Below, piece after piece: positions 1 through 64,000 of a stretch of DNA of 64,000 bases. Source of the DNA: an uncultured Actinomycetes bacterium (GTDB lineage: Bacteria > Actinomycetota > Thermoleophilia > UBA2241). Location of the stretch: NCBI GenBank assembly GCA_963799395.1, contig CAWCWZ010000060.1, forward strand, positions 3,321 to 67,320, read 5' to 3'. Under the pieces are notes generated by a model that saw only the letters and a list, made by a program, of their open reading frames with translations, ran no database searches and was not told the origin of the DNA. Made by a program: the position numbers and the translations under genes. The stretch's first letter is position 1; the number at the start of each line of letters is the position of its first letter.

Positions 1-92
1 GCGTTAATCGATTCCCGTCCCGAACATTCGTTCATCCCCCGCCCCGCGAACTCGCGGCGGCGTCGCCGGTAGCCCTTCTGGGGCAAGTCGAG

Positions 93-1508
93 GTGACCAT
101 GAGAATCCGCATGATCGAGCCCGAACCGCCCGACATGAACATCTACAGCATGATCCAGCTGCCGCGGCTCGGACTGCCGATCATCGGCGCGACGCTCAAG
201 GCCGCCGGCCACGACGTCCGCATCTACAACTCCAACATCGCGCCGATCGACTGGAACGACGTCAACGCCGCCGACCTCGTGGGCATCTCCACGACCACCT
301 CCACCGTGACCGAAGGCTACCGGTTCGCCGACCAGTGCCGCGAGCGCGGGATCCCCGTCATCATGGGAGGGTCGCACGTCACCTTCATGGCCGACGAAGC
401 CCTCGAACACACCGACTTCGTGGCCCGCGGCGAGGGCGGCGAGAAGCTCATGCTCGAGCTCATCGCCGCGCTCGAGTCGGGGGGCCCGTTCGACGGCATC
501 AAGGGCCTGTCGTTCACCCGCGACGGCGAGGCCGTGCACAACGAGGCGCGCGGCCAGTGCACGGTGCTCGACGAGCTGCCGTTCCCCGACCTCTCGCTGA
601 TCCACGGCTACGAGAACATGAAGACGATGCCGATCATGACGAGCTGGGGTTGCCCGTTCCACTGCAACTTCTGCTCGGTCACGGCCATGTTCGGCCGCAA
701 GTATCGCTTCCGCAGCGCCGAGAACATCATCGCCGAGCTCAAGGAGCGTCAGCCCCGCAAGATCTTCTTCTACGACGACAACATCGCCGCCGACAAGAAG
801 CGCCTCAAGGAGCTGCTGCAGCGCATGCTCGACGAAGACATTGTCGTGCCCTGGTCGGCCCAGATGCGCACCGACGTGGTGCGCGACCGCGAGCTGCTCG
901 ACCTCATGCACCGCACCGGCTGCTTTCGCGCCTACCTCGGCCTCGAGTCGGTCAACCAGGCGACCCTCGATGCCTTCGACAAGCACCAGAGCGTCGACGA
1001 CATCGTGCAGGCCATCCGCATCCTCCACGAGCACGGCATCGAGTCACACGGCATGTTCGTGCTGGGGGCCGACACCGACACCAAGGAGTCGGTGCGCGAC
1101 ACCGTCAGGTTCGCCATGAAGAACCACATCGACACCATCCAGCTCGCGGCGCTGACGCCGCTGCCCGGCACGCCCCTGTACGAAGAGCTCGACGCCGCCG
1201 GCCGCATCTTCGACAAGCGCTGGTATCTCTTCGACGCCCAGCACGTGGTCTTCGAACCGGCCAACATGACCGCCTACGAACTGCAGCTCGAAGCCTTGCG
1301 CGGCTACATGAAGTTCTACTCGCTGCGGCAGTGGGCGAAGTACTTCTTCACCTTCCGCTTCACCAAGCTGCTGTTCCAGACCTGGGGCTGGTGGATCGTG
1401 CGGATGTGGCGCAAGAACAAGGCCAATCAGGCCTTCATGGCCTCGCTCAAGAAGCTGCCGCGGCCCCACGCCCAGAAGCTCATGCAGCCCTCCGGATCGA
1501 AGCGCTGA
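93..1508 (+). CDS. Cobalamin (B12)-binding radical SAM protein with DUF4070-like C-terminus
   Basis: N-terminal B12-binding-like domain followed by the radical SAM motif WGCPFHCNFC (CxxxCxxC). GTG start at 93. Intact 471 aa ORF. Confidence 0.8.
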   Translation: MTMRIRMIEPEPPDMNIYSMIQLPRLGLPIIGATLKAAGHDVRIYNSNIAPIDWNDVNAADLVGISTTTSTVTEGYRFADQCRERGIPVIMGGSHVTFMADEALEHTDFVARGEGGEKLMLELIAALESGGPFDGIKGLSFTRDGEAVHNEARGQCTVLDELPFPDLSLIHGYENMKTMPIMTSWGCPFHCNFCSVTAMFGRKYRFRSAENIIAELKERQPRKIFFYDDNIAADKKRLKELLQRMLDEDIVVPWSAQMRTDVVRDRELLDLMHRTGCFRAYLGLESVNQATLDAFDKHQSVDDIVQAIRILHEHGIESHGMFVLGADTDTKESVRDTVRFAMKNHIDTIQLAALTPLPGTPLYEELDAAGRIFDKRWYLFDAQHVVFEPANMTAYELQLEALRGYMKFYSLRQWAKYFFTFRFTKLLFQTWGWWIVRMWRKNKANQAFMASLKKLPRPHAQKLMQPSGSKR

Positions 1509-1551
1509 CACCCCGTCCCCGGCGGCGGCGCCGGCCGCGACCGTGCGGGCG

Positions 1552-2133
1552 TCAGCCGGCGAGTGCGACGATCTCGTAGACGACGAGCGTGATGTAGACG
1601 CAGACCAGCCCGACGCTCGCGATCGCCACGATGCGGCGGCGGCGCTGGGTCCACAGAAAGAGCGCGCCGGCCGTCACGACGGCCATCTTGATGAGCGCCG
1701 CCGGCACGAACCCGAAGCGCAGAAAGAGCCCCATGACGGCGTTGGCCTCGGTCGCGCCGAGGGCGAGCGCGCGGCGCGTCAGCAGAGCGTCCTCGAGATT
1801 GAGCAGCCAGAGGGCGACGAGCGCGACCGTGACGACCAGCGCCCGGGTGCGGAGGGCCGGCAACGGCGTGGCGCAGGCGCACGGCGGCGCGACGCCGAGA
1901 CCGGCGCCCGGCACGTACGGCACGACCGAGACCCGGCCGCAGGCGGGGCAGGTGTGCACGACGGCGAGGCCGGCTCCGTGTGGTTCGAGACGCGGCGCCC
2001 GTCGCAGGCGCCGCTCGGGTCCGCGGTAGGCGGCAAGCACGGCGGCCCGCCGCTCGCGCCTGATCTCGGCGCCCCGCAGGGCGACCGACAACGTCTCGTC
2101 GACTCCCGGGTCGACAACGACCACCGTGCTCAT
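1552..2133 (-). CDS. Hypothetical integral membrane protein with N-terminal CPxCG zinc-ribbon-like motif
   Basis: 193 aa ORF with a CPACG...CAC motif followed by about 4 predicted TM helices. The start codon is uncertain and no clear SD is seen. Confidence 0.4.
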   Translation of the reverse strand: MSTVVVVDPGVDETLSVALRGAEIRRERRAAVLAAYRGPERRLRRAPRLEPHGAGLAVVHTCPACGRVSVVPYVPGAGLGVAPPCACATPLPALRTRALVVTVALVALWLLNLEDALLTRRALALGATEANAVMGLFLRFGFVPAALIKMAVVTAGALFLWTQRRRRIVAIASVGLVCVYITLVVYEIVALAG

Positions 2134-2424
2134 CGTGATGATCGCGGCGGCAGCCGCCGGCCAGTGATGTTCAAGGCCCGGATCACACCGTCACCCCCCT
2201 TGTCGCGCACTGTATCCCCAGAGCGCCTCCGACGCCAACCGGGGGCGCCGTTAGGGCGGCCGGCGGCTTGTAAAGCCGGTGGGGCGATGGTACGGTACCC
2301 CGGACCTTCGCAGGAGCCATCGGGGGTCGTTTTTCGAAGCTGGTGGCTGCCGCACTGGGCGGCAACGGCGCTCACCTCGTGGGTGCGAAGACCGAGTCGT
2401 CGTACCCCCGCAAGGAGGCGATGC

Positions 2425-3444
2425 ATGAAGCGTAATCGCAGACTCTTCCTTCTCGCCCTCGCCGCCCTCCTCGTCCTCCCCTTCGTCCTCCCCTCCACCG
2501 CCGCCGCCGACACGATCGCCCAGAAGCGCGCCCACGCGCGGGCCATCATGGGCGAGCTCGCCACGCTCGACGTCAAGATGGAGAAGGTCGTCGAGCGCTA
2601 CGACGCGGCGACGAGCAAGCTGGCCGCGATCAAGGCTCACATCGCCCAGAACCAGCAAACCCTCGCCGTCACCCGCTACAACCTGCAGATGGCCAAGAGC
2701 CAGCTCGAGCAGCGGGTCGTGGCCATGTACAAGCAGCGGCCCGTCGAGCTGCTCGACGTGATCGTCGCCACCAAGAGCTTCTCGTCGATGGTCGACCAGC
2801 TCGACATGCTCAACCGGGTGGGCACGAGCGACTCGACCATGGTCGACTCGATCGGCAGCTACCAGACGGCGATCAAGGCCGCCCAGAAGTCGCTTGTCAC
2901 CGACCGCACGGCCGCCGAGCAGGTCGTGGCCCAGCGCGCCACCGAAAAGGCCGGGGTCGAAAGCGCCCTCGCCGCGCGCCGGTCGATGCTGCGCGGCGTC
3001 AAGGCCCAGATCGCTCAGCTTCTCGCGCAGCAGAGCCAGGCAGCCGAGCGGGCCGCCCAGAGCTCGGGCGCCTATCTACCGCCGGCCCAGCCCGTCAATC
3101 CCGACCACAGCAGCGTGGTGGCCTTCGCCGCAAGCTACGTTGGCAAGGTGCCCTACGTGTGGGGCGGCTCGTCGCCCACCGCCGGCTTCGATTGCTCCGG
3201 CTTCACCATGTACGTCTACTCCAACTTCGGCGTGAGCCTGCCGCACAACGCGGCCGCCCAGCAGGCCTGCACGACGCCGGTGCCCGCCGGACAGGAGCAG
3301 CCCGGCGACCTCGTGTTCTTCGGTGATCCGGCCTACCACGTCGGCATCTACGCCGGCGGCGGCAGCATCATCGACGCGCCCTGCACGGGCAGAGACGTCA
3401 GCTACGACTCCGCCGCCGGGGCATCGGGGTTCGGCCGGCCCTGA
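2425..3444 (+). CDS. NlpC/P60 family peptidoglycan endopeptidase (RipA/CwlO-like)
   Basis: ATG at 2425 preceded by AAGGAGG. Signal peptide (RLFLLALAALLVLPFVL), long coiled-coil region and a C-terminal P60 catalytic domain (VWGGSSPTAGFDCSGF...H...). The upstream part of the six-frame ORF is spurious read-through. Confidence 0.8.
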   Translation: MKRNRRLFLLALAALLVLPFVLPSTAAADTIAQKRAHARAIMGELATLDVKMEKVVERYDAATSKLAAIKAHIAQNQQTLAVTRYNLQMAKSQLEQRVVAMYKQRPVELLDVIVATKSFSSMVDQLDMLNRVGTSDSTMVDSIGSYQTAIKAAQKSLVTDRTAAEQVVAQRATEKAGVESALAARRSMLRGVKAQIAQLLAQQSQAAERAAQSSGAYLPPAQPVNPDHSSVVAFAASYVGKVPYVWGGSSPTAGFDCSGFTMYVYSNFGVSLPHNAAAQQACTTPVPAGQEQPGDLVFFGDPAYHVGIYAGGGSIIDAPCTGRDVSYDSAAGASGFGRP

Positions 3445-3603
3445 TCCCCGGCGACCGGCGCTGAGCGCCGGCCCCTCGCCGCGCCCGACCGGCGGCCGCG
3501 GCGCCCCCGCCACAGACTCACTTCGCACCTCAAAGGTAAACATCTGCGGCCGCCGGCCGATTATGAAGGGGGACCCGGTGTCGGCAGATGGAGATGACGC
3601 GAC

Positions 3604-4695
3604 GTGAAGACGGTAGACGAGCTGCTCCACGAGATGGTCGCGCGCACTGCCTCCGACCTGCACATCAAGGCCGGCAGCCCTCCGGTCGTGCGCGTCGACG
3701 GCGAGCTGCACCTGCTCGACGAGCCGGTGCTGTCGCCCGAGGACACCAAAGACGCGGCCGCCTCGATCATGACCGACAAGCAGATCCGCCGCTTCAGCGA
3801 GCACAACGAGATCGACTTCGCCTACTCGGCGCCATCCATCGGCCGCTTCCGCGTGAACATCTACCGCCAGCGCGGCAGCATCTCGGTCGCCATGCGCCAG
3901 GTGGCGACGCAGATCCCTTCGTTCGAGGACCTGCACCTGCCCGAGGTCATCAAGCGCCTCGCGCTCGAGCCCCGCGGCCTGTTGCTCGTGACGGGCACCA
4001 CGGGGTCGGGCAAGACGACCACCCTGGCGGCCATGATCGACCACATCAACAACACCATGCGTAAGCACATCGTGACGATCGAAGACCCCATCGAGGTGCT
4101 GCACAAGGACCGCAAGGCGATCATCAACCAGCGTGAGATCGGCCTCGACACCGAATCGTACTCGTCGGCTCTCAAGTACGTGCTGCGGCAGGACCCCGAC
4201 GACATCCTGATCGGCGAGATGCGCGACGTCGAGACCGTCTCGGCGGCGCTCACCGCCGCCCAGACCGGCCACTTCGTGATGAGCACGCTGCACACGATCG
4301 ACGCCACCGAGACCATCAACCGCATCATCGACTTCTTCCCGCTCCACCAGCAGAAGCAGGTGCGCATCATGCTGGCCGGCACGTTGCGCGGCATCATCTC
4401 GCAGCGTCTGCTGCCCCGCGCCGACGGCCAGGGCCGCGTGCCAGCCATCGAGGTCATGGTGATGACCGCGCGTATCCGCGACTTCGTCCTCGACCCCGAC
4501 CAGACCGCGATGATCGCCCAGGCCATCCGCGAGGGCGAGTTCTACGGCATGACGACCTTCGACCAGGCGCTGCTGAGCCTCTACGAGCAGGGTCTGATCA
4601 CGCTGCACGACGCCGCCCAGGTGGCCAGCAACCCGCACGACTTCAAGCTGCTCGTGCAGGCCCAGGGGCACGACGTCAGCCTGATGACCTTCTAG
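3604..4695 (+). CDS. pilT: Type IV pilus retraction ATPase PilT
   Basis: Walker A motif GTTGSGKTTT plus the characteristic PilT/GspE family motifs along a 363 aa ORF. GTG start, TAG stop. Confidence 0.9.
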   Translation: MKTVDELLHEMVARTASDLHIKAGSPPVVRVDGELHLLDEPVLSPEDTKDAAASIMTDKQIRRFSEHNEIDFAYSAPSIGRFRVNIYRQRGSISVAMRQVATQIPSFEDLHLPEVIKRLALEPRGLLLVTGTTGSGKTTTLAAMIDHINNTMRKHIVTIEDPIEVLHKDRKAIINQREIGLDTESYSSALKYVLRQDPDDILIGEMRDVETVSAALTAAQTGHFVMSTLHTIDATETINRIIDFFPLHQQKQVRIMLAGTLRGIISQRLLPRADGQGRVPAIEVMVMTARIRDFVLDPDQTAMIAQAIREGEFYGMTTFDQALLSLYEQGLITLHDAAQVASNPHDFKLLVQAQGHDVSLMTF

Positions 4696-4807
4696 AAACG
4701 GGCGCGAAGCGGCTCGCCCGGGCCCGTCCGGGCGCCCTCGGCGCTCGAGACGGACTCCCAGTCGCGGCGCCGGCCCCGTGAGCGCCGCGGCGGCGCGGCC
4801 CCCGCGG

Positions 4808-5491
4808 CTACTGCAGGACCTTGCGGCTTTCGAGGTGCAGGTCGACCTTGCGCTTGATGCGCTGGAGGGCGTTGTCGACGGTCTTGCAGTCGCAGTCGAG
4901 CCGGCGAGCGATCTTTTCGTAGGACAAGCCCTGCAGGTACAGCCGCAGCACCCGGCTCTCGAGGTTGGAGAGCAGGCGGGTGAGGCAGTGCTTGAGGCTC
5001 TCGACCTCTTCGGAGGAGATCACCTGGTTGACCGGGTCGTTCACCGACGAGCCCGGGAGGATGTCGGCCAGGCTGCATTCGCTGTCGTCGCCGGCGTCGC
5101 CCGGCGTGTGGCTGAACGACAGGTAGCCGTTGAGCGGCACGTGCTTCTGGCGCGTGGCGGTCTTGATGGCGGTGATGATCTGGCGGGTGATGCAGAGCTC
5201 GGCGAAGCTGCGAAACGACGCCTGGCGGTCGTCGCGATAGTCGCGCACCGCCTTGTAGAGGCCGACCATGCCCTCCTGGATCAGATCTTCGGAGTCGCCG
5301 CCGGCGAGAAAGTACGAGCTCGCCTTGAGCCGCACGAACTGGTGATAGCGCAGGATCAGGGCGTTCAGGGCGCCCTGATTGCCGCGGCGGTAGGAGTTGA
5401 CGAGAGCGAGATCGGAACTCTCTGAGTGGACTTGAGGGTTAGAAAGGCGACCAGCCGATCGGCTGTTGTCGGCCTGTCGCCGCTGCGTCAT
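4808..5491 (-). CDS. sigH: Sporulation-type RNA polymerase sigma factor SigH (Spo0H-like)
   Basis: Strong resemblance to B. subtilis SigH across regions 2 and 4 (YFLAGGDSEDLIQEGMVGLYKAVRDY... FAELCITRQIITAIKTATRQKHVPLN). It lies downstream of yacP, as in Bacillus. Confidence 0.85.
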   Translation of the reverse strand: MTQRRQADNSRSAGRLSNPQVHSESSDLALVNSYRRGNQGALNALILRYHQFVRLKASSYFLAGGDSEDLIQEGMVGLYKAVRDYRDDRQASFRSFAELCITRQIITAIKTATRQKHVPLNGYLSFSHTPGDAGDDSECSLADILPGSSVNDPVNQVISSEEVESLKHCLTRLLSNLESRVLRLYLQGLSYEKIARRLDCDCKTVDNALQRIKRKVDLHLESRKVLQ

Positions 5492-5528
5492 GCCTTCTGA
5501 CCCCCCGAGCTGAGCCTGAGTGGTGCGG

Positions 5529-6044
5529 CTACCCGCCCTCCCGCCTCAGGCGTTCCAGCTTGCGCCAAGTCTCAAGGTCAAGTTTATCCTCAAGTGTTGT
5601 CGGTATTGTACTGGTCTTCTCGTCGTTTGCAAGCTCCTTGTGAATGACGCCGATCTCGGCCCCGAGCTCGCGCGGGGTCATGCGGCGCACGCCGGCCCGC
5701 GTCGCCGTGCGCTGCACCTCGTAGTCGGCCGAGACGACGACGATGGCCGCATCGGCCGGCTCGCCGGCGATGCGCCGCGCGATCATCTCGTCGGCCGACT
5801 GCGAGCCGCCGGCGAAGCACACCTCGACCCGCGTGCCGGCGAGGCGCTCGCAGGTCGACCGGGGTTGGGCGTGGGCGTCGAAGACCAGGGTGACATCGGC
5901 GCCGCGCAGCGCCGCGAAGCCGGCGAGCTGGTCGCCCAGCCAGCGGCGCCGGTCCTCGAGCTCCTCGCGGCGCAGGCCGGGAAACAGGGCGTGCAGGACG
6001 TTGTAGCCGTCGACGATGTACGAGTCGTGAGCGCCCGCGGTCAT
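5529..6044 (-). CDS. yacP: YacP-like NYN/PIN domain ribonuclease (Rae1 family)
   Basis: ATG at 6044 preceded by GGGGGAGG. NYN-domain motifs (YIVDGYNV). It sits between rlmB and sigH, matching Bacillus synteny. Confidence 0.7.
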   Translation of the reverse strand: MTAGAHDSYIVDGYNVLHALFPGLRREELEDRRRWLGDQLAGFAALRGADVTLVFDAHAQPRSTCERLAGTRVEVCFAGGSQSADEMIARRIAGEPADAAIVVVSADYEVQRTATRAGVRRMTPRELGAEIGVIHKELANDEKTSTIPTTLEDKLDLETWRKLERLRREGG

Positions 6045-6048
6045 GGGG

Positions 6049-6867
6049 TCAGCCTCCCCCGGCGGAGCCGGGCTCAGGCCCGGGCGGCGCGGACGCGGCC
6101 GCGCAGCGTTGGCGGCGTGCCTCGAAGAGGAACAGGGCGGCGGCAACGCTCACGTTGAGACTGTCGACCGGACCCTGCATGGGGATCGCCGCGAGCTCGT
6201 CGCAGGCGCGGCGCACCAGCGGTCGCAGCCCGCGGCCCTCGGCGCCGAACACGAGCGTCACCTTGCCGCCGAGATCGAGGGCATCGTAGGGGCGGTCGGC
6301 GTCGCCGGCCGCCCCGTACACCCAGTACCCGGCCTGCTTGCACTCACGGACGAAGGCGACGACGTTCGTCACGTGGGCGATGTCCAGATGTTCGCTTGCT
6401 CCCGCCGACGCCTTGACGGCGGCCGGCGTGACCGCGGCCGAGCGATGCCGGGGCAGCGCGAGGCCGCCGGCGCCGGCGGCGAGCGCGCTGCGCGCGACGG
6501 CGCCGAGGTTGCGGGGGTCGGTCACTTCGTCGAGCACGACGAGCAGGTCGCAGCCCAGCAGCACGTCGGGGGCGACGTACGGGTAGTCGCCCACGAGGCA
6601 GGCCACCCCCTGGTGCTCGTGGCTGCCGGTCAGCTGCTGCAGTTCGCGCGGCTCCGCGCGTTCGACCTCGAGACCCGCAGGCGCGCCGGCGGCGGCGCGC
6701 CGACCTGTTCGCGAGTCTGCGGGCCGGGCTTCCGGCTCCGCCGCGGCGACGCCGTGGGCGGACAGCCAGGCCGCGCCCTCGGGGGTGGCCAGGAGCCTGC
6801 GCGGGCGGCGCTTCGCGCCGCCCGCGCAGGCCAGACGCACGACTTGGCGGCCGTAGATCCAGTCCAC
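6049..6867 (-). CDS. rlmB: 23S rRNA (guanosine-2'-O)-methyltransferase RlmB (SpoU/TrmH family)
   Basis: SpoU MTase motifs (LDEVTDPRNLGAVARSA, GAEGRGLRPLVRRACDELAAIPMQGPVDSLNVSVAAALFLFE). Probable GTG start near 6867. The upstream 75 aa of the six-frame ORF would overlap the cysS 3' end and are rejected. Confidence 0.75.
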   Translation of the reverse strand: MDWIYGRQVVRLACAGGAKRRPRRLLATPEGAAWLSAHGVAAAEPEARPADSRTGRRAAAGAPAGLEVERAEPRELQQLTGSHEHQGVACLVGDYPYVAPDVLLGCDLLVVLDEVTDPRNLGAVARSALAAGAGGLALPRHRSAAVTPAAVKASAGASEHLDIAHVTNVVAFVRECKQAGYWVYGAAGDADRPYDALDLGGKVTLVFGAEGRGLRPLVRRACDELAAIPMQGPVDSLNVSVAAALFLFEARRQRCAAASAPPGPEPGSAGGG

Positions 6868-6937
6868 GGTCAGAGAGGGGACCGGCGGCCCGCGGCCGCC
6901 GGTCCCGCCGCGCCTCTGCGAAGCGCCGCGCCGGCCA

Positions 6938-8520
<1,583 letters not shown>

Positions 8521-8524
<4 letters not shown>

Positions 8525-10062
8525 CGTGGGTCTCCTTCGGTCGAGTCGGGGGGCGGCGCGGCGGCGGGCGGCGCGGCGGCGGGCGGCGCGGCTGAGTGCG
8601 GCGCGGCGAGGGGCGGTGCGGCGGCGCCGGCGGCCGCGGCGACGCCGGTCGCCGCCGCGAGTCGCTCGAGGGTCTCGCCGGCGGCGAGCGCGGCGAGCAC
8701 GAAGTGCAGCTCGGGACCGTGGTCGCAGCCGGTGAGCGCCTGGCGCAGCGGCATGAGCAGCTCGCGCGGTCCGCAGCCGAACCGCTCCTTGCCCTGCCGG
8801 CGGTAGTCGACCAGCAGGCCGCGGGCCTCGTCGGGCGTGACGTAGGGCTGGGGCGCCGCCCGGCGCAGGTCGGCGAACAGACCGAGGCGGTCGCCGGCGG
8901 CGGCGAGCACCCGCCGCGTCTCGCCGTCGAGGGCGGGCCGGTCGAGGACTGCCGCGGCGAGCTGCGGCACGTCGGCGTAGCGTTCGAGCGAGGGCTTGAA
9001 GGCGGCGGCGAGCGCGGCGACGGCCGGCGCCGGGGCGCCGGCCGCCAGGCGCTCGCCGACCAGGCGCTCGTGCTCGGCGTCGCTCGATCTCATGATCCAC
9101 TGGTGGTTCAGCCAGTCGAGCTTGTGGATGTCGAAGATCGCCGGGCTGGTCGACAGGGCCTCGAGCGCGAAGCCGGCGACGAGCCGGTCGAGGTCGAGGA
9201 CTTCGTCGTCGCCGTGCGACCACGACAGCAGCGCCAGGTAGTTGACGATGGCCTGGGGCAGGTAGCCGAGCTCGCGGTAGTCGCCCACCGCCGTCGCGCC
9301 GTGACGTTTTGACAGCTTGCCGCCGCCCGGCGCCAGGATCATGGCGTGGTGGGCGTAGACGGGCGCCGGCGCGACCGGGTACAGGGCCCGGCGCAGGAGC
9401 TCCTGGCGAGCCGTGTTGGTGAGGTGGTCGTCGCCGCGGATGACGTGGGTGATGGCCATGGCCGCGTCGTCGACGACGGCGGCGAAGTTGTAGCTCGGCA
9501 GGTGGTCGGAGCGCAGGATGATGAAGTCGCCGATCGCCTCGCCGGCGATGGTGATGGGGCCGCGGATGGCGTCGTCGAAGGTCACGTCGCCGGCGGGCAC
9601 GGCAAAGCGCAGCGCGGCCGTCTCGCCGGCGCCGAGACGACGCTGCACCTCGGCGGCATCGAGCCCCCTGCAGCGGCCGTCGTAGCGCGGCGGGCGAGCG
9701 GCCGCGAGCGCCTCGGCGCGCAGCGCGTCGAGCCGCTCCTGGCTGCAGAAGCAGGGGTAGGCGAGGCCCGCGGCGGCGAGGGCGTCGGCCGCTCGACCGT
9801 AGGTCACGGCGCGCTCGGCCTGGCGGTAGGGACCGAACGGACCGCCGCGGTCGGGGCCTTCGTCCCAGTCGAGACCGAGCCAGGCGAGGTCGTCGAGGAT
9901 GGCCTGCTCGAAGCGCTCCTCGGAACGCGCCGCGTCGGTGTCTTCGATGCGTACGACGAAGCTGCCCCGGGCGTGGCGGGCGAAGAGGAAGTTGTAGAGG
10001 GCGGTGCGCGCCGAGCCGATGTGCAGCGTGCCCGTGGGGCTCGGCGCGAAGCGCACTCTCAC
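8521..10062 (-). CDS. gltX: Glutamate--tRNA ligase
   Basis: N-terminus MRVRFAPSPTGTLHIGSARTALYNFLF (HIGH motif) and KLSKR motif. Ala/Pro-rich C-terminal tail encoded by a short GC tandem repeat. Confidence 0.9.
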
Positions 10063-10184
10063 CGTGTGGTCGAGACTGATGGTAACCGCCTTGTGGTCGC
10101 CGCGGCCGACGTCAGCTCGAGTCTACCACCGCCGATACGCCCGAAAGGCCGGGTGATACACTGAGGGGGCCCAAGAGACCCGGC

Positions 10185-11663
10185 ATGAGGAAACCCCAGC
10201 AGACACCCGCCCAGGCGACCACCCCCTACATCGACGCCCTGCTCGGGTACCGGGCCAGCGGCATGGTGCCCTTTCACACGCCCGGGCACAAGCTCGGCAA
10301 GGGGGCGCCGCCGATCATGCGCGAAGCCTTTGGCGCCGCCCTGCTCTCGGTCGACGTCGCCATGGCCGGCGGGGTCGAGGACACGCGCGAGTCGACCGCG
10401 CTCGTGCGGGTCGCCGAAGACCTGGCCGCCGAGGCCTGGGGCGGCGAGCGCTGCTTCTTCCTCGTAAACGGCTCGACCAGCGGTATCCACTCCCTGCTGC
10501 TCGCGCTGGCGGGGCCGGGCGACGGCGTCATCCTGCCGCGCAACGCTCACAAGTCGGTGCAGGCCGCGCTCATCTTCTCGGGCGCTCTGCCGCACTACGT
10601 CGAGCCGGCGATCGATCCGGTCTGGGGCATCCCCCTGAACGTGACGGCCGACCGCGTCGCCGCCGCGGTCGAAGCCCACCCCGAATCCAAGGCCGTGTTC
10701 GTCGTCTCGCCCACCAGCAACGGCGTCTGCGCCGCGCTCGACGCGATCGCCGGCGTGGCCCACGGCGGCGGTCTGCCGCTCGTGGTCGACCAGGCCTGGG
10801 GACCCCACCTGCGGTTCTGCAGCCGTCTGCCGCTCGACGCCATGTCGGCCGCCGCCGACGCCATGGTGGCGAGCACCCACAAGCTGATCAGCGGCCTCAC
10901 GCAGTCGTCGGTGCTCGTGGCCCGCGGCGAGCGACTCCCCCTGCGGCGCCTCGAGAGCATCGTCAAGATGACCCAGAGCACGAGCCCGCAGGTGCTCATC
11001 TACGCCTCGATCGACGCCGCCCGCGCCCAGATGGCCACGCAGGGCGAGGAGCTCTGGGCGCAAGCCGTCGACAACGCCGACTGGATCCGCGAGCGGCTCG
11101 CGCCGCTCGAAGGCGTGCGCGTCCTCGGCGACGAGGTCCTGGCGTCGCCCGGCGTAGCCGATCTCGATCGCACCCGCGTCACGGTGTCGGCCTGCGATCT
11201 CGGCCTCACCGGCTACGAGCTCGAGACGGCCCTGCGCGACGACTACGGCATCGCCGTCGAAGCGGCCGACCCGCTGAACGTGCTGCTCAACGTGACCTAC
11301 GGCGACTCGCGCGACGACGTCGCCCGCTTCGCAACGGCCATGACCGACCTGGCCGCCCGCCGGCGCGGCGCCGGCGGCATCGCCTGTACGACGCCCCTGG
11401 CGAGCTGGCCGCGCTTCACACGCCAGGTCATGAGCCCCCGCGACGCCTTCTTCTCCAGGTCCGAAGCCGTTCCGGTCGGGCGCGCCGCCGGCCGCGTGAG
11501 CGCCGAGATGGTGGCCCCCTACCCGCCCGGCATCCCCATCGTGGCGCCCGGCGAGGAGGTCTCCGACGAGATCGCGGCGTATCTGAGCGAGGCCTCGGCC
11601 CGGGCGCTGCACGTCCACGGCCCCGAGGACCTCTCCCTGGAGACGCTGCGCGTCGTGAGCTGA
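10185..11663 (+). CDS. PLP-dependent Orn/Lys/Arg decarboxylase family protein (SpeA/YaaO-like)
   Basis: 492 aa ORF with fold-I decarboxylase motifs (FHTPGHK, STHKL). Divergently oriented from gltX. Confidence 0.8.
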   Translation: MRKPQQTPAQATTPYIDALLGYRASGMVPFHTPGHKLGKGAPPIMREAFGAALLSVDVAMAGGVEDTRESTALVRVAEDLAAEAWGGERCFFLVNGSTSGIHSLLLALAGPGDGVILPRNAHKSVQAALIFSGALPHYVEPAIDPVWGIPLNVTADRVAAAVEAHPESKAVFVVSPTSNGVCAALDAIAGVAHGGGLPLVVDQAWGPHLRFCSRLPLDAMSAAADAMVASTHKLISGLTQSSVLVARGERLPLRRLESIVKMTQSTSPQVLIYASIDAARAQMATQGEELWAQAVDNADWIRERLAPLEGVRVLGDEVLASPGVADLDRTRVTVSACDLGLTGYELETALRDDYGIAVEAADPLNVLLNVTYGDSRDDVARFATAMTDLAARRRGAGGIACTTPLASWPRFTRQVMSPRDAFFSRSEAVPVGRAAGRVSAEMVAPYPPGIPIVAPGEEVSDEIAAYLSEASARALHVHGPEDLSLETLRVVS

Positions 11664-11677
11664 GGGAGGCGACGACC

Positions 11678-12301
11678 GTGCCACGCCGCCGGCCGGCCGA
11701 CTCGCGCCGCCTCGTCCGCCGTTTGCTTCCGGCGCTCGCCGCCGTCCTCGCGCTGGTCGTGCTGCCAACGGCCGTCACCGCGTCCGGCTGCGGCGGTAGC
11801 ACGACGGTCGGCGTCGCGCACTACGCCAATGCCCGGTACCGGTTCTCACTCGACGTCGACCGGCGCCTCACCGAGTGGCGCACGGCGACCACCGCGAGCG
11901 GCGCCGCCTTCGAGGTCTCCTTCGTCGATGCCGCCGTCACCGCCGCCGCCGGCCGCCATCCCGACGCGCTGACGGTGTCGGTGGTCGACACCGGCACAAA
12001 CCCGTCGAGCGAGGAGGCCGCCCAGCTCGCCGCCTCGCTGCGCACGCTGGGCGCCGCCATGGTGACCCGGATGGGGGCCGACACCCTGGCGGGCACCGTG
12101 ACGGACGTGTCGCTGAACGGGCTTTCCGGTGTCGTCGTGCCGTTCGGTGTGACGGCCGCGGGCGTGAGGCAGGTCGGCTGGCTCTACCTGCTGGCCGCCG
12201 GCGGGCGCGTCTACGCGCTCACCGCCGCCGCGACCGCCGACCAGTGGGAGACCTACCGACCGCTGTTCACGAGCGCCATCGACTCGTTCCGGGTGGGCTG
12301 A
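11678..12301 (+). CDS. Putative secreted lipoprotein
   Basis: GTG start. Signal peptide with lipobox-like TASGC. No recognisable domain. Confidence 0.45.
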   Translation: MPRRRPADSRRLVRRLLPALAAVLALVVLPTAVTASGCGGSTTVGVAHYANARYRFSLDVDRRLTEWRTATTASGAAFEVSFVDAAVTAAAGRHPDALTVSVVDTGTNPSSEEAAQLAASLRTLGAAMVTRMGADTLAGTVTDVSLNGLSGVVVPFGVTAAGVRQVGWLYLLAAGGRVYALTAAATADQWETYRPLFTSAIDSFRVG

Positions 12302-12334
12302 CCGCGCACCGGTGGGTGCACGGCTCGGGTCGCT

Positions 12335-12859
12335 TCAGACCTTGATGCCCAGGCCGCTCGCGGTGAACAGCGGATCGAGCGCCACGCCCTCGGCGGCGAA
12401 GGCCTCGCGACCGCCCTGCTCCCGGTCGACCACGCACAGGACGGCGCGCACGTCGAGGCCGGCGTCACGCAGCACGCGCACCGCCTGCAGCGCCGCGCCC
12501 CCCGAAGTGACAATGTCTTCGACCACGACGACCGGCTGGCCCGCCTCGGCGCGCCCTTCGAGCAGACGCTTCGTGCCATAGTCCTTCTCGCCCTTGCGCA
12601 CGATCACGAACGGCTTGCCGGTCGCAAGCGAGAGCGCCGCGACGAGCGCGACGGCGCCGAGCTCGGGGCCCGCGAGGAGCTCGAACGGTTCGTAGGTGTC
12701 GAGCCTGGCGGCGAGGCCGGCGGCGATGTCGCGCAGCAGGTCGGGGCGCGTCTCGAACAGGTACTTGTCGAGGTAGAAGGAGCTGCGCGCGCCCGAACGC
12801 AGGACGAAGTCGCCCTCGAGGTAGCTGGCGGCAAGCAGCCGGTCGCCGAGATCGGTCAC
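12335..12859 (-). CDS. pyrE: Orotate phosphoribosyltransferase
   Basis: 174 aa ORF with the type I PRTase PRPP-binding motif (VVVVEDIVTSGG). Confidence 0.85.
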   Translation of the reverse strand: MTDLGDRLLAASYLEGDFVLRSGARSSFYLDKYLFETRPDLLRDIAAGLAARLDTYEPFELLAGPELGAVALVAALSLATGKPFVIVRKGEKDYGTKRLLEGRAEAGQPVVVVEDIVTSGGAALQAVRVLRDAGLDVRAVLCVVDREQGGREAFAAEGVALDPLFTASGLGIKV

Positions 12860-12928
12860 GTCGTCTCCCCCTGTACCGTTGCGCCTGAGCCGGCGTACCG
12901 GCGGCGCCTCACCTGAAGGGCGGCGCCG

Positions 12929-14269
12929 TCAGGCGCCGCCGATCGACACTCCCTCTATGGCCACCGACGGCGTGAGGATGCTGCCGCTCGGCACCCAGCG
13001 GGCGTCGTCGCCCAGGGCCACGATGCTGCGCAGCATCGAGACGATGTCGCCGGCCATCGTGACCTCGCGGACCGGCCGGCCGACCCGGCCCGCCTCGATG
13101 AGCAGCCCGCTGATGCCGACCGAGAACTCACCCGAGACCGGGTTGGCCCCCGAGTGGATGCCGATGGCGTTGGTCACGAGCACGCCGTGGTCGATCGCGC
13201 CGATCAGCCGGTCGATGGGCACCTGCGGTCCCGACAGCACGAGGTTGGTCGGACCGACGCCGGGGATCGCCTGATACGAGCCCCGCACGCCGTTACCGGT
13301 CGACTCGCGGCCGTCGCGGTGACCGGTCTTGACGTTGTGAAGGAATCCCTGCAGGACGCCGTCCGAGATGAGCGGCGTGCGCCGGCAGGGGACGCCCTCG
13401 CCGTCGAACGGCGCGCTCGCGAGACCGTCGGGGTGGATGCCGTCGTCGGTCAGCGTAACGCCCTGTCCCGCGACCTGCTCGCCGATGCGCCCGGCAAACA
13501 GCGAGCGGCCCTTCTGGACGGCTTCGGCGGTGAGCGCCGACGAGAGCACGCCGAAGAACGACGCCGCCACGAACGGGTCGAGCACGACCGTCGTCTTCGT
13601 GGTCTTCGGCTTGGTCGCCCCGAGGAGCTCGACCGCGCGCGTCGCCGCCTCGACCCCGCAGCGCTGCGGGTCGAGGTCGGCCGGCTTGCGGCCCACGGTG
13701 AACGACAGGCCGGTCTCGATCTGGCCGTCCTGCTCGCCCAGCACGTAGGCGTAGGCGTAGCAGTGGCCCTCGCGGAAGCGGCCGTGCACGCCGCCGGAGT
13801 TCGCGATGAACACCTGGGTGTCGCCGTCGGCGTAGACCGCCTCGTCGACCGACTTGACGCGCGGGTCGGCGGCCAGGGCCGCAGCCTCGACGGCGAGGGC
13901 CAGATCGATGCGCTGTTCGTCTGAAGCCTGCTCGAGCCCGAGGTCGAACACGGTGACCGTCGCCGGCTCGTCGCGCGGCGCCGGCAGCACCGAGTCGGGG
14001 TCGTCGTCGGCGACCCGGGCGTTGGCGACGGCCGTGTCGACGGTCTCGGCGAGCGACGCGTCGGAGAGATCGGAGGTGTAGGCGTAGCCCACCGAACCGC
14101 CGCGAAACACGCGCAGACCGACGCCCTTGCGCTGCGCCGAGGTGAGCTCCTCGACCGCCCCGCGAAAGACCTTGACGCGACGCGTCACGCTCTGCTCGGC
14201 GTACACCTCGGCCGCCGCGGCCCCACGGGCCAGGGCGAGCTCGAGCAGCCTGTCGACGGCGTCGATCAT
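12929..14269 (-). CDS. pmbA: Metalloprotease PmbA/TldE
   Basis: TldD/PmbA family homology from MIDAVDRLLELA onward. Its ATG overlaps the tldD stop as ATGA. The Arg-rich 175 aa upstream in the track are read-through. Confidence 0.85.
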   Translation of the reverse strand: MIDAVDRLLELALARGAAAAEVYAEQSVTRRVKVFRGAVEELTSAQRKGVGLRVFRGGSVGYAYTSDLSDASLAETVDTAVANARVADDDPDSVLPAPRDEPATVTVFDLGLEQASDEQRIDLALAVEAAALAADPRVKSVDEAVYADGDTQVFIANSGGVHGRFREGHCYAYAYVLGEQDGQIETGLSFTVGRKPADLDPQRCGVEAATRAVELLGATKPKTTKTTVVLDPFVAASFFGVLSSALTAEAVQKGRSLFAGRIGEQVAGQGVTLTDDGIHPDGLASAPFDGEGVPCRRTPLISDGVLQGFLHNVKTGHRDGRESTGNGVRGSYQAIPGVGPTNLVLSGPQVPIDRLIGAIDHGVLVTNAIGIHSGANPVSGEFSVGISGLLIEAGRVGRPVREVTMAGDIVSMLRSIVALGDDARWVPSGSILTPSVAIEGVSIGGA

Positions 14270-15669
14270 CAGCCCGTGCCGCCCACCGTCATGGCGGCGA
14301 TGCGCAGTGTGGCCTGGCCGGTGCCCACGGGTACGCTCTGGCCGTCCTTGCCACAGATGCCCGACTTCACCTCGAAGTCGGAGGCGATCATGTCGATGCT
14401 CTTGAGCACGTCGATGCCGTTGCCCACGAGCGTGGCGCCGCGCAGCGGCGCCGTGACGCGGCCGTGCTCGATGAGGTAGCCCTCGGCCACCCCGAAGACG
14501 AAGTTGCCGCTCGCCGGCTCGACCTGCCCGCCGGCCAGCGTCTTGGCGTAGAAACCGCGTTCGGTGGCGGCGATGATCTCGTCGGCGGTCGCCTCGCCGG
14601 GGGCGATGCAGGTGGTCGTCATGCGCGGGATGGGCACGTGACGGAACGACTGCCGGCGGCCGTTGCCCGTTTGGGCGACGCCTTCCTCGCGGGCCCGCAG
14701 GCCGTCGTAGAGAAAGCCGCGCAGGCGGCCGTCTTCGATCACGACGGTCTTCTGCGTGGGCGCGCCTTCGTCGTCGACCGCCGCCGAGCCCCACTCGCCG
14801 GCGATGCTGCCGTCGTCGTAGGCATTGACGATGGCCGAGGCCACGACGTCGCCGACCTTGTCCTCGTAGATGCTGGAACCCTTGGCGATGCCGTCGGCTT
14901 CGAGGCCGTGGCCGCAGGCTTCGTGGAACAGCGTGCCGCCGAAGCCGTTGCCCATGACCACCGCCATCGGACCGGTCGGCGCCGGGCGCGCGTCGAGCAT
15001 GGTGACGGCCTTGCCGGCGGCGGCGCGCGCCATGGCCTGGGCGATCTCCTCGTCTAAGATCTCGAAGCCCAGGCTCTTGCCGAGACTCTCGTAGCCGGTC
15101 TGGATGACGCCGTCGCGACGCGCCACGGCGCTCACCGTGAACCGCACCCGCGTACGGTCGTCGGTGACCAGGGCGCCCAGCGAGTTGGCGACCAGCAGCC
15201 GCTGACGGCTTTCGAGGTAGCCGGCGCTGACCTGGCTGACGGCGGGACTCGCGCCGCGGGCCGCCTCGTCGGCGGCCCGCAACAGCCCCGCCTTGACGTC
15301 GGTGGCCACCGAGGCGGGCGGCAGCGCCACGACGGCCGTGCCGGCCGCCTCGCGCAGGGCGCCGAGATCGACCACCTGGGCGCCTCCCGCGGCGCCGCGC
15401 AGCGCCGCCGAGACGGCGTCGGCGGCGCGCTGCAGGTCGGCTTCGGAGACGTCGTCGGAGTACGAGTAGTAGGTGCGGTCGCCGCTCGTGAGCCGCACCC
15501 CGAAGCCCGACTCGCGGCCGCCGGCCGCGCGCTCGACGCGCCGGTCCTCGAGCGAGAGTCCGAGCGAGCGGCGGTCTTCGACGTAGACCTCGGCGAAGTC
15601 GCCGCCGTGGCGCAGGGCGCGGCGGATGGTGGCGTCGAGCAGGTCAGCGGTGAGGTCGTCGAGCTGCAT
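14269..15669 (-). CDS. tldD: Metalloprotease TldD
   Basis: 466 aa ORF with TldD family homology along its length. It forms an operon with pmbA. Confidence 0.85.
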   Translation of the reverse strand: MQLDDLTADLLDATIRRALRHGGDFAEVYVEDRRSLGLSLEDRRVERAAGGRESGFGVRLTSGDRTYYSYSDDVSEADLQRAADAVSAALRGAAGGAQVVDLGALREAAGTAVVALPPASVATDVKAGLLRAADEAARGASPAVSQVSAGYLESRQRLLVANSLGALVTDDRTRVRFTVSAVARRDGVIQTGYESLGKSLGFEILDEEIAQAMARAAAGKAVTMLDARPAPTGPMAVVMGNGFGGTLFHEACGHGLEADGIAKGSSIYEDKVGDVVASAIVNAYDDGSIAGEWGSAAVDDEGAPTQKTVVIEDGRLRGFLYDGLRAREEGVAQTGNGRRQSFRHVPIPRMTTTCIAPGEATADEIIAATERGFYAKTLAGGQVEPASGNFVFGVAEGYLIEHGRVTAPLRGATLVGNGIDVLKSIDMIASDFEVKSGICGKDGQSVPVGTGQATLRIAAMTVGGTG

Positions 15670-15769
15670 CAGATGGTGGTTCCCCGCTCTCGAGGGTCAG
15701 GCAAACGCAAGGTACTGTACCACGCGGGGCGACAACGCGAGAACGACGAAGAGAAACCGCGCGGAGCGG

Positions 15770-16519
15770 TCAGCCGAACACGATCCTCAGGCGGCAGCGG
15801 TCGTCGCCCCGGCTGATCGCCGACGAGGCCTCGATGGCGGCCTCGCCGCCGGCGCCGGCGAGTCGCTCGATGAAGCCCTCGAGAAAGGCGCGGTGCATGA
15901 CGCAGACGAGGTCGGGCTGGGCCGACGACAGCTCCTTGAAGACGCAGTTGCGCACATCGAGGGCGAGCGTGGACCGCTCCCAGCTCACCTCGGGCAGCAT
16001 GCCCACCTCGTCGCCGATCTCGCGGATGGCCTGGACCAGCTCGTCGCGTCCCAGGCGACCGCTCTCGGGATGTCCGGCGACGTACGCCCGGGCCGCTTCG
16101 GCGCCCGACTCACGGCAGGTGGCGGCTACTCTGTCGAGGTCGCCGGTCTCGGCCAGCGCCTTGAGCGCGAGGTCGGACAGCAGGTCGTAGCGCCGCGGCG
16201 GCATCGACAGCGAGGCGACCTTGTCGCTCAGGCTATAGAGGCGCGCCGGACGCCCGCCCGAGGCGCCCTTGCGCAGCGAGGTGGCCAGCAGGCCGGCCTG
16301 TTCGAGCTTCGTGAGATGCATGCGGGCCACGTTGGGGTGCAGCCCGAAGCGCTCGGCGATGTCGGCGACGGTGACCGCATCTACCGGTCGTTCGACGATC
16401 GACCGGTAGATGCGAAAGCGGGTGCCGTCGGCGAGGACGGCGGTGAGCCTGTGCTCCTGGTCCACGAAAGTCCCTTCGCTCGTGGCGCCCATCGTAACCG
16501 AACCGGGCACCGGTAACAA
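15770..16519 (-). CDS. Winged helix-turn-helix transcriptional regulator (ArsR-like N-terminus)
   Basis: HTH segment VTVADIAERFGLHPNVARMHLTKLEQAGLL. C-terminal domain of unknown function. Exact start uncertain. Confidence 0.5.
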   Translation of the reverse strand: MLPVPGSVTMGATSEGTFVDQEHRLTAVLADGTRFRIYRSIVERPVDAVTVADIAERFGLHPNVARMHLTKLEQAGLLATSLRKGASGGRPARLYSLSDKVASLSMPPRRYDLLSDLALKALAETGDLDRVAATCRESGAEAARAYVAGHPESGRLGRDELVQAIREIGDEVGMLPEVSWERSTLALDVRNCVFKELSSAQPDLVCVMHRAFLEGFIERLAGAGGEAAIEASSAISRGDDRCRLRIVFG

Positions 16520-16726
16520 CGCTCGCGATAGTGGGAATCGGCGGCGAAACGGCCGCCGCCGGCGCTCTTGCTATCGGCAGGTCGACCCGGTGCGCTAGAC
16601 TGCCCCGGACGTCGGACCGGTCCACCACGCGGCAAGGTCGGTCCGAACCGCGAACCGGTCCGCGACGCCAAGGAGAGTGCGCCCCATGATCGACCCCGCC
16701 CGCCGGCCCTCGCGGCCGCGACGCCG

Positions 16727-17575
16727 ATGACCATCCTTCAGGCCCTGATCCTGGGCATCGTTCAGGGCCTCACCGAGTTCCTGCCCATCTCCAGCTCGGG
16801 CCACCTGATCCTCGTGCCCTGGCTGTTCGGCTGGAACTTCTTCCAGCTCCACCCCGACCTCAACAAGACCTTCGACGTCGCCTTGCACCTCGGCACCTTC
16901 ATCGCCGCCCTCGTCTACTTCTGGCGCCAGATCGTGGTCATCCTGCGGGCCTGGGTGGTCAGCCTGCGCAAGCGCCGCGTCGAGACCGCGGACGAGCGCC
17001 TCGCCTGGCTGCTGCTGATCAGCACCGTCCCGGCCGGCCTGGTCGGCGTCGCCTTCGAAAGCTTCGTCGAGGACCAGCTCGGCAAGCCCTACCTGATCTG
17101 TATCATGATGTTCGCCTTCGCCCTCGTCATGCTGCTGGCCGACCGTACGGCACGCCTGAACAAGACCATGACCGACATGCGCTGGCCGGGCGCCCTGGGC
17201 ATAGGCGTCGCCCAGGCGATCGCCCTCTCGCCGGGCGTCTCGCGCTCGGGCATCACCATGGTCACCGGCCTGTTCATGGGCCTCGACCGCGAATCGACCG
17301 CACGCTACTCGTTCCTGCTGTCGGTGCCCGTGGTCGGCGGCGCCGCCCTGCTCAAGCTGGCCCAGCTCGCCAAGGACGGCATGCCGCCGCACATGGCGCA
17401 GCCCTTCCTCGTGGGCACCGTCGCCGCCGCCGTGAGCGGCCTGGCCGCCATCTGGTTCCTGATCAGCTACCTGCGCACGCACACCTTCACCATCTTCATC
17501 GTGTACCGTCTGGCGGTGGCGACCGCGCTCCTCATCGTCATCGCCACCGGCTTCCGGCACGCCACGGGGATCTGA
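16727..17575 (+). CDS. uppP: Undecaprenyl-diphosphatase
   Basis: ATG at 16727 followed by MTILQALILGIVQGLTEFLPISSSGHL. BacA family, 8 TM helices. Confidence 0.9.
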   Translation: MTILQALILGIVQGLTEFLPISSSGHLILVPWLFGWNFFQLHPDLNKTFDVALHLGTFIAALVYFWRQIVVILRAWVVSLRKRRVETADERLAWLLLISTVPAGLVGVAFESFVEDQLGKPYLICIMMFAFALVMLLADRTARLNKTMTDMRWPGALGIGVAQAIALSPGVSRSGITMVTGLFMGLDRESTARYSFLLSVPVVGGAALLKLAQLAKDGMPPHMAQPFLVGTVAAAVSGLAAIWFLISYLRTHTFTIFIVYRLAVATALLIVIATGFRHATGI

Positions 17576-17580
17576 CGAAG

Positions 17581-17623
17581 CGGCGGGCGGCGGCCGGCCG
17601 GATGGCCGGCCGCCGCCCGCCGC
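17581..17623. terminator. GC-rich perfect hairpin downstream of uppP
   Basis: cggcgggcggcggccggcc / ggccggccgccgcccgccg inverted repeat (about 19 bp stem). No U-tract. Confidence 0.45.
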
Positions 17624-17697
17624 CGCCCGCCGTCCGCTTGCTATACTTTGGCGGCCCGACGGGCAGAACCGCGGCGTGAACGAAAGCGACGACCCTC

Positions 17698-18765
17698 ATG
17701 CGTACACTGACTCTCGGCGATCGCGGCAAAGAAGTCTCCGACGTGCAGCAGCGGTTGCACGGGCTCGGCTACGAGCTCGGCAACGAAGGTCTCGACGGCT
17801 TTCTCGGACCGCGCAGCCAGCTCGCCCTCAGGGCGTTCCAGCAGGAACGCGGGCTGCTCGTCGACGGCATCCTCGGACCCAACACCTGGCACGAGCTGGT
17901 CGAGGCCGGCTACGCGCTCGGCGACCGCCTGCTGTACCTGCGCGTCCCCTACTTTCGCGGCGACGACGTGCTGGCGCTGCAGGTCAAGCTCAACCTCCTG
18001 GGATTCAACGCCGGCCGCGAACGCGGCATCTTCGACACCGCGGTCGAGCGGGCCCTGATCGACTTTCAGCGCAATGCCGGTCTGCCGTCCGACGGCATCG
18101 TCGGCGACGACACCCTGCGCAAGCTCGACGCCCTGCGCAAGGCCGAATCGGGCCGCGAAGGCAAGAAGATCCCCGACCGCGACGAGGGCTTTGTCCACGA
18201 CACGAGCCTCGCCGGCACGGTCGTGCTCATCGACCCCGGCCACGGCGGCCAGGACGTCGGCGTGGTCTCGCCCTCGGGCCGCAAAGAGAAGGACCTGACG
18301 CTCGCCGCCGGCCTGCGTCTCGCCGAGATGTTGCGGGCCGAGGGCAGCCGGGTCGTCATGACCCGCGAGACCGACCAGACCGTGCCGCTCTACGTGCGCA
18401 CCGACGCCGCCGAGACGGCGGCCGCCGACTACGTCGTCTCGCTGCACTTCAACGGCCACCACAACCCCGCGGCGGCCGGCGCCGTGGGCTACTTCTTCCA
18501 GCGCAGCCACTACTACTCCGAACACGGGGCGCGCCTGTCCGACTACATCGGCGCCGAGATCGGCCGGCTCTCCAGCGCCGGCTTCGTCGGCAGCCTCGGG
18601 CGCAACTTCGCCGTGCTGCGCGAGCCGACCGGCATAGCGGTCATGCTCGAGCCGCTCTTTCTGACCAATCCCGCCGACGACGCCCGCGCCGGCCGCGCCG
18701 ACTACGTCGAGCTCCTCGCGCGGGCCGTGGTCGCCGGCTTCTCACGCTACCTGGCTCGCGCCTAG
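17698..18765 (+). CDS. N-acetylmuramoyl-L-alanine amidase (Amidase_3) with two PG_binding_1 domains
   Basis: Two peptidoglycan-binding repeats (LxxxGYxxGxxDGxFGxxTxxAVxxFQ) followed by an Amidase_3 catalytic domain (VLIDPGHGG...LHFN). Ends in TAG. Confidence 0.8.
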   Translation: MRTLTLGDRGKEVSDVQQRLHGLGYELGNEGLDGFLGPRSQLALRAFQQERGLLVDGILGPNTWHELVEAGYALGDRLLYLRVPYFRGDDVLALQVKLNLLGFNAGRERGIFDTAVERALIDFQRNAGLPSDGIVGDDTLRKLDALRKAESGREGKKIPDRDEGFVHDTSLAGTVVLIDPGHGGQDVGVVSPSGRKEKDLTLAAGLRLAEMLRAEGSRVVMTRETDQTVPLYVRTDAAETAAADYVVSLHFNGHHNPAAAGAVGYFFQRSHYYSEHGARLSDYIGAEIGRLSSAGFVGSLGRNFAVLREPTGIAVMLEPLFLTNPADDARAGRADYVELLARAVVAGFSRYLARA

Positions 18766-18777
18766 GGACGACGCGCC

Positions 18778-19638
18778 GTGAGCACCCCACCCGAACCGGC
18801 GTCGACGGCCGGCTTTACCGCGACCCAGCGACAGCGCCTGCACGAGCTGGGCGCCACCGCCGCGGCAAGCGACGAGACCTTCGCCGGCGCGGCCGCCCGC
18901 GACGCGGCCTTCCTGCTCCTCGAGACAGAGCTCGCCGGCGCCGGCCGGGCGGCGCTCGACGCCCTGCGCGCCGGTGCGCGCCTGCCAGCGCTGCGCCGTC
19001 TCGAGGAGTCCCTGCGCGCCGCCCTCACCGGGGCCGGTCTGGTCGAGGTCGTGACCCCGGCCATCGTCGGCGGCGACGCCCTGCGCAAGATGGGCGTCGA
19101 ACCCGGTAGCGAGATGGGCGAGCAGGTCTTTCGCCTCGACGGCGACCGCTGCCTGCGGCCGATGCTCGCCCCCAACCTCTACACGCTGCTGCGCCGCCTC
19201 GCGCGCATCTGGAAGCAGCCCTTCGCGATCTACGAGATCGGCTCGTGCTTCCGGCGCGACACGAAGGGCAGCCGGCACCTGAACGAATTCACCATGCTCA
19301 ACCTGGTCGAGCTCGGCACGCCGCTCGAGCGCCGCGACGAGCGTCTGCGCGAACTGGCCGCCGTCGTGCTCGCGGCCGCCGGCGTGACCGGCTACGAGTT
19401 CACGCGCAAGCGCTCCGAGGTCTACGGCGACGAGCTCGACGTGGTCGTCGGCGGCCTCGAAGTCTGTTCCACGGCGCTCGGACCGCACCCGTTAGACGAC
19501 GCCTGGGCGATCACCGACCCGTGGGTCGGTCTGGGCTTTGGTCTCGAGCGCCTGCTCGTCGCCCGCGACGGCCTGGCCGGTATAGAGCGCGTGGGGCGCA
19601 GCCTGCGGTACCTGGACGGGGTGCGCCTGCAGCTGTAG
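18778..19638 (+). CDS. pylSc: Pyrrolysyl-tRNA synthetase, C-terminal catalytic subunit (split PylS)
   Basis: Class II aaRS core with PylS-specific blocks (CLRPMLAPNLY, HLNEFTMLNL, DPWVGLGFGLERLL, SLRYLDGVRLQL). Closely resembles Desulfitobacterium PylSc. GTG start, TAG stop. Confidence 0.85.
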   Translation: MSTPPEPASTAGFTATQRQRLHELGATAAASDETFAGAAARDAAFLLLETELAGAGRAALDALRAGARLPALRRLEESLRAALTGAGLVEVVTPAIVGGDALRKMGVEPGSEMGEQVFRLDGDRCLRPMLAPNLYTLLRRLARIWKQPFAIYEIGSCFRRDTKGSRHLNEFTMLNLVELGTPLERRDERLRELAAVVLAAAGVTGYEFTRKRSEVYGDELDVVVGGLEVCSTALGPHPLDDAWAITDPWVGLGFGLERLLVARDGLAGIERVGRSLRYLDGVRLQL

Positions 19639-19640
19639 CG

Positions 19641-19683
19641 CGCGAGGGGCGGGGTGAGGCTCCGCCTCACCCCGCCCCTCGCG
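19641..19683. terminator. Perfect 20-bp-stem hairpin between convergent pylSc and corrinoid-protein genes
   Basis: cgcgaggggcggggtgaggc-tcc-gcctcaccccgcccctcgcg. Probable bidirectional terminator without a U-tract. Confidence 0.6.
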
Positions 19684-19687
19684 CCGG

Positions 19688-20329
19688 CTACCTGCCCAGC
19701 AGGGCGTCGATCTTCTTGACGCCGTCGGCGGCGTCTTCGGCGTAGGCGTCGGCGCCGATCTGGTCGGCCCAGCGCTGGGTGCAGGGGGCGCCGCCGACCA
19801 CCGTCTTGAAGGGCAGGCCCTCGGCGCGGATGGCGGCGATCACCTTCTTCTGCTCCTCCATGGTGGTGGTGAGCAGGGCGCTCATGCCGATGACGTCGGC
19901 CTGCTCTTCCTTGGCCCGGGCGATGAAGGTGGCGGCCGGCACGTCGCGGCCGCAGTCGGTGACGGCGTAGCCGTGGGCCTTTAAGTAGGCGATGACGATG
20001 GCCTTGCCGATGTCGTGGACGTCGCCCTGCACGGTGCCGACGATGACGGTGCCCTTCTTCTCGCCCTCGCCGCCCACCAGGGCGGCGTTGCAGACCCTCG
20101 TGGCGGCGTCCATCGCCTGGGCGGCCAGCATGAGCTCGGGCAGAAAGACCTCGCCCGACTCGAAGGCGTCGCCGATCTGGCTGATGCCGACGACAAAGCC
20201 CTGGTTGATGATCTCGCCGGGGGCCATGCCGGCAGCGAGGGCGCGCGTGGCGACGTCCTCGGCGGCGGCGGCGTCGAAGTTGACGATCGCAGCGATCGCC
20301 TCTTGGATGAGCTCGTCTTTGTTGGCCAT
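19688..20329 (-). CDS. Methyltransferase cognate corrinoid protein (MtmC/MtbC/MttC family)
   Basis: ATG at 20329 with GAGGAGG upstream. B12-binding DxHxxG motif (DVHDIGK) and an N-terminal cap helix domain typical of methylamine corrinoid proteins. Confidence 0.8.
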   Translation of the reverse strand: MANKDELIQEAIAAIVNFDAAAAEDVATRALAAGMAPGEIINQGFVVGISQIGDAFESGEVFLPELMLAAQAMDAATRVCNAALVGGEGEKKGTVIVGTVQGDVHDIGKAIVIAYLKAHGYAVTDCGRDVPAATFIARAKEEQADVIGMSALLTTTMEEQKKVIAAIRAEGLPFKTVVGGAPCTQRWADQIGADAYAEDAADGVKKIDALLGR

Positions 20330-20547
20330 AGCGTGTGACTCCTCCTCGAAAAGTCGTGCCGTCCACTCGCGTGTCGTAGGGCGAAGTGAGTCGCGTCGCC
20401 GGCTCCGTCGCACGAGAGTCTCCTGCGGCCGGCAGCCGAACGGCGCCGGGCACAAGTATACAGGACGGCTCAGGCGCAAGCGCGGCTCGCGGCCGACCCG
20501 CCGATCCGGCGCCCCGACGGCGGCGACCCGCTTGATACAATGCGTTC

Positions 20548-21426
20548 ATGCGGTACTACGGCGCCGTCATCCGGCCCCCCAGCGAAGCCTCGAGCCTCAT
20601 CGTGCAGGTCACCTTCGGCTGCTCCAACGCCTCCTGCGACTTCTGCTCGACCTACCTCGACAAGCCCTTCGCGGTGCGGCCGCCCGACGAGGTCGTCGAA
20701 GACGTCACGGGCTTGCCCGACAGCATCAAGGCGCGGGTGCGGCGCGTCTTTCTCGCCGACGGCGACGCGCTCGCGCTGTCGCGCCGCCGGCTCGAGGACG
20801 TGCTCGCCCTCCTGCGCCGCGAGCTGCCCGCGCTCGAGCGGGTGAGCTGCTACGCGAGCGCCCAGAACCTGCTGAAGAAGAGCGCCGACGACCTGCACGC
20901 CATCCGCGAGGCCGGCCTCGAGATGCTCTACCTGGGCCTCGAGTCCGGCGACGACGCGACCCTCGCGGCCATCCACAAGGGAGTGACGGCGGCCGAGCAG
21001 ATCGAGGGTTGCTCCAGGGCGTCGGCGGCCGGCTTTGCCCTGTCGATCACGGCGATCCTCGGGCTGGCCGGCCCCGAGCGCTCGGCGCTGCACGCCACGG
21101 CCACCGGCGAGGCGCTGTCGGCCATCGATCCCCCGTACATCGGGGTGCTCAGCCTCATGGTCGAGCCCGGCACCCGCATCGCCGAGCAGGTGCGCAGCGG
21201 GGAGTTCGTCGTGCCCGACGCGCTCACCATGCTGGCCGAGCTGCGTGGCATGATCGCCGCCACGATCGTGACCGACGCCGTGTTCCGCTCCAACCACGCC
21301 TCGAACTACCTGCCGGTGGGCGGCCGCCTGCCCCACGACAAGGAAGCGATGCTGGCGGCCCTCGACGGCGTGCTGGCGGCGCCCGAGCGGGCTCGCCTCA
21401 AGCCCGAGGAGTGGCGCCTGCTCTAG
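20548..21426 (+). CDS. Radical SAM protein of unknown function
   Basis: N-terminal CSNASCDFC (CxxxCxxC) after RPPSEASSLIVQVTFG. 292 aa. Ends in TAG. Confidence 0.6.
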   Translation: MRYYGAVIRPPSEASSLIVQVTFGCSNASCDFCSTYLDKPFAVRPPDEVVEDVTGLPDSIKARVRRVFLADGDALALSRRRLEDVLALLRRELPALERVSCYASAQNLLKKSADDLHAIREAGLEMLYLGLESGDDATLAAIHKGVTAAEQIEGCSRASAAGFALSITAILGLAGPERSALHATATGEALSAIDPPYIGVLSLMVEPGTRIAEQVRSGEFVVPDALTMLAELRGMIAATIVTDAVFRSNHASNYLPVGGRLPHDKEAMLAALDGVLAAPERARLKPEEWRLL

Positions 21427-21479
21427 GGTCGGCCGCGGGCGCTCCGCGGCGCGGCCGCAAGCGACGACGACACCTGGGG

Positions 21480-21998
21480 ATGCCGTTGGCCGCGATCGAG
21501 ATCGTCGACTACGACCCCGGCTGGCCCGCTCGGTTCGAGGGGGCGGCGGCGCGCCTGCGCGCCGCCGCCCCCTCCCTCATCGTCGCCGTCGAGCACATCG
21601 GCAGCACCGCCGTCCCGGGGCTCGCCGCCAAGCCCGTCATCGACCTCATGCCGGCGGTCGCGGCCGGCCGCCCCGACGACCTCGACCGTTGCGTTGCGCC
21701 CATCGTCGCCCTGGGCTACGAGTACGTCGCCGACTACGAGGATGAGATGCCGTACCGCCGCTTCTTTCGTCTGCGGCTGGCCGGCAGCCAGGAGAACGTC
21801 CATCTCGTCGAGCAGGGCAGCGTGTTCTGGACGCGGCATCTGGCGTTTCGCGAGATCCTGCGAACCCACCCGGGGCTGGCCGCCGAGTACGCGGCGCTCA
21901 AGCGCTCGCTGGCGCCCCGCTACTCCGACGTCAACGACTACGCCGCCGCCAAGGCCGGCTTCATCGAAGCGATCCTCGACACGTTGGGAGCCGCCTAG
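21480..21998 (+). CDS. GrpB family protein (glutamate-rich protein B / nucleotidyltransferase-like fold)
   Basis: MPLAAIEIVDYDPGWPARFE...HIGSTAVPGLAAKPVIDL, as is typical for the GrpB/DUF151 family. Ends in TAG. Confidence 0.75.
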   Translation: MPLAAIEIVDYDPGWPARFEGAAARLRAAAPSLIVAVEHIGSTAVPGLAAKPVIDLMPAVAAGRPDDLDRCVAPIVALGYEYVADYEDEMPYRRFFRLRLAGSQENVHLVEQGSVFWTRHLAFREILRTHPGLAAEYAALKRSLAPRYSDVNDYAAAKAGFIEAILDTLGAA

Positions 21999-22089
21999 GA
22001 AACGCCGGCGAGGCCGCCCGGGTGTGCGCCTCGCCGCGGTTGGTCGGTCGCCGCGTCAACCCCGGCCGCGTCAGCCCCCGCGGCGTGCG

Positions 22090-22431
22090 TCAGTCCCTCC
22101 GCTCGCCCTCGCGCAGGTACGAGCCGTAGCCGCGCTTGAACTTCGTGGCGGCGTACTTCTGCAGCTTCCACTCGGGGATGCGGCACTCGGGACAGGCCTC
22201 GAAGAACAGCTTGTTGCGCAGCCAGCGGGCCGAGCGGCTGTTCTTGGAGTCGCGCACGATCATGGTCTTGCCGCAGTGGGTGGTGAGGCGGGCCCGCGTG
22301 CCCAACACCTCGAACTCCTTGATGCCGTGCAGCAGCCCGCGCCGCGAGGGCCACAGCTTCATCTTCTCGACGAGCCTGAAGAGCGGCACCTGCTTGCGGT
22401 AGTAGACGGCCTTGTTGGGGTCGGTCGGCAC
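22090..22431 (-). CDS. pylSn: PylS N-terminal tRNA-Pyl-binding domain protein (split PylS)
   Basis: LWPSRRGLLHGIKEFEVLGTRARLTTHCGKTMIVRDSKNSRSARWLRNKLFFEACPECR aligns with the Methanosarcina PylS N-domain, including the zinc Cys/His ligands. Probable GTG start at 22431; an alternative ATG lies at 22362. The Arg-rich N-terminal 72 aa of the track ORF are rejected. Confidence 0.75.
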   Translation of the reverse strand: MPTDPNKAVYYRKQVPLFRLVEKMKLWPSRRGLLHGIKEFEVLGTRARLTTHCGKTMIVRDSKNSRSARWLRNKLFFEACPECRIPEWKLQKYAATKFKRGYGSYLREGERRD

Positions 22432-22550
22432 CGCACGAGTGTAGCAAAGCCGAAGGCGGGTTGTGGCCCTGTCGCGCCCGGGCGGTCCGCCCGCGTACCG
22501 CCCGCGACTGAAGCGCTCGCCACCGCACGGCCGGCGAGCGGGCCGTGGAG

Positions 22551-24335
22551 CTACGTGAAGGTGCGATAGAACGGCAGACCGTCGTAGACGGCCCGCGTGG
22601 CGCGCCCGTCGATGACCGTGTCGAACGACAGACGGTCGGGGAGCCACGAGGGCGCGCCGACACGAAAGTCGCCGCCGGACAGCGGCACGAGCTCGAGCTC
22701 GTCAGCCGGGTAGAGCCAGGGCGCCACCATCAACAGGCGATTACGCCGGCAGATGACGGAGAAGACGGGGGCCCAGGGGTCGTACGAACGGTAGGTGCCG
22801 GTGAGCCGCGCCCACGAGGGGTCGGGGGCGGGCGCCGCGAGCGGCGCCCGCCCCTCGCGCGCAAACCACGAGGGGCCGCAGGAAAGCGCGACGACGGCGC
22901 CGCCGTCGTCGCGCTCGAAGCGCAGGTGGAAGCGGTCCCAGTCGGGGTGGGGCGCGAGGAACAGGTCGTCGCCCCTGCGCTCCAGAGCGATCTCGGCGAC
23001 GGCCGACGGCTCGGCGCCGACGCCCGAGCCGACGCTCGCGGCCGGAGCGGCCGGCAGGCGCAGGAACAGACGCTCGTCGTGAGCGGCCAGCGTCAGACCG
23101 CTCCAGGCTGGTTCGTCGTCGCCCGAGCTCGATGGCTCGCCACCCGCCGCGGCGTCCCGGCGGGCGTCGCCGGAGGGCGGCGCGACGTAGACGCCGGCGC
23201 ACTCGGCGGCCGCCGCGCCGATGATCGTCGGGTCGGCGGGCGGCGCTGGCGGGGGCACAGGCGCCCCCGCCAGCGCCGCCCGCAGCGCCCGCAGCGCGAA
23301 GCGCGCGATCTCCATGCGGTCGTCGGACCCGTTCACCAGCACGATCACGCCGATACCGGACGCCGGGTCGGTCACGAGCAGGCTGCTGAAGCCGACCATG
23401 CCGCCTGAGTGACCGACGCACTCGTGCCCGTCGAGGGTCCGCGTGACGAGCCCGTACCCGTAGAACGAGCCCGGCTCGTCGGGGTCTTCGACCACCCTGC
23501 TCGTCCAGAGCGCGAAGCTCTCGTCGCTCAACAGGCGGCCGCCGGGACCCGCGCCGCGGTTCAGGATCAGTCGCGCCCAAGCCAGCATGTCGGCGGCCGA
23601 CGAGACGATGCTGCCATCGGCCGTACAGCTCTCGATGCGCGTGGCTTCGACGACCGGCCGGCCGCCGTGCGCCGGCCGGTCGCCGCAGAGCTGCTCGTAG
23701 CCGGTCGCGACGGGCAGAGGCGAGTCGCGCCTGATCGTCGTCTCGGAGTCGATCATGGCGAGCGGCGCCACGATGCGATCGGCCACGAGCGTCGCGACCG
23801 GGCGCCCGGTCACCGCCTCGAGAGCCAGGCCGACGAGCTTGTAGCCGTCGTTCGAGTAGAGGAAGTGTTCGCCCGGCCCGTAGGTCAGCTCGGTCTCGCG
23901 CAACGACCACAGCGCGCAGCGCGCTTCGGCGCTGAACTCGGTGCCCATGGGCAGCCCCGACGTGTGGCTGAGCAGGTGGTGCAGCGTGATCGGGGCAAAG
24001 CGCGAGCGCACCGAGAACCAGGGCACGTAGTCGGTCACCGGCGCGTGCAGATCGACGCGGCCGGCTTCGTGCTCCTGGAGGAGCACCGCGGCCGTGAACG
24101 ACTTGCTGATCGAGCCGATCTGAAAGCGCGTGTCGGGTTCGACCGGCGTGCCGGCCGCGACACTCGCGAGGCCCTGACAGACGAAGCCCAGCGTGCGCTC
24201 GCTGTCGGTCAGCCCGATCGCCACGCCCGGAGCAGCGAGCCGCGGCAGGCGCGCCGCGACGAACTCGTCGACGGCCCCGAGAGCGGTGATCAGATGGTCG
24301 TGCCGGCTTGAGTCGGTGAAGCTCACGCCGACCAT
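22551..24335 (-). CDS. Beta-lactamase-family serine hydrolase (class C / PBP4-like)
   Basis: SxxK motif (SISKSF), YSN motif (LYSNDGY) and HSGG motif in a 594 aa ORF. Confidence 0.7.
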   Translation of the reverse strand: MVGVSFTDSSRHDHLITALGAVDEFVAARLPRLAAPGVAIGLTDSERTLGFVCQGLASVAAGTPVEPDTRFQIGSISKSFTAAVLLQEHEAGRVDLHAPVTDYVPWFSVRSRFAPITLHHLLSHTSGLPMGTEFSAEARCALWSLRETELTYGPGEHFLYSNDGYKLVGLALEAVTGRPVATLVADRIVAPLAMIDSETTIRRDSPLPVATGYEQLCGDRPAHGGRPVVEATRIESCTADGSIVSSAADMLAWARLILNRGAGPGGRLLSDESFALWTSRVVEDPDEPGSFYGYGLVTRTLDGHECVGHSGGMVGFSSLLVTDPASGIGVIVLVNGSDDRMEIARFALRALRAALAGAPVPPPAPPADPTIIGAAAAECAGVYVAPPSGDARRDAAAGGEPSSSGDDEPAWSGLTLAAHDERLFLRLPAAPAASVGSGVGAEPSAVAEIALERRGDDLFLAPHPDWDRFHLRFERDDGGAVVALSCGPSWFAREGRAPLAAPAPDPSWARLTGTYRSYDPWAPVFSVICRRNRLLMVAPWLYPADELELVPLSGGDFRVGAPSWLPDRLSFDTVIDGRATRAVYDGLPFYRTFT

Positions 24336-24475
24336 TGTGTCAGAGTCGGCAGCCCCCGCGAAGTGGGCGAGTCGCCGACGCCTCTCGGACGCGGCCGTCT
24401 GCCGTTGGGCCTGAGAGCCGGCACACCCCCGCCTGCAGCTCCAGCAGGCGACCGCACACGGCAGGGGGATTGTGG

Positions 24476-24548
24476 TGGCGGGGAGTAGGGGAGTTACACC
24501 CCTCTACGCGGATTTAGAGTCCGCGCTGATCCTTCCGATCGACCCCCC
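24476..24548 (-). tRNA. pylT: tRNA-Pyl (amber suppressor, anticodon CUA)
   Basis: Minus-strand sequence GGGGGGTCGATCGGAAGGATCAGCGCGGACTCTAAATCCGCGTAGAGGGGTGTAACTCCCCTACTCCCCGCCA. 7-bp acceptor stem, 4-bp D-stem with a 5-nt loop, 6-bp anticodon stem, loop CUCUAAA, short variable loop, T-loop lacking TPsiC, discriminator G and encoded CCA. Nearly identical in architecture to Desulfitobacterium tRNA-Pyl. Confidence 0.85.
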
Positions 24549-24625
24549 GCGCCGACTCCAAGGCTAGCGCATCCGGACCGTGCGGCCAAGCATCCGCGGG
24601 GCGTGGCGCACCGGCCGCGGGCTTG

Positions 24626-24940
24626 TCAGGCTGCAGCGACGTCGGACCGCGGCAGAGCCGCGACGATCTGCTTCGCCTCCTCCAGGCCGAATGCCTTGAG
24701 CGACGTCGTGCGGACCGTCCCGCCCGCGCTCAGCGCGAGCGCGAACGCCGCCGCCGCCTTGTCGTCGGGGCCTTCTCCGATGGCCACATAGTCGAAGTCG
24801 CCCATGGTCATGTACATGTCGAGCACCTTGCCGCCCATCGACTCCCAGAGCTTGATGCCGTCAGAGATGCGGTCCGGCGAGTGCTTGACGTCGGCGATGC
24901 CCTTGTCGGTCAGTTTCATGAGCAAGATGTAGGTCACCAT
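24626..24940 (-). CDS. GYD domain protein
   Basis: 104 aa. ATG at 24940 with GAGGAGG upstream. GYD family signature (MGDFDYVAI...PDD). The track fuses it to pylD only because the pylD frame reads through. Confidence 0.7.
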   Translation of the reverse strand: MVTYILLMKLTDKGIADVKHSPDRISDGIKLWESMGGKVLDMYMTMGDFDYVAIGEGPDDKAAAAFALALSAGGTVRTTSLKAFGLEEAKQIVAALPRSDVAAA

Positions 24941-25043
24941 ACGCCCGCCCTCCTCGTGAACGACACAACTGAAGACCAGCCGACCGATGCGCCAGACCGC
25001 AGAGCGTAGCACCGGCCAACGGCGGCCGAGGACGAACCGTGGA

Positions 25044-25897
25044 TCAGCCGACCAGCGCCCGCACGGCCATGACGGCGACGCCGAGGGCGAGCGGCTCGTG
25101 CACGAGCCGCTCGCCCAGCGCCCGGGCGGCCGCGGCCGTGACGCCGGGCGGCAGGCCCGGTGAGCAGACGATGCCGTCGGCGCCCGCCCAGTCGGCGTCG
25201 ATGAGATCGGGTGTCGGCGTGGCGTCGAGCACGAGCCGGCAGCGCCCTGAGGCCGGCGGCTAGGGTGACCGGCGTGACCGGCAGCGCGCCGGCCACCGCG
25301 GCGAGACGGTCCTGGTCGAGCTCGCAGACCAGCACGTCGGCGCCAAGCTCGACGAGGCGCGGCGGCCGCCGCCCGACCGACCGGGCCGAGGCCGATCACC
25401 AGGACCGGTTTGCCGGCGACGCCGCCCCGGCCGGCAGCGGCGTCGGGAGCGGCGTCCCTCCCGGCAGCGGCGTCGAGGGCCGCGACGTAGGCGTGCGCCG
25501 TACACGGGTCGTCGTCGGCCACCGCGCGGCGAGCGAAGTCGAAGGCCAGGAACCCGCGGTCGTCGGCGGCGAAGACCAGATCGTCGTCGCCGGCGAGCGC
25601 CTCGGCGAAGCCGCCGACGTCGGTCGCCTCGGTCACGCGCACGGCGCGGCAGCCCAGATGGCAGCAGATCGCCGCCACGCAGTCGGTGAAGCCCGGGATC
25701 AGGCCCTCGCCGCTCGTGATCGGCACGACGGCGACGGCGGCGTGGGCGAGGGCGTCGCGAGCGACGCCCTCGCCCACGCCGCAGGCCCGCGCGGCGAGCG
25801 TCGCGAAGTCGCAGCCGGTGAGCGCTGCGAGCGCCCGCTCGACCTCGTCGAGATGCGCGGTCAGAGAGCGGACGTCGCCTTCGACGAGACGTGTCAC
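25044..25897 (-). pseudogene. pylD: pylD (3-methylornithyl-N6-L-lysine dehydrogenase) disrupted by two +/-1 frameshifts
   Basis: The N-terminal 170 aa (VAVVPITSGEGLIPGF...VLVIGLGPVG), the middle segment (VLVCELDQDRLAAVAGALPVTPV) and the C-terminus (LVLDATPTPDLIDADWAGADGIV...) each match PylD. They lie in three different frames, in track ORFs 24626-25897, 24934-25335 and 25044-25232. The ATG overlaps the pylC stop. Confidence 0.75.
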
Positions 25898-27196
25898 GGG
25901 GCGCCCTCGCCACGGTCCGACGCCGGCCCGGGCTGAGACTCGGGCACGAGCTCGAGACCGTGCTCGTCGGCGAGGCGCGTGACGGTGGCGGCGGCCCGCG
26001 CGCGGGCCGCCACCGCCGTCGCCCCGCGCGTCATCAGCACCGCGACCCAGCGGCCCCGCGAGGCGCCGCTCTCGGGGCGGTCGGTGAGCACCACGTCGGC
26101 GCCGTACAGGCCGTCGCAGCGGCGCAGGGGGCCGGCGCCGCCGACGATGTGCTCGCCGAGCACCTCGACCCTGCCGTCTTCGACCAGCACGTGCTCGTAG
26201 ACGGCGCCACGCCGGGCCCCGATAGCCACGGCCGGCGGCCGCTCGGCGGCGAAGGTCTCGGCGAGCAGCGCGACGATGTTCGCGTCGCTTGCGTGGTACA
26301 CGGCGGCGGGCGTCTGGCTGGGCAGGCGAGCGTCGATCTCGATCACTTTGGGCGTGCCGTCGGCGGCAACCATGACTTCGACGTCCATCACGCCGGCGAG
26401 GCCCACGCCCTCGGCCAGGCGCCGGGCGGTGGCGTCGAGCGCGGCCAGCGTCGCGGCGCTCACCGTCGCGGGCGACGACGCGCCGCCGGCCTCAGCGCCG
26501 CCGGATTGCCGCGACCCGCCGCCCGCCTCGCCGCCGGCGCCGCCGGTCGCCGCGCCGCCGGCGCCGTCGACCGGCGCGACCACGCGCTTGCAGTCGTAGG
26601 CCGCGTCGAACTCGAGGAAGGTCGGCAGGAGCGTCAGAGCCTCGCCGCCGAGCGCGATCACCTCGACCGACAGCGACGGTCCGGCCACGAACTCCTCGAC
26701 CACCGCCTCGGCGCCGTGAGCGGCGAGGGCGGCGCGCGCCAGCGCCAGGCCGGGTTCCGACCGCACGAGCTGAACGCCCGTGCTGCCGCTGCCGACGCTG
26801 GGCTTGACCACCGCCGGAAAGCCGCAGCGCGGCCAGGGCCGCGGACGCGGCACGTCGAGCCGCTCGAACAGCGCGTTGGAGCGCAGCTTCGACCGCGTCA
26901 CCGCATAGGCGCCCAGGTCGAAGAGCAGCGGCAGGCCCATCATCGGCACGAACGAGGTGAGGAACTCGAGGGCGCGGTCGTCCTCGCAGGCCGGCAGCAC
27001 GGCGTCGCACGACAGCAGCACCTCGCGGGCACGCGCCGGATCGGCGACGACGTCGAAGACGTGGACCTCGGTGGCCAGGCCGACCGCCGGACGGTCGGGC
27101 CGGCGGTCGATCAGCACCGACGTCGTAGCCGGCCTCGCCGGCCAGATAGGCGGCCTCGGTGCCCTGCAGCTTGCCGCCGACGACGGCCAGCCTCAT
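25894..27196 (-). pseudogene. pylC: pylC (3-methylornithine--L-lysine ligase, ATP-grasp) with one frameshift near the 5' end
   Basis: The N-terminal 26 aa MRLAVVGGKLQGTEAAYLAGEAGYDV are in track ORF 26492-27196. The remainder, with the PylC-typical MDVE...VIEIDARLPSQTP, is in ORF 25894-27117. Confidence 0.75.
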
Positions 27197-27241
27197 GCCA
27201 CCCTCCCCCGCGCCGCGATCGTGGCCCTCACGCGGCCGCCC

Positions 27242-28337
27242 TCATGCCGGCGCCGGCTGGTCGACCGGGGCCCGGCGGGCCGCGGCCCGGCGCTCGCGGG
27301 CGGCGGCGACCCAGTCCGCATACTCGCCCGGGGTGGCGACGCGCAGCCCCAGCGCCCGGAGCCGGGCGGCGACCTCGGTGGCCGTGCGCAGGCCTTCGTC
27401 GATGTCGAGCTCCGACTGCGACACGCCGGCCAGGCCGGTGTCGGGCGGCACGATCGAGGTGACGACGTTGGCTCCGGCGGCGATGCGCGACTCGAGCCCG
27501 GCGATGCCGTCGACGTCGAGCGAGGCGGGGATCAGACGGTCGGGCATGGCGAGGCGCATGGTGGCGATCGTGACGAGCTCGCCGAGGCGGCCGGCCGGCG
27601 TGAGGTCGGCGAGCGGCGTGCCGCGCTGCGGCACGAAGGTCATGACGCGCACCTGATCGAGCGGTTCGTCCCGCATGGCGGCGACCGTGAGCGCGCGCTC
27701 GGCGACCGTCTCCCCCACGCCCAGCAGCATGCCGTCCTCGACCAGCATGCCCAGGGCGGCCGCGTCGCGCCGCGCCTGCAGGCGTTCGTCGAACTCCTGT
27801 CCGGTGCGTAGCCGCGAGTAGAGCTCGCGGGCGTGGGTCTCCTGGTAGCAGGCGTACCACTCCGCGCCGATGTCGCGCAGCGCCCCCAGCACGCCGGGCG
27901 TGACGACGCCGGGCGACACCATCACCGGCAGGCTCGGTGGCCGCCTTCACGGCGGCCACGAGCTCGACGAGGGCGTCGAACTCGCCGCTTGCGTAGTAGA
28001 GGGGGTCCTCGCCCATGGTCAGGTCGATCAGATGCACGCCCGATGCGGCGAGGCCGGCGCTGATCGCGACCACCTCGTCGAGCGACTTGCGATAGCGGGG
28101 GCTCTCGGCGTTGCCGCGGCGGTACAGGCAGAACGTGCAGCCGTTGCGGCACCAGGTCGAGAAGTAGACGAAGCCGTAGAGGAACACCGCGTCGCCGAAC
28201 CGGCGGCGGCGCAGCTCGGCCGCGGCGGCGAACAGCCCCGCCGCGGCGGCCGGATCGTCGATCGAGAGCAGGGTCTCGATCTCGCCGGCCGAGGGCGTCT
28301 CGCCGGCGAGCGCCCGCGCGAGGATGCCGTCGACCAC
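27242..28337 (-). pseudogene. pylB: pylB (methylornithine synthase, radical SAM) with one frameshift
   Basis: The N-terminal part, with YGFVYFSTWCRNGCTFC and LTMGEDPLYY, is in track ORF 27228-28337. The C-terminal part (MVSPGVV...YACYQETH...RLIPASLDVDGIAG...GANVVTSIVPPD) is in ORF 27242-27925. The junction near 27930 is a 1-nt indel. Confidence 0.75.
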
Positions 28338-28439
28338 GGCCTGACCGGCGCTTGCCGGTCACGACCGCTGCGGCCGGCCAGACGCCGGAGCGGCCGTGGA
28401 CGCCGCGGCGTCGCCGCCCTGGAGCCGCACCCGGACCAG

Positions 28440-29120
28440 GATCCGCACCCGGCTCGGACGTCGCGAAGCGCAGGACATCGTCGACCGGCAGCCGCTTGGT
28501 CCCGCCGGGACTGCTCGCCGGCACGCCGACGGCGACGATCGCGACCAGGTGCGCCGGCGCCTCGACCCGCAGGAGCTCCTCGAGACGCGGGGCGGCCAGC
28601 ACCGGCGCGCTCATCCAGCACGAGCCGTAGCCCAGCGCGTGCGCGGCGGTGACCAGGAGCTGTACGGCGGCGCCGACGCTCTGCAGGTCGGGCCGGGCGC
28701 GCAGCCGGTCGCGTTCCTCGCGCGACACGCCGCGCAGCGCGAGCAGACGGTCGCCGTGCGACTCGTAGGGCAGGCCGAGCACGGCGATCGCGAGCGGCGC
28801 GTCGGCGAAGAACGTGGCGTAGCCGCGCAGGCGCGCGTCTCGCGCTCGAGGCCCGCCGCCTCGACCTCGGGCCAGCCGGCCATCTCGTCGAGGCGCTCCT
28901 CGACCGCGGTGCGCATGGCCGACAGCAGCGCGCGGTCGTCGACCGCGATGAAGCGCCAGGGCTGGGCGTTACCGGCGTTGGCCGCCAGGGTCGCCAGGCG
29001 CACCATCTCGCGTACGTCGTCGCGCGGCACGGACTCGCTCGTGAAGCGGCGCACGCTGTGGCGGCCTTCGACGGCGGCCACGAGCCCGGGAAGGGCTTCG
29101 GACGGGGGACGGCGAATCAT
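28440..29120 (-). pseudogene. Nitroreductase family protein, frameshifted
   Basis: The N-terminal part (HSVRRFTSESVPRDDVREMVRLATLAANAGNAQPWRFIAV) is in one frame. The C-terminal part (DLQSVGAAVQLLVTAAHALGYGSCWM) is in another (ORF 27922-28782). The 3' end is uncertain. Confidence 0.55.
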
Positions 29121-29257
29121 CACTTCCACATGGTACCAGAGGCGAAGGGGGTGCTTCGTTTGCGGAAGTGGGGTGACCCGGCGCGACCCATGAGCCGGCG
29201 CGGCGCACGCGAGGGCGAGGCGGCGGTCGCCGCCTCGCCCTCGTTGCAACGAGTGAG

Positions 29258-29767
29258 TCAGGCCTGGACGGCCACCGTCTTGTCGGCCTTGTCGACCTTG
29301 AGGTCGATCGCCAGGACGTACGGGTTCTGACAGAAGGCGATGCACTGCGGGTCGCCGTCGCACAGGTCGCACTTGTAGGCGACCTTGCGCTCGGGGTGCT
29401 CGTGGATGACGCCGTACGGACAGACGTCGTAGCAGTCGCCGCAGTTCGTGCACTTGTCCTCGTCGACCGACCAGCACGACGCCCTTGACCGACTCGCCGA
29501 CCTTCTCCGTGCTGGCGAACGTGCGCCTGACGGGCGTGACCGTGATCGCGCGCGTCACGATCGCGTCGTCGGGACACGCCTCCTGGCACTTCGCGCAGGC
29601 GGTCTGCAGGCAGGTGTGGCCCTTGATCACGGCCGTGGTCGGGTTGCACGTCGGCGAACAAACGGACACGCGACGGCCGGTAAGCCGCCTTCGTGGTACG
29701 CCGAGCACGCCGAGCTCGCACATGTGGCAGCCGGTGCACTTCTTGCTGTGATCATGACGTGTGGCAT
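29258..29767 (-). pseudogene. Four-cluster [4Fe-4S] polyferredoxin (AorA/HycB-like), at least 2 frameshifts
   Basis: ATG at 29767 (MPHVMIT), 32 nt after the AOR stop, with GGAG upstream. Cys motifs CTGCHMC, CLQTACAKCQEACP, CTNCGDCYDVCP and CDLCDGDPQCIAFC are spread over three reading frames. The last two lie in a frame I translated by hand, ending at TGA around 29258. Confidence 0.55.
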
Positions 29768-29799
29768 GACTGGCTCCCTGTCCTTGTCGGTGCCACCGC

Positions 29800-31642
29800 C
29801 TAGAGCCGCACGTCGACGCCGAGCTCGGTGAGCTTCGCCTCGGTGGGCACACCGTTCGCGTCCCAGCCGCGCAGCTCGTAGTACTGCGCCGCAGGGACTC
29901 GCCGCAGGTGCGCTTCGCCGATGACCTTGCCGGCGGACGGGCCCTGGTGTGGGCGAACTTCTCGCTGCAGGCTTCTTGGGCACGCGGTCGTCGGCTTCGA
30001 CGCCCTCGCGCAGGTTGAACAGGCGCCCGAGGTTCCAGACTCGCTCGCCCATGAGCATGACCTCGTCTTCGGGACAGCTCGCGCTCCAGAGGTGCGTCAT
30101 GCAGCTGCGAGATCTGCTCGTGGTCGACCGCCCAGAAGTCGCACCAGATGCCGCAGAACTTGATCGAGCTGAAGTTCTGGCTGAGAAGTCGAGCGGCCGG
30201 TTGCCGATGGCGCCCTCGACCTTGCCCTCCATGGTGGCCGCCGGCATGGCGCCCTCGACGATCTCGTCGCCCACCGGGTACGTGCGCATGTGGCAGCCGC
30301 CGCGGTCGGAGGTGGCGTAGCGATGCTCATGCCGAACGAGCCGCGCGGGTCGTAGCCGGGCAGTCTCGAGGTTCTTGACCTGCATGGCGAGCTCGGGCGC
30401 GTCCGTACTTCTCGGCGAGAGCTGCGCACGCCCAGCGCGAGCTCGGCGCCGACGCCCTGCGCTTGCGGCGAGCTGCCCGGGCGACCTTGAGTACGCGTCG
30501 GCCTCGCCGAAGCGCACGCCGAAGTCGTGGATGCCCTTCTCGGTCATGTCCATGGCAAGCCCGATCACGGCGCCCGAGGAGATCGTGTCGAGGCCCCACT
30601 CGTCGCACTCCTCGTTGAACTTCATGAGAGCGTCGATGTCGTCGATGCCGCAGTTCGCGCCGCACAGGGCGATGGTCTCGTACTCGGGACCCTCGCCCAT
30701 GACCTTCTCGTCGTGCCAGGTGACAGCGTGCACGTTGCGGCAGGCGATGGCGCACTGGTAGCAGGCGCGCTTCTTGATGCGGATCTTCTGGAACGACTCC
30801 GAGTTCAGGTTCTTGGCGCCCTCGAAGTAGCCCTCGGACCAGTTCCTGGTGGGCATGGCGCCGGCGCCGTTGACCAGGTCGACGAGAATCGGCGTGCCCT
30901 CTTCGTGGGCCCAGAGGTTGTCGTCGGTCAGGACGAACTCGCTGTGCGATGCGCGCCATGTCGGCGAGAAAGGCCTTGGCGTCGCCGACCGTCACGCTGC
31001 CGGTGCCGCGGACGGCGATGGCCTTGAGGTTCTTGGAGCCCATCAGGGCGCCGTGACCGCCACGACCGGCCTTGTGGTACTGATCGGTCGACAGGCAGGC
31101 CCAGGGGATGAGCGTCTCGCCGGCCGGGCCGATCGACAGGGTCTTGGCCTCGGGGTCGAAGTCGTCGCGCAGGGCCTGCTCGATCTCAGAGGTCTTCATG
31201 CCCCAGTACCTGGGCCTGGCGGGCACGACTCGACGACGTCGTCGCGGATGGTGACGACCGTCGGTTCGGCGGCCTTGCCGAGGACGATGATCGCATCGTA
31301 GCCGGCGAACTTCATCTCGGGAGCGAACGAGCCGCCCACGTAGCTGTCGTTCAGGATGCCGGTGGTCGGACTCTTGGCGCCGACGACCAGTCGCGACGTG
31401 GTCGACACGTTGGTGCCGGCGAACGGTCCGGTCATGAGGAACAGCGGGTTCTCGGGCGCCCAGGGGTCGACCAGGGGCGGCACGTACTCCCACATGTAGC
31501 GAAACAGGAGCCCCTTGCCGCCCACGTACAGTGCGGCCCACTCCATGTTGAGAGGCTCGACCTTCGTGGTCTTCGCGCTCATGTCGATCGTGAGCACGTT
31601 GCCCTTGTAGAAGTCCACGTGGCCCTCCCTCTGGGTTGTCAC
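29800..31642 (-). pseudogene. Tungsten-type aldehyde:ferredoxin oxidoreductase (AOR family), at least 6 frameshifts
   Basis: AOR-homologous segments occur in alternating frames. These are the N-terminus (track ORF 31196-31642), the GRGGHGALMGSKNLKAIAV block (ORF 30327-31892), and the middle and C-terminal parts (ORF 29627-30856: PTRNWSEGYFEGA, ACYQCAIAC, GPEYETIALCGANCGIDD, YATSDRGGCHMR, GERVWNLGRLFNLREG). The last 45 aa (YYELRGWDANGVPTEAKLTELGVDVRL) and a TAG stop are in a third frame. Junk segments lie between the homologous blocks. Confidence 0.75.
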
Positions 31643-31837
31643 GGCTCCGCTCTTCCAGGGAGCGATGTGCCAAGGACGGCACGACCGCAGCCCGAAACGA
31701 GTCGGTTAGTGCACCCATTCTAGACAAGCGGAGCGCCGCGGGCAATCGTCCGGGGGGCCACAAAACCCCAGCTCCTATTCGAGAAACCGTTGCCCGCGCG
31801 CGAGGATAACGGGGTAGGTCGGCGGAGGGTCTGTCGG

Positions 31838-32134
31838 TCAGTCGTGGTCGGGCGCCTCGGGCAGGTTGCGGATGTTCTCGCCGGCCTGCCACTTGCCGAA
31901 GTTGTCGTTCATCGCCTCGATCAGCTCCTTCATGAAGCGCGCCGACATGTTGATGCGCGACACGACCACACCGTTGACCTCTTCGTCGGTCTCGTTCTCG
32001 TGGTCGAGCCGCATGAAGGTCAGCGAGAACTCGTAATCGGAGTGGCTGACGTTGGCGAAGTTGGCATAGACGCCGGCCATCATCTCGGGTGTGGCGTGGA
32101 TGTTGAAGCGGCGGTCCTCGGGATTCGTGGGCAC
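31838..32134 (-). CDS. DUF3467 family small protein
   Basis: 98 aa, non-biased composition with GVYANFANVSHSDYEFSLTFMRL, typical of DUF3467. It is the only clean small ORF between the AOR and leuB genes. Confidence 0.6.
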   Translation of the reverse strand: MPTNPEDRRFNIHATPEMMAGVYANFANVSHSDYEFSLTFMRLDHENETDEEVNGVVVSRINMSARFMKELIEAMNDNFGKWQAGENIRNLPEAPDHD

Positions 32135-32170
32135 GGGAGCCTCCTTGGCGTGGTGAGGTGAGCTTGTCGG

Positions 32171-33169
32171 CTAAAGCCGGGCGGCGACGGCCCGGGCGAA
32201 CTCCTGCGTGCCGGCCGCGCCGCCCAGGTCGGGCGTCAGCTGCCGACCCTCGGCGATGACGGCGGCCACGGCGTCGTGGAGGCGCGCGGCGGCGACGGTC
32301 TCGCCCAGGTGCTCGAGCATGAGCACGCCCGACAGCAGAAAGGCCGTGGGGTTCACGATGTCGCGCCCGGCGATGTCGGGGCCGCTGCCGTGCACGGCCT
32401 CGAACACGGCGGCGTCGGCGCCCACGTTGGCCCCCGGCGCGACCCCGGGGCCGCCGATCAGTCCGGCGCAGAGGTCGCTGACGATGTCGCCGTAGAGATT
32501 GGGGCAGACGAGCACGTCGAAGCGCTCGGGCGCCATCACGAGCTGCTGGCAGAGGTTGTCGACGATACGGTCGTCGAACTCGACGTCGGGGTAGGCCGCG
32601 GCCACCTCCCGGGCGACGCGCAGGAACAGGCCGTCGGTGAGCTTCATGATGTTGGCCTTGTGCACGGCCGTGACCCTGTGGCGGCCGTGAGCCCGGGCGT
32701 ACTCGAAGGCGTAGCGCACGATGCGCTCGCTGCCGCGCCGCGTGATGACCTTGACGGACTCGGCGACGTCGGGAGTGAGCTGGTGCTCGATGCCGGTGTA
32801 CAGGTCTTCGGTGTTCTCGCGCACGACCACGAGGTCGATGCCCGTGAAGCGACTGGGCACGCCGACGAGCGACTTCGCCGGTCGCAGGCAGGCGTAGAGG
32901 TCGAGAGCCACGCGCAGCGCCACGTTGACCGAACGAAAGCCCGATCCCACCGGAGTCGTGACCGGCCCCTTCATGGCGACCTTCGTGGCCCTGACCGACT
33001 CGACGACCTCGTCGGGCAGCGGTGTGCCGCGGCGCTCCAGCACCGCGGCGCCGGCGTCGTGGCGCTCCCAGACGATGGCCACGCCGCTGGCGGCGATCAC
33101 GGTCTCGAGGGCGGCGGCCAGCTCGGGGCCGGTGCCGTCGCCGGGAATGAGCGTCACATGATAGGCCAT
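32171..33169 (-). CDS. leuB: 3-isopropylmalate dehydrogenase / homoisocitrate dehydrogenase family
   Basis: ATG at 33169 ([16 protein letters not shown]). IDH/IMDH fold motifs. The N-terminal 58 aa of the track ORF are read-through. Confidence 0.8.
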
Positions 33170-33174
33170 CGACT

Positions 33175-33705
33175 TCAGCCCTCGGGCAGGTGGAACTCGC
33201 CGTACTTGCGGAAGTGCTCGACGAGGCCGCCGTCGGAGAGGATCTTGAGCATGACCGGCGGCAGCGGCGCGAACGGCACGACGGCGCCCTTGGTCAGGTC
33301 GCGGACCTCGCCGGCGGCGAGATCGACCTCGAGGTCGTCCCACTGCTCGATCGCGCTCGTGTCGCAGACGAGCACCGGCAGCCCGACGTTGATCGCGTTG
33401 CGAAAGAAGATGCGGGCGAACGACTGGGCGAGCACCGCCCCGACGCCAGCGATGCGGATGATGCGCGGTGCGTGCTCGCGGCTCGAGCCGAGGCCGAAGT
33501 TGCGTCCCCCGACCACGAAGTCGCCCGGCTTGAGGCGCTTGGCGAACTCGGGGTTTTCGTCTTCGAGGACGTGCTTGGCCAGCTCGGGCAGGTCGGTGCG
33601 CAGGTGGAACAGCCGGCCCGGGGCGATCTGGTCGGTCGAGATGTCGTTCCCGAACGTCCAGGCGCGCCCACGCAGGACGTCGCTCGCACCGCCGGCCGCG
33701 GGCAT
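33175..33705 (-). CDS. leuD: 3-isopropylmalate dehydratase small subunit (archaeal/LeuD type)
   Basis: 176 aa aconitase swivel-domain protein ([12 protein letters not shown] motif). Confidence 0.8.
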
Positions 33706-33708
33706 CGC

Positions 33709-34224
33709 TCAGACGTCGCTTTCGGTGATGGTCACGCTGGTCATGGCGAGGCCCGGCTCGTGGGCGCTCATGGGGTCGCGCTCGGGGATGGAGTAGACGA
33801 CGTCCATGCCCGAGGTGACGCGACCGAAGACCGCGTGCTTGCCGTCGAGATGCGGCGTGGCCTTGTGGGTGATGAAGAACTGCGAGCCGTTGGTGTTGGG
33901 GCCGGCGTTGGCCATGGAGAGCACGCCGGGGCCGTCGTGGCGCAGGCTCGGGTCGAACTCGTCGGCGAACCTGTAGCCGGGGCCACCGCGACCGGTGCCG
34001 GTCGGATCGCCGGTCTGGGCCATGAAGTTACCGATGACGCGGTGGAACGTGACGCCGTCGTAGTAGCCGTCGCGCGCCAGGAAGACGAAGTTGTTGACGG
34101 TGACGGGGACCTTGTCGGCGTAGAGCTCGGCGACGATGTCGCCGCGCTCGGTCGAGATGGTGGCGGTGTAGCGCCTGGCCGGGTCGATGACCATCGGCGG
34201 CGGCGCGTCGTACTGCTTAGCCAT
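33709..34224 (-). CDS. Cyclophilin-type peptidyl-prolyl cis-trans isomerase
   Basis: From [10 protein letters not shown] onward. Cyclophilin motifs ([22 protein letters not shown]). It is inserted between leuC and leuD. Confidence 0.8.
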
Positions 34225-35515
34225 GCTGCTCTCCTTTGTCTGAAAGCTCGCCCGAGCCGAGCAGCTCGCGCGGATCAACGATCTCGCCGGCGACGGCCGC
34301 CGCGGCGGCCGTGAGCGGCGAAGCGAGGTAGATGGCGCCCTGGGGATTGCCCATGCGTCCCTTGAAGTTGCGGTTGGCCGTGCTCACGCAGACCTCGCCG
34401 TCGGCGAGGATGCCTTCGTGGACCCCGACGCAGGCGCCGCAGCCGGGGTTGGTGACGACGGCGCCGGCGTCGGCGAACGCCTGCAGCAGGCCTTCGTCGG
34501 CGGCCGCCCGCCAGACGGCCCGCGAGGCCGGTGTGACGATCAGGCGGGTGCGGGCCGCGCGCTGGTGGCCGCGCAGGAGCCGGGCCGCCGCGCGCAGGTC
34601 CTCGAGGCGCCCGTTCGTGCAGGTGCCGATGAGGACCTGGTCGACTCTGGTGCCGGCGACCTCGGCGGCCGGGTGCACGTTGTCGACCGTGTGCGGCGCC
34701 GCGACGACCGGCACGAGCTCGTCGGCGATGTACGACAGCGAGCGCTCGTAGGCGGCGCCCGGGTCGGGCGCCACCGGGCGATAGTGGGCCTCGCGGTCGT
34801 GGGCGGAGAGGAACGCCCGTGTTACCTCGTCGGCGGCCACGAGGCCGGTCTTGGCGCCCGCTTCGACGGCCATGTTGGTCAGGGTGAGCCGTTCGTGCAT
34901 GGGCAGCGCCTCGATGGCCGGGCCGCCGAACTCGAGCGCCTTGTAGGTGGCGCCGTCGGCGCCCAGGCGGCCGATGATCGTGAGGATGAGGTCTTTGGCG
35001 GTGACGCCGTCGGCGAAGCGCCCACCGACCTCAATACGGAAGGTCTCGGGCACGCGCAGCCAGGTCTGCCCGGTCGCCATGCCGATGGCGACGTCGGTGG
35101 AGCCCATGCCCGTGGCAAAGGCGCCCAGGGCGCCGGCCGTGCAGGTGTGCGAGTCGGCGCCGATCACGATGTCACCCGGCTTGGCGTAGGTTTCGGCGAC
35201 GCGCTGGTGACAGACACCCATCTCGACGTCGGAGAGCGTCGCTCCCGTCTCGGCGCAGAAACGGCGCACGAGCTGGTGGGCGTTGGAGAGCTCGACCCGC
35301 GGCGACGGCGCCGCATGGTCGATGAAGAAGACGGCGGTCGGCACGCTCACGCGCACCCGTCCGAGGTCGCGCAGCTGCTGGATGGCGAGCGGCCCGGTGC
35401 CGTCCTGGGCGATGGCCAGATCGACGAGGCAGACGACGATCTGGCCGGGGACGACCGCTTCGAGGCCGGCGTGCGCGGCGATGACCTTCTCGGCGATGGT
35501 GGCGGGCGCGGTCAC
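34217..35515 (-). CDS. leuC: 3-isopropylmalate dehydratase / homoaconitase large subunit (LeuC type, about 430 aa)
   Basis: Aconitase family catalytic domain with Fe-S cluster Cys ligands (GTCTNG, NPGCGAC). Confidence 0.8.
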
Positions 35516-35534
35516 GCGGGGCCGCCGGGCGCGA

Positions 35535-36773
35535 TCATGCCGGGCCGCCGGGCGCGGCCGCGCCGGCGCTCGGCAGGGGCAGCTCGTCGCCGAGCCGCGC
35601 GATGTAGTCCTGGTAGATGTACATGATCTCCTTGGAGAACAGCGCCCGCTTGAGCTCGACCGCCGTCTGGCGCACCATCTTCAGGAGCTCGTCGGCGTCG
35701 TGGTCGGAGAGCTCGATGCCGAACTCCTGGAACTTGCGCAAGATGGTGCGCGACCCCGAGTGCTTGCCGACCACGATCTGCCGTTCGAGACCGACGTCTT
35801 CGGGCGCGTAGGCTTCGTAGTTGAGCGGGTTCTTGATGACGCCGTCGGCGTGGATGCCCGACTCGTGGGCGAAGACGTTGGTGCCGACGATGCTCTTCCA
35901 GGCGGGGATGGTGCGCGCCGAGGCGGCGGCAACGTACTCGCAGAGCTCGCGAAAGCGCGAGGTGTGCAGGCCGAGGTCGACCTGGCCGATGAACTTGAGC
36001 GCCATGACGACCTCTTCGAGGGCCGCGTTGCCGGCCCGCTCGCCGAGACCGTTCACGGTGGTGTTGACGTAGGTCGCCCCCGCCTTGATGCCGGCGAGGG
36101 CGTTGGCCGTGGCCATGCCGAAGTCGTCGTGGGTGTGCATCTCGATCTCGAGACCCTGACGCGTGAGAAAGCTGATCACGTTGTAGGTGTCGAACGGGTC
36201 GAGGATACCGAGCGTGTCGCAGAAACGCAGGCGGTCGGCGCCCTCCTCCTTGGCCGCCCGGGCGAAGCGCAGCAGGAACTCGAGGTCGGCCCGCGAGGCG
36301 TCTTCGGCGTTGACCGACACGTACACGTCGTGCTCCTTGGCGAAGGCCACGCAGGCGCGGATCTGGTCGAGCACCCACTGGCGCGACTTCTGCAGCTTGT
36401 GCTCGATGTGGATGTCGCTCGCCGACATGGAGATGGCGACGGCGTCGACGCCGCAGTCGAGGGAGTGCTGGATGTCGGCGACGACCGCCCGGTTCCAGGC
36501 GAGGATCGAGGGCTTGAGGCCGAGCTCGACGATCTGCGTGATGACCTGCTTCTCGTCGCCGAGCATGGCCGGGATGCCGACCTCGATCTGGTGCACGCCG
36601 ACCTCGTTCAACAGCTTGGCGATGCGGATCTTCTCGTGGTTCGAGAAGACGACGCCGGCGGTCTGCTCGCCGTCGCGCAGGGTGGTGTCGTCGATGCGCA
36701 CTGGGGGACCTTCGGCGGGCGCCTCTTCGACGATGACGAAGCTCGAGAGATCACCTGGTTTGAAGTCAGTCAT
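35535..36773 (-). CDS. 2-isopropylmalate / citramalate / homocitrate synthase family (short form lacking the LeuA regulatory domain)
   Basis: HMGL-like TIM barrel (DTTLRDGEQ, HTHDDFGMATANALAG). 412 aa. First gene of a leuCDB-type operon. Confidence 0.8.
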   Translation of the reverse strand: MTDFKPGDLSSFVIVEEAPAEGPPVRIDDTTLRDGEQTAGVVFSNHEKIRIAKLLNEVGVHQIEVGIPAMLGDEKQVITQIVELGLKPSILAWNRAVVADIQHSLDCGVDAVAISMSASDIHIEHKLQKSRQWVLDQIRACVAFAKEHDVYVSVNAEDASRADLEFLLRFARAAKEEGADRLRFCDTLGILDPFDTYNVISFLTRQGLEIEMHTHDDFGMATANALAGIKAGATYVNTTVNGLGERAGNAALEEVVMALKFIGQVDLGLHTSRFRELCEYVAAASARTIPAWKSIVGTNVFAHESGIHADGVIKNPLNYEAYAPEDVGLERQIVVGKHSGSRTILRKFQEFGIELSDHDADELLKMVRQTAVELKRALFSKEIMYIYQDYIARLGDELPLPSAGAAAPGGPA

Positions 36774-36941
36774 GCTCGTACCCCCGAATCACCGTCCGAC
36801 GGTCTCCGGCGCCCTCACCGGGACCGCACCAATATGCAGGCGGTGGGAATGAGACAAGCCGCGCCATGCACGCGCGAGCCGTGCATGTGGGCAAGAGTCT
36901 GCATCATTGTTCCACAGGGCGGTCACCTCTGGCAATCACCG

Positions 36942-38392
36942 TCAACCGGACAGCGCCGCCTTCACGAGCTCGCCCACGAGCTGGGGGTTCGCCTTGCCCT
37001 GCGTGGCCTTCATCACCTGGCCGACGAAGAAGCCGGCGAGCTGTTGCTTGCCGGCCCGGTACTGTTCGACCTGGGCCGGGTGCGCGGCCAGCACCGCGGC
37101 GACGACCGCTTCGAGCTCGGCCGAGTCGGAGACCTGGCCGAGGTCGTGCCGGCGGACGATGTCGAGCGGCTCGCCACGCTCCTCGACCATGAGAGCGAAC
37201 ACCTGCTTGGCTCCCGTACCCGACAGCTCGCCGTCGGCGACGAGGCGCAGCAACGCGGCCAGGCGGGCCGCCGTCACGTGTCCGTGGCCGGGTTCGAGAC
37301 CGGCGCCGTTCAGGTGAGCCGAGTACTCGCCCATCGCCCAGTTGGCCGCCAGCTTGGCGCCGATGCCCTCGGCGACGAGCTGCTCGTAGAAGCCCGCCAT
37401 GGCCGACCCGCCGCCGAGCACGGTGGCGTCGTAACGCGACAGCCCGTACTGGGCCATGAAGCGCGCGACGCGGGCCGCCGGCAGCTCGGGCAGCGCCCGC
37501 CGCACCCCGTCGACCCAGGCCACGGTCGTCGTCAACGGCACGAGGTCGGGCTCGCGGAAGTAGCGGTAGTCGTGCGCCTCCTCTTTGGAGCGCAGCGGCG
37601 TCGTGGCGCCGCTCTCGGGGTCGAAGTGCAGCGTCTCCTGGTCGATCGTACCGCCCGCCTCGAGCACGGCGATCTGGCGCGGCAGCTCGGATTCGAGCGC
37701 CTGCTGCAGGAACCGGAAGCTGTTCATGTTCTTGAGCTCGGTGCGGGTGCCGAGACGGTCGCTGCCGGCGGGCCGGACGCTGATGTTGGCGTCCCAGCGG
37801 ATCTGGCCCTCCTCCATGTTGCAGGCGCTCACGCCCAGGCCGATCACCAGGTTGCGCAGTTGCTGAAGGAACTCGCGGGCCGCCTCGGGCGACAGGATGT
37901 CGGGCTCGCCGACGATCTCGATCAGCGGCGTGCCGCCGCGGTTGAAGTCGACCATCGAGTACTCGGAGCCGGCGATCCGCCCGGCCTCGCCGCCGGCGTG
38001 GACCAGCTTGGCCGCGTCCTCTTCCATGTGCACCCGGTTGATGCGGCAGGAGAGCTTCTCGTCGCCCACCCAGTACTCGAACGAGCCGGCCACGGCCAGC
38101 GGCTCGTCGTACTGGCTGATCTGGTAGGCCTTGGGCAGGTCGGGATAGAAGTAGTTCTTGCGGTGGAAGATGCTGCGCGGCCGCACCGTGCAGCCCAGGG
38201 CCAGGGCGATGCGCGCGGCGTACTCGACGGCGCGCTCGTTCACTACCGGTAGCGCCCCCGGGTGGGCGAGACAGACCGGGCAGGTGTGGGTGTTGGCCGG
38301 ATCGCCTTTGCTCACCGCGCAGCCGCAGAACATCTTGGTCTCGGTGTCGAGCTCGACGTGGACCTCGAGGCCGATGACGGGTTCCCAGGCGC

Positions 38393-38396
<4 letters not shown>
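36942..38396 (-). CDS. gatB: Asp/Glu-tRNA(Asn/Gln) amidotransferase subunit B
   Basis: MSAWEPVIGLEVHVEL...MFCGC, full-length 484 aa. Confidence 0.9.
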
Positions 38397-39918
<1,522 letters not shown>

Positions 39919-39922
<4 letters not shown>

Positions 39923-40203
39923 GCCTGCATCCGGGGCACGCGGAAGCAGTCGTCGCTCACCGCCGGCGCGTTGCGCAGCGCCTCGTCGCGCGGCAGGCTC
40001 GGCCGCGGCTTGTCGGGGCGCAGCACGTCGACGACCGAGAGCACGTGGGCGGTGGGCTCGACGGCAGCGAGGTCGAGCTCGCCGATCTTGTCGATGTGCT
40101 CGAGGATCCTGGCGAGCTCGGCGGTCATGCGGTCGGCCTCGGCGACCTCGAGGCGCAGCCGGGCCAGGCGGGCGACGTGACTGACATCGTCTCGTGAGAT
40201 CAT
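39919..40203 (-). CDS. gatC: Glutamyl-tRNA(Gln) amidotransferase subunit C
   Basis: 94 aa, MISRDDVSHVARLARLRL, typical of GatC. Confidence 0.8.
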
Positions 40204-40330
40204 CAGCGAGTCCTCCTACACACGCCCCGCTCGAGCGGGCCTGCAATCGTACCACAGCAACAAGAACGGCCCCACCGGCACGAAGCCGGCGGGGCCGCGG
40301 AGCGGCGTGGATCTGCGTGCGGTCGGACGG

Positions 40331-40534
40331 TCAGCCGACGGGCACGACCCTGGAGGCCTGCAGGCCCTTGTCGCTCTGGGCGATCTCAAACTCGACGGCC
40401 TGGCCCTGATTCAGGGTCTTGTAGCCGTCGACCTGGATCTCCGAGAAGTGGACGAACAGGTCTTCACCCTCTTCGCGCTCGATGAAGCCGTACCCCTTCT
40501 CATTGCTGAACCATTTCACTGTTCCTCGGGCCAA
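40331..40534 (-). CDS. cspA: Cold-shock protein (CspA family)
   Basis: [18 protein letters not shown]1 motif and VHFSEI RNP2 motif. Probable TTG start with AGGAGGG 6 nt upstream. 67 aa. Confidence 0.8.
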
Positions 40535-40893
40535 CGTGTTCCCTCCTGCTACCTGCCGCGGTATGCCGTGCGGCACCCCCCGGGGTCGCCGATAGCCGAC
40601 GACCATTCCACAACGCCGAAAAACTTACACCACGACGACCGGCGCTGCAACGCAGTAGTAGGGCTGAGATGCGGTGCCCGACGGCCGGCACTTGGCAGGG
40701 ACCGCGCGCGTGGGTAAAGTAGAGTGAAAGGGAAGCCTCTCCTTTCGATCGCGGCAGGGTCGCGCCAGCAGGCCGTCAGAGCCCGACTCACCCCCGCGAA
40801 ACCAGAAACGGGAGATGACTCGTACCCTCGCTCTCAGGCCGCAGTGCTCCAAGGCCGGCACTGGTCGTAACACCGTGCGTTAGGAGAGAGAGG

Positions 40894-42285
40894 ATGGACG
40901 ATCAGCTGCGCGAGCGTGTCCTGCACGAATCGCGCAAGGCGCTCGAGCTTATGCAGAAGTGCGCGCTCAACCGCGACGAGCAGGACGCGGTCATCGCCGA
41001 CTGCGTCGAGAACTTCACGCGGTACGTCAACCCCGGCATCCTCGACTACCGCAAGTCGGTCTCGACCGACTATACGGCGGTCGAGTGGAGCGACGGCGGG
41101 GCGACCTTCAAGGACATCCGCGGCCGCGAGTTCATCGACTGCCTGGGCGGCTTCGGCATCTACATGCTGGGCCACCGCCACCCGACGGTCATGAAGGCCG
41201 TGCTGGGCCAGCTCCGCCACCAGGCGCTGCACTCGCAGGAGCTGCTCGACCCCATGCGCGGCTACCTCTGCGAGCTGGTCGCCATGGTCACCCCCGGCGA
41301 TCTGCAGTACTCGTTCCTCGTCAACTCCGGCACCGAGGCCACCGAAGGGGCGCTCAAGTTCGCCAAGGTCTACGCCTACGAGAAGAAGCCCGACCACATG
41401 CTGGGCGTGATCTCCACCACCCGGGCCTTCCACGGCAAGTCGATGGGCAGCCTCAGCGTGAGCGGCAAGCGCGAGTTCCGCGTGCCCTTCCAGCCGCTCA
41501 TGCCCGGCTCGCGCTTCGTACCCTACGGCGACGCCGACGCCCTCGAGCAGGAGCTCAAGGTGTGCGACATGATCGGCTTCGACATCGCCGCCTTCATCTG
41601 CGAGCCCGTGCAGGGCGAAGCCGGCGCCATCGTGCCGCCCGACGACTACCTGCCGCAGGTGCGCGAGATCTGCACCGAGTGGGATGTCGTCTTCATCGCC
41701 GACGAGGTGCAGACCGGCATGGGCCGCACCGGCAAGCTCTGGGGCGTCGACAACTGGGATGTCGCGCCCGACATCATGACCATGGGCAAGGCCTTCGGCG
41801 GCGCGGTGATCCCCTGCGGCAACATCGTCGTCAAGGAGCGCATCTTCAAGGCCATGTTCGCCAACCCCTATCTGCACACCACGACCTTCGGCGGCAACCC
41901 CCTGGCCACGGCGGCGGCGATCGGCGCCCTGCACGCCACCCTCGAGGAGGACATCCCCCGGCAGGCGGCCGAAAAGGGCGCCTATCTGAAAGCGGGAGTC
42001 GAGAGGCTCGCCGACGACTACCCCGACCTCTTCGACGAGGTGCGCGGCCTTGGTCTGTTGATCGGTATGGAGTTCAGGACCCCCGAGATAGGCTACGCCA
42101 TCTCGTCGGGCCTGTTCGGCAGCGGCGTGCTCGTCGGCGGCACCTTGAACAACGCCAAGACGCTGCGCCTCGAACCGCCGGCGGTGATCTCCTACGAGCA
42201 ACTCGACGAGGTCCTCTCGCGTCTCGAGCCCGTCCTCTCGGCGGTGCGCGATAAGCAGGCGAGCGGGGCGCTCGCCGCCCACTAG
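40894..42285 (+). CDS. patA: Class III aminotransferase, putrescine aminotransferase-like (PatA/YgjG)
   Basis: Collinear similarity to E. coli YgjG (FIDCLGGFGI...HSQELLDP...TFGGNPLA...TLNNAKTLR). 463 aa. TAG stop. Confidence 0.8.
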   Translation: MDDQLRERVLHESRKALELMQKCALNRDEQDAVIADCVENFTRYVNPGILDYRKSVSTDYTAVEWSDGGATFKDIRGREFIDCLGGFGIYMLGHRHPTVMKAVLGQLRHQALHSQELLDPMRGYLCELVAMVTPGDLQYSFLVNSGTEATEGALKFAKVYAYEKKPDHMLGVISTTRAFHGKSMGSLSVSGKREFRVPFQPLMPGSRFVPYGDADALEQELKVCDMIGFDIAAFICEPVQGEAGAIVPPDDYLPQVREICTEWDVVFIADEVQTGMGRTGKLWGVDNWDVAPDIMTMGKAFGGAVIPCGNIVVKERIFKAMFANPYLHTTTFGGNPLATAAAIGALHATLEEDIPRQAAEKGAYLKAGVERLADDYPDLFDEVRGLGLLIGMEFRTPEIGYAISSGLFGSGVLVGGTLNNAKTLRLEPPAVISYEQLDEVLSRLEPVLSAVRDKQASGALAAH

Positions 42286-42313
42286 GGAGCGCTCCCCGGA
42301 TCAGCGGAAAGTG

Positions 42314-42391
42314 GAGGGACGGGCGGCTGCCATACGGCAGCCGCCCGTCCCTCGACGCAGAGGCGGCCGCGGCCTTACGGCCGCGGCCGCC
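42314..42391. terminator. Two tandem perfect hairpins between convergent genes
   Basis: gagggacgggcggctgcc-atac-ggcagccgcccgtccctc followed by ggcggccgcggcc-ttac-ggccgcggccgcc. Confidence 0.5.
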
Positions 42392-42400
42392 CCATCAGGC

Positions 42401-43213
42401 TCACCAGTCGGAGAAGCCGGTGTTGTACCAGAGCTTGCTCGTGCCCTTCTTGGCGCGCTTGTTCCAGCCCTTGGTCTTGGGCTCGGCCTCGATGCGCGCG
42501 AGGAACTGGTCGCAGCGGTCCTTGATGTGCTGGCGCTGCTCGGGCGTGAAGGCCGGCACGTTGTCGACGTGCTCCTTGACGCGGCCGAAGTTGGTGGTGG
42601 CCGTGTACCAGAAGCCCCAGTCGTCGGCGAAGCGCCGGGCGATGTAGGTCTGATTGATCCTCTGTGTGTCGTCGTCGCCGATCTCGGCGGTCGTCAGCAG
42701 ATACTCGATGTCCTTCAGGTCCTTGTCGTTGATCTCCCAGATCTGCAGCTTCTGCAGCATGATGTCGGCGAGCGTCACGCTATAGGGGTCGAGCTCGAGA
42801 CGATCCTTGTAGAGGACCTCGTGACAGTAGTCGAGCTTGTCGAAGAACACGTCGATCATGGGCACGGGACCGGCGTAGTAGATGTGCCGCGTCTTGCCCG
42901 ACGCCATCATCGTCGGCAGGTCGCACTCGTAGCCGAGGGTCTCCATGAACTTGGGCATCTTGCCGCTGTTCTTGCCGTAGGCGGCGTAGTCGATGTCGGT
43001 GAAGTAGCGCTCACCCAGGCGCTCGAGCCGGGCATAGAGCTCGATCTGCTCGGGGAAGTAGTAGTGCAGCGCGAGCGGACCCATGACCCGCATGACGATG
43101 TCGGCCTGGCGAGCGGCGTCGACGATCCTCTTGCCCTCCGCAAGGAAGGCTTCGGGCTTGGGATACTGGTCGAGCGGGATGTCCTTCGGCAGGATGAAGG
43201 GCTTGGTGCTCAT
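42401..43213 (-). CDS. Hypothetical protein (K/Y/D/F-rich, lower-GC gene)
   Basis: Intact 270 aa ORF with unbiased, protein-like composition. No domain recognised. Confidence 0.5.
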   Translation of the reverse strand: MSTKPFILPKDIPLDQYPKPEAFLAEGKRIVDAARQADIVMRVMGPLALHYYFPEQIELYARLERLGERYFTDIDYAAYGKNSGKMPKFMETLGYECDLPTMMASGKTRHIYYAGPVPMIDVFFDKLDYCHEVLYKDRLELDPYSVTLADIMLQKLQIWEINDKDLKDIEYLLTTAEIGDDDTQRINQTYIARRFADDWGFWYTATTNFGRVKEHVDNVPAFTPEQRQHIKDRCDQFLARIEAEPKTKGWNKRAKKGTSKLWYNTGFSDW

Positions 43214-43286
43214 CGCCTGCTATCGCCTCCTTTGGACCACGGACGGAAGACGCCGGCCGGGCGCCGCGTGGATCGATCGTCGTGGA

Positions 43287-44219
43287 TCAACCCTGGGTGA
43301 ACACGTAGTCCTTCACCTTCTTCTTGTCGAGCATGATGATGACGCCCTTGAGGATGCCCTCGGAGTACTCGCTGCCGGGGTTGATCATGAGCGTGCGGCC
43401 GGCCTTCTGGGCGCCGCGCGACTCGTGGATGTGGCCGTGGAGGCCGAGCAGCGGCTGGTACTTCTCGATGACCTGCTTGGCGCCCTGGCTGCCGGCGTGG
43501 ATCTTCTCTTCGGCCGCCATCTTCATGTTCTCGTCGAGTTTCGGGCACAGGTCGAGCGAGTAGCCGTAGGGCGGCACGTGGAAGTTGAAGATCGCGCTCT
43601 CGTAGTTGGTGACGCGCTTGACGAGCTCGTCGAGATGGACTGAGAGCTCTTCCTCGGACTCCTCACGCGGCGTGTCCCACGGTGTCGGGTTGCTGCGCGA
43701 GCACGACACCATCTCGTGCCCGTCGATGTCGACGACCAGGTTGTCGCAGGGCTTGACCAGCTTCATGCAGGAGATCATGTCGTCGACCTCCCACCAGTCG
43801 TCGTTGCCCGGACAGATGTAGACCTCGTGGCTCTTGCCCTCGAGGCGCTCGTCGGCCAGCTCGAGCCATTCCTGGATGCGCTCGTAGGCGCGGTGCTTGA
43901 AGAGCTTGTCGATCAGCTTGGGGTCGGCCTTGGTGGCTTCGAACTCCTCGCGGGTCTGATGCACCCAGTAGTAGCCCGCGTTCTCGATGATCTTCTTGAC
44001 GTCGGCGAGCTCGGCTTCGGTGTTCATCTCGGTGTACATGCCCATGAGGTGGCACTCCCAGCCACCGCCGGGCTTTTCGACCATGGGGATGAGCACCTTG
44101 CCGAGCAGGTCGCCGTTCAGCACGGCGACGTCGACGCCGTAGATGGGCAGGGCGTTCAGGAACTTGCGGTAGCAGACGTTCGAGCCGTGGATATCGGTGA
44201 CGTAGAACAGTTTGATCAT
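43287..44219 (-). CDS. Calcineurin-like metallophosphoesterase
   Basis: Phosphoesterase motifs DIHG, GDL, GNDD and GHIH in order. 310 aa. Confidence 0.7.
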   Translation of the reverse strand: MIKLFYVTDIHGSNVCYRKFLNALPIYGVDVAVLNGDLLGKVLIPMVEKPGGGWECHLMGMYTEMNTEAELADVKKIIENAGYYWVHQTREEFEATKADPKLIDKLFKHRAYERIQEWLELADERLEGKSHEVYICPGNDDWWEVDDMISCMKLVKPCDNLVVDIDGHEMVSCSRSNPTPWDTPREESEEELSVHLDELVKRVTNYESAIFNFHVPPYGYSLDLCPKLDENMKMAAEEKIHAGSQGAKQVIEKYQPLLGLHGHIHESRGAQKAGRTLMINPGSEYSEGILKGVIIMLDKKKVKDYVFTQG

Positions 44220-44288
44220 CTATCACGCTCCCTGTGATGAAACTGGGGGCGGGAGCCGGAACTCCCGCCCCCCACGCGGCTTGTCAGG

Positions 44289-45926
44289 TCACTCCGGAGG
44301 CAGCTCGCCGTAGGTCACGGCCGAGATGTCCATGCCGGACTTCGACTTGTTGTAGGCGCTCCAGGCGTAGTACCAGATGATGCCGGCGACCCAGATACCG
44401 ACGAACAGAATGACCGAGGAGCCGGTGAACGTCGCGGTCGCCGCGTTGTGGACGATGAAGTAGTAGAGCAGGATGCAGAGGTAGACCATGTCGACCGAGG
44501 CGCCCCAGACGATCACGGGCAGGCCGAGGAAGGTCCACTTCTTGTACGGCGACGAATCCCACACGCCCTTGGCCCTGCGTGAGTAGGGGAACCAGAAGGC
44601 AGCGATCGCCGTCGGAATGAACACCGAGGTCACCTGCATGCCGGTGAGCACGATGTTCTGCATCGTGTTCTGCAGGAGCGTGTAGTAGAGGACGAGCAAT
44701 GCCTGACCGAGGACGAGGCAGAGAACGTGGTTCTTGACCGGCGAAGCGAAGCGCGGGTTGATGTCGGTGAACCACTTGGGGCCCATGCGGTCCATGCCCC
44801 AGGCGAACAGGATACGCGGGAAGGCCAGGTACGAAAGCGCCAGCCACCAGACGGTGAAGGCCACATACGAGAAGCCCATGATGCCGGCGGCGAGCTTCGT
44901 GTACCAGGCCGACGTACCTATGACGTACACGGCGAGGTCGATGAAGTTGCTGCCGTACGGCATGTGGGCCATCGAGGCGATCGGCCCGTTGTTGTCGTTC
45001 CAGGCCGACGCGTTCAGGAACTGGAAGCCGACCGTGTGGTACAGGATGATGGCGAACCACATCATGAAGATGAACGGCACCAGGATGGCGAAGGTGTTGG
45101 CCCAGATGATCGACTTGTCGGGGCGCTTGACCTCGCCGGCGATGAAGGCGATCGAGTAGGCGTAGGCGAACAGCCACGACATGGCGACCATGGTGCCCAG
45201 GGTGGCGCTCCAGTTCGTGTGCGTGGGCATGACCTGGCCGGCGGCCGTGCCGACCTGAGCGATGAAGGTGTGGTAGGTGGGGCCGTGGACGCCAGGCGCC
45301 GCCGCGGCCGCGTCCCACTTGCTCATGAACTTGGCCCGCGACGTGAAGGTCAGGACCACGCCGATCAGGGCGCAGCCGCCGATGCCGAAGAACATGACGA
45401 TCTTCTGCGCCCGGGCAAAGATCTTGATGCCGAAGACCACGAACAGGAAGCCGACGACGTTGAGAATGGACGCGATGAGGAAGGTGTGCCAGGTGGCGCT
45501 GACCAGCCAGTTGGAGGCGCCGGTCCAGCCCAGGTAGTTGAAGGTGATGGTGAGACCGGGATCGACGGCCAGCGGCGCCAGCACGTAGAGCCACATCAGC
45601 CAGATGGCGGCGTCGCCGAAGCTCTGGGCGATGCCGTAGACCGGGTGGATGATGCGCGAGTTGTACACGTACTCGCCGCCCGACCGCGGCATGGAGCCGC
45701 CGAGGATGCCCCAGACGAGCGGGAAGCCGATGCCGGCCAGCACGGCCGAGATGATGGCGGCGATGATGAGGTTGCCACCGAGGAAGACGCCGAGACCGAG
45801 GCTGATGGTCACCCAGATGCTGGGAGTCAGTCCCTGGTTCATGAAGCCGACCGCGAACGCGTCCATCATGGAGAGGCCGCGCACCAGGCCGCTTGCCTTG
45901 CGTGCATAAGCTAGTTCGTCAGACAC
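44289..45926 (-). CDS. APC superfamily amino acid/polyamine permease
   Basis: About 12 TM helices with APC-family glycine-rich motifs. Start uncertain: a GTG at 45926 with AAGGGGG upstream, or the upstream ATG at 45965. Confidence 0.75.
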   Translation of the reverse strand: MSDELAYARKASGLVRGLSMMDAFAVGFMNQGLTPSIWVTISLGLGVFLGGNLIIAAIISAVLAGIGFPLVWGILGGSMPRSGGEYVYNSRIIHPVYGIAQSFGDAAIWLMWLYVLAPLAVDPGLTITFNYLGWTGASNWLVSATWHTFLIASILNVVGFLFVVFGIKIFARAQKIVMFFGIGGCALIGVVLTFTSRAKFMSKWDAAAAAPGVHGPTYHTFIAQVGTAAGQVMPTHTNWSATLGTMVAMSWLFAYAYSIAFIAGEVKRPDKSIIWANTFAILVPFIFMMWFAIILYHTVGFQFLNASAWNDNNGPIASMAHMPYGSNFIDLAVYVIGTSAWYTKLAAGIMGFSYVAFTVWWLALSYLAFPRILFAWGMDRMGPKWFTDINPRFASPVKNHVLCLVLGQALLVLYYTLLQNTMQNIVLTGMQVTSVFIPTAIAAFWFPYSRRAKGVWDSSPYKKWTFLGLPVIVWGASVDMVYLCILLYYFIVHNAATATFTGSSVILFVGIWVAGIIWYYAWSAYNKSKSGMDISAVTYGELPPE

Positions 45927-46012
45927 TATCGCCCCCTTGGATCCCTTCAACGACCGCCCGACCATACTGGAGAGACTACGGGGACGGCCGTCCGATACAC
46001 ACCTACCTTGAG

Positions 46013-46504
46013 CTAGAGTCCGCCGCCTCCCTTCTCCCCGACCGTCTCGGGAATGCGCCACTGATAGATGTCCTTGAGCTTCCAGGGGACCACGACGGTC
46101 CTTGTCCGCGAGACTCCCTGGACCTTGCCGATCACCTCGTCGACGAAGCGCAACAGGTCTTCGGTGTCGCGCGCGTACACCTGCGCGCTCAAGTCGCCGT
46201 CGCCGACCGATCCGGCGACGTAGCTGATGTTGTCGAGGCTGCAGAGCCGCTCGGCCACGGCCTGGAGCATGCCGGGCGCGACCTCGATGATCACGTCGCC
46301 GGTGACCCGGTAGCCGACCGCCTGCGGGTTGACGATGGCGGTAACCTTGATGACGCCGGCGCGCACGAGCCGCTCGATGCGGTAGCGCACGGCCCGTTCG
46401 GACACGTGACCGATGCGACGGGTCATCTCAGCGGACGAGACGCGACCGTCTTCGGAAAGGAGCGCGACGATCTGGCGATCGATCGCGTCGAGAGTGAATG
46501 TCAC
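46013..46504 (-). CDS. Lrp/AsnC family transcriptional regulator
   Basis: HTH (LDAIDRQIVALLSEDGRVSSAEMTRRIGHVSERAVRYRIERL) plus a RAM domain. 163 aa. Confidence 0.8.
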   Translation of the reverse strand: MTFTLDAIDRQIVALLSEDGRVSSAEMTRRIGHVSERAVRYRIERLVRAGVIKVTAIVNPQAVGYRVTGDVIIEVAPGMLQAVAERLCSLDNISYVAGSVGDGDLSAQVYARDTEDLLRFVDEVIGKVQGVSRTRTVVVPWKLKDIYQWRIPETVGEKGGGGL

Positions 46505-46734
46505 CCCAGTTCCCCCATCGTCTGTACAACGCCCTGTACTTCAATCCAACCGTCGGAAAATGTCAACCTGCCGCGCAGCCTCGTAGGATTCGCACACTCG
46601 CCTGCGACCGCACGTCGGTTTCTGACAGTCCGCACCACGAAGGGAACGCGACCGAAGAACTCGGCCGAAACCCCCCGGGGCGCAGACTATCGCACCTCGC
46701 CCGCCAATGCGAGGGGTGTCGAGCCTCGCGGGCG

Positions 46735-48627
46735 TCAGGTCGGACTGCCGGGGCGGGCGCCCACGGCGGCGACCTCGTCGCCCGTCAGGCGCTGCACGGC
46801 GCCGAACTTACAGACCTGGCGGCAGGTGTCGCACTTCGTACAAAGTGTGGTGTCGATCGCGTGGGCCTGCTTGCGCTCGCCGCCGACGGCGCCGACCGGA
46901 CACTTCTTGACGCACAGCGTGCAGCCCGTGCAGGTCTCGGGATCGATGCTGTAGGTGATGAGCGCGATGCAGGCCCGCGCCGGGCAGGCGGCGTCGTAGA
47001 TGTGGGCCTCGTACTCGTCGCGGAAGTAGCGGATGGTCGTGAGCACGGGGTTGGGTGCCGTCTGGCCCAGCCCGCAGAGGCTGGTGCGCTTGATCGTCTC
47101 GGCGAGCTTCTGCAGGCGTTCGATGTCGCCGTCCTCGCCTTGGCCGGCCGTGATGCGCTCGAGGATCTCGAGCATGCGCTTGGTGCCCAGGCGGCAGGGA
47201 ACGCACTTGCCGCAGCTCTCGTTCTGGGTGAACTGCAAGAAGTAGCGCGCGAGGTCGACCATGCAGGTCTGGTCGTCGGCGACGACCATGCCGCCCGAGC
47301 CCATGATCGCGCCGGTGGCGGCCAGGCTCTCGTAGTCGATCGGCGTGTCGATCAGCGCCGCCGGCACGCAGCCGCCCGAGGGGCCACCGAGCTGCACCGC
47401 CTTGAACTCGCGGCCGCCCTTGATGCCGCCGCCGACGCCGTAGACCATCTCCCTGATGGTCGAGCCGATCGGCACCTCGGCGAGGCCGCCGTTGACCACC
47501 TTGCCGGCCAGCGAGAAGGCCTTGGTGCCGCGGCTCTTCTCGGTGCCCAGCGCGGCGTAGGCGGCCGCGCCGTTGGTGATGATCCAGGGGATGTTGGCGT
47601 AGGTCTCGACGTTGTTGATGTTGGTGGGCTTGCTCCAGAGGCCCGACACCGCCGGGAACGGCGGCCGCGAGCGCGGCATGCCGCGACGGCCCTCGATGCT
47701 CGCCATCAGGGCCGTCTCCTCGCCGCAGACGAAGGCGCCGGCGCCCTCCTTGATCTTCACATGGAAGCTCCGGTCGGAGCCGAACACCCCGTCGCCGAGG
47801 AAGCCGCGCTCTTCGGCCTGGGCGATCGCCAGGCGCAGGCGCTTGACCGCCAGGGGATACTCGGCGCGCACGTAGATGTAGCCGTCGCGGGCGCCGATCG
47901 CATACGAGCCGATGATCATGCCCTCGATCACCGCGTGCGGGTCGCCGTCCATGATCGAAGCGTCCATGAAGGCGCCGGGGTCGCCCTCATCGCCGTTGCA
48001 GATGAGGTACTTCTGGTCGCTCTGCGAGGCGGCCGCGAACTTCCACTTCTGGCCGGTCGGAAAGCCGGCGCCGCCGCGGCCGCGGATGCCCGAGGCGAGG
48101 ACCTCGTCGACGACCCACTCGGGCGTCTTCTCGGTGACGACGGTGCGGGCGGCGGCGTAGCCGCCGCGTGCGACGTACTCCTCGATGCGCTCGGGGTGGA
48201 TGATGCCGACGTCGCGCAGCGCGATGCGCGTCTGCTGGGCGTAGAAGGGGATGTCGTGCCAGCAGGCGATGCGCTCGCCGCTGCCCGGCTCGATGTAGAG
48301 GAGGTCTTCGACGATGGCGCCGCCGACGAGGTGTTCCTCGACGATGCGCTTGACGTGCTTGGCCTTGAGCTTGGGGTAGTAGGTCTCCTCGCCCGAGATG
48401 ACCGCGAGCGGCCCCTGCGAGCAGAGGCCGTGACAGCCGATGATGGCGACCTCGACCTCGTCGGCCAGACCGGCCGCGGCGATCTCCTCTTCGAAGGCCG
48501 CGAACATCTTGAGCGAGCCGGCGAAGACGCAGGCCGTGCCGGCGCAGACCTGCACGCGGCGCTTGCCGTTCGCGGCCGGCACGACACCGACGCGCACGCC
48601 GCCGGCGGCGGCCATCTCGTCACTCAT
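46735..48627 (-). CDS. NuoF-like NAD(H)-binding flavoprotein with N-terminal thioredoxin-like [2Fe-2S] and C-terminal 2x[4Fe-4S] domains (HydB / FdhB type)
   Basis: FMN/NADH-binding motifs (GRGGAGFPTG, ICNGDEGDPGAF), the SLBB domain, an ESCGKCVPCR 4Fe-4S motif and a C-terminal ferredoxin domain (CTGCTLCVKKCP, CTKCDTCRQVC). Confidence 0.8.
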   Translation of the reverse strand: MSDEMAAAGGVRVGVVPAANGKRRVQVCAGTACVFAGSLKMFAAFEEEIAAAGLADEVEVAIIGCHGLCSQGPLAVISGEETYYPKLKAKHVKRIVEEHLVGGAIVEDLLYIEPGSGERIACWHDIPFYAQQTRIALRDVGIIHPERIEEYVARGGYAAARTVVTEKTPEWVVDEVLASGIRGRGGAGFPTGQKWKFAAASQSDQKYLICNGDEGDPGAFMDASIMDGDPHAVIEGMIIGSYAIGARDGYIYVRAEYPLAVKRLRLAIAQAEERGFLGDGVFGSDRSFHVKIKEGAGAFVCGEETALMASIEGRRGMPRSRPPFPAVSGLWSKPTNINNVETYANIPWIITNGAAAYAALGTEKSRGTKAFSLAGKVVNGGLAEVPIGSTIREMVYGVGGGIKGGREFKAVQLGGPSGGCVPAALIDTPIDYESLAATGAIMGSGGMVVADDQTCMVDLARYFLQFTQNESCGKCVPCRLGTKRMLEILERITAGQGEDGDIERLQKLAETIKRTSLCGLGQTAPNPVLTTIRYFRDEYEAHIYDAACPARACIALITYSIDPETCTGCTLCVKKCPVGAVGGERKQAHAIDTTLCTKCDTCRQVCKFGAVQRLTGDEVAAVGARPGSPT

Positions 48628-49228
48628 GGCCGCCGTCCTTTGCCGAGCCGCTCGCCCCGGGGTGTGCGTCCCCGGGCCCGGCCGTGGCGCCCCTCAGGTC
48701 GTCGGCCGTGAGGCCGAGGCCGCCGAGCACCTCGAGGATGTACTTGCGGGTCGCGTCGGGCGTGAGGTTGCCAAAGGTCTCGGCGTCGATGCGCATGACC
48801 GGCGCCTGGGAGCAGGCCCCCATGCAGGCCACCGAGCCGAGCGTGAAGCTCATGTCCGGCGTGGTGCCGCCGTCGGGCACGCCGAGCTCCTGCTCGAGGG
48901 CCTCGGTGATCCGCGGCGCGCCGGCCACGTGACAGGCGGTGCCGTGGCAGACGAAGACCCTGTGACGGCCGCTGGGCTCGGTCGAGAACTGGGCGTAGAA
49001 GGTGACGATGCCGTAGATGCGTGAGGCGGGCACGCCCGACAGCCGGGCGATCTCGTCGACGACCGGTTCGGGCAGATAGCCGTAGTGAGCCTGCACATGC
49101 TGCAGCACGGCGATGAGGTTGCCGTTCGGGTCGATCTCGCCGACGACCCGGCCGACCTCGGACAGGTCGAGATCGAGAGCAGACGCCGCGGGATCGGCCT
49201 GGGGGGTGTCTTTTGCGCGCCTGGGCAT
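48620..49228 (-). CDS. NuoE-like [2Fe-2S] thioredoxin-like subunit
   Basis: CHGTAC...CMGAC 2Fe-2S motif. Start taken at MPRRAKD; the alternatives MMER at 49276/49279 are possible. It overlaps the downstream NuoF-like gene start. Confidence 0.7.
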   Translation of the reverse strand: MPRRAKDTPQADPAASALDLDLSEVGRVVGEIDPNGNLIAVLQHVQAHYGYLPEPVVDEIARLSGVPASRIYGIVTFYAQFSTEPSGRHRVFVCHGTACHVAGAPRITEALEQELGVPDGGTTPDMSFTLGSVACMGACSQAPVMRIDAETFGNLTPDATRKYILEVLGGLGLTADDLRGATAGPGDAHPGASGSAKDGGHE

Positions 49229-49454
49229 CGCATCACTCCGCTTCGTCACCACGAACGGCCCACGGGGGCGTTCCATCATCAACGTCGGCTGCGTGTCTGC
49301 TCGAGCCGGTCGCCGCGCGTCGGCATCGCGGCCCGAGACCCGGACGACCGCTCGACCCATTGTCGCGCCTCGGCGGCGGGGCGCGCAACCGCGAGCCCCG
49401 GCGGCGGGGCGCGCCACCGCGCGCCACCGCCGACGGCCGCGAGCGGCTCGCGCC

Positions 49455-50336
49455 TCAGGCCGCCCCGGTCTGCGCCTTGCAGGCCGCCAGGGCGTTCTTC
49501 AGGAGGATCACATTGGTCACCGGGCCGACCCCGCCGGGCACCGGGGTGACCTTCGAGGCCACCTCGCAGACGCCGTCGAACTCGAGGCTGCCGACCTGCT
49601 TGCCGTCGATGCGGATGGTGGTGACGTCGACGACGATCGCGCCCGGCTTGACCATGTCCTTCTTGATCAGGTTCTGCACCGGCGCGGCGCAGATGAGCAC
49701 GTCGGCCTCGCGGCAGGCGGCGGGCACGTCCTTGCTGAACACGTGGACGACGTGCACGGTCGCGTTCTTGTTCAGGCACAGCAGGGCGGCCGGCTTGCCG
49801 ACGATGTTCGAGTGGTTGACGATCGTGACGTTGAGGCCCCGGTCCTTGCCCTCGTCGTCGACGTACATCAGGTCGACGCCTTCTCGCGCGAGGATCTCCA
49901 TGCAGGCCGACGGCGTGGCCGGCGCGAACAGAAAGTCGCCGAGCAGCACATGACCGATGTTGGCCGGGTTCACGCAGTCGAGGTCCTTTACCTGTGCGAT
50001 GGCGTTGAAGACGGCGTTCTGGTCGATCTCGCCGGCCATCGGCATGAGGGCCAGGATGCCGTGCACGGCCGGGTCGGCGTTGAGCCCGGCGATGAGGTCG
50101 AGGACCTCGGCCTGGCTCGTACCGGCCGGCAGCGTGTGGTTGAAGTAGTTGAAGCCGACCGTGCCGGTGTTCTTCTCGATCTGACCGCGGTAGAACTGCG
50201 CGCCGCCGTCGTCGCCGACGAGGATGGTCGCGACGCCCGGCTTGACGCCCCGGGCGGCGAGCTTCTCGACCTCGGCGACGATCTCGGCGCGCACCTGCTC
50301 GGCGATCGCCTTGCCGTCGATGATCTGCGCTGTCAT
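49455..50336 (-). CDS. folD: Bifunctional methylene-THF dehydrogenase / methenyl-THF cyclohydrolase
   Basis: MTAQIIDGKAIAEQ... FolD fold with the cyclohydrolase and NAD(P) motifs. Real start about 100 codons inside the track ORF, +/-1 nt. Confidence 0.85.
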   Translation of the reverse strand: MTAQIIDGKAIAEQVRAEIVAEVEKLAARGVKPGVATILVGDDGGAQFYRGQIEKNTGTVGFNYFNHTLPAGTSQAEVLDLIAGLNADPAVHGILALMPMAGEIDQNAVFNAIAQVKDLDCVNPANIGHVLLGDFLFAPATPSACMEILAREGVDLMYVDDEGKDRGLNVTIVNHSNIVGKPAALLCLNKNATVHVVHVFSKDVPAACREADVLICAAPVQNLIKKDMVKPGAIVVDVTTIRIDGKQVGSLEFDGVCEVASKVTPVPGGVGPVTNVILLKNALAACKAQTGAA

Positions 50337-50392
50337 CTTGAGTCCAGTCCTTTGTTCGCTTGCCTTCGCGCGACGGGCCGCCGCGCGCTGCT

Positions 50393-51034
50393 TTACAGCT
50401 TGCTGTGGGTGATCGCCATGACCTCGGCGCGCAGCGTGACGGCGTCGGCGAGGATGCTCTCGAGCTCGGCGCGGCACTGGGCCACGTAGGACTCGTCCCT
50501 GATCGACCCCAGGTTGATCAGCACGTTCAGGGCGGCGCCCTGCGCCGCCCCCTCGCCGAGGATGGCGCCGATCGCGGCATCGGTCACGGCGGCCGGGTTG
50601 CCGAGCTCGGCCGCCGTCTTTGCCAGGCGGCACACATCGAGCGCCACGCGGGCGATCTCGAGCGGCACGTTGGCCGCCACCTTGAGCGCCGCCTGGATGT
50701 GGGCGGCGCGGACGGTCTGCTGCTCGGCCGTGTCCTTGGGCATGCGGTAGCCCTCGATCACGCCGTTGTAGGCGGTGGTGTCGTCCTGCAGGAGGCGCTC
50801 GAGCTCGGTGCGGCAGGCCTCGGAGCGGCCCACGATGTCTTTCAGGGACGCCTCGACTGCGGCGAACTTCTCTTTCCCGATCGTCAGGTTACAGACCATC
50901 GACACGAGCGCCGCGCCCAGGGCGCCGGCGCAGGCCGAGACGCTGCCGCCGCCCGGCGCCGGCTTGCCCGACGCGGCGTCGTCGACGTAGGTCTGCAGGG
51001 GTTCGTCGCGGTAGATGGTGACTTCGTCGCTCAC
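50393..51034 (-). CDS. fchA: Formiminotransferase-cyclodeaminase / methenyl-THF cyclohydrolase (FchA-like)
   Basis: 213 aa, FTCD C-terminal cyclodeaminase domain homology. GTG start. Confidence 0.75.
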   Translation of the reverse strand: MSDEVTIYRDEPLQTYVDDAASGKPAPGGGSVSACAGALGAALVSMVCNLTIGKEKFAAVEASLKDIVGRSEACRTELERLLQDDTTAYNGVIEGYRMPKDTAEQQTVRAAHIQAALKVAANVPLEIARVALDVCRLAKTAAELGNPAAVTDAAIGAILGEGAAQGAALNVLINLGSIRDESYVAQCRAELESILADAVTLRAEVMAITHSKL

Positions 51035-51207
51035 CCGTTCCTCCGATCACTTAAGGAACCATCGCGCGGTCCGGCCCGCTCACCGCGCCCGCCATGGGCG
51101 CGGCGTCGGCGACCGTCCCGTCACAGTGGGTACGGGGCGGCGGCGCCTGTCTCCATAGTGTGGGCGCCGCCGCCCCGGGTCGTTACGGCCTGGCTGTCCG
51201 GCCTTCT

Positions 51208-52926
51208 CTAGAACAGGCCCTTGATGCGGCCGGTCTCGGTGTCGATGTCGACGTCGACCGCCGCCGGGCGCTTGGCCAGGCCGGGCATAGTACGCATCTC
51301 GCCGAGCAGCGGGTAGAGGTACCCCGCGCCGGTCGCCGGGCGGATGTCGCGGATCGGCACGCGGAAGCCGCGCGGCCGGCCCTTGAGCGCCGGGTCGTGC
51401 GACAGCGAGAGGTGCGTCTTGGCCATGCAAAGCGGCAGCTTGTCGAGGCCCTGCTCGGTGAAGAGCTTGATCTTGGCCTCGGCCTCGGGCAGGTAGTCGA
51501 CCCCGTCGGCGCCGTAGACCCTCGTGGCGATGGTCTCGATCTTCTCTTTGATCGAGGCGTCGAGCGAGTAGAGGAACTCGAACTTGCCGCCCTTGTCGGC
51601 GGCCGCCTTGACGACCGCGGCCGCCTCCTGGCCACCGTCGCCGCCCAGCGCGTGGACGTTGATCGGCACGGCGTCTTCGGCGCCGGCCGCCACGGCCGCC
51701 TTGCGCACGATCTCGATCTCGCCGGGGCGGTCGAAGGCGAAGCGGTTGATGGTCACCACGACGGGCACGCCGAAGAGCTTCATGTTCTCGATCTGCTTGG
51801 CGAGGTTCTCGCAGCCCTTCTCGAGGGCGGCGTTGTTCTCGGCCTTGAGCAGCTCGGCATCGACCGGCAGGCCGCCGTGCATCTTGAGGGCGCGCATGGT
51901 GCAGGTGATGACCACCGCGCTCGGCGCGAAGCCGCCGTAGCGGCAGATGATGTCCATGAACTTCTCGGCGCCCAGGTCGGCGGCGAAGCCGCTCTCGGTG
52001 ACGAGGTAGTCGGCCAGCTTCATGGCGACCTGGTCGGCGATGATCGAGTTGTTGCCCTGGGCGATGTTGGCGAAGGGCCCCGCGTGGATGAGCGCCGCAT
52101 TGCCCTCGAGCGTCTGCACGAGGTTCGGCTTGATGGCGTCCTTGAGAAGCACGGCCATCGCGCCACCCGCCCCGATGTCGTCGGCGGTCAGCGGCTTGCC
52201 CTCGGTGCTATAGCCGAACGTGACGCGGCCGAGACGCTCACGCAGGTCCTTGAGCGAGGTGGCGAGGCCGAGGATGGCCATGACCTCGGAGGCGACCGTG
52301 ATGTCGTAGCCGGTCTGGCGCGGGATGCCGTTCAGGCGGCCACCGAGGCCGTTGACGATCTCGCGCATGGCGCGGTCGTTCAGGTCGACGACACGGCGCC
52401 AGGAGATGGTGAGCGGATCGATGTCGAGCTCGTTGCCGTGCATGAGGTGGCTGTCGACCATGGCGGCCAGCAGGTTGTTGGCCGCGCCGACGGCGTGGAT
52501 GTCGCCGGTGAAGTGGAGGTTGATGTCCTCCATCGGCACGACCTGCGAGTAGCCGCCGCCGGCCGCGCCGCCCTTGATGCCGAAGACCGGGCCGAGGGAC
52601 GGCTCGCGGAGGGCGAGCATGGTCTTGATGCCGATCGCGTTCATCGATTCGACGAGGCCGACGGCGGTCACCGTCTTGCCTTCGCCGAGCGGCGTGGGGG
52701 TGATCGCCGTGATGTCGATGATCTTGCCGTCGGGCTTACCGGCGAGACGCTTGAGCAGGGCCATGTAGTCGATCTTGGCCTTGTAGCGCCCGTAGAGCTC
52801 GAGCTCCTCCTCGAGAATGCCCACCTTGGCCGCGATCTCCGTGATCGGCAGCATGGTCGCTGCCTGGGCGATCTCGATGTCCTTGGGGACGGGGGATTTG
52901 CGGACAGGCTTTGCGGCGGAACTCAA
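51208..52926 (-). CDS. fhs: Formate--tetrahydrofolate ligase
   Basis: Full-length FTHFS (PTPLGEGKTT P-loop, characteristic C-terminal blocks). 572 aa. Confidence 0.9.
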   Translation of the reverse strand: MSSAAKPVRKSPVPKDIEIAQAATMLPITEIAAKVGILEEELELYGRYKAKIDYMALLKRLAGKPDGKIIDITAITPTPLGEGKTVTAVGLVESMNAIGIKTMLALREPSLGPVFGIKGGAAGGGYSQVVPMEDINLHFTGDIHAVGAANNLLAAMVDSHLMHGNELDIDPLTISWRRVVDLNDRAMREIVNGLGGRLNGIPRQTGYDITVASEVMAILGLATSLKDLRERLGRVTFGYSTEGKPLTADDIGAGGAMAVLLKDAIKPNLVQTLEGNAALIHAGPFANIAQGNNSIIADQVAMKLADYLVTESGFAADLGAEKFMDIICRYGGFAPSAVVITCTMRALKMHGGLPVDAELLKAENNAALEKGCENLAKQIENMKLFGVPVVVTINRFAFDRPGEIEIVRKAAVAAGAEDAVPINVHALGGDGGQEAAAVVKAAADKGGKFEFLYSLDASIKEKIETIATRVYGADGVDYLPEAEAKIKLFTEQGLDKLPLCMAKTHLSLSHDPALKGRPRGFRVPIRDIRPATGAGYLYPLLGEMRTMPGLAKRPAAVDVDIDTETGRIKGLF

Positions 52927-53038
52927 CGCGCCCTCCTACTGTAGATCCACTGTTCCACGCGTTCAGAATATGAGGCTGGAGGCCCCTGAGCGGAGCCGTC
53001 CTATTGTGACGGATTCTACAAGGTCCGAAATTGGGGGG

Positions 53039-54326
53039 TCAAACCGCCGGACCGGGCGGCTCCTGCACGCCACCGAGGCCCCGGGCGGCGGCCCGTGCTT
53101 CGTCGTAGACGTCCTTCGCCGGCCGCCCGGCGCCGGCCGCCACACGGCGGCAGTCTTCGTACTCCGGCGAGGCGGTGACGAGGCGCTCGCCGAGGAACCC
53201 GAGGCGCACGCGCACCTCCTCGCCTGCGACTGCGACGGTGCCGCGGCGCTCGTCGAGCAGCAGCCGCCGCGACGGGCAGCACGCGCAGGCCGAACGTCGA
53301 GGTCTCGCGAAAGGCGATCTCGGCGAGCGCCGCCCGCGCCGCCGGTCGCGCCAGCACGTGCAGCACGGTCCCCGGCCGGCTCTTCTTCATGGTCGCCGGC
53401 GTCGACCAGACGTCGAGCGCCCCCGCCGCGAGCAGGCGCTCGGCGGCCTCGGCCAGGAGCTCCGCGGGGAGGTCGTCGATGCTCGTCTCGAGCAGCTCGA
53501 CGTCGTCTTCGGACCACGGACCGGCGTCGTGGCCGGGTGAGCGGTCGAGAGGCTCGACGAGCACGGCGCGTAGCACGTTGGGCCGGCCGGAGAGCTCGCG
53601 CCGGCCGGCACCGAGGCCCGAGCCGGCCAAACGTCCGGCCGGCAGAGCGCCGAACTCGTGGACGAGGTGCGAGAGCAGCGCGGCGCCGGTCGGCGTGGTC
53701 AGCTCGCCGGTCTCGGCGCCGGCGCCGGCCGTCGGCAGGCCGCGCAGGAGCTCGATCACGGCGGGGGCCGGCACGGGCAGCTCGCCGTGGGCGGTGTGGA
53801 CCGTGCCGCCACCCAGCACCGGCGGCGAGGCGACGACCCGCGCCGGCGCGAGCTCGACGGCGAGCGCCAGCACGCTGATCAGGTCGACGGCGGTGTCGAG
53901 ACTCGCGAGCTCGTGCAGGTGCTCGCCCTCGCCGCCGTGCACGGCGCGTTCGGCCGCTGCCATGCGCTCGGCGACGGCGACGACGCCGTCGGCGACGGCG
54001 TCGTCGAGGGCCGAGCGCCGCACCGCGGCGACGAGCTCGGCGAAGGTCTCGAAGCCGGGCCGGTCGTCGACGGTGAAGCGCGCCGCCGACAGGCCGCCGC
54101 GCCGAACGGTCTCGACGTGCGCGACGGCTGGATCGATGCCGGCCGCCGCGAGCGCCGGCGCGACGACCCGGGCGAGCGGCTCGGCGGGGTCGGCCGCGGC
54201 ACTGCCCGCGGCGCCGGCCGTACTCGCGGCGCTGCTCGCGCGCAGCGCGAGCAGCGCCGCGGCCAGCATGTCGCCGCTCACCCCGCTCGCACACTCGAGG
54301 TAGAGCAGCGGTCTGTCTGAGCGCAC
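53039..54326 (-). pseudogene. larC: LarC (nickel-pincer cofactor nickel insertion, CTP-dependent), one frameshift near the 3' end
   Basis: N-terminal LLYLECASGVSGDM and the body are in track ORF 53016-54449. The C-terminal domain (RRLLLDERRGTVAVAGEEVRVRLGFLGERLVTASPEYEDCRRVA) reads in a different frame from about 53270. Start probably a GTG near 54326. Confidence 0.6.
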
Positions 54327-54424
54327 CTGAGACCTCCGTGGGAACCCATCGTTCGACAGGCCGCATCCTAGCATCGCCGCGGCCCCTGCCGCGCCGACGC
54401 CGTTCGTCAGATACAATCCCCCCC

Positions 54425-55466
54425 ATGAAGATCGCCCAGATCGCCCCACCCTGGATCACCGTGCCGCCGACCGGCTACGGCGGCACCGAGTGGGTCGTCA
54501 AGCATGTCTGCGACGGCCTCACCGCCGCCGGTCACGACGTCGTCCTGTTCGCCTCGGGCGACTCCCAGACGCCGGCCGAGCTGCGGGCGTTGTTCGCCGA
54601 ACCCCAGACGGCGATGATGGCGCTGCCCTCGGCGATGACCTCCTACGACGTCCGCCACGTGTCGCATGCCGTCGGCCAGATCCAGGCCGACGGCGACTTC
54701 GACGTCGTCCACGACCACTCCGGCTTCTTGCTCGTCGCCCTGCGCCGGTTCCTCGATCTGCCGCCCGTGCTGCACACGGTGCACTGCGCCTTCGACACCC
54801 ACGCCTATCCGTTCTACGACCAGTTCCGCGAGGCCGTCGCCTACGCCTCTATCAGCGACTTCCAGCGCACCCTGGGACCGCCCGGCATGGCCTGGGCCGG
54901 CACGGTGCACAACGCCCTGCCGGTCGCCGGCTGGCCGCTCGTCACGGCCAAGGACGACTACCTGCTGGCCTTCGGACGGGTCTGCGAGGACAAGGGGTTC
55001 CACCTGGCCATCGACATCGCCCGGCGCACCGGTCACCGCCTCGTCATGGCCGGCGTCGTGCAGGACTGGTATCGTGACTACTTCGAGCGGCGCATCGTCG
55101 CCCGAGATCGACGGCGACCGGGTCGTCTTCGAAGCCGAGGTCACAGACGAGCGCAAACGCGAGCTGTTCGCCCACGCCAAAGGCTTTCTCTTCCCGATCC
55201 TGTGGCCCGAGCCGTTCGGCCTCGTGATGGTCGAGGCGATGGCCACCGGCACGCCGGTGATCGCGCTGCGCAACGGTTCGGTCGACGAAGTGGTCGACGA
55301 CGGCGTGACCGGTTTCGTCTGCGACGACGTCGACCAGATGGTGGCCGCCGTGGCGCGGCTCGACGAGATCGACTCCCACGCCTGTCGCCGCGCGGTCGAG
55401 GAACGCTTCAGCGTGGCCGCGATGACCGCCGGCTACGAGGCGCTCTACACCGGGCTCGTGGGCTAG
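54425..55466 (+). pseudogene. GT4 family glycosyltransferase, one frameshift near 55100
   Basis: N-terminus MKIAQIAPPWITVPPTGYGGTE... in track ORF 54338-57049. C-terminus (EIDGDRVVFEAEVTDERKRELFAHAKGFLFPILWPEPFGLVMVEAMATGTPVIA) in ORF 54666-55466. Confidence 0.6.
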
Positions 55467-55513
55467 GGGCGGGCGGGGCGGCTGCCGCCGCCCCGCCCGC
55501 CTCAGCCGGCCGC

Positions 55514-57004
55514 TCAGCGCGGCGCCGCCTCGAGCGCCCGTTTGCGCTCGATGTCGCGCCATTGCGCGGTCACCCACTTGTCGACGCTGTTGCCCAGGAT
55601 CACGTCGCGGATGACGCCGGCTCGAAGCGCCTTCTCGGCCCCGGGCATGGTCAGCGCCCGGTAGATGGCGTCGGCCTGCTCTTCGATGTCGAACGGGTTG
55701 ACCGACACCGCGAGTGGGCCGATCTCCTCGAAGGCGCCGGTGTTCTCGGAGAGGATCAGCACGCCGTCGCGGATGTTGACGAGTGCGCCTTCCTTGGCGA
55801 CCAGGTTCATGCCGTCGAAGATCGCGTTGACCATGAGCGCGTCGTAGTGCCGGTAGGCCGCCAGCGTGGCCGGGAAGTTGTCCTCGAGACGCACGTCGAT
55901 CGGCATCCAGTCGGTGTTGCCGTGGCGCGTGTTGATCTCGGCCACGAGGTGCATCACGCGCTCGCGGTAGGCGACGTACTCCTCGACGTCCTCGCGCGAG
56001 GGCTGCAGGCGGGCCAGAAAGGTGATGCGGCCCTTGAACTCGGGGTGCAGCTCGAGGAAGCGGTCGAAGGCGAGAAAGCCGCGCAGGATGTTCTTCGACA
56101 GGTCGAGCCGGTCGACCCGCACCAGGAGATACTCGCGGCGGCGCTCGAGCAGCTCGCGCTCGGCCTGCGCCACGCGCGCCGAGCCCACCGCATGAGCGAG
56201 CACGTCGGGGTCGATCGAGACGGGATAGGCGCGCACCCACACGGTGCGGCCGCCGAACCGTACCGCCTTCTCGTGGGAGTCGATGGCGGCGTCGAGCACG
56301 TCGACGCAGCCCTGCAGGAAGTTGTCGACGTAGTGCTGCGTGTGAAAGGCGACGACGTCGTTGGCGAGCAGACTGCGGAAGATCTGCTCGCGGATCTCGC
56401 GGGGCAGGACCCTCCAGGAGTCGGACTGGGGCCAGGGGATGTGCACGAACTGCTGCAGGAACGCCCGCGGCGCGCCGGCCCGCACGACAGGGGAGACGGC
56501 GTACAGGTGGTAGTCGTGGACGATCACGACGCGGCCGCGGCCGTCGTCGCCCAGCTCGTCGAGGATGGCTTCGCCGAACAGCCTGTTGACCGGCAGGTAG
56601 CCCTTGCTCCAGGCGTCGAGCTCGTTCTGGCGGATGTCGGGATGGCGGGCGAGGTCCCAGAGGTAGTGCTGGATGAACCAGAGGATGGGGTTGGCCGCGA
56701 TGTTGTAGTAGCGGTGGTAGGCCTCGCGCTCGGGCGCCACGTAGCGCACCTGGTAGGTCTCGCCGTCCAGGTCGACGCGCAGCGACTGAGCGGCGGCGGC
56801 GAGCTTCTCTTCTTCGTCGCTCGCCGCCGCCGCGATCCAGACGCCGGGATGGCGCCGCAGCATGGCGCCGACCACGGTTACGAGGCCGCCGGCGCCGCGC
56901 GTGACCACCGGCTCTCCCGACGGGTCGCTGTGGAACGATACCGGGCCGCGGTTGGCCGCGACGATCAGGTCGGGGCGTTCGGGCGCCGCCTCTGCCCTGT
57001 TCAC
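55514..57004 (-). CDS. otsA: Alpha,alpha-trehalose-phosphate synthase (GT20)
   Basis: Collinear with E. coli OtsA (LIVAANRGP..., HDYHL, GMNLVAKE). GTG start near 57004 after GGGGGAGGG. 497 aa. Confidence 0.8.
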   Translation of the reverse strand: MNRAEAAPERPDLIVAANRGPVSFHSDPSGEPVVTRGAGGLVTVVGAMLRRHPGVWIAAAASDEEEKLAAAAQSLRVDLDGETYQVRYVAPEREAYHRYYNIAANPILWFIQHYLWDLARHPDIRQNELDAWSKGYLPVNRLFGEAILDELGDDGRGRVVIVHDYHLYAVSPVVRAGAPRAFLQQFVHIPWPQSDSWRVLPREIREQIFRSLLANDVVAFHTQHYVDNFLQGCVDVLDAAIDSHEKAVRFGGRTVWVRAYPVSIDPDVLAHAVGSARVAQAERELLERRREYLLVRVDRLDLSKNILRGFLAFDRFLELHPEFKGRITFLARLQPSREDVEEYVAYRERVMHLVAEINTRHGNTDWMPIDVRLEDNFPATLAAYRHYDALMVNAIFDGMNLVAKEGALVNIRDGVLILSENTGAFEEIGPLAVSVNPFDIEEQADAIYRALTMPGAEKALRAGVIRDVILGNSVDKWVTAQWRDIERKRALEAAPR

Positions 57005-57063
57005 AACCCTCCCCCTTTCCCGGCCTCGAGCCGGCGCCGCCTGGACTGAAGCGAAGCGCGCCG

Positions 57064-58347
57064 CTACGCGCCGTCGGCCCGCAGCTCGTTGAAGATGCGC
57101 AGGTAGTCGCGCAGCAAGCGTGGCGTCAAGAAGCGTTCGCGCACGTGCTCCTTGCCCTTGCGCGCCATCGCCTGCGCCCGTTCCGGGCGATCGAGGACCT
57201 CGAGGCAGCGCTCGGCGCAGGCCGCGCTTGAATCTACGAGAAAGCCGGTGACGCCGTCCTCGATCTGGAGGGGGATCCCCCCCACCGCCCCGCCGATCAC
57301 CGGCCGCGCCTTCCAGAGTCCCTCGCTCACGGTCAGCCCGAAGCCCTCGCGGGTCGACTTCTGCAACACGACGGCGGCGTGCGACTGAAAGGCGTTGACC
57401 TCGACGCTGCCGATGTTGTCGAGGTTGGAGAGCACGTAGACGTCGGGGTCGCCGGCGACGTAGGCGTGGAGCCTCTCGAGGTAGTCCCAGCCCTCGGGGT
57501 CGTCGGAGGCCATCGAGCCGATCAGCGCGAGCTGCACGTCGGGCCAGCGCTCCTTGACCTGCCGGTAGGCGTCGACCACGCCCAGCGGGTCCTTCCAGGG
57601 GTCGAAGCGCGAGACCTGCAGCAGCAGCGGGCGATCCACGTCGATGCCGAACTGGCGCACGATGTAGTGGGCGTCGTCGGGCACCAGCGTCATGTTCTTG
57701 GGCGCCAGCGGGTCGATGGCCGGCGGCACCACCTCGAGGGGAACGCCGAGGCCGTCGGGCGCGTAGGCGGCCATCGTGTAGATCGCCCGGTCGTAGCGGC
57801 GGATGAAGGGCAACAGATAGTCGTAGAGGGCCGCGTCGGGCGTCGAGGTGTCGATGTGGCAGCGCCAGATCCAGCGTGTCTCGTCGTCGCCGCCGACCGC
57901 CGCCCAGGCTCGCAGCGCGCACGGCTGGGGATCGTGGACCACGACGAAGTCGTAGTGACGCGCGAGCTGCTCGGCGTTGCGGCGATTGACCTCCTCGTAG
58001 AGCGCGCGGACCTCGTCGGAGAGCTCGACGGCCGCGCCCTGCAGGCCGTTGTGGAAGCTCTTCGTGACGTTGAAGAACTCGCTGTCGGCCGTCATGACCT
58101 GCCACTCGGCCTGCAGGCCGACATCGTTCATCAGCGGCAGCAGCGTGTAGAGGATCTCGGCGACCCCGCCGCCGAACGAGGTCGCGTTGACGTGCAGGAC
58201 GCGCTTGCCCTGAAGCGGCGCCGCGAGCTCCTTGATCTCGGCGAGAAGGTCTTTGAGGATGATGCTCTGGTAGTCGGCCAGGAACTTGCGGCCTGCGTTG
58301 ACGTCGCGCACGTGCGCCTCCGGTTCGACGGCACCGTAGTACATCAC
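57064..58347 (-). CDS. treT: Trehalose glycosyltransferring synthase TreT-like (GT4)
   Basis: Strong collinear similarity to archaeal/Thermus TreT (HVNSTSFGGGVAEIL, WRCHIDTS, VSRFDPWKD, REGFGLTVSE). Confidence 0.8.
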   Translation of the reverse strand: MMYYGAVEPEAHVRDVNAGRKFLADYQSIILKDLLAEIKELAAPLQGKRVLHVNATSFGGGVAEILYTLLPLMNDVGLQAEWQVMTADSEFFNVTKSFHNGLQGAAVELSDEVRALYEEVNRRNAEQLARHYDFVVVHDPQPCALRAWAAVGGDDETRWIWRCHIDTSTPDAALYDYLLPFIRRYDRAIYTMAAYAPDGLGVPLEVVPPAIDPLAPKNMTLVPDDAHYIVRQFGIDVDRPLLLQVSRFDPWKDPLGVVDAYRQVKERWPDVQLALIGSMASDDPEGWDYLERLHAYVAGDPDVYVLSNLDNIGSVEVNAFQSHAAVVLQKSTREGFGLTVSEGLWKARPVIGGAVGGIPLQIEDGVTGFLVDSSAACAERCLEVLDRPERAQAMARKGKEHVRERFLTPRLLRDYLRIFNELRADGA

Positions 58348-58505
58348 ATCGAGGGCGCCGACGTCAGTCGCGATCGCGGCGCCCAGGCTCGGGGCACCCC
58401 TTGTGTTCCCACCGCGACCGCCGCGCGCACCTCGCCCGCGTTGCCCACGCTCGCGCAGCGCGCCGGACCCGCGCGGCCGAGGAGATGGCCGTCGAGAAGA
58501 GGACC

Positions 58506-59081
58506 CTAGTGGATGCCACGCAAGGGCGGCAGGGGGTCGTTCGGACGCTCGCCCAGGCCGAGCCGCCGCAGGCGCAGGCTCATGGCCTGGACGCTGACGT
58601 CGAACCGGTCGGCCAGGCGGCGAGCGTCGGCGCCGTCGTCGAGCACCGCCTGGCGGACGAGCTGCACGGGCATGAGGAGCTCGGCGGCGAACTGGTCGGC
58701 CTCGCGCTCGAAGCGCGCCGTCGCCCGGTTGGTCGCACCGCCGCGCTCGGTCACGGCGCGATCCTGGTGGAGCAGGAAGTGGCCGATCTCATGGGCGATC
58801 GTGAACCGCAGACGGCGCTCGCCGGACGAGCCGCGCAGCTCGATGGCGTGACCGTCGCCCAGGGGCACGAGCGCCGCCTCGGAGCCGAACGGCTCGCGAC
58901 GCCGCTCGACGAGCGAGAGGTTGAGAAAGCTCACGACGTCGCGCAGCGAGATCGGCGCACGCGTGGCGCCGGCGGCCTTGAGCAGCCGCTCCGCCTCGTG
59001 CCGGATGACTTCGGTCGATCGCTGCAACGGCAGGACCTCGGACGCGGGGACTGGGGGTCTCGAATGGGTGGCGCCCTTCAA
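58506..59081 (-). CDS. ImmA/IrrE family zinc metallopeptidase
   Basis: HEIGH zinc motif in a roughly 190 aa protein. No adjacent XRE-type HTH partner seen. Confidence 0.6.
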   Translation of the reverse strand: MKGATHSRPPVPASEVLPLQRSTEVIRHEAERLLKAAGATRAPISLRDVVSFLNLSLVERRREPFGSEAALVPLGDGHAIELRGSSGERRLRFTIAHEIGHFLLHQDRAVTERGGATNRATARFEREADQFAAELLMPVQLVRQAVLDDGADARRLADRFDVSVQAMSLRLRRLGLGERPNDPLPPLRGIH

Positions 59082-59256
59082 CTCATGGTAGCAGCGCCCC
59101 GGACCGCCGCAAGGCCTTCGTCGCCGTTGACCGTTGCCGCTGCTGCCAACGGTCCTGCGGCGCCGGCGGACGCGGGAAGCGGCAAGAGACGGCGGCGGCG
59201 AACCTGCGGTTCGCCGCCGCCGTCTCTTATCTCGATGCTATACTCACGCGCAGGCC

Positions 59257-60816
59257 ATGGGTAGCCTCGAGCGACACCCGACACGAGCCCGGCTCCGCGC
59301 CCGGCGGGCGGCGCTCGCCATACTGCTGCTGGCGACGCTCGCGACCGCGCTCGCCGTGCTGCCCACCGCGGCCGCTTCGTCGGACTCCGGGGCGCGGGCC
59401 ACGATAGCCCAGGTCGGCGGCGACGCGTCGGGGGCGGTGGCGGTCGACGCGGCCACGGCCAGCAACGTGACCACCGGCACGTACAGCCCTCTGCCGGGCG
59501 TCGCGATGGCGACCGATCCCGCCGTCACCAGTTCGACCTGCTCTTCGTACCTGGTCGGGAGCTCGCTCGTATCGGCCGCCACGGTCACGGCCGGCGGCGT
59601 GAGCCTGCTGGACGGCGTCGTGACCGCGACCGTCAAGCTCACGGCGACGGCCACCGTGCTCGACGGCGACGCCCAGGTGACGACGGCCGGCAGCGCCGTT
59701 ACGGTGACGCACGTCGCCGGCGTCGACGACACCGCGATCCCGTCCCAGGGCGTCGTCACGGTGCCCGGCGTCGGCACGCTCACGATCCTCCAGGAAAGCT
59801 CCGAGGCCGGCGGCGGCGAGGCCAGCGCCACGCTCGTCGGCCTGTTGCTCCACCTGGACACCGCCACCGACGGCGTGCCGGGCGGCACCGACATCATCGT
59901 CGGCTCGCTCGCCGTGCGCGCCGATCAGGCGACCCTCGATGTCCTGCTCGGCACGCCGACCCCCACGCCCACGCCGACCCCGAGCCGCACGGTGACGCCC
60001 ACCCCCCGGCCGACGAGCACCACGACCCTGCGGCCGACGCCCAGCACGGCGCCGAGCTCTTCGTACCCGGCCGCGAGCTACCCGACCATGCCGGCGCCAG
60101 CCACGCCGTCACCCGCGATCCTCGCCCGGTTCCCCGGCGCCGTGTTCCCGGTCGTCGGCTCCTACACCTACACCGACACCTTCGGCGCCTACCGGGCCGA
60201 CATGCCCAACAAGCGGCACGAAGGCGACGACATCTTCGCGAGCTACGGAACGCCGGTCGTGGCCGTGCAGGACGGCGTCATCACCGGCCTCAGCACCACG
60301 CCGATCGGCGGCAACAACATCCATCTCACGACGAGCCGCGGCGACTACTTCTACTACGCTCACCTGTCGCGCTTCGCCACTGGCCTCGTCCAGGGCCAGC
60401 GGGTGGTCGCCGGCCAGACGATCGGCTACGTGGGCAACACCGGCGACGCCAAGACCACGTCGCCGCACCTGCATTTCGAGATCCATCCCGACGGCGGTCC
60501 GGCCGTCGACCCCACGCCGTACCTCGACGCCTGGCGAGCGGCCGGCCACCTGGTGACGACGAGCCAGAGCGCCCAGCAGCTCGCCGGCGCCACTCCCACG
60601 CCGTCGCCCTCGGCCGACGACCCCGCCATCGACGCGGCCGTGCAGCAGGCGGCCGACGGCTTCGCCGCCCTCCAGGCCGAGATCACGAGTGGCGGCCGCT
60701 CGGCGCCGGGGCACGGCAGTCCACTCGGTCCGGTCGGCGCGGTGCTGCTGGTCGTCAACACCGCGGGCGCGCTGCTCGTCAAGCGCCTGCAGCTCGGCGC
60801 CGTGCTGCTGCCCTAG
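59257..60816 (+). CDS. Secreted M23 family peptidase with Pro/Thr-rich linker
   Basis: Signal peptide, PTPTPTPTPT linker and a C-terminal LytM domain (HEGDDI, GNTGDAKTTSPHLHFEIH). Confidence 0.8.
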   Translation: MGSLERHPTRARLRARRAALAILLLATLATALAVLPTAAASSDSGARATIAQVGGDASGAVAVDAATASNVTTGTYSPLPGVAMATDPAVTSSTCSSYLVGSSLVSAATVTAGGVSLLDGVVTATVKLTATATVLDGDAQVTTAGSAVTVTHVAGVDDTAIPSQGVVTVPGVGTLTILQESSEAGGGEASATLVGLLLHLDTATDGVPGGTDIIVGSLAVRADQATLDVLLGTPTPTPTPTPSRTVTPTPRPTSTTTLRPTPSTAPSSSYPAASYPTMPAPATPSPAILARFPGAVFPVVGSYTYTDTFGAYRADMPNKRHEGDDIFASYGTPVVAVQDGVITGLSTTPIGGNNIHLTTSRGDYFYYAHLSRFATGLVQGQRVVAGQTIGYVGNTGDAKTTSPHLHFEIHPDGGPAVDPTPYLDAWRAAGHLVTTSQSAQQLAGATPTPSPSADDPAIDAAVQQAADGFAALQAEITSGGRSAPGHGSPLGPVGAVLLVVNTAGALLVKRLQLGAVLLP

Positions 60817-60874
60817 CGTCTTCACGACGGCTGCGAGCCGGGACGCGAGAGAGAGCGGACCATCGGGGAGCGGA

Positions 60875-60950
60875 TGGAGCGGATGACGGGACTCGAACCC
60901 GCGGTCTTCAGCTTGGGAAGCTGACGCGTTACCAGCTACGCTACATCCGC
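60875..60950 (-). tRNA. tRNA-Gly (anticodon CCC)
   Basis: Minus-strand sequence GCGGATGTAGCGTAGCTGGTAACGCGTCAGCTTCCCAAGCTGAAGACCGCGGGTTCGAGTCCCGTCATCCGCTCCA. Standard cloverleaf, encoded CCA. Confidence 0.85.
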
Positions 60951-61014
60951 ACCGGGCTCACAGTACACCATACCCGGCGCCGTCCCTTCAAGATTGGCCC
61001 GCGGTCGCGCCCGC

Positions 61015-61833
61015 TCACTCCACCGTGGCCGCAAGGCGCAGCGCCGCGAGGAACGTGGCGAACGTGGCCAGGAACCCGGGGCTCTCCATGCGGATGGTGC
61101 GGGCGTCGACGCGCTCGACCCCGGGGCAGAGCGCGGCCGCGTCGCAGTAGTCGGTGCGCGTGAACACGACGCGCAGCGAGCGTTCGTCCCAAGCGAGCGC
61201 CGCGGGTCGCTGCGCGGCCCGCGGCGCTCGCCGCGCACCGTCTCGCAGCAGGGTCCTCGTGACCTCGGGAGCGAGCAACCGGGCGCACGTCCTGGTGCGG
61301 GCCGCCTTGACGGCGATGCCCGTGACACCCGGCAGCAGCTCGCGGGCCTCGGCGACGGCGGCCTCGTCGCCCGAGACGAACACCACCGGCACGCCGAAGC
61401 AGCCGGCCACGGCGGCGTTCAGGGCCAACTCGCCGGCTTCGATCATGTCGTCGACCCGCACGCGGAAGACCTTGTAGGCGTAGGTGTGGTCGAGCACGGC
61501 GGCGGTCGTGCCGGCGCGGGCGTGATAGCCGACGAGCAGGGCCGCGTCGAAGCTCTCGTCGATGCCCGCCATCATGCCGAGGGGGGGCGGCGAGCCGCGC
61601 ACCAGCCGCACGGCGGGCGGCAGCCCGTCCGCCGAGAGGTTGGCGCCGCGATCGTGGGCGTCGCAGACGACGATCTCGTCGGCGCCGCCGGCGAGACAGC
61701 CCTCGATGACGGCGTCGAGGTCGCCCCGCATGAGCCTCCGGGCCTCCTCGTAGGCCGGGTTGCCGGGCTCGGTCTGCTCCTCGGTGACGACGCCGGTGCA
61801 GCCTTCGAGGTCGATGCTGACGAACAGCTTCAT
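61015..61833 (-). CDS. dppA: D-aminopeptidase DppA (M55 family)
   Basis: MKLFVSIDLEGCTGV..., M55 family homology. 272 aa. Confidence 0.75.
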   Translation of the reverse strand: MKLFVSIDLEGCTGVVTEEQTEPGNPAYEEARRLMRGDLDAVIEGCLAGGADEIVVCDAHDRGANLSADGLPPAVRLVRGSPPPLGMMAGIDESFDAALLVGYHARAGTTAAVLDHTYAYKVFRVRVDDMIEAGELALNAAVAGCFGVPVVFVSGDEAAVAEARELLPGVTGIAVKAARTRTCARLLAPEVTRTLLRDGARRAPRAAQRPAALAWDERSLRVVFTRTDYCDAAALCPGVERVDARTIRMESPGFLATFATFLAALRLAATVE

Positions 61834-61882
61834 CGCTGTCTGCGACCCGAGGCGCCCGCGCCGGCGATCGTCGCGGCGCCGC

Positions 61883-62956
61883 TCAGGCCCGCGGCGTGAA
61901 GTAGCCCGGCTCGAACACCTCGCCGAGACGACGTACGAGAGCGGCCACGAGGCGAGCGGCCGTCTCGAGGTCGTCGAGCTGCGCGACCTCGTGGGGCGAG
62001 TGCATGTAGCGCACCGGCATACCGAGGTTGAGGGCGGCCGTGCCGCCGCCGGCGGTCTGCAGACTCTCGTTGTCGGTCTGCGTGTCGCCGGGATAGGCCT
62101 TGACCTGCACCGGGATGCCCTCGGCGACCGCTACCTCCTGGAACAGGGCGAACAGGCCCGGGTTGCTGCCGCCGCCCCGTCCGAGCGAAGGACCGCCGCC
62201 GAGAACCAGGGTCCCGCCGGCGCGCCGCGGGTCGACTTCGGGCTGGTCGGTGGCGAAGTCGGCGTCGATCACGATCACGCAGTCGGGCTGCTGGCGGCGC
62301 GCCTGGACCTGCGCTCCCATGAAGCGGGTCTCCTCCTGCACGGTCGAGAGCGCGGTGAGGGCGGCGGCCCCCGGAGCGCCGGCGTAGAGCTCGAGCGCCC
62401 GGGCCGCGACGTACACGCCGACGCGATCGTCGAGCGCCCGGCCGGCGACGATGCCGCCGGCGAGCTCGACGAAGTGCGGGCTGAAGATGACGGGGTCGCC
62501 ACAGGCGATGCGCGCCAGCGCGGCGGCACGGTCGGGGGCGCCGATGTCGACCCACTGCTCGCTGAGCTCCGCGGCCTTGCCGCGCTCGGCTTCGGGGATC
62601 ATGTGCGTCGGCCGCTTGCCAACGACTCCGTCGACCGGCCCCTCGCGACCCTGGATGACGACGGCGCGGCCGGGCAGCAGCAGCGGATCGACGCTGCCGA
62701 GCTTGTCGAAGTAGACGAACCCCTGCTCGTCGACCCAGGTCACCTGCAGACCGATCTGGTCGGCGTGAGCGGCCACGACGACGTGCGGCGCGGCGCCCGG
62801 ATTGACCGTGGCGGTGACGTTGCCGAGCACGTCGGTCTCGGGGGCGGCGACCGGCGCCAGGCGCCGGCGCACGACCTCCTGCACGGGCTGTTCGAAGCCG
62901 CTCGGCCCCGAAGCCAGCACCAGATCGCGCAGGAACGCGATGTCGGCTGTTCTCAC
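61883..62956 (-). CDS. M42 family aminopeptidase (glutamyl aminopeptidase / FrvX-like)
   Basis: M42 peptidase metal-binding blocks. 357 aa. Confidence 0.75.
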   Translation of the reverse strand: MRTADIAFLRDLVLASGPSGFEQPVQEVVRRRLAPVAAPETDVLGNVTATVNPGAAPHVVVAAHADQIGLQVTWVDEQGFVYFDKLGSVDPLLLPGRAVVIQGREGPVDGVVGKRPTHMIPEAERGKAAELSEQWVDIGAPDRAAALARIACGDPVIFSPHFVELAGGIVAGRALDDRVGVYVAARALELYAGAPGAAALTALSTVQEETRFMGAQVQARRQQPDCVIVIDADFATDQPEVDPRRAGGTLVLGGGPSLGRGGGSNPGLFALFQEVAVAEGIPVQVKAYPGDTQTDNESLQTAGGGTAALNLGMPVRYMHSPHEVAQLDDLETAARLVAALVRRLGEVFEPGYFTPRA

Positions 62957-63297
62957 ACCTACCTCCTCTGATCGGGCCGCGCCATCCTATCAAAGGCCGG
63001 CCAGACGCGCGTCGCGCCGGCCGGTCCGCACGGCCCTGCTCGGTGGTGTTCGGGATCGTCCGCATGGTCCACACTACGAACGTGCGACCCTGCGACGCGG
63101 GCCGACCGCGGGCAGGCTCGTACCGTCTCACCTGGCTTTCAGCCGAACGAGGCGCGACCGCTGGCGCCGGTGTACGGCACTGGTTTATCGTGGTCGTTCT
63201 GAGGCTATGGTAGGGAGAGAGTACGAGGCGTCTCGGCCTGCTTTCCGATGGAGCGGCCGTCGATCGGCAAGACGAAGCTACGAAAGGGGGCGGGCGC

Positions 63298-63717
63298 ATG
63301 GAACGCATCAGACCAAAATGGCTCAAGAGCACCAAGGGTGCTCCCTTCACGGGGATCGGTTCGCTCGAGGCCGACATCCTCGCGATCATCTGGGAGCGCC
63401 AGCAGGCGACGGTGCGCGACGTCTACGAGACGCTCCGCGAGCAGCGCCAGATCGCCTACACGACCGTCATGACGGTCATGAACAACCTGGTCAAGAAGGA
63501 GCTGCTGACGCAGGACCGCACCAGCATCGCCTACGTCTACACGCCGGCCATCCCGGGCAACGAGGTGGCCAGCACGATCCTCGACAGCGTCGTCCAGCGG
63601 TTGTTTCGCGGCCGGACCAACCTCGCGCTCTCGCATCTGCTGGGGCTCGAGCGCGACCTCGACCCGGAGCAGGCCGAAGAGCTGCGCAAGTACGCCGAGA
63701 AGCACTTCGTCGCCTGA
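63298..63717 (+). CDS. blaI: BlaI/MecI/CopY family transcriptional repressor
   Basis: Winged helix repressor (TTVMTVMNNLVKKELL...) of 139 aa. No BlaR1 sensor follows. Confidence 0.8.
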   Translation: MERIRPKWLKSTKGAPFTGIGSLEADILAIIWERQQATVRDVYETLREQRQIAYTTVMTVMNNLVKKELLTQDRTSIAYVYTPAIPGNEVASTILDSVVQRLFRGRTNLALSHLLGLERDLDPEQAEELRKYAEKHFVA

Positions 63718-63756
63718 CCGCGGGCGGCCTGCCGGCCGCGATCTTCCGGCGTGACG

Positions 63757-63796
63757 CGGGCGGCGGCGGGTCGCGCGAGCGACCCGCCGCCGCCCG
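63757..63796. terminator. Perfect 18-bp-stem hairpin between convergent blaI and argS
   Basis: cgggcggcggcgggtcgc-gcga-gcgacccgccgccgcccg. Confidence 0.5.
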
Positions 63797-63843
63797 TTCT
63801 CCTTGAGTCCGGCCCCCGTGGCCGCGCGGCGAGCGCCGGCGCC

Positions 63844-64000
63844 TACATGCTCTGCGGCGCGCTCACCCCGAGCAGCTCCAGTCCCCTCGCTAGCGTCGCG
63901 CGCGTCGCCACGCACAGGCCCGTACGGAAGGCCGCCACCTCGGGATCGTCGGTCAGCACCCGGCAGTTGCGGTAGAAGACGTGGAACTCGGTGGCAAGCT
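63844..64000 (-). CDS. argS: Arginine--tRNA ligase, C-terminal fragment (gene continues past window end)
   Basis: The minus-strand reading ends in ...EFHVFYRNCRVLTDDPEVAAFRTGLCVATRATLARGLELLGVSAPQSM*, matching the ArgS DALR-domain C-terminus. Confidence 0.5.

Follow-up and report, generated by a model that had tools for sequence, protein, structure and literature searches.

Known pyrrolysine systems and the layout of the locus

Archaeal pyrrolysine (Pyl) systems are characterized by a synthetase in which PylSn and PylSc are fused, a compact operon and rare use of UAG; in Methanosarcina this operon is pylTSBCD. In bacterial systems of the PylSn + PylSc class the synthetase is split on two genes, as in the Desulfitobacterium hafniense cluster pylT-pylSc-pylB-pylC-pylD-pylSn. 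Within the Actinobacteria, the pyrrolysyl-tRNA synthetase (PylRS) was reported from two members (Guo et al. 2022, PMC9630628), and Stordalen Mire Actinobacteriota were found to express Pyl-encoding mttB/mtbB, with the genus Bog-752 named among the most active methylotrophs (Ellenbogen et al. 2023, PMC10805028). As far as the accessible text of the two reports goes, they give presence and expression and not the layout of a locus, which the 64-kb stretch of DNA analyzed here (the window) provides. The window shares its phylum and the PylSn + PylSc class with these organisms, and one close relative, L003 (bog_752), is itself from Stordalen. The first-pass annotation had called such a system undescribed, a view that the two reports contradict.

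All six pyl components lie within about 10 kb of the window where they were first annotated, and the absence of the usual cassette is real. The features of the region are:

18778..19638, +, pylSc, catalytic subunit of PylRS, 286 aa, intact, stop codon TAG
19688..20479, -, MtbC-like corrinoid protein with Pfam B12-binding_2 and B12-binding domains, convergent with pylSc
20548..21426, +, radical SAM protein (PF04055), 292 aa, divergent from the corrinoid gene
21486..21998, +, GrpB family protein (PF04229, 158 bits), variable insert
22090..22431, -, pylSn, tRNA-binding small subunit of PylRS, 113 aa, intact
22551..24335, -, beta-lactamase/D-aminopeptidase-like serine hydrolase, 594 aa, variable insert
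24476..24548, -, tRNA-Pyl (pylT, called by ARAGORN), anticodon CUA, CCA encoded
24626..24940, -, GYD-domain protein (PF08734, 89.7 bits), between pylD and the tRNA gene
25044..25897, -, pylD, broken by single-base insertions at 25245 and 25361
25894..27196, -, pylC, broken by a single-base insertion at 27119
27242..28337, -, pylB, radical SAM methylornithine synthase, broken by a single-base insertion at 27934
28435..31642, -, nitroreductase, ferredoxin and aldehyde:ferredoxin oxidoreductase (AOR), Pfam matches split over frames

Thus pylSc and the corrinoid gene face each other, the radical SAM gene points towards pylSn, and pylSn, pylT and pylD-pylC-pylB follow on the minus strand. Like D. 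hafniense, the window encodes a split synthetase and the same five proteins together with a tRNA-Pyl(CUA). Unlike in D. hafniense, the genes are not contiguous: pylSc is 2.5 kb from pylSn and on the opposite strand, pylT is downstream of pylD instead of heading the cluster, corrinoid, radical SAM, GrpB, beta-lactamase-like and GYD genes are interspersed, and the host is an actinobacterium of approximately 70% GC. The resemblance to Methanosarcina is in the homologous PylB, PylC and PylD and in the PylSn fold, whereas here the synthetase is split and the genes are dispersed. In further contrast to the archaeal systems, TAG ends 17 of the 59 window genes (29%), and we therefore see no sign of UAG avoidance. 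Overall, this is an ordinary pyrrolysine system of a known kind, in an arrangement that is lineage-specific and little described.

Synthetase subunits and tRNA-Pyl

Both synthetase genes are intact, were correctly located in the first-pass annotation and score above their NCBIfam equivalog cut-offs in profile searches, pylSc with 287.5 bits for TIGR02367 (cut-off 178.15) and pylSn with 123.5 bits for TIGR03912 (cut-off 51.15). The best solved relative of PylSc is the D. hafniense enzyme (3DSQ/2ZNI), with 51% identity over 280 residues aligned without gaps (298 bits). Residues that we take to be equivalent to R330, N346, Y384 and W417 of Methanosarcina mazei are conserved in this alignment. For PylSn the best solved relative is that of M. 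mazei (5UD5); one His and three Cys are aligned identically and are presumably the Zn ligands of that structure. Across the relatives fetched, pylSn is 74-96% identical.

ARAGORN calls the tRNA-Pyl at exactly the position first annotated. Its cloverleaf has a single base between the acceptor and D stems, a D loop of 5 nt, a long anticodon stem of 6-7 bp and a variable loop of 2-3 nt, with a folding energy of -35 kcal/mol (z = -3.4). All 23 pairs are held in six members of the lineage, three of them with compensatory changes. The sequence carries G1:C72, G73, U33 and A37, features expected of a bacterial-type tRNA-Pyl. The general Rfam tRNA model gave no match at 24476-24548, consistent with the atypical structure of tRNA-Pyl.

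The host and the inheritance of the layout

The first-pass annotation had placed the locus in a high-GC Firmicutes-like genome. Comparison with relatives instead places it in an uncultured actinobacterium of peat and soil, a member of the class Thermoleophilia. The 12 species-representative genomes that show the flanking synteny were all labeled Actinomycetota or Thermoleophilia MAGs by independent studies. They share the order GluRS-decarboxylase-PmbA-TldD-HTH-BacA-amidase-pylSc at 51-91% amino-acid identity. Among them, the Stordalen MAG L003 (bog_752) is the namesake of the GTDB genus Bog-752 (c__Thermoleophilia; o__UBA2241); it has the same flanks and a PylSc 88% identical to that of the window.

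A novel Pyl system in a Firmicutes-like genome of approximately 70% GC, possibly acquired horizontally, does draw on genuine observations. The sigma factor at 4808-5491 passes the NCBIfam SigH model (256.7 bits, cut-off 208), the genes gltX-cysS-rlmB-yacP-sigH follow each other on the minus strand as they do in Bacillus, and among solved structures PylSc is nearest to that of Desulfitobacterium. The SigH-like factor and YacP are thus present as first annotated, but they do not speak for Firmicutes: another SigH from its 90% cluster lies on a contig of 389,543 nt, exactly as long as the Actinomycetota contig of L005, and this gene order is hence real but, by this comparison, native to the actinobacterial lineage. 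Together with the uniform labels of the syntenic genomes, this leaves a Firmicutes origin very improbable.

Horizontal acquisition is further opposed by the conservation of the locus itself. The same pyl order including tRNA-Pyl is found in L005, L006, L009, L010, L012, L014 and L016, and ERZ1426840, compared at the level of its proteins, agrees in gene order. Since this scattered order and its flanks are kept down to 64% PylSc identity and the pyl region and the remainder of the window agree in GC content, the arrangement appears to have been inherited vertically and not recently transferred.

Frameshifts in the biosynthesis genes

The genes pylB, pylC and pylD were correctly located by the first-pass annotation, but they are not intact open reading frames, and four +1 frameshifts stand against its description of the system as complete. 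The insertions were located with a codon-usage frame decoder and by alignment to contig L001, which is 96-98% identical. As assembled, pylB reaches 144.4 bits for TIGR03910 (cut-off 348.2) and covers only profile positions 7-138 of 347; upon removal of base 27934 it matches over its full length with 443 bits. For pylD, 101.8 bits for TIGR03911 (cut-off 150.05), with profile positions 1-162 of 266 in one frame, become 170 bits upon removal of bases 25245 and 25361. The longest frame of pylC scores 266.5 bits for TIGR03909 (cut-off 248.3) as assembled, with its first 26 residues in another frame, and 311.9 bits without base 27119. Hence all five proteins pass their profiles, PylSc and PylSn as they are and PylB, PylC and PylD when repaired, PylB and PylD only then.

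The best solved relatives of the three enzymes are those of Methanosarcina barkeri, namely PylB 3T7V (285 bits), PylC 4FFL and PylD 4J43. PylB contains a CxxxCxxC motif, PylC has a Gly/Ala-rich insert of approximately 50 aa relative to the M. barkeri enzyme, and pylD additionally carries an in-frame insertion of 30 nt at approximately 25409-25449. These profile and structure matches, with those of PylSc and PylSn, assign the genes to Pyl-specific families. Membership in merely LysRS-like, BioB-like or ATP-grasp families, which the first-pass annotation had named as a refuting outcome, was not what the searches returned.

The damage extends beyond pylB. In tblastn searches with intact relatives the AOR was found in four pieces and the ferredoxin and nitroreductase in two each, all of them frameshifted. 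These three are syntenic neighbors upstream of pylB and not pyl genes. LarC and a GT4 glycosyltransferase, likewise unrelated to pyl, are also split in the window, which favors assembly error.

We consider local errors in the consensus of a metagenome assembled from long reads, and not biology, to be the most likely cause of the frameshifts in pylBCD and the three upstream genes, because L001 has none of the four insertions, the substitutions in pylB and pylD are mostly synonymous and the next three genes are broken as well. In L001 PylD (273 aa) and PylB (372 aa) are intact. Between window and L001 we counted eight synonymous and one nonsynonymous substitution in PylB, 13 and six in PylD, and 12 and 11 in PylC; as the two classes are about equal in PylC, the signal of purifying selection rests on PylB and PylD. 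Amino-acid changes unique to the window at otherwise conserved sites number none in PylD, none in PylB and three in PylC.

If the frameshifts were real, the strain would have recently inactivated a 6.6-kb block of pylD, pylC, pylB, nitroreductase, ferredoxin and AOR. It would have preserved pylSc, pylSn and tRNA-Pyl, and with them PylRS and its tRNA, without the ability to make Pyl, either as a Pyl auxotroph or in the course of losing the trait. The distribution of the damage is in favor of such a loss: at least nine frame changes fall in the 6.6 kb and are restricted to seven consecutive genes, compared with two in the other 57 kb, and tight clustering of this kind is not predicted by a uniform error process. 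In the near-identical L001, pylC is broken and a 203-bp deletion truncates tRNA-Pyl, while in L002, L011 and L013, which encode both PylSc and PylSn, neither pylT nor pylBCD was found at the corresponding place; a genuine loss in the lineage is therefore possible. Moreover, no Pyl-dependent methyltransferase gene was seen nearby. Against it, PylB and PylD show no signal of relaxed selection and the window-unique changes at conserved sites are few. All four pylBCD events and most others are +1 insertions, and the inserted base differs from both neighbors in seven of the 13 single-base insertions between 25.2 and 29.8 kb, whereas mutations in bacteria are biased towards deletions and arise through slippage. 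Similar damage is also seen elsewhere: L001 has single-base insertions of its own in TldD, BacA, GrpB and the beta-lactamase-like gene, all of which are intact in the window, and L016, which comes from the ENA series that also yielded L001, is riddled with fragmented genes, so that housekeeping genes are affected in both. On balance, we regard real inactivation as unlikely.

Our favored explanation, which we hold to be probable as a whole, is a chromosomal Pyl system in an uncultured anaerobe of the class Thermoleophilia (Actinomycetota, GTDB order UBA2241) that belongs to the genus Bog-752 or stands close to it, with an inherited, lineage-wide scattered layout that takes up variable inserts, no recent horizontal acquisition, and frameshifts that stem from assembly.

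Predicted function and UAG-containing clients

By analogy with characterized homologs, PylB would convert lysine to 3-methylornithine, PylC would ligate this to a second lysine and PylD would oxidize the product to pyrrolysine. The split synthetase PylSc + PylSn would charge tRNA-Pyl(CUA), which would read in-frame UAG codons in the methylamine methyltransferase genes mttB and mtbB located elsewhere in the genome. Methyl groups may then pass to a corrinoid protein resembling MtbC, for instance the neighbor of pylSc, and on to tetrahydrofolate C1 metabolism; Fhs, FchA and FolD are encoded in the window. Neither mttB, mtbB, mtmB nor another TAG-interrupted reading frame was found in the 64 kb, nor less than 10 kb away from the pyl genes of any fetched relative represented by DNA. 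This result counts against the use of Pyl by the organism, as does the frequency of TAG as a stop codon. In its favor are the C1 genes of the window and the Pyl-encoding mttB/mtbB expressed by Stordalen Actinobacteriota (PMC10805028), from which such use is inferred.

The corrinoid and radical SAM pair and the variable inserts

The first-pass annotation rightly described a corrinoid gene convergent with pylSc, which it called methylamine-type. The coordinates given above are those of the maximal reading frame; the true start is probably around 30-50 codons further in, and alignments to relatives begin at residues 33-45. The protein scores 209.6 bits for TIGR02370 (pyl_corrinoid), slightly short of the cut-off of 215.3, and 202 bits for the MtbC equivalog (cut-off 350). 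The adjacent 292-aa radical SAM protein has a C-x4-C-x2-C motif and aligns solely to the radical SAM half of B12-dependent class B enzymes, with a B12 domain of its own being absent.

In every relative covering this part of the locus, the divergent corrinoid/radical SAM pair is placed between pylSc and pylSn, whereas the remaining inserts vary from genome to genome. This linkage, the 70-94% identity of the radical SAM protein among relatives and its match to one half of a two-domain enzyme suggest that the pair might be a functional part of the Pyl/methylamine module of the lineage, for example a two-component cobalamin-dependent radical SAM enzyme. If true, the two proteins could together carry out a novel cobalamin/radical SAM reaction connected with the metabolism of pyrrolysine or methylamines. 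We nevertheless find it doubtful, since the case is one of linkage and synteny within a lineage can be inherited without functional coupling. In addition, the corrinoid protein resembles an ordinary methyltransferase partner of the MtbC/MttC type, and for the radical SAM protein no characterized homolog was found (best PDB match E = 0.003). That the Thermoleophilia pyl locus holds a conserved module of a corrinoid protein and a class-B-like radical SAM protein lacking a B12 domain or, separately, that the pylBCD frameshifts are genuine, is a tentative proposal of low probability.

The interspersed GrpB, radical SAM and beta-lactamase-like genes agree with their first description. The GrpB insert occurs only in L001, L002 and L011 and is absent from several relatives. 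The serine hydrolase, found only in L001 (fragmented), L002, L011 and L013, matches NCBIfam models for class C beta-lactamases and D-aminopeptidases, in each case under the cut-off. The GYD-domain gene, overlooked in the first-pass annotation, is shared by the window and L001 only.

Pyrrolysyl-tRNA synthetase genes and tRNA-Pyl

The pyrrolysine system of this locus belongs to the bacterial PylSn + PylSc class, in which pyrrolysyl-tRNA synthetase is split between two genes. Both synthetase genes proposed by the first-pass annotation exceed their NCBIfam equivalog cut-offs, and ARAGORN placed the proposed tRNA-Pyl(CUA) at exactly the same coordinates, as one of two tRNAs in the window. The corrinoid, radical SAM, GrpB and beta-lactamase-like genes interspersed among them match the description given there, to which a GYD-domain gene absent from that annotation is now added.

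Features of the pyl region
18778-19638, +, pylSc (NCBIfam equivalog PylS_Cterm, 287.5 bits, cut-off 178)
19688-20479, -, corrinoid protein with B12-binding_2 and B12-binding domains, convergent with pylSc
20548-21426, +, radical SAM protein
21486-21998, +, GrpB
22090-22647, -, ORF whose C-terminal 113 codons are pylSn (PylS_Nterm, 123.5 bits, cut-off 51)
22551-24335, -, beta-lactamase/D-aminopeptidase-like protein
24476-24548, -, tRNA-Pyl, anticodon CUA (ARAGORN)
24626-24940, -, GYD-domain gene, between pylD and tRNA-Pyl

The identification of tRNA-Pyl rests on ARAGORN and covariation; an Rfam search for tRNA-Pyl returned sub-threshold chance matches alone (Tymo_tRNA-like, Scr4115). In five relatives the tRNA is 86-97% identical with 23 of 23 base pairs kept, and among relatives three pairs are altered on both sides. 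Reading the sequence, we found G1:C72, the discriminator G73, U33 and A37, which we take to be identity elements for the synthetase (PylRS) of D. hafniense. PylSc aligns without gaps to D. hafniense PylSc at 51% identity, with conserved residues that we equate with M. mazei R330, N346, Y384 and W417. One histidine and three cysteines of PylSn align identically with M. mazei PylSn and are presumably the Zn ligands of 5UD5. The D. hafniense system is the closest characterized relative, from which the present one differs in gene layout and host phylum. The GC-rich trio of PylSc, PylSn and tRNA-Pyl might be of interest for genetic-code expansion.

Frameshifts in the biosynthesis genes

The system had been called complete, which does not apply to the locus as assembled, where pylB, pylC and pylD are broken by frameshifts. 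As single ORFs, PylB covers profile positions 7-138 of 347 (144 bits, cut-off 348) and PylD 1-162 of 266 (102 bits, cut-off 150), while PylC starts at profile position 26 and scores 266.5 bits (cut-off 248.3). The absent parts of all three proteins were found on the same strand in other frames. Using a third-position GC plot combined with a codon-usage Viterbi decoder, we located frame changes without stop codons near 25240 and 25360 (pylD), 27118 (pylC) and 27931 (pylB). Deletion of four bases (25245, 25361, 27119 and 27934) restores full-length PylD, PylC and PylB, all of which then pass their cut-offs (170/150, 312/248 and 443/348 bits, respectively). The best solved relatives are the M. 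barkeri proteins, 3T7V for PylB, 4FFL for PylC and 4J43 for PylD. The breaks extend upstream into the nitroreductase (two pieces), ferredoxin (two) and aldehyde:ferredoxin oxidoreductase (AOR, four) genes; the only two other split genes in the window are LarC (~53.26 kb) and a GT4 glycosyltransferase (~55.1 kb).

We consider the pylBCD frameshifts probably to be assembly errors. Recent inactivation by real frameshifts would account for their striking clustering, with at least nine frame events in 6.6 kb against two in 57 kb, and draws further support from L001, a near-identical metagenome contig (ENA ERZ25039519 contig_49052) in which a 203-bp deletion takes the 3' 29 nt off tRNA-Pyl. The same contig, at 96-98% nucleotide identity and with the gene order of the window, nevertheless speaks mostly against inactivation, which we regard as improbable. 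It lacks all four pylBCD insertions and encodes intact PylD (273 aa) and PylB (372 aa), yet carries single-base insertions of its own in TldD, BacA, the corrinoid gene, GrpB and the beta-lactamase-like gene, where the window is intact; its pylC is also broken, but at another site. L016, which belongs to the ENA series that includes L001, contains many fragmented genes.

The type of change also favors assembly error. The four pylBCD events and most others are +1 insertions, and in 7 of the 13 insertions between 25.2 and 29.8 kb the inserted base differs from both neighbors, a pattern that in our view resembles consensus error more than replication slippage. After frame correction, differences from L001 are mainly synonymous in PylB (8 synonymous, 1 nonsynonymous) and PylD (13 and 6) and evenly divided in PylC (12 and 11). 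With five outgroups polarizing the changes, the window has no unique changes at conserved sites in PylB or PylD, so these two proteins show no sign of long-term decay; for PylC, with three such changes, the signal is less clear. Pathways that look "complete" in long-read MAGs can conceal frameshifts.

Several smaller irregularities were noted. The L001 deletion (L001 position 15555, window 24302-24504) joins the 5' region of the beta-lactamase-like gene to the middle of tRNA-Pyl and may be either genuine or a misassembly. PylD contains an in-frame 30-nt insertion relative to L001 (25409-25449) that duplicates a DAAAGR motif, and PylC a Gly/Ala-rich insert of ~50 aa relative to M. barkeri PylC (about 26450-26600). 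The LarC/nickel-insertion protein (53016-54449) is divided between two frames, which match profile positions 1-329 and 326-375, and the N- and C-terminal domains of the GT4 glycosyltransferase (54338-55466) lie in separate frames.

Host lineage and conserved locus layout

Scanning a single genome for each GTDB species with PylSc returned 12 loci, all of which have GluRS, Orn/Lys/Arg decarboxylase, PmbA, TldD, HTH regulator, BacA and amidase genes flanking pylSc, at 51-91% amino-acid identity. All 12 belong to MAGs whose labels are Actinomycetota, Thermoleophilia or "uncultured Actinomycetes" and which are drawn from independent sources (Stordalen Mire, SMAG, binchicken and the MFD series). One relative's locus is that of isolate bog_752, whose namesake genus is classified in the PMC10805028 supplement (d__Bacteria; p__Actinobacteriota; c__Thermoleophilia; o__UBA2241; f__UBA2241; g__Bog-752). 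MAGs of UBA2241 have been recovered from a permafrost-thaw gradient and lake hypolimnia (McDaniel et al., PMC7438021).

A Firmicutes host had been deduced from the sigH/yacP synteny and the SigH sequence. The synteny and the sigma factor are real: gltX-cysS-rlmB-yacP-sigH lie in order at 4808-10062, the SigH-like factor scores 256.7 bits against the NCBIfam SigH model (cut-off 208), and NYN_YacP was also detected. The lineage drawn from them is unsupported, since the synteny is native to these actinobacterial MAGs. The 90% cluster that holds this SigH also contains a protein encoded on a contig of 389,543 nt, a length shared by the source contig of L005, one of the relatives' loci. The gene order is that of Bacillus, here with a sporulation-type SigH-like factor in a Thermoleophilia genome, and is therefore not diagnostic of Firmicutes.

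The pyl genes follow the order pylSc, corrinoid gene (-), radical SAM gene (+), pylSn (-), tRNA-Pyl (-) and pylD-pylC-pylB (-), then nitroreductase, ferredoxin and AOR. This layout is common to L005, L006, L009, L010, L012, L014, L016 and, by gene order alone, ERZ1426840, among which PylSc identity falls to 64%. The inserts differ among loci and comprise YceI and MarR, GrpB, the beta-lactamase-like gene, SulP, methyltransferase-11, Germane/Gmad2 and GYD genes. We conclude that the arrangement is inherited within the lineage. The pyl region does not differ in GC content from the remainder of the window, and because of this uniformity and the lineage-wide synteny recent horizontal transfer was rejected. 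Within the fetched flanks of L002, L011 and L013, pylSc and pylSn are intact and pylT and pylBCD were not found; these may lie elsewhere in the genome or have been lost. In L013 a single oxidoreductase gene separates the beta-lactamase-like gene from AOR.

Between pylSc and pylSn, the corrinoid and radical SAM genes (19688-21426) always form a divergent pair, as seen in the window and in L002, L005, L006 and L009-L016. The radical SAM protein (292 aa, C-x4-C-x2-C motif) is 70-94% identical across the lineage and falls into many clusters. Its similarity is limited to the radical-SAM half of B12-dependent class B enzymes, it lacks a B12 domain, and no close relative was found among solved structures. 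This invariant pair might be the one feature of the locus beyond the ordinary. A BchE-like B12-binding radical SAM protein of class B (471 aa, 93-1508) is unrelated to the pyl genes.

Pyl systems had also been considered undescribed in roughly 70% GC Firmicutes; in Actinobacteria they are already published. Guo et al. (PMC9630628) report PylRS in two Actinobacteria, and PMC10805028 describes expression of Pyl-type methyltransferases in this lineage. Literature on pyrrolysine in Thermoleophilia, Actinobacteriota or Actinomycetota yielded no account of the locus itself. What the locus chiefly contributes is documentation of the conserved dispersed layout and the corrected taxonomy and completeness. 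The full pyl set is documented in a conserved non-cassette layout in the uncultured, anaerobic, high-GC order UBA2241 (Thermoleophilia) of peat and soil.

Proposed pathway and proposed link to methylamine metabolism

By homology, PylB, a radical SAM enzyme with the CxxxCxxC motif, would form 3-methylornithine from lysine, and PylC, an ATP-grasp ligase, would join it to a second lysine. PylD, which has the Rossmann motif GxGxxG, would oxidize the PylC product to pyrrolysine, and PylSc would charge tRNA-Pyl with the help of PylSn.

No homologue of the client genes mttB, mtbB and mtmB and no TAG-interrupted ORF was found in the window, or within 10 kb of the pyl genes in relatives with DNA. In relatives, the 1.4 kb that separate pylSc from the corrinoid gene were considered as a site for a methyltransferase gene and hold YceI-like and MarR genes; the relatives' other unexplained stretches encode a SulP transporter, a methyltransferase-11 protein, MarR, AOR and others. 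A C1/tetrahydrofolate cluster at 46735-52926 encodes Fhs (formate-THF ligase), FchA (FTCD_C cyclodeaminase-like) and FolD with NuoE-like and NuoF-like proteins, and fits anaerobic methyl-group metabolism. We link the system to methylamines because the corrinoid protein next to pylSc is MtbC-like, because of this cluster, and because PMC10805028 describes expression of Pyl-encoding mttB and mtbB in the Actinobacteriota of Stordalen and counts Bog-752 among the most active methylotrophs. The locus supports that metatranscriptomic report of Actinobacteriota using Pyl-dependent tri- and dimethylamine methyltransferases, enzymes that make them rivals of methylotrophic methanogens for methylamines.

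Use of TAG as a stop codon

TAG ends 17 of the 59 genes in the window (29%), pylSc included, and UAG is therefore not avoided. By analogy with other Pyl-using bacteria, such non-avoidance implies RF1 competition or regulated expression. All long in-frame extensions considered as read-through candidates proved to be neighboring genes. The reading frame of the amidase gene continues past its TAG into pylSc (18763-18780), and UAG read-through would fuse both; this relation is probably coincidental, as it is not kept in L002. Similarly, beyond its TAG the frame of an isocitrate/isopropylmalate dehydrogenase gene runs on into a DUF3467 gene (32168-32173), and read-through would fuse these as well. 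At 10 of 14 loci (window 19636-19638 and the stops of L001-L013) the stop codon of pylSc is itself TAG, which the gene's product helps to suppress, compared with 29% of window genes; because the loci are related, this excess may reflect shared ancestry rather than selection.

Follow-up and report, generated by a model that had tools for sequence, protein, structure and literature searches.

A tRNA-Pyl gene downstream of pylD in the split-PylRS pyrrolysine locus of an uncultured Thermoleophilia bacterium

The stretch of DNA analysed here (64 kb, 70% G+C; hereafter referred to as the window) belongs to an uncultured soil bacterium of the Thermoleophilia (Actinomycetota). It carries a complete set of the genes pylSc, pylSn, pylB, pylC and pylD, all five of which pass the NCBIfam equivalog cut-offs, and a gene for tRNA-Pyl, pylT, which is genomically linked to all of them, within 6 kb. 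The features of the locus are the following:

18778-19638, plus strand: pylSc, catalytic PylRS subunit, 286 aa (TIGR02367, 287.5 bits; cut-off 178.15)
19688-20329, minus strand: methyltransferase-type corrinoid protein, 213 aa (TIGR02370, 210.6 bits, just under the cut-off of 215.3)
20548-21426, plus strand: radical SAM protein, 292 aa (Pfam PF04055; weak NCBIfam matches)
22090-22431, minus strand: pylSn, tRNA-binding small PylRS subunit, 113 aa (TIGR03912, 125.1 bits; cut-off 51.15)
22551-24335, minus strand: serine hydrolase / beta-lactamase-family gene, 594 aa, between pylT and pylSn (NCBIfam)
24463-24469, minus strand: pyrimidine tract UCCCCCU, 7-13 nt past the CCA end of pylT
24476-24548, minus strand: pylT, tRNA-Pyl gene with anticodon CUA, 73 nt, CCA encoded, discriminator G (ARAGORN, fold, covariance model, covariation)
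24561-24566, minus strand: putative -10 hexamer TAGCCT, 12 nt upstream of the mature 5' end (conservation)
24584-24589, minus strand: putative -35 hexamer TTGGCC, separated by 17 nt from the -10 hexamer (read from the sequence)
24626-24940, minus strand: gene for a GYD-domain protein, 104 aa, between pylD and pylT (Pfam PF08734, 89.7 bits)
25044-25897, minus strand: pylD, read across two +1 frame changes (reconstructed protein, TIGR03911, 169.7 bits; cut-off 150)
25894-27117, minus strand: pylC, intact, 407 aa (TIGR03909, 266.5 bits; cut-off 248.3)
27242-28337, minus strand: pylB, read across one frame change (reconstructed protein, TIGR03910, 435.5 bits; cut-off 348.2)

The PylRS is split, with the TIGR03912 and TIGR02367 domains encoded by separate genes on opposite strands, and a public protein, P0001, is 100% identical to the PylSc of the window. 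Between pylSc and pylSn lie the genes for the corrinoid protein, which scores 203 bits against the MtbC model (cut-off 350), for the radical SAM protein, whose weak NCBIfam matches cover only the C-terminal half of radical SAM enzymes that bind B12 (HpnJ, PhpK-like), and for a GrpB-like protein. The GYD gene is shared with two of the loci compared below, L028 and L001, the latter a conspecific contig with about 98% nucleotide identity to the window, and is missing from most relatives. The serine hydrolase gene matches the D-aminopeptidase, AmpH and class C beta-lactamase models of NCBIfam, all below cut-off, and is variable cargo outside the Pyl system.

A tRNA-Pyl with anticodon CTA was called by ARAGORN at 24476-24548 on the minus strand, as one of two tRNA genes in the window. 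The same 73-nt gene had been proposed, with no strand given, in an earlier note made on this DNA, and its coordinates were found to be exact. The RNA sequence is GGGGGGUCGAUCGGAAGGAUCAGCGCGGACUCUAAAUCCGCGUAGAGGGGUGUAACUCCCCUACUCCCCGCCA. An independent tRNA-Pyl covariance model, constructed from 21 other bacterial sequences with the window and its nearest relatives left out, matched pylT end to end (94.1 bits, E = 2e-19) and gave no second match in the whole 64 kb. The general tRNA model of Rfam did not detect pylT, even at E-values up to 10, and does detect a tRNA-Gly at 60878-60950 of the window; its failure on pylT fits the atypical architecture of tRNA-Pyl. General tRNA models are known to miss tRNA-Pyl, so that this negative result is no argument against the call. 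The sole Rfam match over pylT was a weak one to a tymovirus tRNA-like element (16.7 bits against a gathering score of 40). The cloverleaf is the minimum-free-energy fold of the RNA (-35 kcal/mol, z = -3.4 against shuffles) and was equalled by only one of 200 shuffles. The tRNA-Pyl-specific covariance model and the folding, which the earlier note had suggested among its checks, both came out in favour of a tRNA-Pyl.

The acceptor stem of pylT (GGGGGGU/ACUCCCC, with a G5:U wobble) is joined to the D stem by a single base, C8, a junction that occupies one column in all 23 aligned sequences. The D arm consists of a 4-bp stem and a 5-nt loop, GGAAG, which on reading of the sequence starts with GG; the CUA anticodon stands in a 7-nt loop, CUCUAAA, with both U33 and A37 present; and the T loop, UGUAACU, is without the T54-Psi55-C56 motif. 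The discriminator G73 and the G1:C72 pair, both invariant in the alignment of bacterial tRNA-Pyl, are present as well. The CUCUAAA loop, the 5-nt D loop, the absence of TPsiC, the discriminator G and the encoded CCA, which had been named earlier as the hallmarks of the gene, were all recovered. The resemblance of its acceptor and discriminator region to that of Desulfitobacterium hafniense, which had been offered as further support, is uninformative, as ACUCCCC-G-CCA is nearly invariant in the 23 bacterial tRNA-Pyl sequences, a set of which D. hafniense is not a member. The elements through which the D. hafniense PylRS is reported, by Herring et al. 2007, to recognise its tRNA (G73, G1:C72, U33, A37 and a G:C pair in the T stem) can all be found in the pylT sequence.

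Covariation was examined on 23 distinct, aligned tRNA-Pyl sequences from bacteria, in which 98.1% of the cloverleaf cells form standard pairs and nine cloverleaf pairs show changes on both sides. The observed covariation score was reached by none of 500 shuffles, and the signal collapses when the partners are slid by one to three columns. The sole difference between pylT and its genus-level relatives lies in the anticodon stem, where C:G stands in place of U:A, a compensatory change. The gene at 24476-24548 is a genuine tRNA-Pyl.

The anticodon stem comprises six Watson-Crick pairs and G23:U43, with a variable region of 2 nt, which becomes 3 nt when the seventh pair is open. The earlier note had combined a 6-bp anticodon stem with just one base between this stem and the D stem, a combination that 73 nt do not allow: the stem is either of 7 bp, with A22 as the single linker base, or of 6 bp, with two bases before it. 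All the Thermoleophilia-type copies of tRNA-Pyl (14 distinct sequences, that of the window among them) are 73 nt long, and the copies from Bacillota, Eubacteriales, Aminicenantes and Dehalococcoidales are mostly 72 nt long; in the alignment, the 73-nt copies owe their length to an additional nucleotide, A22, that follows the D stem. The pair equivalent to G23/U43 is GU in nine, GC in six and AU in three of the aligned sequences, and this covariation favours the longer stem. The likeliest structure for the Thermoleophilia clade would have a 7-bp anticodon stem, A22 as the one linker base and a 2-nt variable region. A22 is no sequencing artefact, being found also in contigs of unrelated studies (for example L022, L036 and L044, the names of which suggest short-read assemblies). 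Both A22 and the 7-bp stem sit in the core that is read by the PylSn domain, and the tRNA-Pyl variant of this clade is a natural experiment that could interest engineers of orthogonal PylRS/tRNA pairs.

Among the known systems, those of D. hafniense and Desulfosporosinus have the same parts as the window (pylT, pylSc, pylSn, pylB, pylC and pylD) and share the one-base junction between acceptor and D stems, the 5-nt D loop, the CUCUAAA loop, the long anticodon stem, the short variable region, the lack of T-Psi-C, G73 and the G-rich acceptor stem. In Desulfosporosinus and the other bacteria of the set compared, D. hafniense not being among them, the 3' end ACUCCCC-G-CCA is identical or one base off. 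The window tRNA differs in being 73 and not 72 nt long, with the extra A between the D and anticodon stems, and in having a Watson-Crick or wobble pair at the position equivalent to 26:44; the gene order also differs, being pylT-Sc-B-C-D-Sn in D. hafniense and Desulfosporosinus, whereas in the window pylT follows pylD and pylSc is on the opposite strand at a distance of about 5 kb. The archaeal tRNA-Pyl of Methanosarcina has the same compact architecture as that of the window but a different acceptor-stem sequence. Unlike in the window, PylSn is there fused to PylSc and pylT leads the operon pylTSBCD. The anticodon-arm core of the window tRNA, GGACUCUAAAUCC, is identical to what we take to be that of Methanosarcina barkeri, and this string recurs in the literature on genetic-code expansion.

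To place the locus among its relatives, the pyl genes and tRNA-Pyl were mapped on 87 loci, plus L040. A total of 583 pylSc relatives were confirmed in the genome scan, and most of the best 80 are from Thermoleophilia. The relatives of the PylSc of the window derive from long-read soil metagenome assemblies and are labelled in GenBank as uncultured Actinomycetes or Thermoleophilia MAGs. About 37 of the mapped loci share one plan, which is defined in the present analysis as the Thermoleophilia-type pyl locus: pylSc(+), corrinoid gene(-), radical SAM gene(+), pylSn(-), a variable gene, pylT(-), pylD(-), pylC(-) and pylB(-). The gene order of the window matches this plan exactly. The variable gene between pylT and pylSn is the hydrolase gene in the window, a sulfate-permease gene in L002 and L004, and a convergent lipoprotein gene in most of the other loci of this type. 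In L006, L007 and L015, no gene intervenes and pylT stands 150 nt upstream of pylSn. Physical linkage of tRNA-Pyl to pylS and pylBCD was observed in about 45 loci altogether. In a further 11 Thermoleophilia loci (L008, L017, L018, L020, L023, L050, L056, L057, L060, L061 and L063), pylSc, the corrinoid gene, the radical SAM gene and pylSn are kept and pylT and pylBCD were not found within the flanks examined; in these genomes, they have been lost or have another location.

A different, colinear order, Sc-Cor-B-C-D-T-Sn, was observed in seven loci (L065, L066, L069, L074, L079, L080 and L083) belonging to Eubacteriales, Aminicenantes, Dehalococcoidales and unclassified MAGs, of which L080 gave no match for pylD. 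As in the relatives of the window, pylT comes directly after pylD in these clusters, and there it also directly precedes pylSn. They differ in having all genes on one strand and no radical SAM gene, in a tRNA of 71-75 nt without A22, and in showing no -10-like element of the Thermoleophilia type upstream of pylT. The textbook order T-Sc-B-C-D-Sn was found in only three of the mapped loci (L081, L082 and L085, from Bacillota and Desulfosporosinus).

Bacterial pyl genes are generally arranged as pylTScBCDSn or pylSnScBCD (Borrel 2014, PMC3941956), and in the literature searched only two Actinobacteria with PylRS were recorded (Guo 2022, PMC9630628). In the classical operon pylT stands at the head, upstream of pylSc; in the window, pylSc lies 4.8 kb from pylT on the opposite strand. 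The earlier note had regarded the placement of pylT as atypical, and it does depart from the published orders (PMC3941956); the same placement is nevertheless the rule in the approximately 37 Thermoleophilia loci and occurs in the colinear clusters of three other phyla. Thus, pylT after pylD is off the published stereotype, yet is the lineage norm in the Thermoleophilia. The separation of pylT from both pylS halves, which had also been pointed out, holds in the window, where the hydrolase gene lies between pylT and pylSn, but does not extend to the three loci with pylT 150 nt from pylSn. The ancestral layout, inherited in the class, is one with pylT after pylD and just before pylSn, and in the present genome the GYD gene and the serine hydrolase gene would have been inserted on either side of pylT. 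A single tRNA-Pyl is one more member of a well-understood family and alone changes little; the survey indicates that the Pyl machinery is widespread in Thermoleophilia, that the pylT-first order is one among several and that bacteria known from metagenomes commonly have pylT between pylD and pylSn.

In established pyrrolysine systems, PylB, PylC and PylD make the amino acid from two lysines, and PylSc charges tRNA-Pyl with the help of PylSn. The gene at 24476-24548 is very probably the functional tRNA gene of such a system with a split PylRS (pylSn + pylSc) in this uncultured Thermoleophilia bacterium. The tRNA would be transcribed mainly from its own sigma-70-type promoter, which conservation places in the 77-nt gap after the GYD gene, with a 5' leader of only a few nucleotides that RNase P would trim, the CCA being already encoded. 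PylB, PylC and PylD would supply pyrrolysine, PylSc, aided by the tRNA-binding PylSn, would charge the tRNA, and the charged tRNA would read UAG in client genes outside the window. For the present system, promoter use, charging and UAG decoding are inferred.

With respect to transcription, pylT had been placed in the earlier note at the 3' end of a pylBCD-GYD transcription unit. It does lie downstream of these genes on the same strand, as stated there; its membership in their transcription unit is doubtful, as a conserved -10-like hexamer indicates a dedicated promoter. Of 33 distinct upstream regions from Thermoleophilia, 31 have a TANNNT hexamer whose end is 8-12 nt from the tRNA; at positions drawn at random from these loci, the frequency is 0.9%. 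Its variants include TACAAT, TAGAAT, TAGGAT and TAGCCT, and the sequence around it is otherwise not conserved. The hexamer stays with the tRNA whatever lies upstream, be it pylD, the GYD gene or, in L002, a MarR-ferredoxin-methyltransferase insert. At the place of the -35 hexamer, close relatives have TTTGTC or TTTGCC. A strict scan for the Escherichia coli consensus promoter called no site in 24300-25000. In view of the -10-like hexamer conserved at a fixed distance from the tRNA, pylT probably has a dedicated promoter of its own.

The other possibility, that pylT lacks a promoter and is instead processed out of the 3' end of a polycistronic pylB-pylC-pylD-GYD transcript, is considered rather unlikely. 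It draws on the position of pylT on the same strand, 77 nt past the stop codon of the GYD gene, on a gap of just about 30-60 nt between pylD and pylT in the non-actinobacterial colinear clusters, and on the lack of any terminator-like structure between the GYD gene and pylT, the fold of the 92 nt upstream of pylT being less stable than its shuffles (z = +1.97). It leaves unaccounted for a TANNNT hexamer that keeps its 8-12 nt from the tRNA in nearly all the Thermoleophilia loci behind any upstream gene, and read-through from upstream could take place alongside a dedicated promoter, so that the two readings are not exclusive.

On the downstream side, the fold of 140 nt shows no structure beyond shuffles (z = 0.22), and by scan and folds a terminator-like structure is not evident on either side of pylT. 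A pyrimidine tract spanning +6 to +11 after the CCA is conserved across the Thermoleophilia loci; in 33 distinct loci, positions +7 to +9 are 97-100% pyrimidine, with T at about 0.4 against a background of 0.15. This tract may be a termination or processing signal. A sub-threshold Rfam match to the Streptomyces sRNA Scr4115 (24 bits against a gathering score of 58) falls at 24370-24459 (minus strand), where a spacer separates pylT from the hydrolase gene; it is probably due to chance, as the fold there is no better than that of shuffles.

The reading of pylT as a functional gene has also to be set against the state of its neighbours. As assembled, and relative to L001, pylD carries extra bases near 25245 and 25361 and pylB an extra T at 27934. 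At least seven single-base frame disruptions, most of them extra bases relative to L001, occur in 24.6-31.7 kb: two in pylD, one in pylB, one in a nitroreductase gene (about 28750) and several in an aldehyde ferredoxin oxidoreductase gene (29627-31705). The 15 kb left of this segment and the 5 kb right of it showed no such disruption. The conspecific L001 has different lesions: its pylC is split, its TldD/PmbA gene is broken and a 203-bp deletion (15535-15597, corresponding to 24302-24504 of the window) removes the 3' 29 nt of pylT. The deletion joins tRNA-Pyl position 44 to about codon 12 of the serine hydrolase gene, with loss of the T arm and the 3' acceptor strand; no homology is seen at its junction, and no other tRNA-Pyl is present within 10 kb on either side.

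The clustering of the disruptions between clean flanks, the extra bases of which several fall outside homopolymers, the split pylC and truncated pylT of L001 and the lack of a Pyl client gene in the window are what a Pyl system decaying in this species would leave behind, with real frameshifts in pylB and pylD and an intact but idle pylT. Such decay is nonetheless improbable. Past the frameshifts, the window and L001 differ by 11 synonymous changes and one non-synonymous change, and pN/pS between the two is below 0.45 for every pyl gene; since the substitutions past the frameshifts are almost all synonymous, the original frames are still under purifying selection. At the corresponding positions of L001, pylB and pylD are unbroken, and the compensatory substitution in the tRNA preserves pairing. 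The long-read source assemblies also break housekeeping genes, namely TldD/PmbA in L001 and the decarboxylase and PmbA genes in L006. Judged from these comparisons, the frameshifts are very probably long-read assembly errors.

That pylT is not a tRNA-Pyl but an amber-suppressor derivative of another isoacceptor, a tRNA-like element or the remnant of an integration site, as the Rfam miss, the weak tymovirus match and the varying cargo on its 3' side among relatives might suggest, is scarcely credible and effectively refuted by the presence of every structural hallmark of tRNA-Pyl, the 94 bits on the Pyl-specific covariance model, the roughly 45 loci in which tRNA-Pyl is linked to pylS and pylBCD, and the absence of any integrase or repeat signature. 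In a related vein, the variation in 3' cargo and the deletion in L001 led to pylT being considered as an integration hotspot, and the idea was dropped, as no integrase, repeat or junction homology was seen.

If pylT is the functional gene that it appears to be, its UAG-decoding clients are to be expected elsewhere in the genome, outside the window. No convincing gene with an in-frame TAG was detected in the 64 kb, where only antisense-frame artefacts and adjacent-gene cases were encountered, and no homologues of MttB, MtbB or MtmB were present among the 39 scanned ORFs. The window shows no sign of TAG avoidance: the 41 predicted genes end in TAG (14), TGA (26) or TAA (1), the TAG-ended ones including those for PylSc, the corrinoid protein, the radical SAM protein and the hydrolase. 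As TAG ends 14 of the 41 genes, pylSc among them, UAG decoding must be limited or conditional, as is the case in other Pyl-decoding bacteria.

The corrinoid and radical SAM genes are divergently transcribed and lie invariably between pylSc and pylSn in about 40 Thermoleophilia loci, the radical SAM gene being kept between the corrinoid gene and pylSn throughout the class. The two proteins may act jointly as a B12-dependent radical SAM enzyme in split form. A wider and more speculative reading, which we hold to be doubtful, is that the Thermoleophilia, a class of soil Actinomycetota that is abundant and for the most part uncultured, carry a vertically inherited sub-class of Pyl systems, marked by a 73-nt tRNA that has an added nucleotide at the junction and an anticodon stem of 7 bp, by a promoter dedicated to pylT and by a stand-alone corrinoid protein and a radical SAM enzyme as invariant partners. 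Under this reading, the radical SAM enzyme would resemble the C-terminal half of B12-binding enzymes without the B12 domain, and the pair occupies a place that could otherwise belong to a methylamine methyltransferase. If true, such a sub-class could point to undescribed pyrrolysine-dependent or pyrrolysine-associated methyl-transfer chemistry in soil and could provide a naturally distinct PylRS/tRNA pair for genetic-code expansion.

Farther along the window, at 46735-52935, lies a cluster of one-carbon and redox genes encoding NuoF-like and NuoE-like proteins, FolD, a protein with the C-terminal domain of formiminotransferase-cyclodeaminase and formate-tetrahydrofolate ligase, a gene content compatible with methyl-group metabolism via tetrahydrofolate. 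At the other end of the locus, pylSc is preceded by a peptidoglycan amidase gene with TAG as its stop codon (18763-18780) and starts 12-18 nt farther on in the same frame, as is also the case in L001 and L006; UAG read-through at this stop would, on the reading frames, fuse the amidase and PylSc. In L002 and L004, the amidase and pylSc genes instead overlap by GTGA and are in different frames.

Follow-up and report, generated by a model that had tools for sequence, protein, structure and literature searches.

Probable consensus error, clustered over six conserved genes, may hide an intact pyrrolysine system in an uncultured actinomycete

Introduction

Described bacterial pyrrolysine (Pyl) gene clusters, represented here by loci from Desulfosarcina, Desulfocicer, Peptococcaceae and Synergistaceae (L040-L052), have the arrangement pylSc-pylB-pylC-pylD-pylSn together with pylT. 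Decaying bacterial islands, such as those of Mycobacterium leprae, show nonsense and missense substitutions, dN/dS moving toward 1, larger deletions and a deletion bias. Bacterial pseudogenes in general are deletion-biased, their indels vary widely in size and repeats in them undergo slippage, and mutation-accumulation and pseudogene studies in bacteria put neutral decay at about 10 substitutions per small indel. The consensus errors typical of Nanopore data fall mainly in homopolymers. Nanopore metagenome-assembled genomes (MAGs) carry consensus indels (PMC9262707), and spurious frameshift pseudogenes arise in low-coverage as well as long-read assemblies (BMC Genomics 2024, PMC11017572).

Here, we analyze a 64-kb stretch of DNA (the window) from an uncultured actinomycete, in which the genes for an aldehyde:ferredoxin oxidoreductase (AOR), a polyferredoxin, a nitroreductase-family protein, PylB, PylC and PylD, all on the minus strand, are each split over several reading frames. 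Taken at face value by annotation pipelines, the locus would be recorded as six pseudogenes, and hence as a genome that lost Pyl biosynthesis while keeping pyrrolysyl-tRNA synthetase and tRNA-Pyl. That story is attractive but probably false: we consider it very probable that the damaged patch is uncorrected consensus error in six otherwise healthy genes.

Results

Private indels cluster over six genes

Frame calling by a 7-state frame HMM and by a plot of GC3 in each frame places stop-free frame switches at about 25036, 25235, 25358, 27118, 27933, 28449, 28840, 29468 and 30946, and finds 29647-30184 too scrambled for frame calls. A four-way DNA alignment of the window with its syntenic relatives L001, L002 and L003 reveals 25 window-private indels of 1-2 nt between 25248 and 31229. 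Frameshift-aware protein-to-DNA alignment counts 23, with 13 private 1-2 nt indels in the AOR gene as assembled (29800..31642), five frameshifts in the polyferredoxin gene (29258..29767) and one secure frameshift in the nitroreductase gene (28359..29123; at about 28828-28830, with possibly another in the low-complexity C-terminal tail). The remainder comprises one secure frameshift in pylB (methylornithine synthase, radical SAM; 27242..28362) at about 27934, one in pylC (3-methylornithine--L-lysine ligase; 25894..27196) at 27118, and two in pylD (25044..25897) at about 25360-25365 and at 25248. The total becomes 24 if a doubtful indel at the pylB N-terminus is included, and 18 frameshifts survive a very strict penalty; the same procedure finds no internal frameshifts in the intact DNA of L003. 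The frameshift cluster that a sequence-only reading of the window had described across these genes is therefore real, being seen by the HMM, by DNA alignment and by protein-guided alignment. That reading was right that indels are many there, but its count of 13-14 falls below the strict, protein-guided and DNA-based counts alike. The junctions that it had placed near 25240, 25365, 27115, 27930, 29940 and 30850-31240 correspond to our events at 25248, 25360-25365, 27118, 27934, 29944, 30946 and 31227-31229.

Such clustering greatly exceeds chance expectation (binomial P for at least 23 of 25 indels in 6.7 of 64 kb about 7e-21, computed post hoc), and indel density within the patch is very uneven: a hot core at 29468..30466, spanning the 3' third of the AOR gene and the 5' half of the polyferredoxin gene, packs about 16 indels into about 1 kb, versus one in the 1.3-kb pylC gene. 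The edges of the patch do not fall on gene boundaries, since it starts 413 nt inside the AOR gene and ends about 200 nt short of the pylD stop codon. Co-oriented genes extend past the patch on both sides (22.1-40.6 kb). Because of these flanking genes and these edges, the earlier description of the damage as confined to an operon, while correct that the indels cluster there, is partly circular.

Elsewhere, no gene in the alignable flanks (9.7 kb compared with relatives) has a window-private frameshifting indel, and the claim that only two frameshifts occur in the other approximately 57 kb of the window holds. One is an isolated +1 frameshift in larC (nickel insertion protein; 53016..54449, minus strand) at about 53265-53270, where a G has been added in gcg[g]cgg; the other is an isolated frameshift in a GT4 glycosyltransferase gene (54338..55466, plus strand) at about 55100, either a G added between gtc and ccc or the loss of 2 nt. 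Neither lies in a homopolymer, and both resemble the indels of the patch in kind, as +1 events outside homopolymers.

Splitting of the ORFs by in-frame TAG (Pyl) codons is ruled out by the GC3 phase shifts and by the 1-2 nt gaps against relatives. Functional recoding would instead have the cell bypass the frameshifts through programmed ribosomal frameshifting or transcriptional slippage, and programmed frameshifting has reportedly been found in a larC gene of Lactobacillus. The 23 or more sites in the patch, however, share no common motif, none lies on a slippery run and none is conserved in any relative, all of which encode uninterrupted ORFs; we regard recoding as exceedingly improbable.

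Repaired genes are full length and conserved in relatives

Once the frames are repaired, all six genes are full length, with 75-86% amino-acid identity to their L001 counterparts, and their frames hold natural terminators only, with no premature stops. The repaired AOR has 610 residues, is 86% identical to that of L001 and ends at the same terminating TAG as in L002 and L003; its close homologues are all about 600 residues long, with 99% query coverage. The repaired polyferredoxin, which has multiple 4Fe-4S motifs, has 168 residues. The nitroreductase-family protein resembles BluB and the C-terminal domain of FbiB, and the stop codon of its gene overlaps (GTGA) the upstream of two candidate pylB starts, GTG at 28362 and GTG at 28337. 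PylB, PylC and PylD, broken as assembled, exceed the NCBIfam equivalog cut-offs only after frame repair, with bit scores of 441 for PylB (TIGR03910, cut-off 348), 312 for PylC (TIGR03909, cut-off 248) and 168 for PylD (TIGR03911, cut-off 150).

Comparison with orthologous loci, which the sequence-only reading had proposed, finds the orthologues intact and the indels private to this assembly. L001 and L003, short-read-type relatives whose ORFs we inspected, carry the six genes as single uninterrupted ORFs in unchanged order, and no window indel recurs in the relatives aligned, 5-12 for each gene and L053-L055 included. The block from AOR to pylD is kept over deep divergence in at least 45 relatives; it is an old syntenic block conserved in its clade and not a recently acquired island, and this conservation also speaks against its ongoing decay. 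The AOR-polyferredoxin module is more changeable, being lost in L005-L010, reduced to a remnant in L053, and variable among relatives in both presence and allele type. An intact gene for a GYD-domain protein (24626..24940, minus strand) occurs in the window and in L002, L005, L011 and L053, but L001 and L003 lack it. Exact-protein look-ups with the GYD protein, a beta-lactamase-like protein and PylSc returned no same-species copy, nor did a scan of genome and metagenome contigs with PylC (best matches 83-86%) or a query of a 5.8-billion-protein collection with the repaired AOR (best match 86%).

Substitutions do not accompany the indels

The indels could mark a genuine and very recent pseudogenization, in which the six genes decay while pylS, pylSn and pylT stay intact as a fossil of genetic-code expansion. 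Consistent with such decay, all six genes are unreadable as assembled, the damage is limited to one contiguous and functionally related block, and the AOR-polyferredoxin module is evidently dispensable in the relatives that have lost or degraded it. Neutral decay that produced 23-25 indels nonetheless predicts at least about 200 additional substitutions, most of them at codon positions 1 and 2, along with some nonsense codons.

Scored where L001, L002 and L003 agree, window-unique substitutions amount to 4.5% in the region and 4.3% in the hot core, while the two flanks have 3.8% and 4.4%; despite about 1.7% indels, the hot core carries no excess of substitutions. Window-unique rates at codon positions 1, 2 and 3 are 2.6, 2.5 and 8.3% in the region versus 2.5, 2.4 and 8.0% in intact flanking genes, and the excess of region over flanks at positions 1 and 2 is just +0.13% (95% upper limit about +0.85%). 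Unique changes at residues invariant among the relatives number 1 of 315 in AOR, 1 of 93 in the polyferredoxin, 5 of 90 in the nitroreductase, 0 of 164 in PylB, 2 of 185 in PylC and 3 of 124 in PylD, no higher than in intact genomes, and the pooled figure (12/1171) compares with 14/1162 for flanking genes. Pairwise dN/dS values of the region genes likewise resemble those between intact relatives. Codon positions, invariant residues and dN/dS therefore give no sign that constraint has relaxed along the window's private branch, and the repaired frames contain neither of the two signs, premature stops and relaxed constraint, that had been named as marks of pseudogenization. The sequence-only reading had left two alternatives standing, and they now part: local consensus errors hiding an intact Pyl system fit every test that we ran, whereas the recently inactivated, decaying island finds no support, and we judge pseudogenization unlikely.

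The indel spectrum does not look biological

Insertions outnumber deletions by 18 to 7 in the DNA alignment, and all are 1-2 nt long. The affected base stands in a run of length 1 in 19 of 25 cases and of length 2 in the other 6; with no indel in a run of three or more, homopolymer slippage is ruled out, whether biological or Nanopore-type. A spectrum so rich in insertions, so narrow in size and so free of longer runs does not look biological and is a further point against pseudogenization. Insertion-rich random errors would fit better with uncorrected single-molecule reads. Extreme GC content, the cause that had been suggested for consensus errors here, is insufficient as an explanation, since the densest kilobase (29.47-30.47 kb) sits in a lower-GC segment (0.67-0.68), while the part of the patch with 76-77% GC (25-29 kb) has only 6-8 indels.

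One form of artifact would be a mixed or chimeric consensus, in which reads from co-occurring L001-type and L002/L003-type AOR-polyferredoxin alleles were collapsed together or cross-recruited at polishing. The variability of this module among relatives would suit such mixing, as would the course of the AOR gene itself, which matches L001 at about 91% identity from 31.6 to 30.55 kb and then becomes an interleaved L001-like/L002-like mosaic that begins exactly at the start of the hot core. The mosaic could equally be natural recombination, however; the indels are not significantly nearer to allele switch points than random positions (mean 4.9 versus 6.6 nt, P = 0.15), and 6-8 of them lie in pylB, pylC, pylD and the nitroreductase gene, where no two-allele structure is visible. 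Chimerism is accordingly a possible but rather doubtful source of the patch.

Long-read assemblies contain comparable patches

A comparable cluster occurs in L006, an unrelated locus from a related Nanopore-only MAG, where 14 private, non-homopolymer indels of 1-2 nt hit genes of lysine biosynthesis, namely those for homoisocitrate dehydrogenase, the homoaconitase small subunit and a PPIase, all intact in every other genome. Long-read MAGs of the Microflora Danica project were built with metaFlye and one round of Medaka (PMC12313526). By our frame-HMM event counter, run on all loci, frame-switch events are about 2.5 times commoner in Nanopore-only Microflora Danica loci than in other loci, and often clustered, a figure that we take as a relative measure only because overlapping genes trigger the counter falsely (non-Nanopore loci give 0-5 such calls each, typically 0-3).

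The remaining pyrrolysine genes are intact

The other components of a Pyl system are undamaged. A tRNA-Pyl with anticodon CUA (24476..24548, minus strand), found with ARAGORN, is intact, conserved in relatives and 97% identical to that of L001 without gaps. An intact ORF at 22090..22647 (minus strand) contains pylSn, its residues 85-171 (about 22135-22395) forming the PylS N-terminal domain (TIGR03912, 123.5 bits, cut-off 51), and intact pylSc, for the catalytic subunit of pyrrolysyl-tRNA synthetase, lies at 18778..19638 on the plus strand (TIGR02367, 287.5 bits, cut-off 178). Beside it is an intact gene for an MtbC-like, methyltransferase-cognate corrinoid protein (19688..20479, minus strand), whose 209.6 bits against TIGR02370 are just below the cut-off of 215.3. 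The ORFs scanned, which cover most of the 64-kb window, include no Pyl-dependent methylamine methyltransferase with an in-frame UAG. Judged from these sequence features, the window most likely encodes an intact bacterial-type Pyl system (pylSc, pylSn, pylT and pylBCD) that the consensus-error patch hides.

Discussion

We infer that the cause of the patch is technical, and propose a mechanism on the same footing. The segment from about 25.25 to 31.23 kb is very probably weakly supported consensus in which random insertions and deletions of 1-2 nt went uncorrected, most densely at 29.47-30.47 kb, and the likely setting would be a long-read or hybrid metagenome assembly. Read support would have fallen locally, for example at a strain-variable segment, along a minority path of the assembly graph, or in a gap filled with uncorrected reads, and the same error process would also have struck, at a low rate, outside the patch, in larC and the GT4 gene. 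Intact pylSc, pylSn, tRNA-Pyl(CUA) and pylBCD would then underlie the errors, within an AOR-polyferredoxin-nitroreductase-pylBCD block conserved in a clade of peat and soil Actinomycetota.

Several observations count against an artifact. The indels avoid homopolymers, substitutions show no rise such as the L006 patch seems to have, and the patch lies inside a single functionally coherent block, as would be expected of a biological event too; the failure of its edges to coincide with gene boundaries tempers this last argument. If the indels were real, a localized, insertion-biased and nearly indel-only process would have destroyed Pyl biosynthesis and the AOR-polyferredoxin-nitroreductase genes while sparing pylSc, pylSn and tRNA-Pyl, and the window would have caught a genetic-code expansion at the moment of its loss. 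We know of no such localized, indel-only mutational mechanism described in bacteria, and consider this outcome very unlikely.

Error patches of this kind can be confined to a short stretch and spare homopolymers, which lets them escape genome-wide quality scores. Error and decay are nevertheless separable without reads, by tallying the private substitutions of the repaired frames by codon position and setting them against the flanks.

Set beside known cases, the window resembles pseudogene-rich genomes such as that of M. leprae in having adjacent frameshifted genes, but differs from that type of decay in lacking an excess of nonsense or missense changes, raised dN/dS, larger deletions and a deletion bias. 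It resembles long-read artifacts in that its small indels occur in a single assembly and break conserved genes, which pass family thresholds once repaired. Unlike classic Nanopore errors, its indels avoid runs of three or more and are dominated by insertions; unlike genome-wide Nanopore errors, they are localized to about 6 kb with a 1-kb core; and unlike the L006 patch, which seems to hold substitution errors as well, the window's patch has no detectable rise in substitutions.

The underlying biology, under our preferred reading of consensus error, is of modest interest in its own right: a complete Pyl system would be embedded in a conserved AOR-polyferredoxin-nitroreductase-pylBCD block adjoining lysine-biosynthesis genes, an arrangement widespread in peat and soil Actinomycetota MAGs. 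Like other bacterial pyl clusters, the window has a split pyrrolysyl-tRNA synthetase (pylSc and pylSn), a tRNA-Pyl(CUA), the gene order B-C-D and a cognate corrinoid protein nearby. Unlike them, it has no Pyl-dependent methyltransferase among the ORFs scanned, and its pyl genes are scattered across about 10 kb, pylSc being encoded on the other strand. It also differs in that a translationally coupled nitroreductase-family gene precedes pylBCD, and in that, in most relatives, AOR and polyferredoxin genes stand ahead of pylBCD, directly downstream of lysine genes of the AAA pathway.

Results

Across six minus-strand genes at 25.0-31.6 kb of the window (GC content ~70%), encoding an aldehyde:ferredoxin oxidoreductase (AOR), a polyferredoxin (polyFd), a nitroreductase-family protein (NTR), PylB, PylC and PylD, a GC3 phase plot and a seven-state frame HMM trained on the window itself reveal repeated jumps in coding phase without stop codons. 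They are followed on the same strand by an intact GYD-domain gene (24626-24940), lying between pylD and pylT, and a tRNA-Pyl gene with anticodon CUA (24476-24548). Beyond this stretch, the plot and the HMM detect jumps only at ~53262 and ~55102, where Pfam shows larC and a GT4 glycosyltransferase gene to be split; these are the only two outside frameshifts named by the sequence-only reading. Both are isolated, lie outside homopolymers (one extra G at ~53265-53270 in larC; either a G gained or 2 nt lost at ~55100 in GT4) and are of the same kind as the main events (non-homopolymer +1). Programmed frameshifting of larC reportedly occurs in Lactobacillus; no slippery site is evident at the larC frameshift in the window. 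Roughly 40 ORFs scanned in the rest of the window gave matches consistent with unbroken genes, including CysRS, GluRS, GatCAB and FTHFS, or no family match.

Using the long PylC fragment as a query against one genome per species and against JGI metagenomes, we recovered 52 loci in species-representative genomes and 60 in metagenomes. The nearest relatives, at 83-86% PylC identity, belong to uncultured Actinomycetota/Thermoleophilia of peat and soil. Synteny with the window extends over 20.3-37.3 kb in three loci, L001 (a Stordalen bog MAG), L002 and L003, at 77-87% nucleotide identity, and comparison of orthologues shows the six genes as six single intact ORFs in both L001 and L003. In a four-way alignment, 25 indels of 1-2 nt within 25248-31229 are private to the window, meaning that L001, L002 and L003 all agree among themselves at that position, while in 9.7 kb of aligned flanks private non-triplet indels are confined to intergenic DNA. 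Frameshift-aware protein-to-DNA alignment requires 13 shifts in AOR, 5 in polyFd, 1 each in NTR, pylB and pylC, and 2 in pylD, with one additional, doubtful shift at the PylB N-terminus; 18 are still required under a very strict penalty, and a control with the same aligner, L001 proteins against the more divergent intact L003 DNA, yields zero internal shifts. The frameshift cluster claimed for these genes is thus real in the deposited sequence and statistically overwhelming, and the original count of 13-14 indels, though right that many are present, was an underestimate. The events are very unevenly distributed, with ~16 in a hot core at 29468-30466; 18 are insertions and 7 deletions, and none of the 25 falls in a homopolymer run of three or more. 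At the NTR C-terminus (28370-28450), a low-complexity Pro/Gly/Ala-rich extension shared with two further pyl loci, L053 and L054, and absent from L001-L003, is 19 nt longer in the window, so that the exact end of NTR is ambiguous and one more frameshift is possible there.

The sequence-only reading offered two explanations: a decaying pyl/AOR island carrying a fossil genetic-code expansion, or consensus errors hiding an intact Pyl system. When the private indels are removed, none of the six frames contains a premature stop, only natural terminators, and the repaired proteins share 75-86% identity with those of L001. Repaired PylB, PylC and PylD score 441, 312 and 168 bits, above the respective NCBIfam equivalog cut-offs of 348, 248 and 150, and repaired AOR gives 99% coverage of many homologues, each ~600 aa. 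Pairwise dN/dS (0.22-0.65) resembles values between intact relatives. At residues invariant among relatives the window deviates at 1/315 in AOR, 1/93 in polyFd, 5/90 in NTR, 0/164 in PylB, 2/185 in PylC and 3/124 in PylD, no more often than in intact genomes and matching the flanking genes. Counted only at sites identical in L001, L002 and L003, window-unique nucleotide changes amount to 4.5% in the region, 3.8% and 4.4% in the flanks, and 4.3% in the hot core; by codon position they are 2.6/2.5/8.3% in the "broken" genes versus 2.5/2.4/8.0% in intact flanking genes, an excess at positions 1+2 of +0.13% (95% upper limit near +0.85%).

In bacterial mutation-accumulation and pseudogene studies, substitutions outnumber small indels ~10:1, and small indels are more often deletions and favor repeats. 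At that ratio, at least 23 neutral indels should be accompanied by some 200 substitutions or more, with ~10% extra divergence expected in the hot core by itself; instead, the patch contains indels without accompanying substitutions. Genuine recent pseudogenisation is therefore very improbable: the repaired frames show neither premature stops nor relaxed constraint, the indel spectrum runs contrary to the known bacterial bias, and conservation of the block across the clade is hard to reconcile with casual loss. We strongly favor consensus errors that hide an intact Pyl system, and regard the frameshift cluster as most probably not a true biological feature.

Discussion

Most likely, the cluster stems from weak consensus support over a local patch. 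Extreme GC, suggested earlier, is rejected, as the densest kilobase is only 67-68% GC. Relatives differ in whether they carry AOR-polyFd: the module is missing in L005-L010, and L053 retains only a polyFd 3' remnant (L053 3580-3680). Within 29300-31640 of the window, AOR is 91% L001-type over its 5' two-thirds, switching at ~30.55 kb, exactly at the start of the hot core, to an interleaved L001/L002-like mosaic, and the 3' part of AOR and polyFd are closer to the L002/L003 type. This mosaicism and patchy presence point to recombination and repeated module loss, and would fit a region that varies between strains and has reduced or mixed read support, a plausible trouble spot; indels show no significant proximity to allele switch points relative to random positions (P = 0.15). 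Because the indels show no homopolymer bias and an insertion excess, the sequencing platform cannot be named; errors that are random, rich in insertions and almost free of substitutions look more like uncorrected single-molecule reads than like polished Nanopore consensus.

A comparable cluster occurs in L006, a Nanopore-only Microflora Danica MAG (MFD09286.bin.2.48), where 14 private non-homopolymer 1-2 nt indels are tightly packed at ~5800-7200. These hit housekeeping genes (homoisocitrate dehydrogenase, homoaconitase small subunit and PPIase), each unbroken in the window and in every other relative, and are probably an error patch in the deposited MAG. By a rough count that includes some false positives, frame-switch events across all loci are ~2.5 times commoner in Nanopore-only loci than in others, and often clustered. 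Many also occur in Microflora Danica loci L018, L022, L024, L025, L027, L035, L037 and L039. The authors of the Microflora Danica catalogue, who used metaFlye for assembly and a single Medaka round for polishing, report Nanopore-associated errors where coverage is lower (PMC12313526). Low-coverage and long-read assemblies are documented sources of spurious frameshift pseudogenes (PMC11017572), and Nanopore MAGs need ~40-fold coverage (PMC9262707).

Judged from its genes, the window encodes a complete bacterial-type Pyl system with a split PylRS: pylSc (18778-19638, plus strand), pylSn (within ORF 22090-22647, minus strand), the tRNA-Pyl(CUA) gene (24476-24548, minus strand) and pylBCD (within 25044-28362, minus strand), readable after frame repair. 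An MtbC-like corrinoid protein is encoded at 19688-20479 (minus strand); the ORFs scanned, which span most of the 64-kb window, include no Pyl-dependent methyltransferase gene containing an in-frame TAG. The order homocitrate synthase ... homoisocitrate dehydrogenase - DUF3467 - AOR - polyFd - NTR - pylB - pylC - pylD ... pylSn - corrinoid protein - pylSc recurs in at least 45 Actinomycetota/Thermoleophilia loci, down to ~50% PylC identity, so the block is old and conserved in the clade rather than a recently acquired island. A GYD-domain gene separates pylD from pylT in the window, L002, L005, L011 and L053; L001 and L003 lack it, and pylT follows pylD almost directly.

Genes of AAA-pathway lysine biosynthesis (homocitrate synthase, both homoaconitase subunits and homoisocitrate dehydrogenase; 32171-36773) adjoin the block upstream, in synteny kept across the clade; pyrrolysine has two lysines as precursors. 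Downstream, at 46735-52926, lie genes for a NuoF-like flavoprotein and its NuoE-like 2Fe-2S partner, FolD, an FTCD cyclodeaminase domain and formate-tetrahydrofolate ligase, a C1/redox set consistent with a metabolism of methyl groups or one-carbon units in which Pyl-dependent methyltransferases could serve.

Only two Actinobacteria with PylRS appeared in a 2022 survey (PMC9630628). Our loci L001-L037 and L053-L110 place the system in dozens of MAG species, all uncultured Actinomycetota/Thermoleophilia of peat and soil, a modest addition to knowledge that is separate from the frameshift finding. The NTR stop overlaps a candidate pylB start (GTGA), and we speculate that AOR-polyFd-NTR may assist the radical-SAM enzyme PylB, either by supplying low-potential electrons or as accessory partners. 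This trio lies directly upstream of pylBCD in at least 45 Actinomycetota loci, and deltaproteobacterial and Firmicutes pyl clusters lack this arrangement; those loci, like the Synergistaceae ones, have the canonical compact order pylSc-pylBCD-pylSn, unlike that of Actinomycetota.
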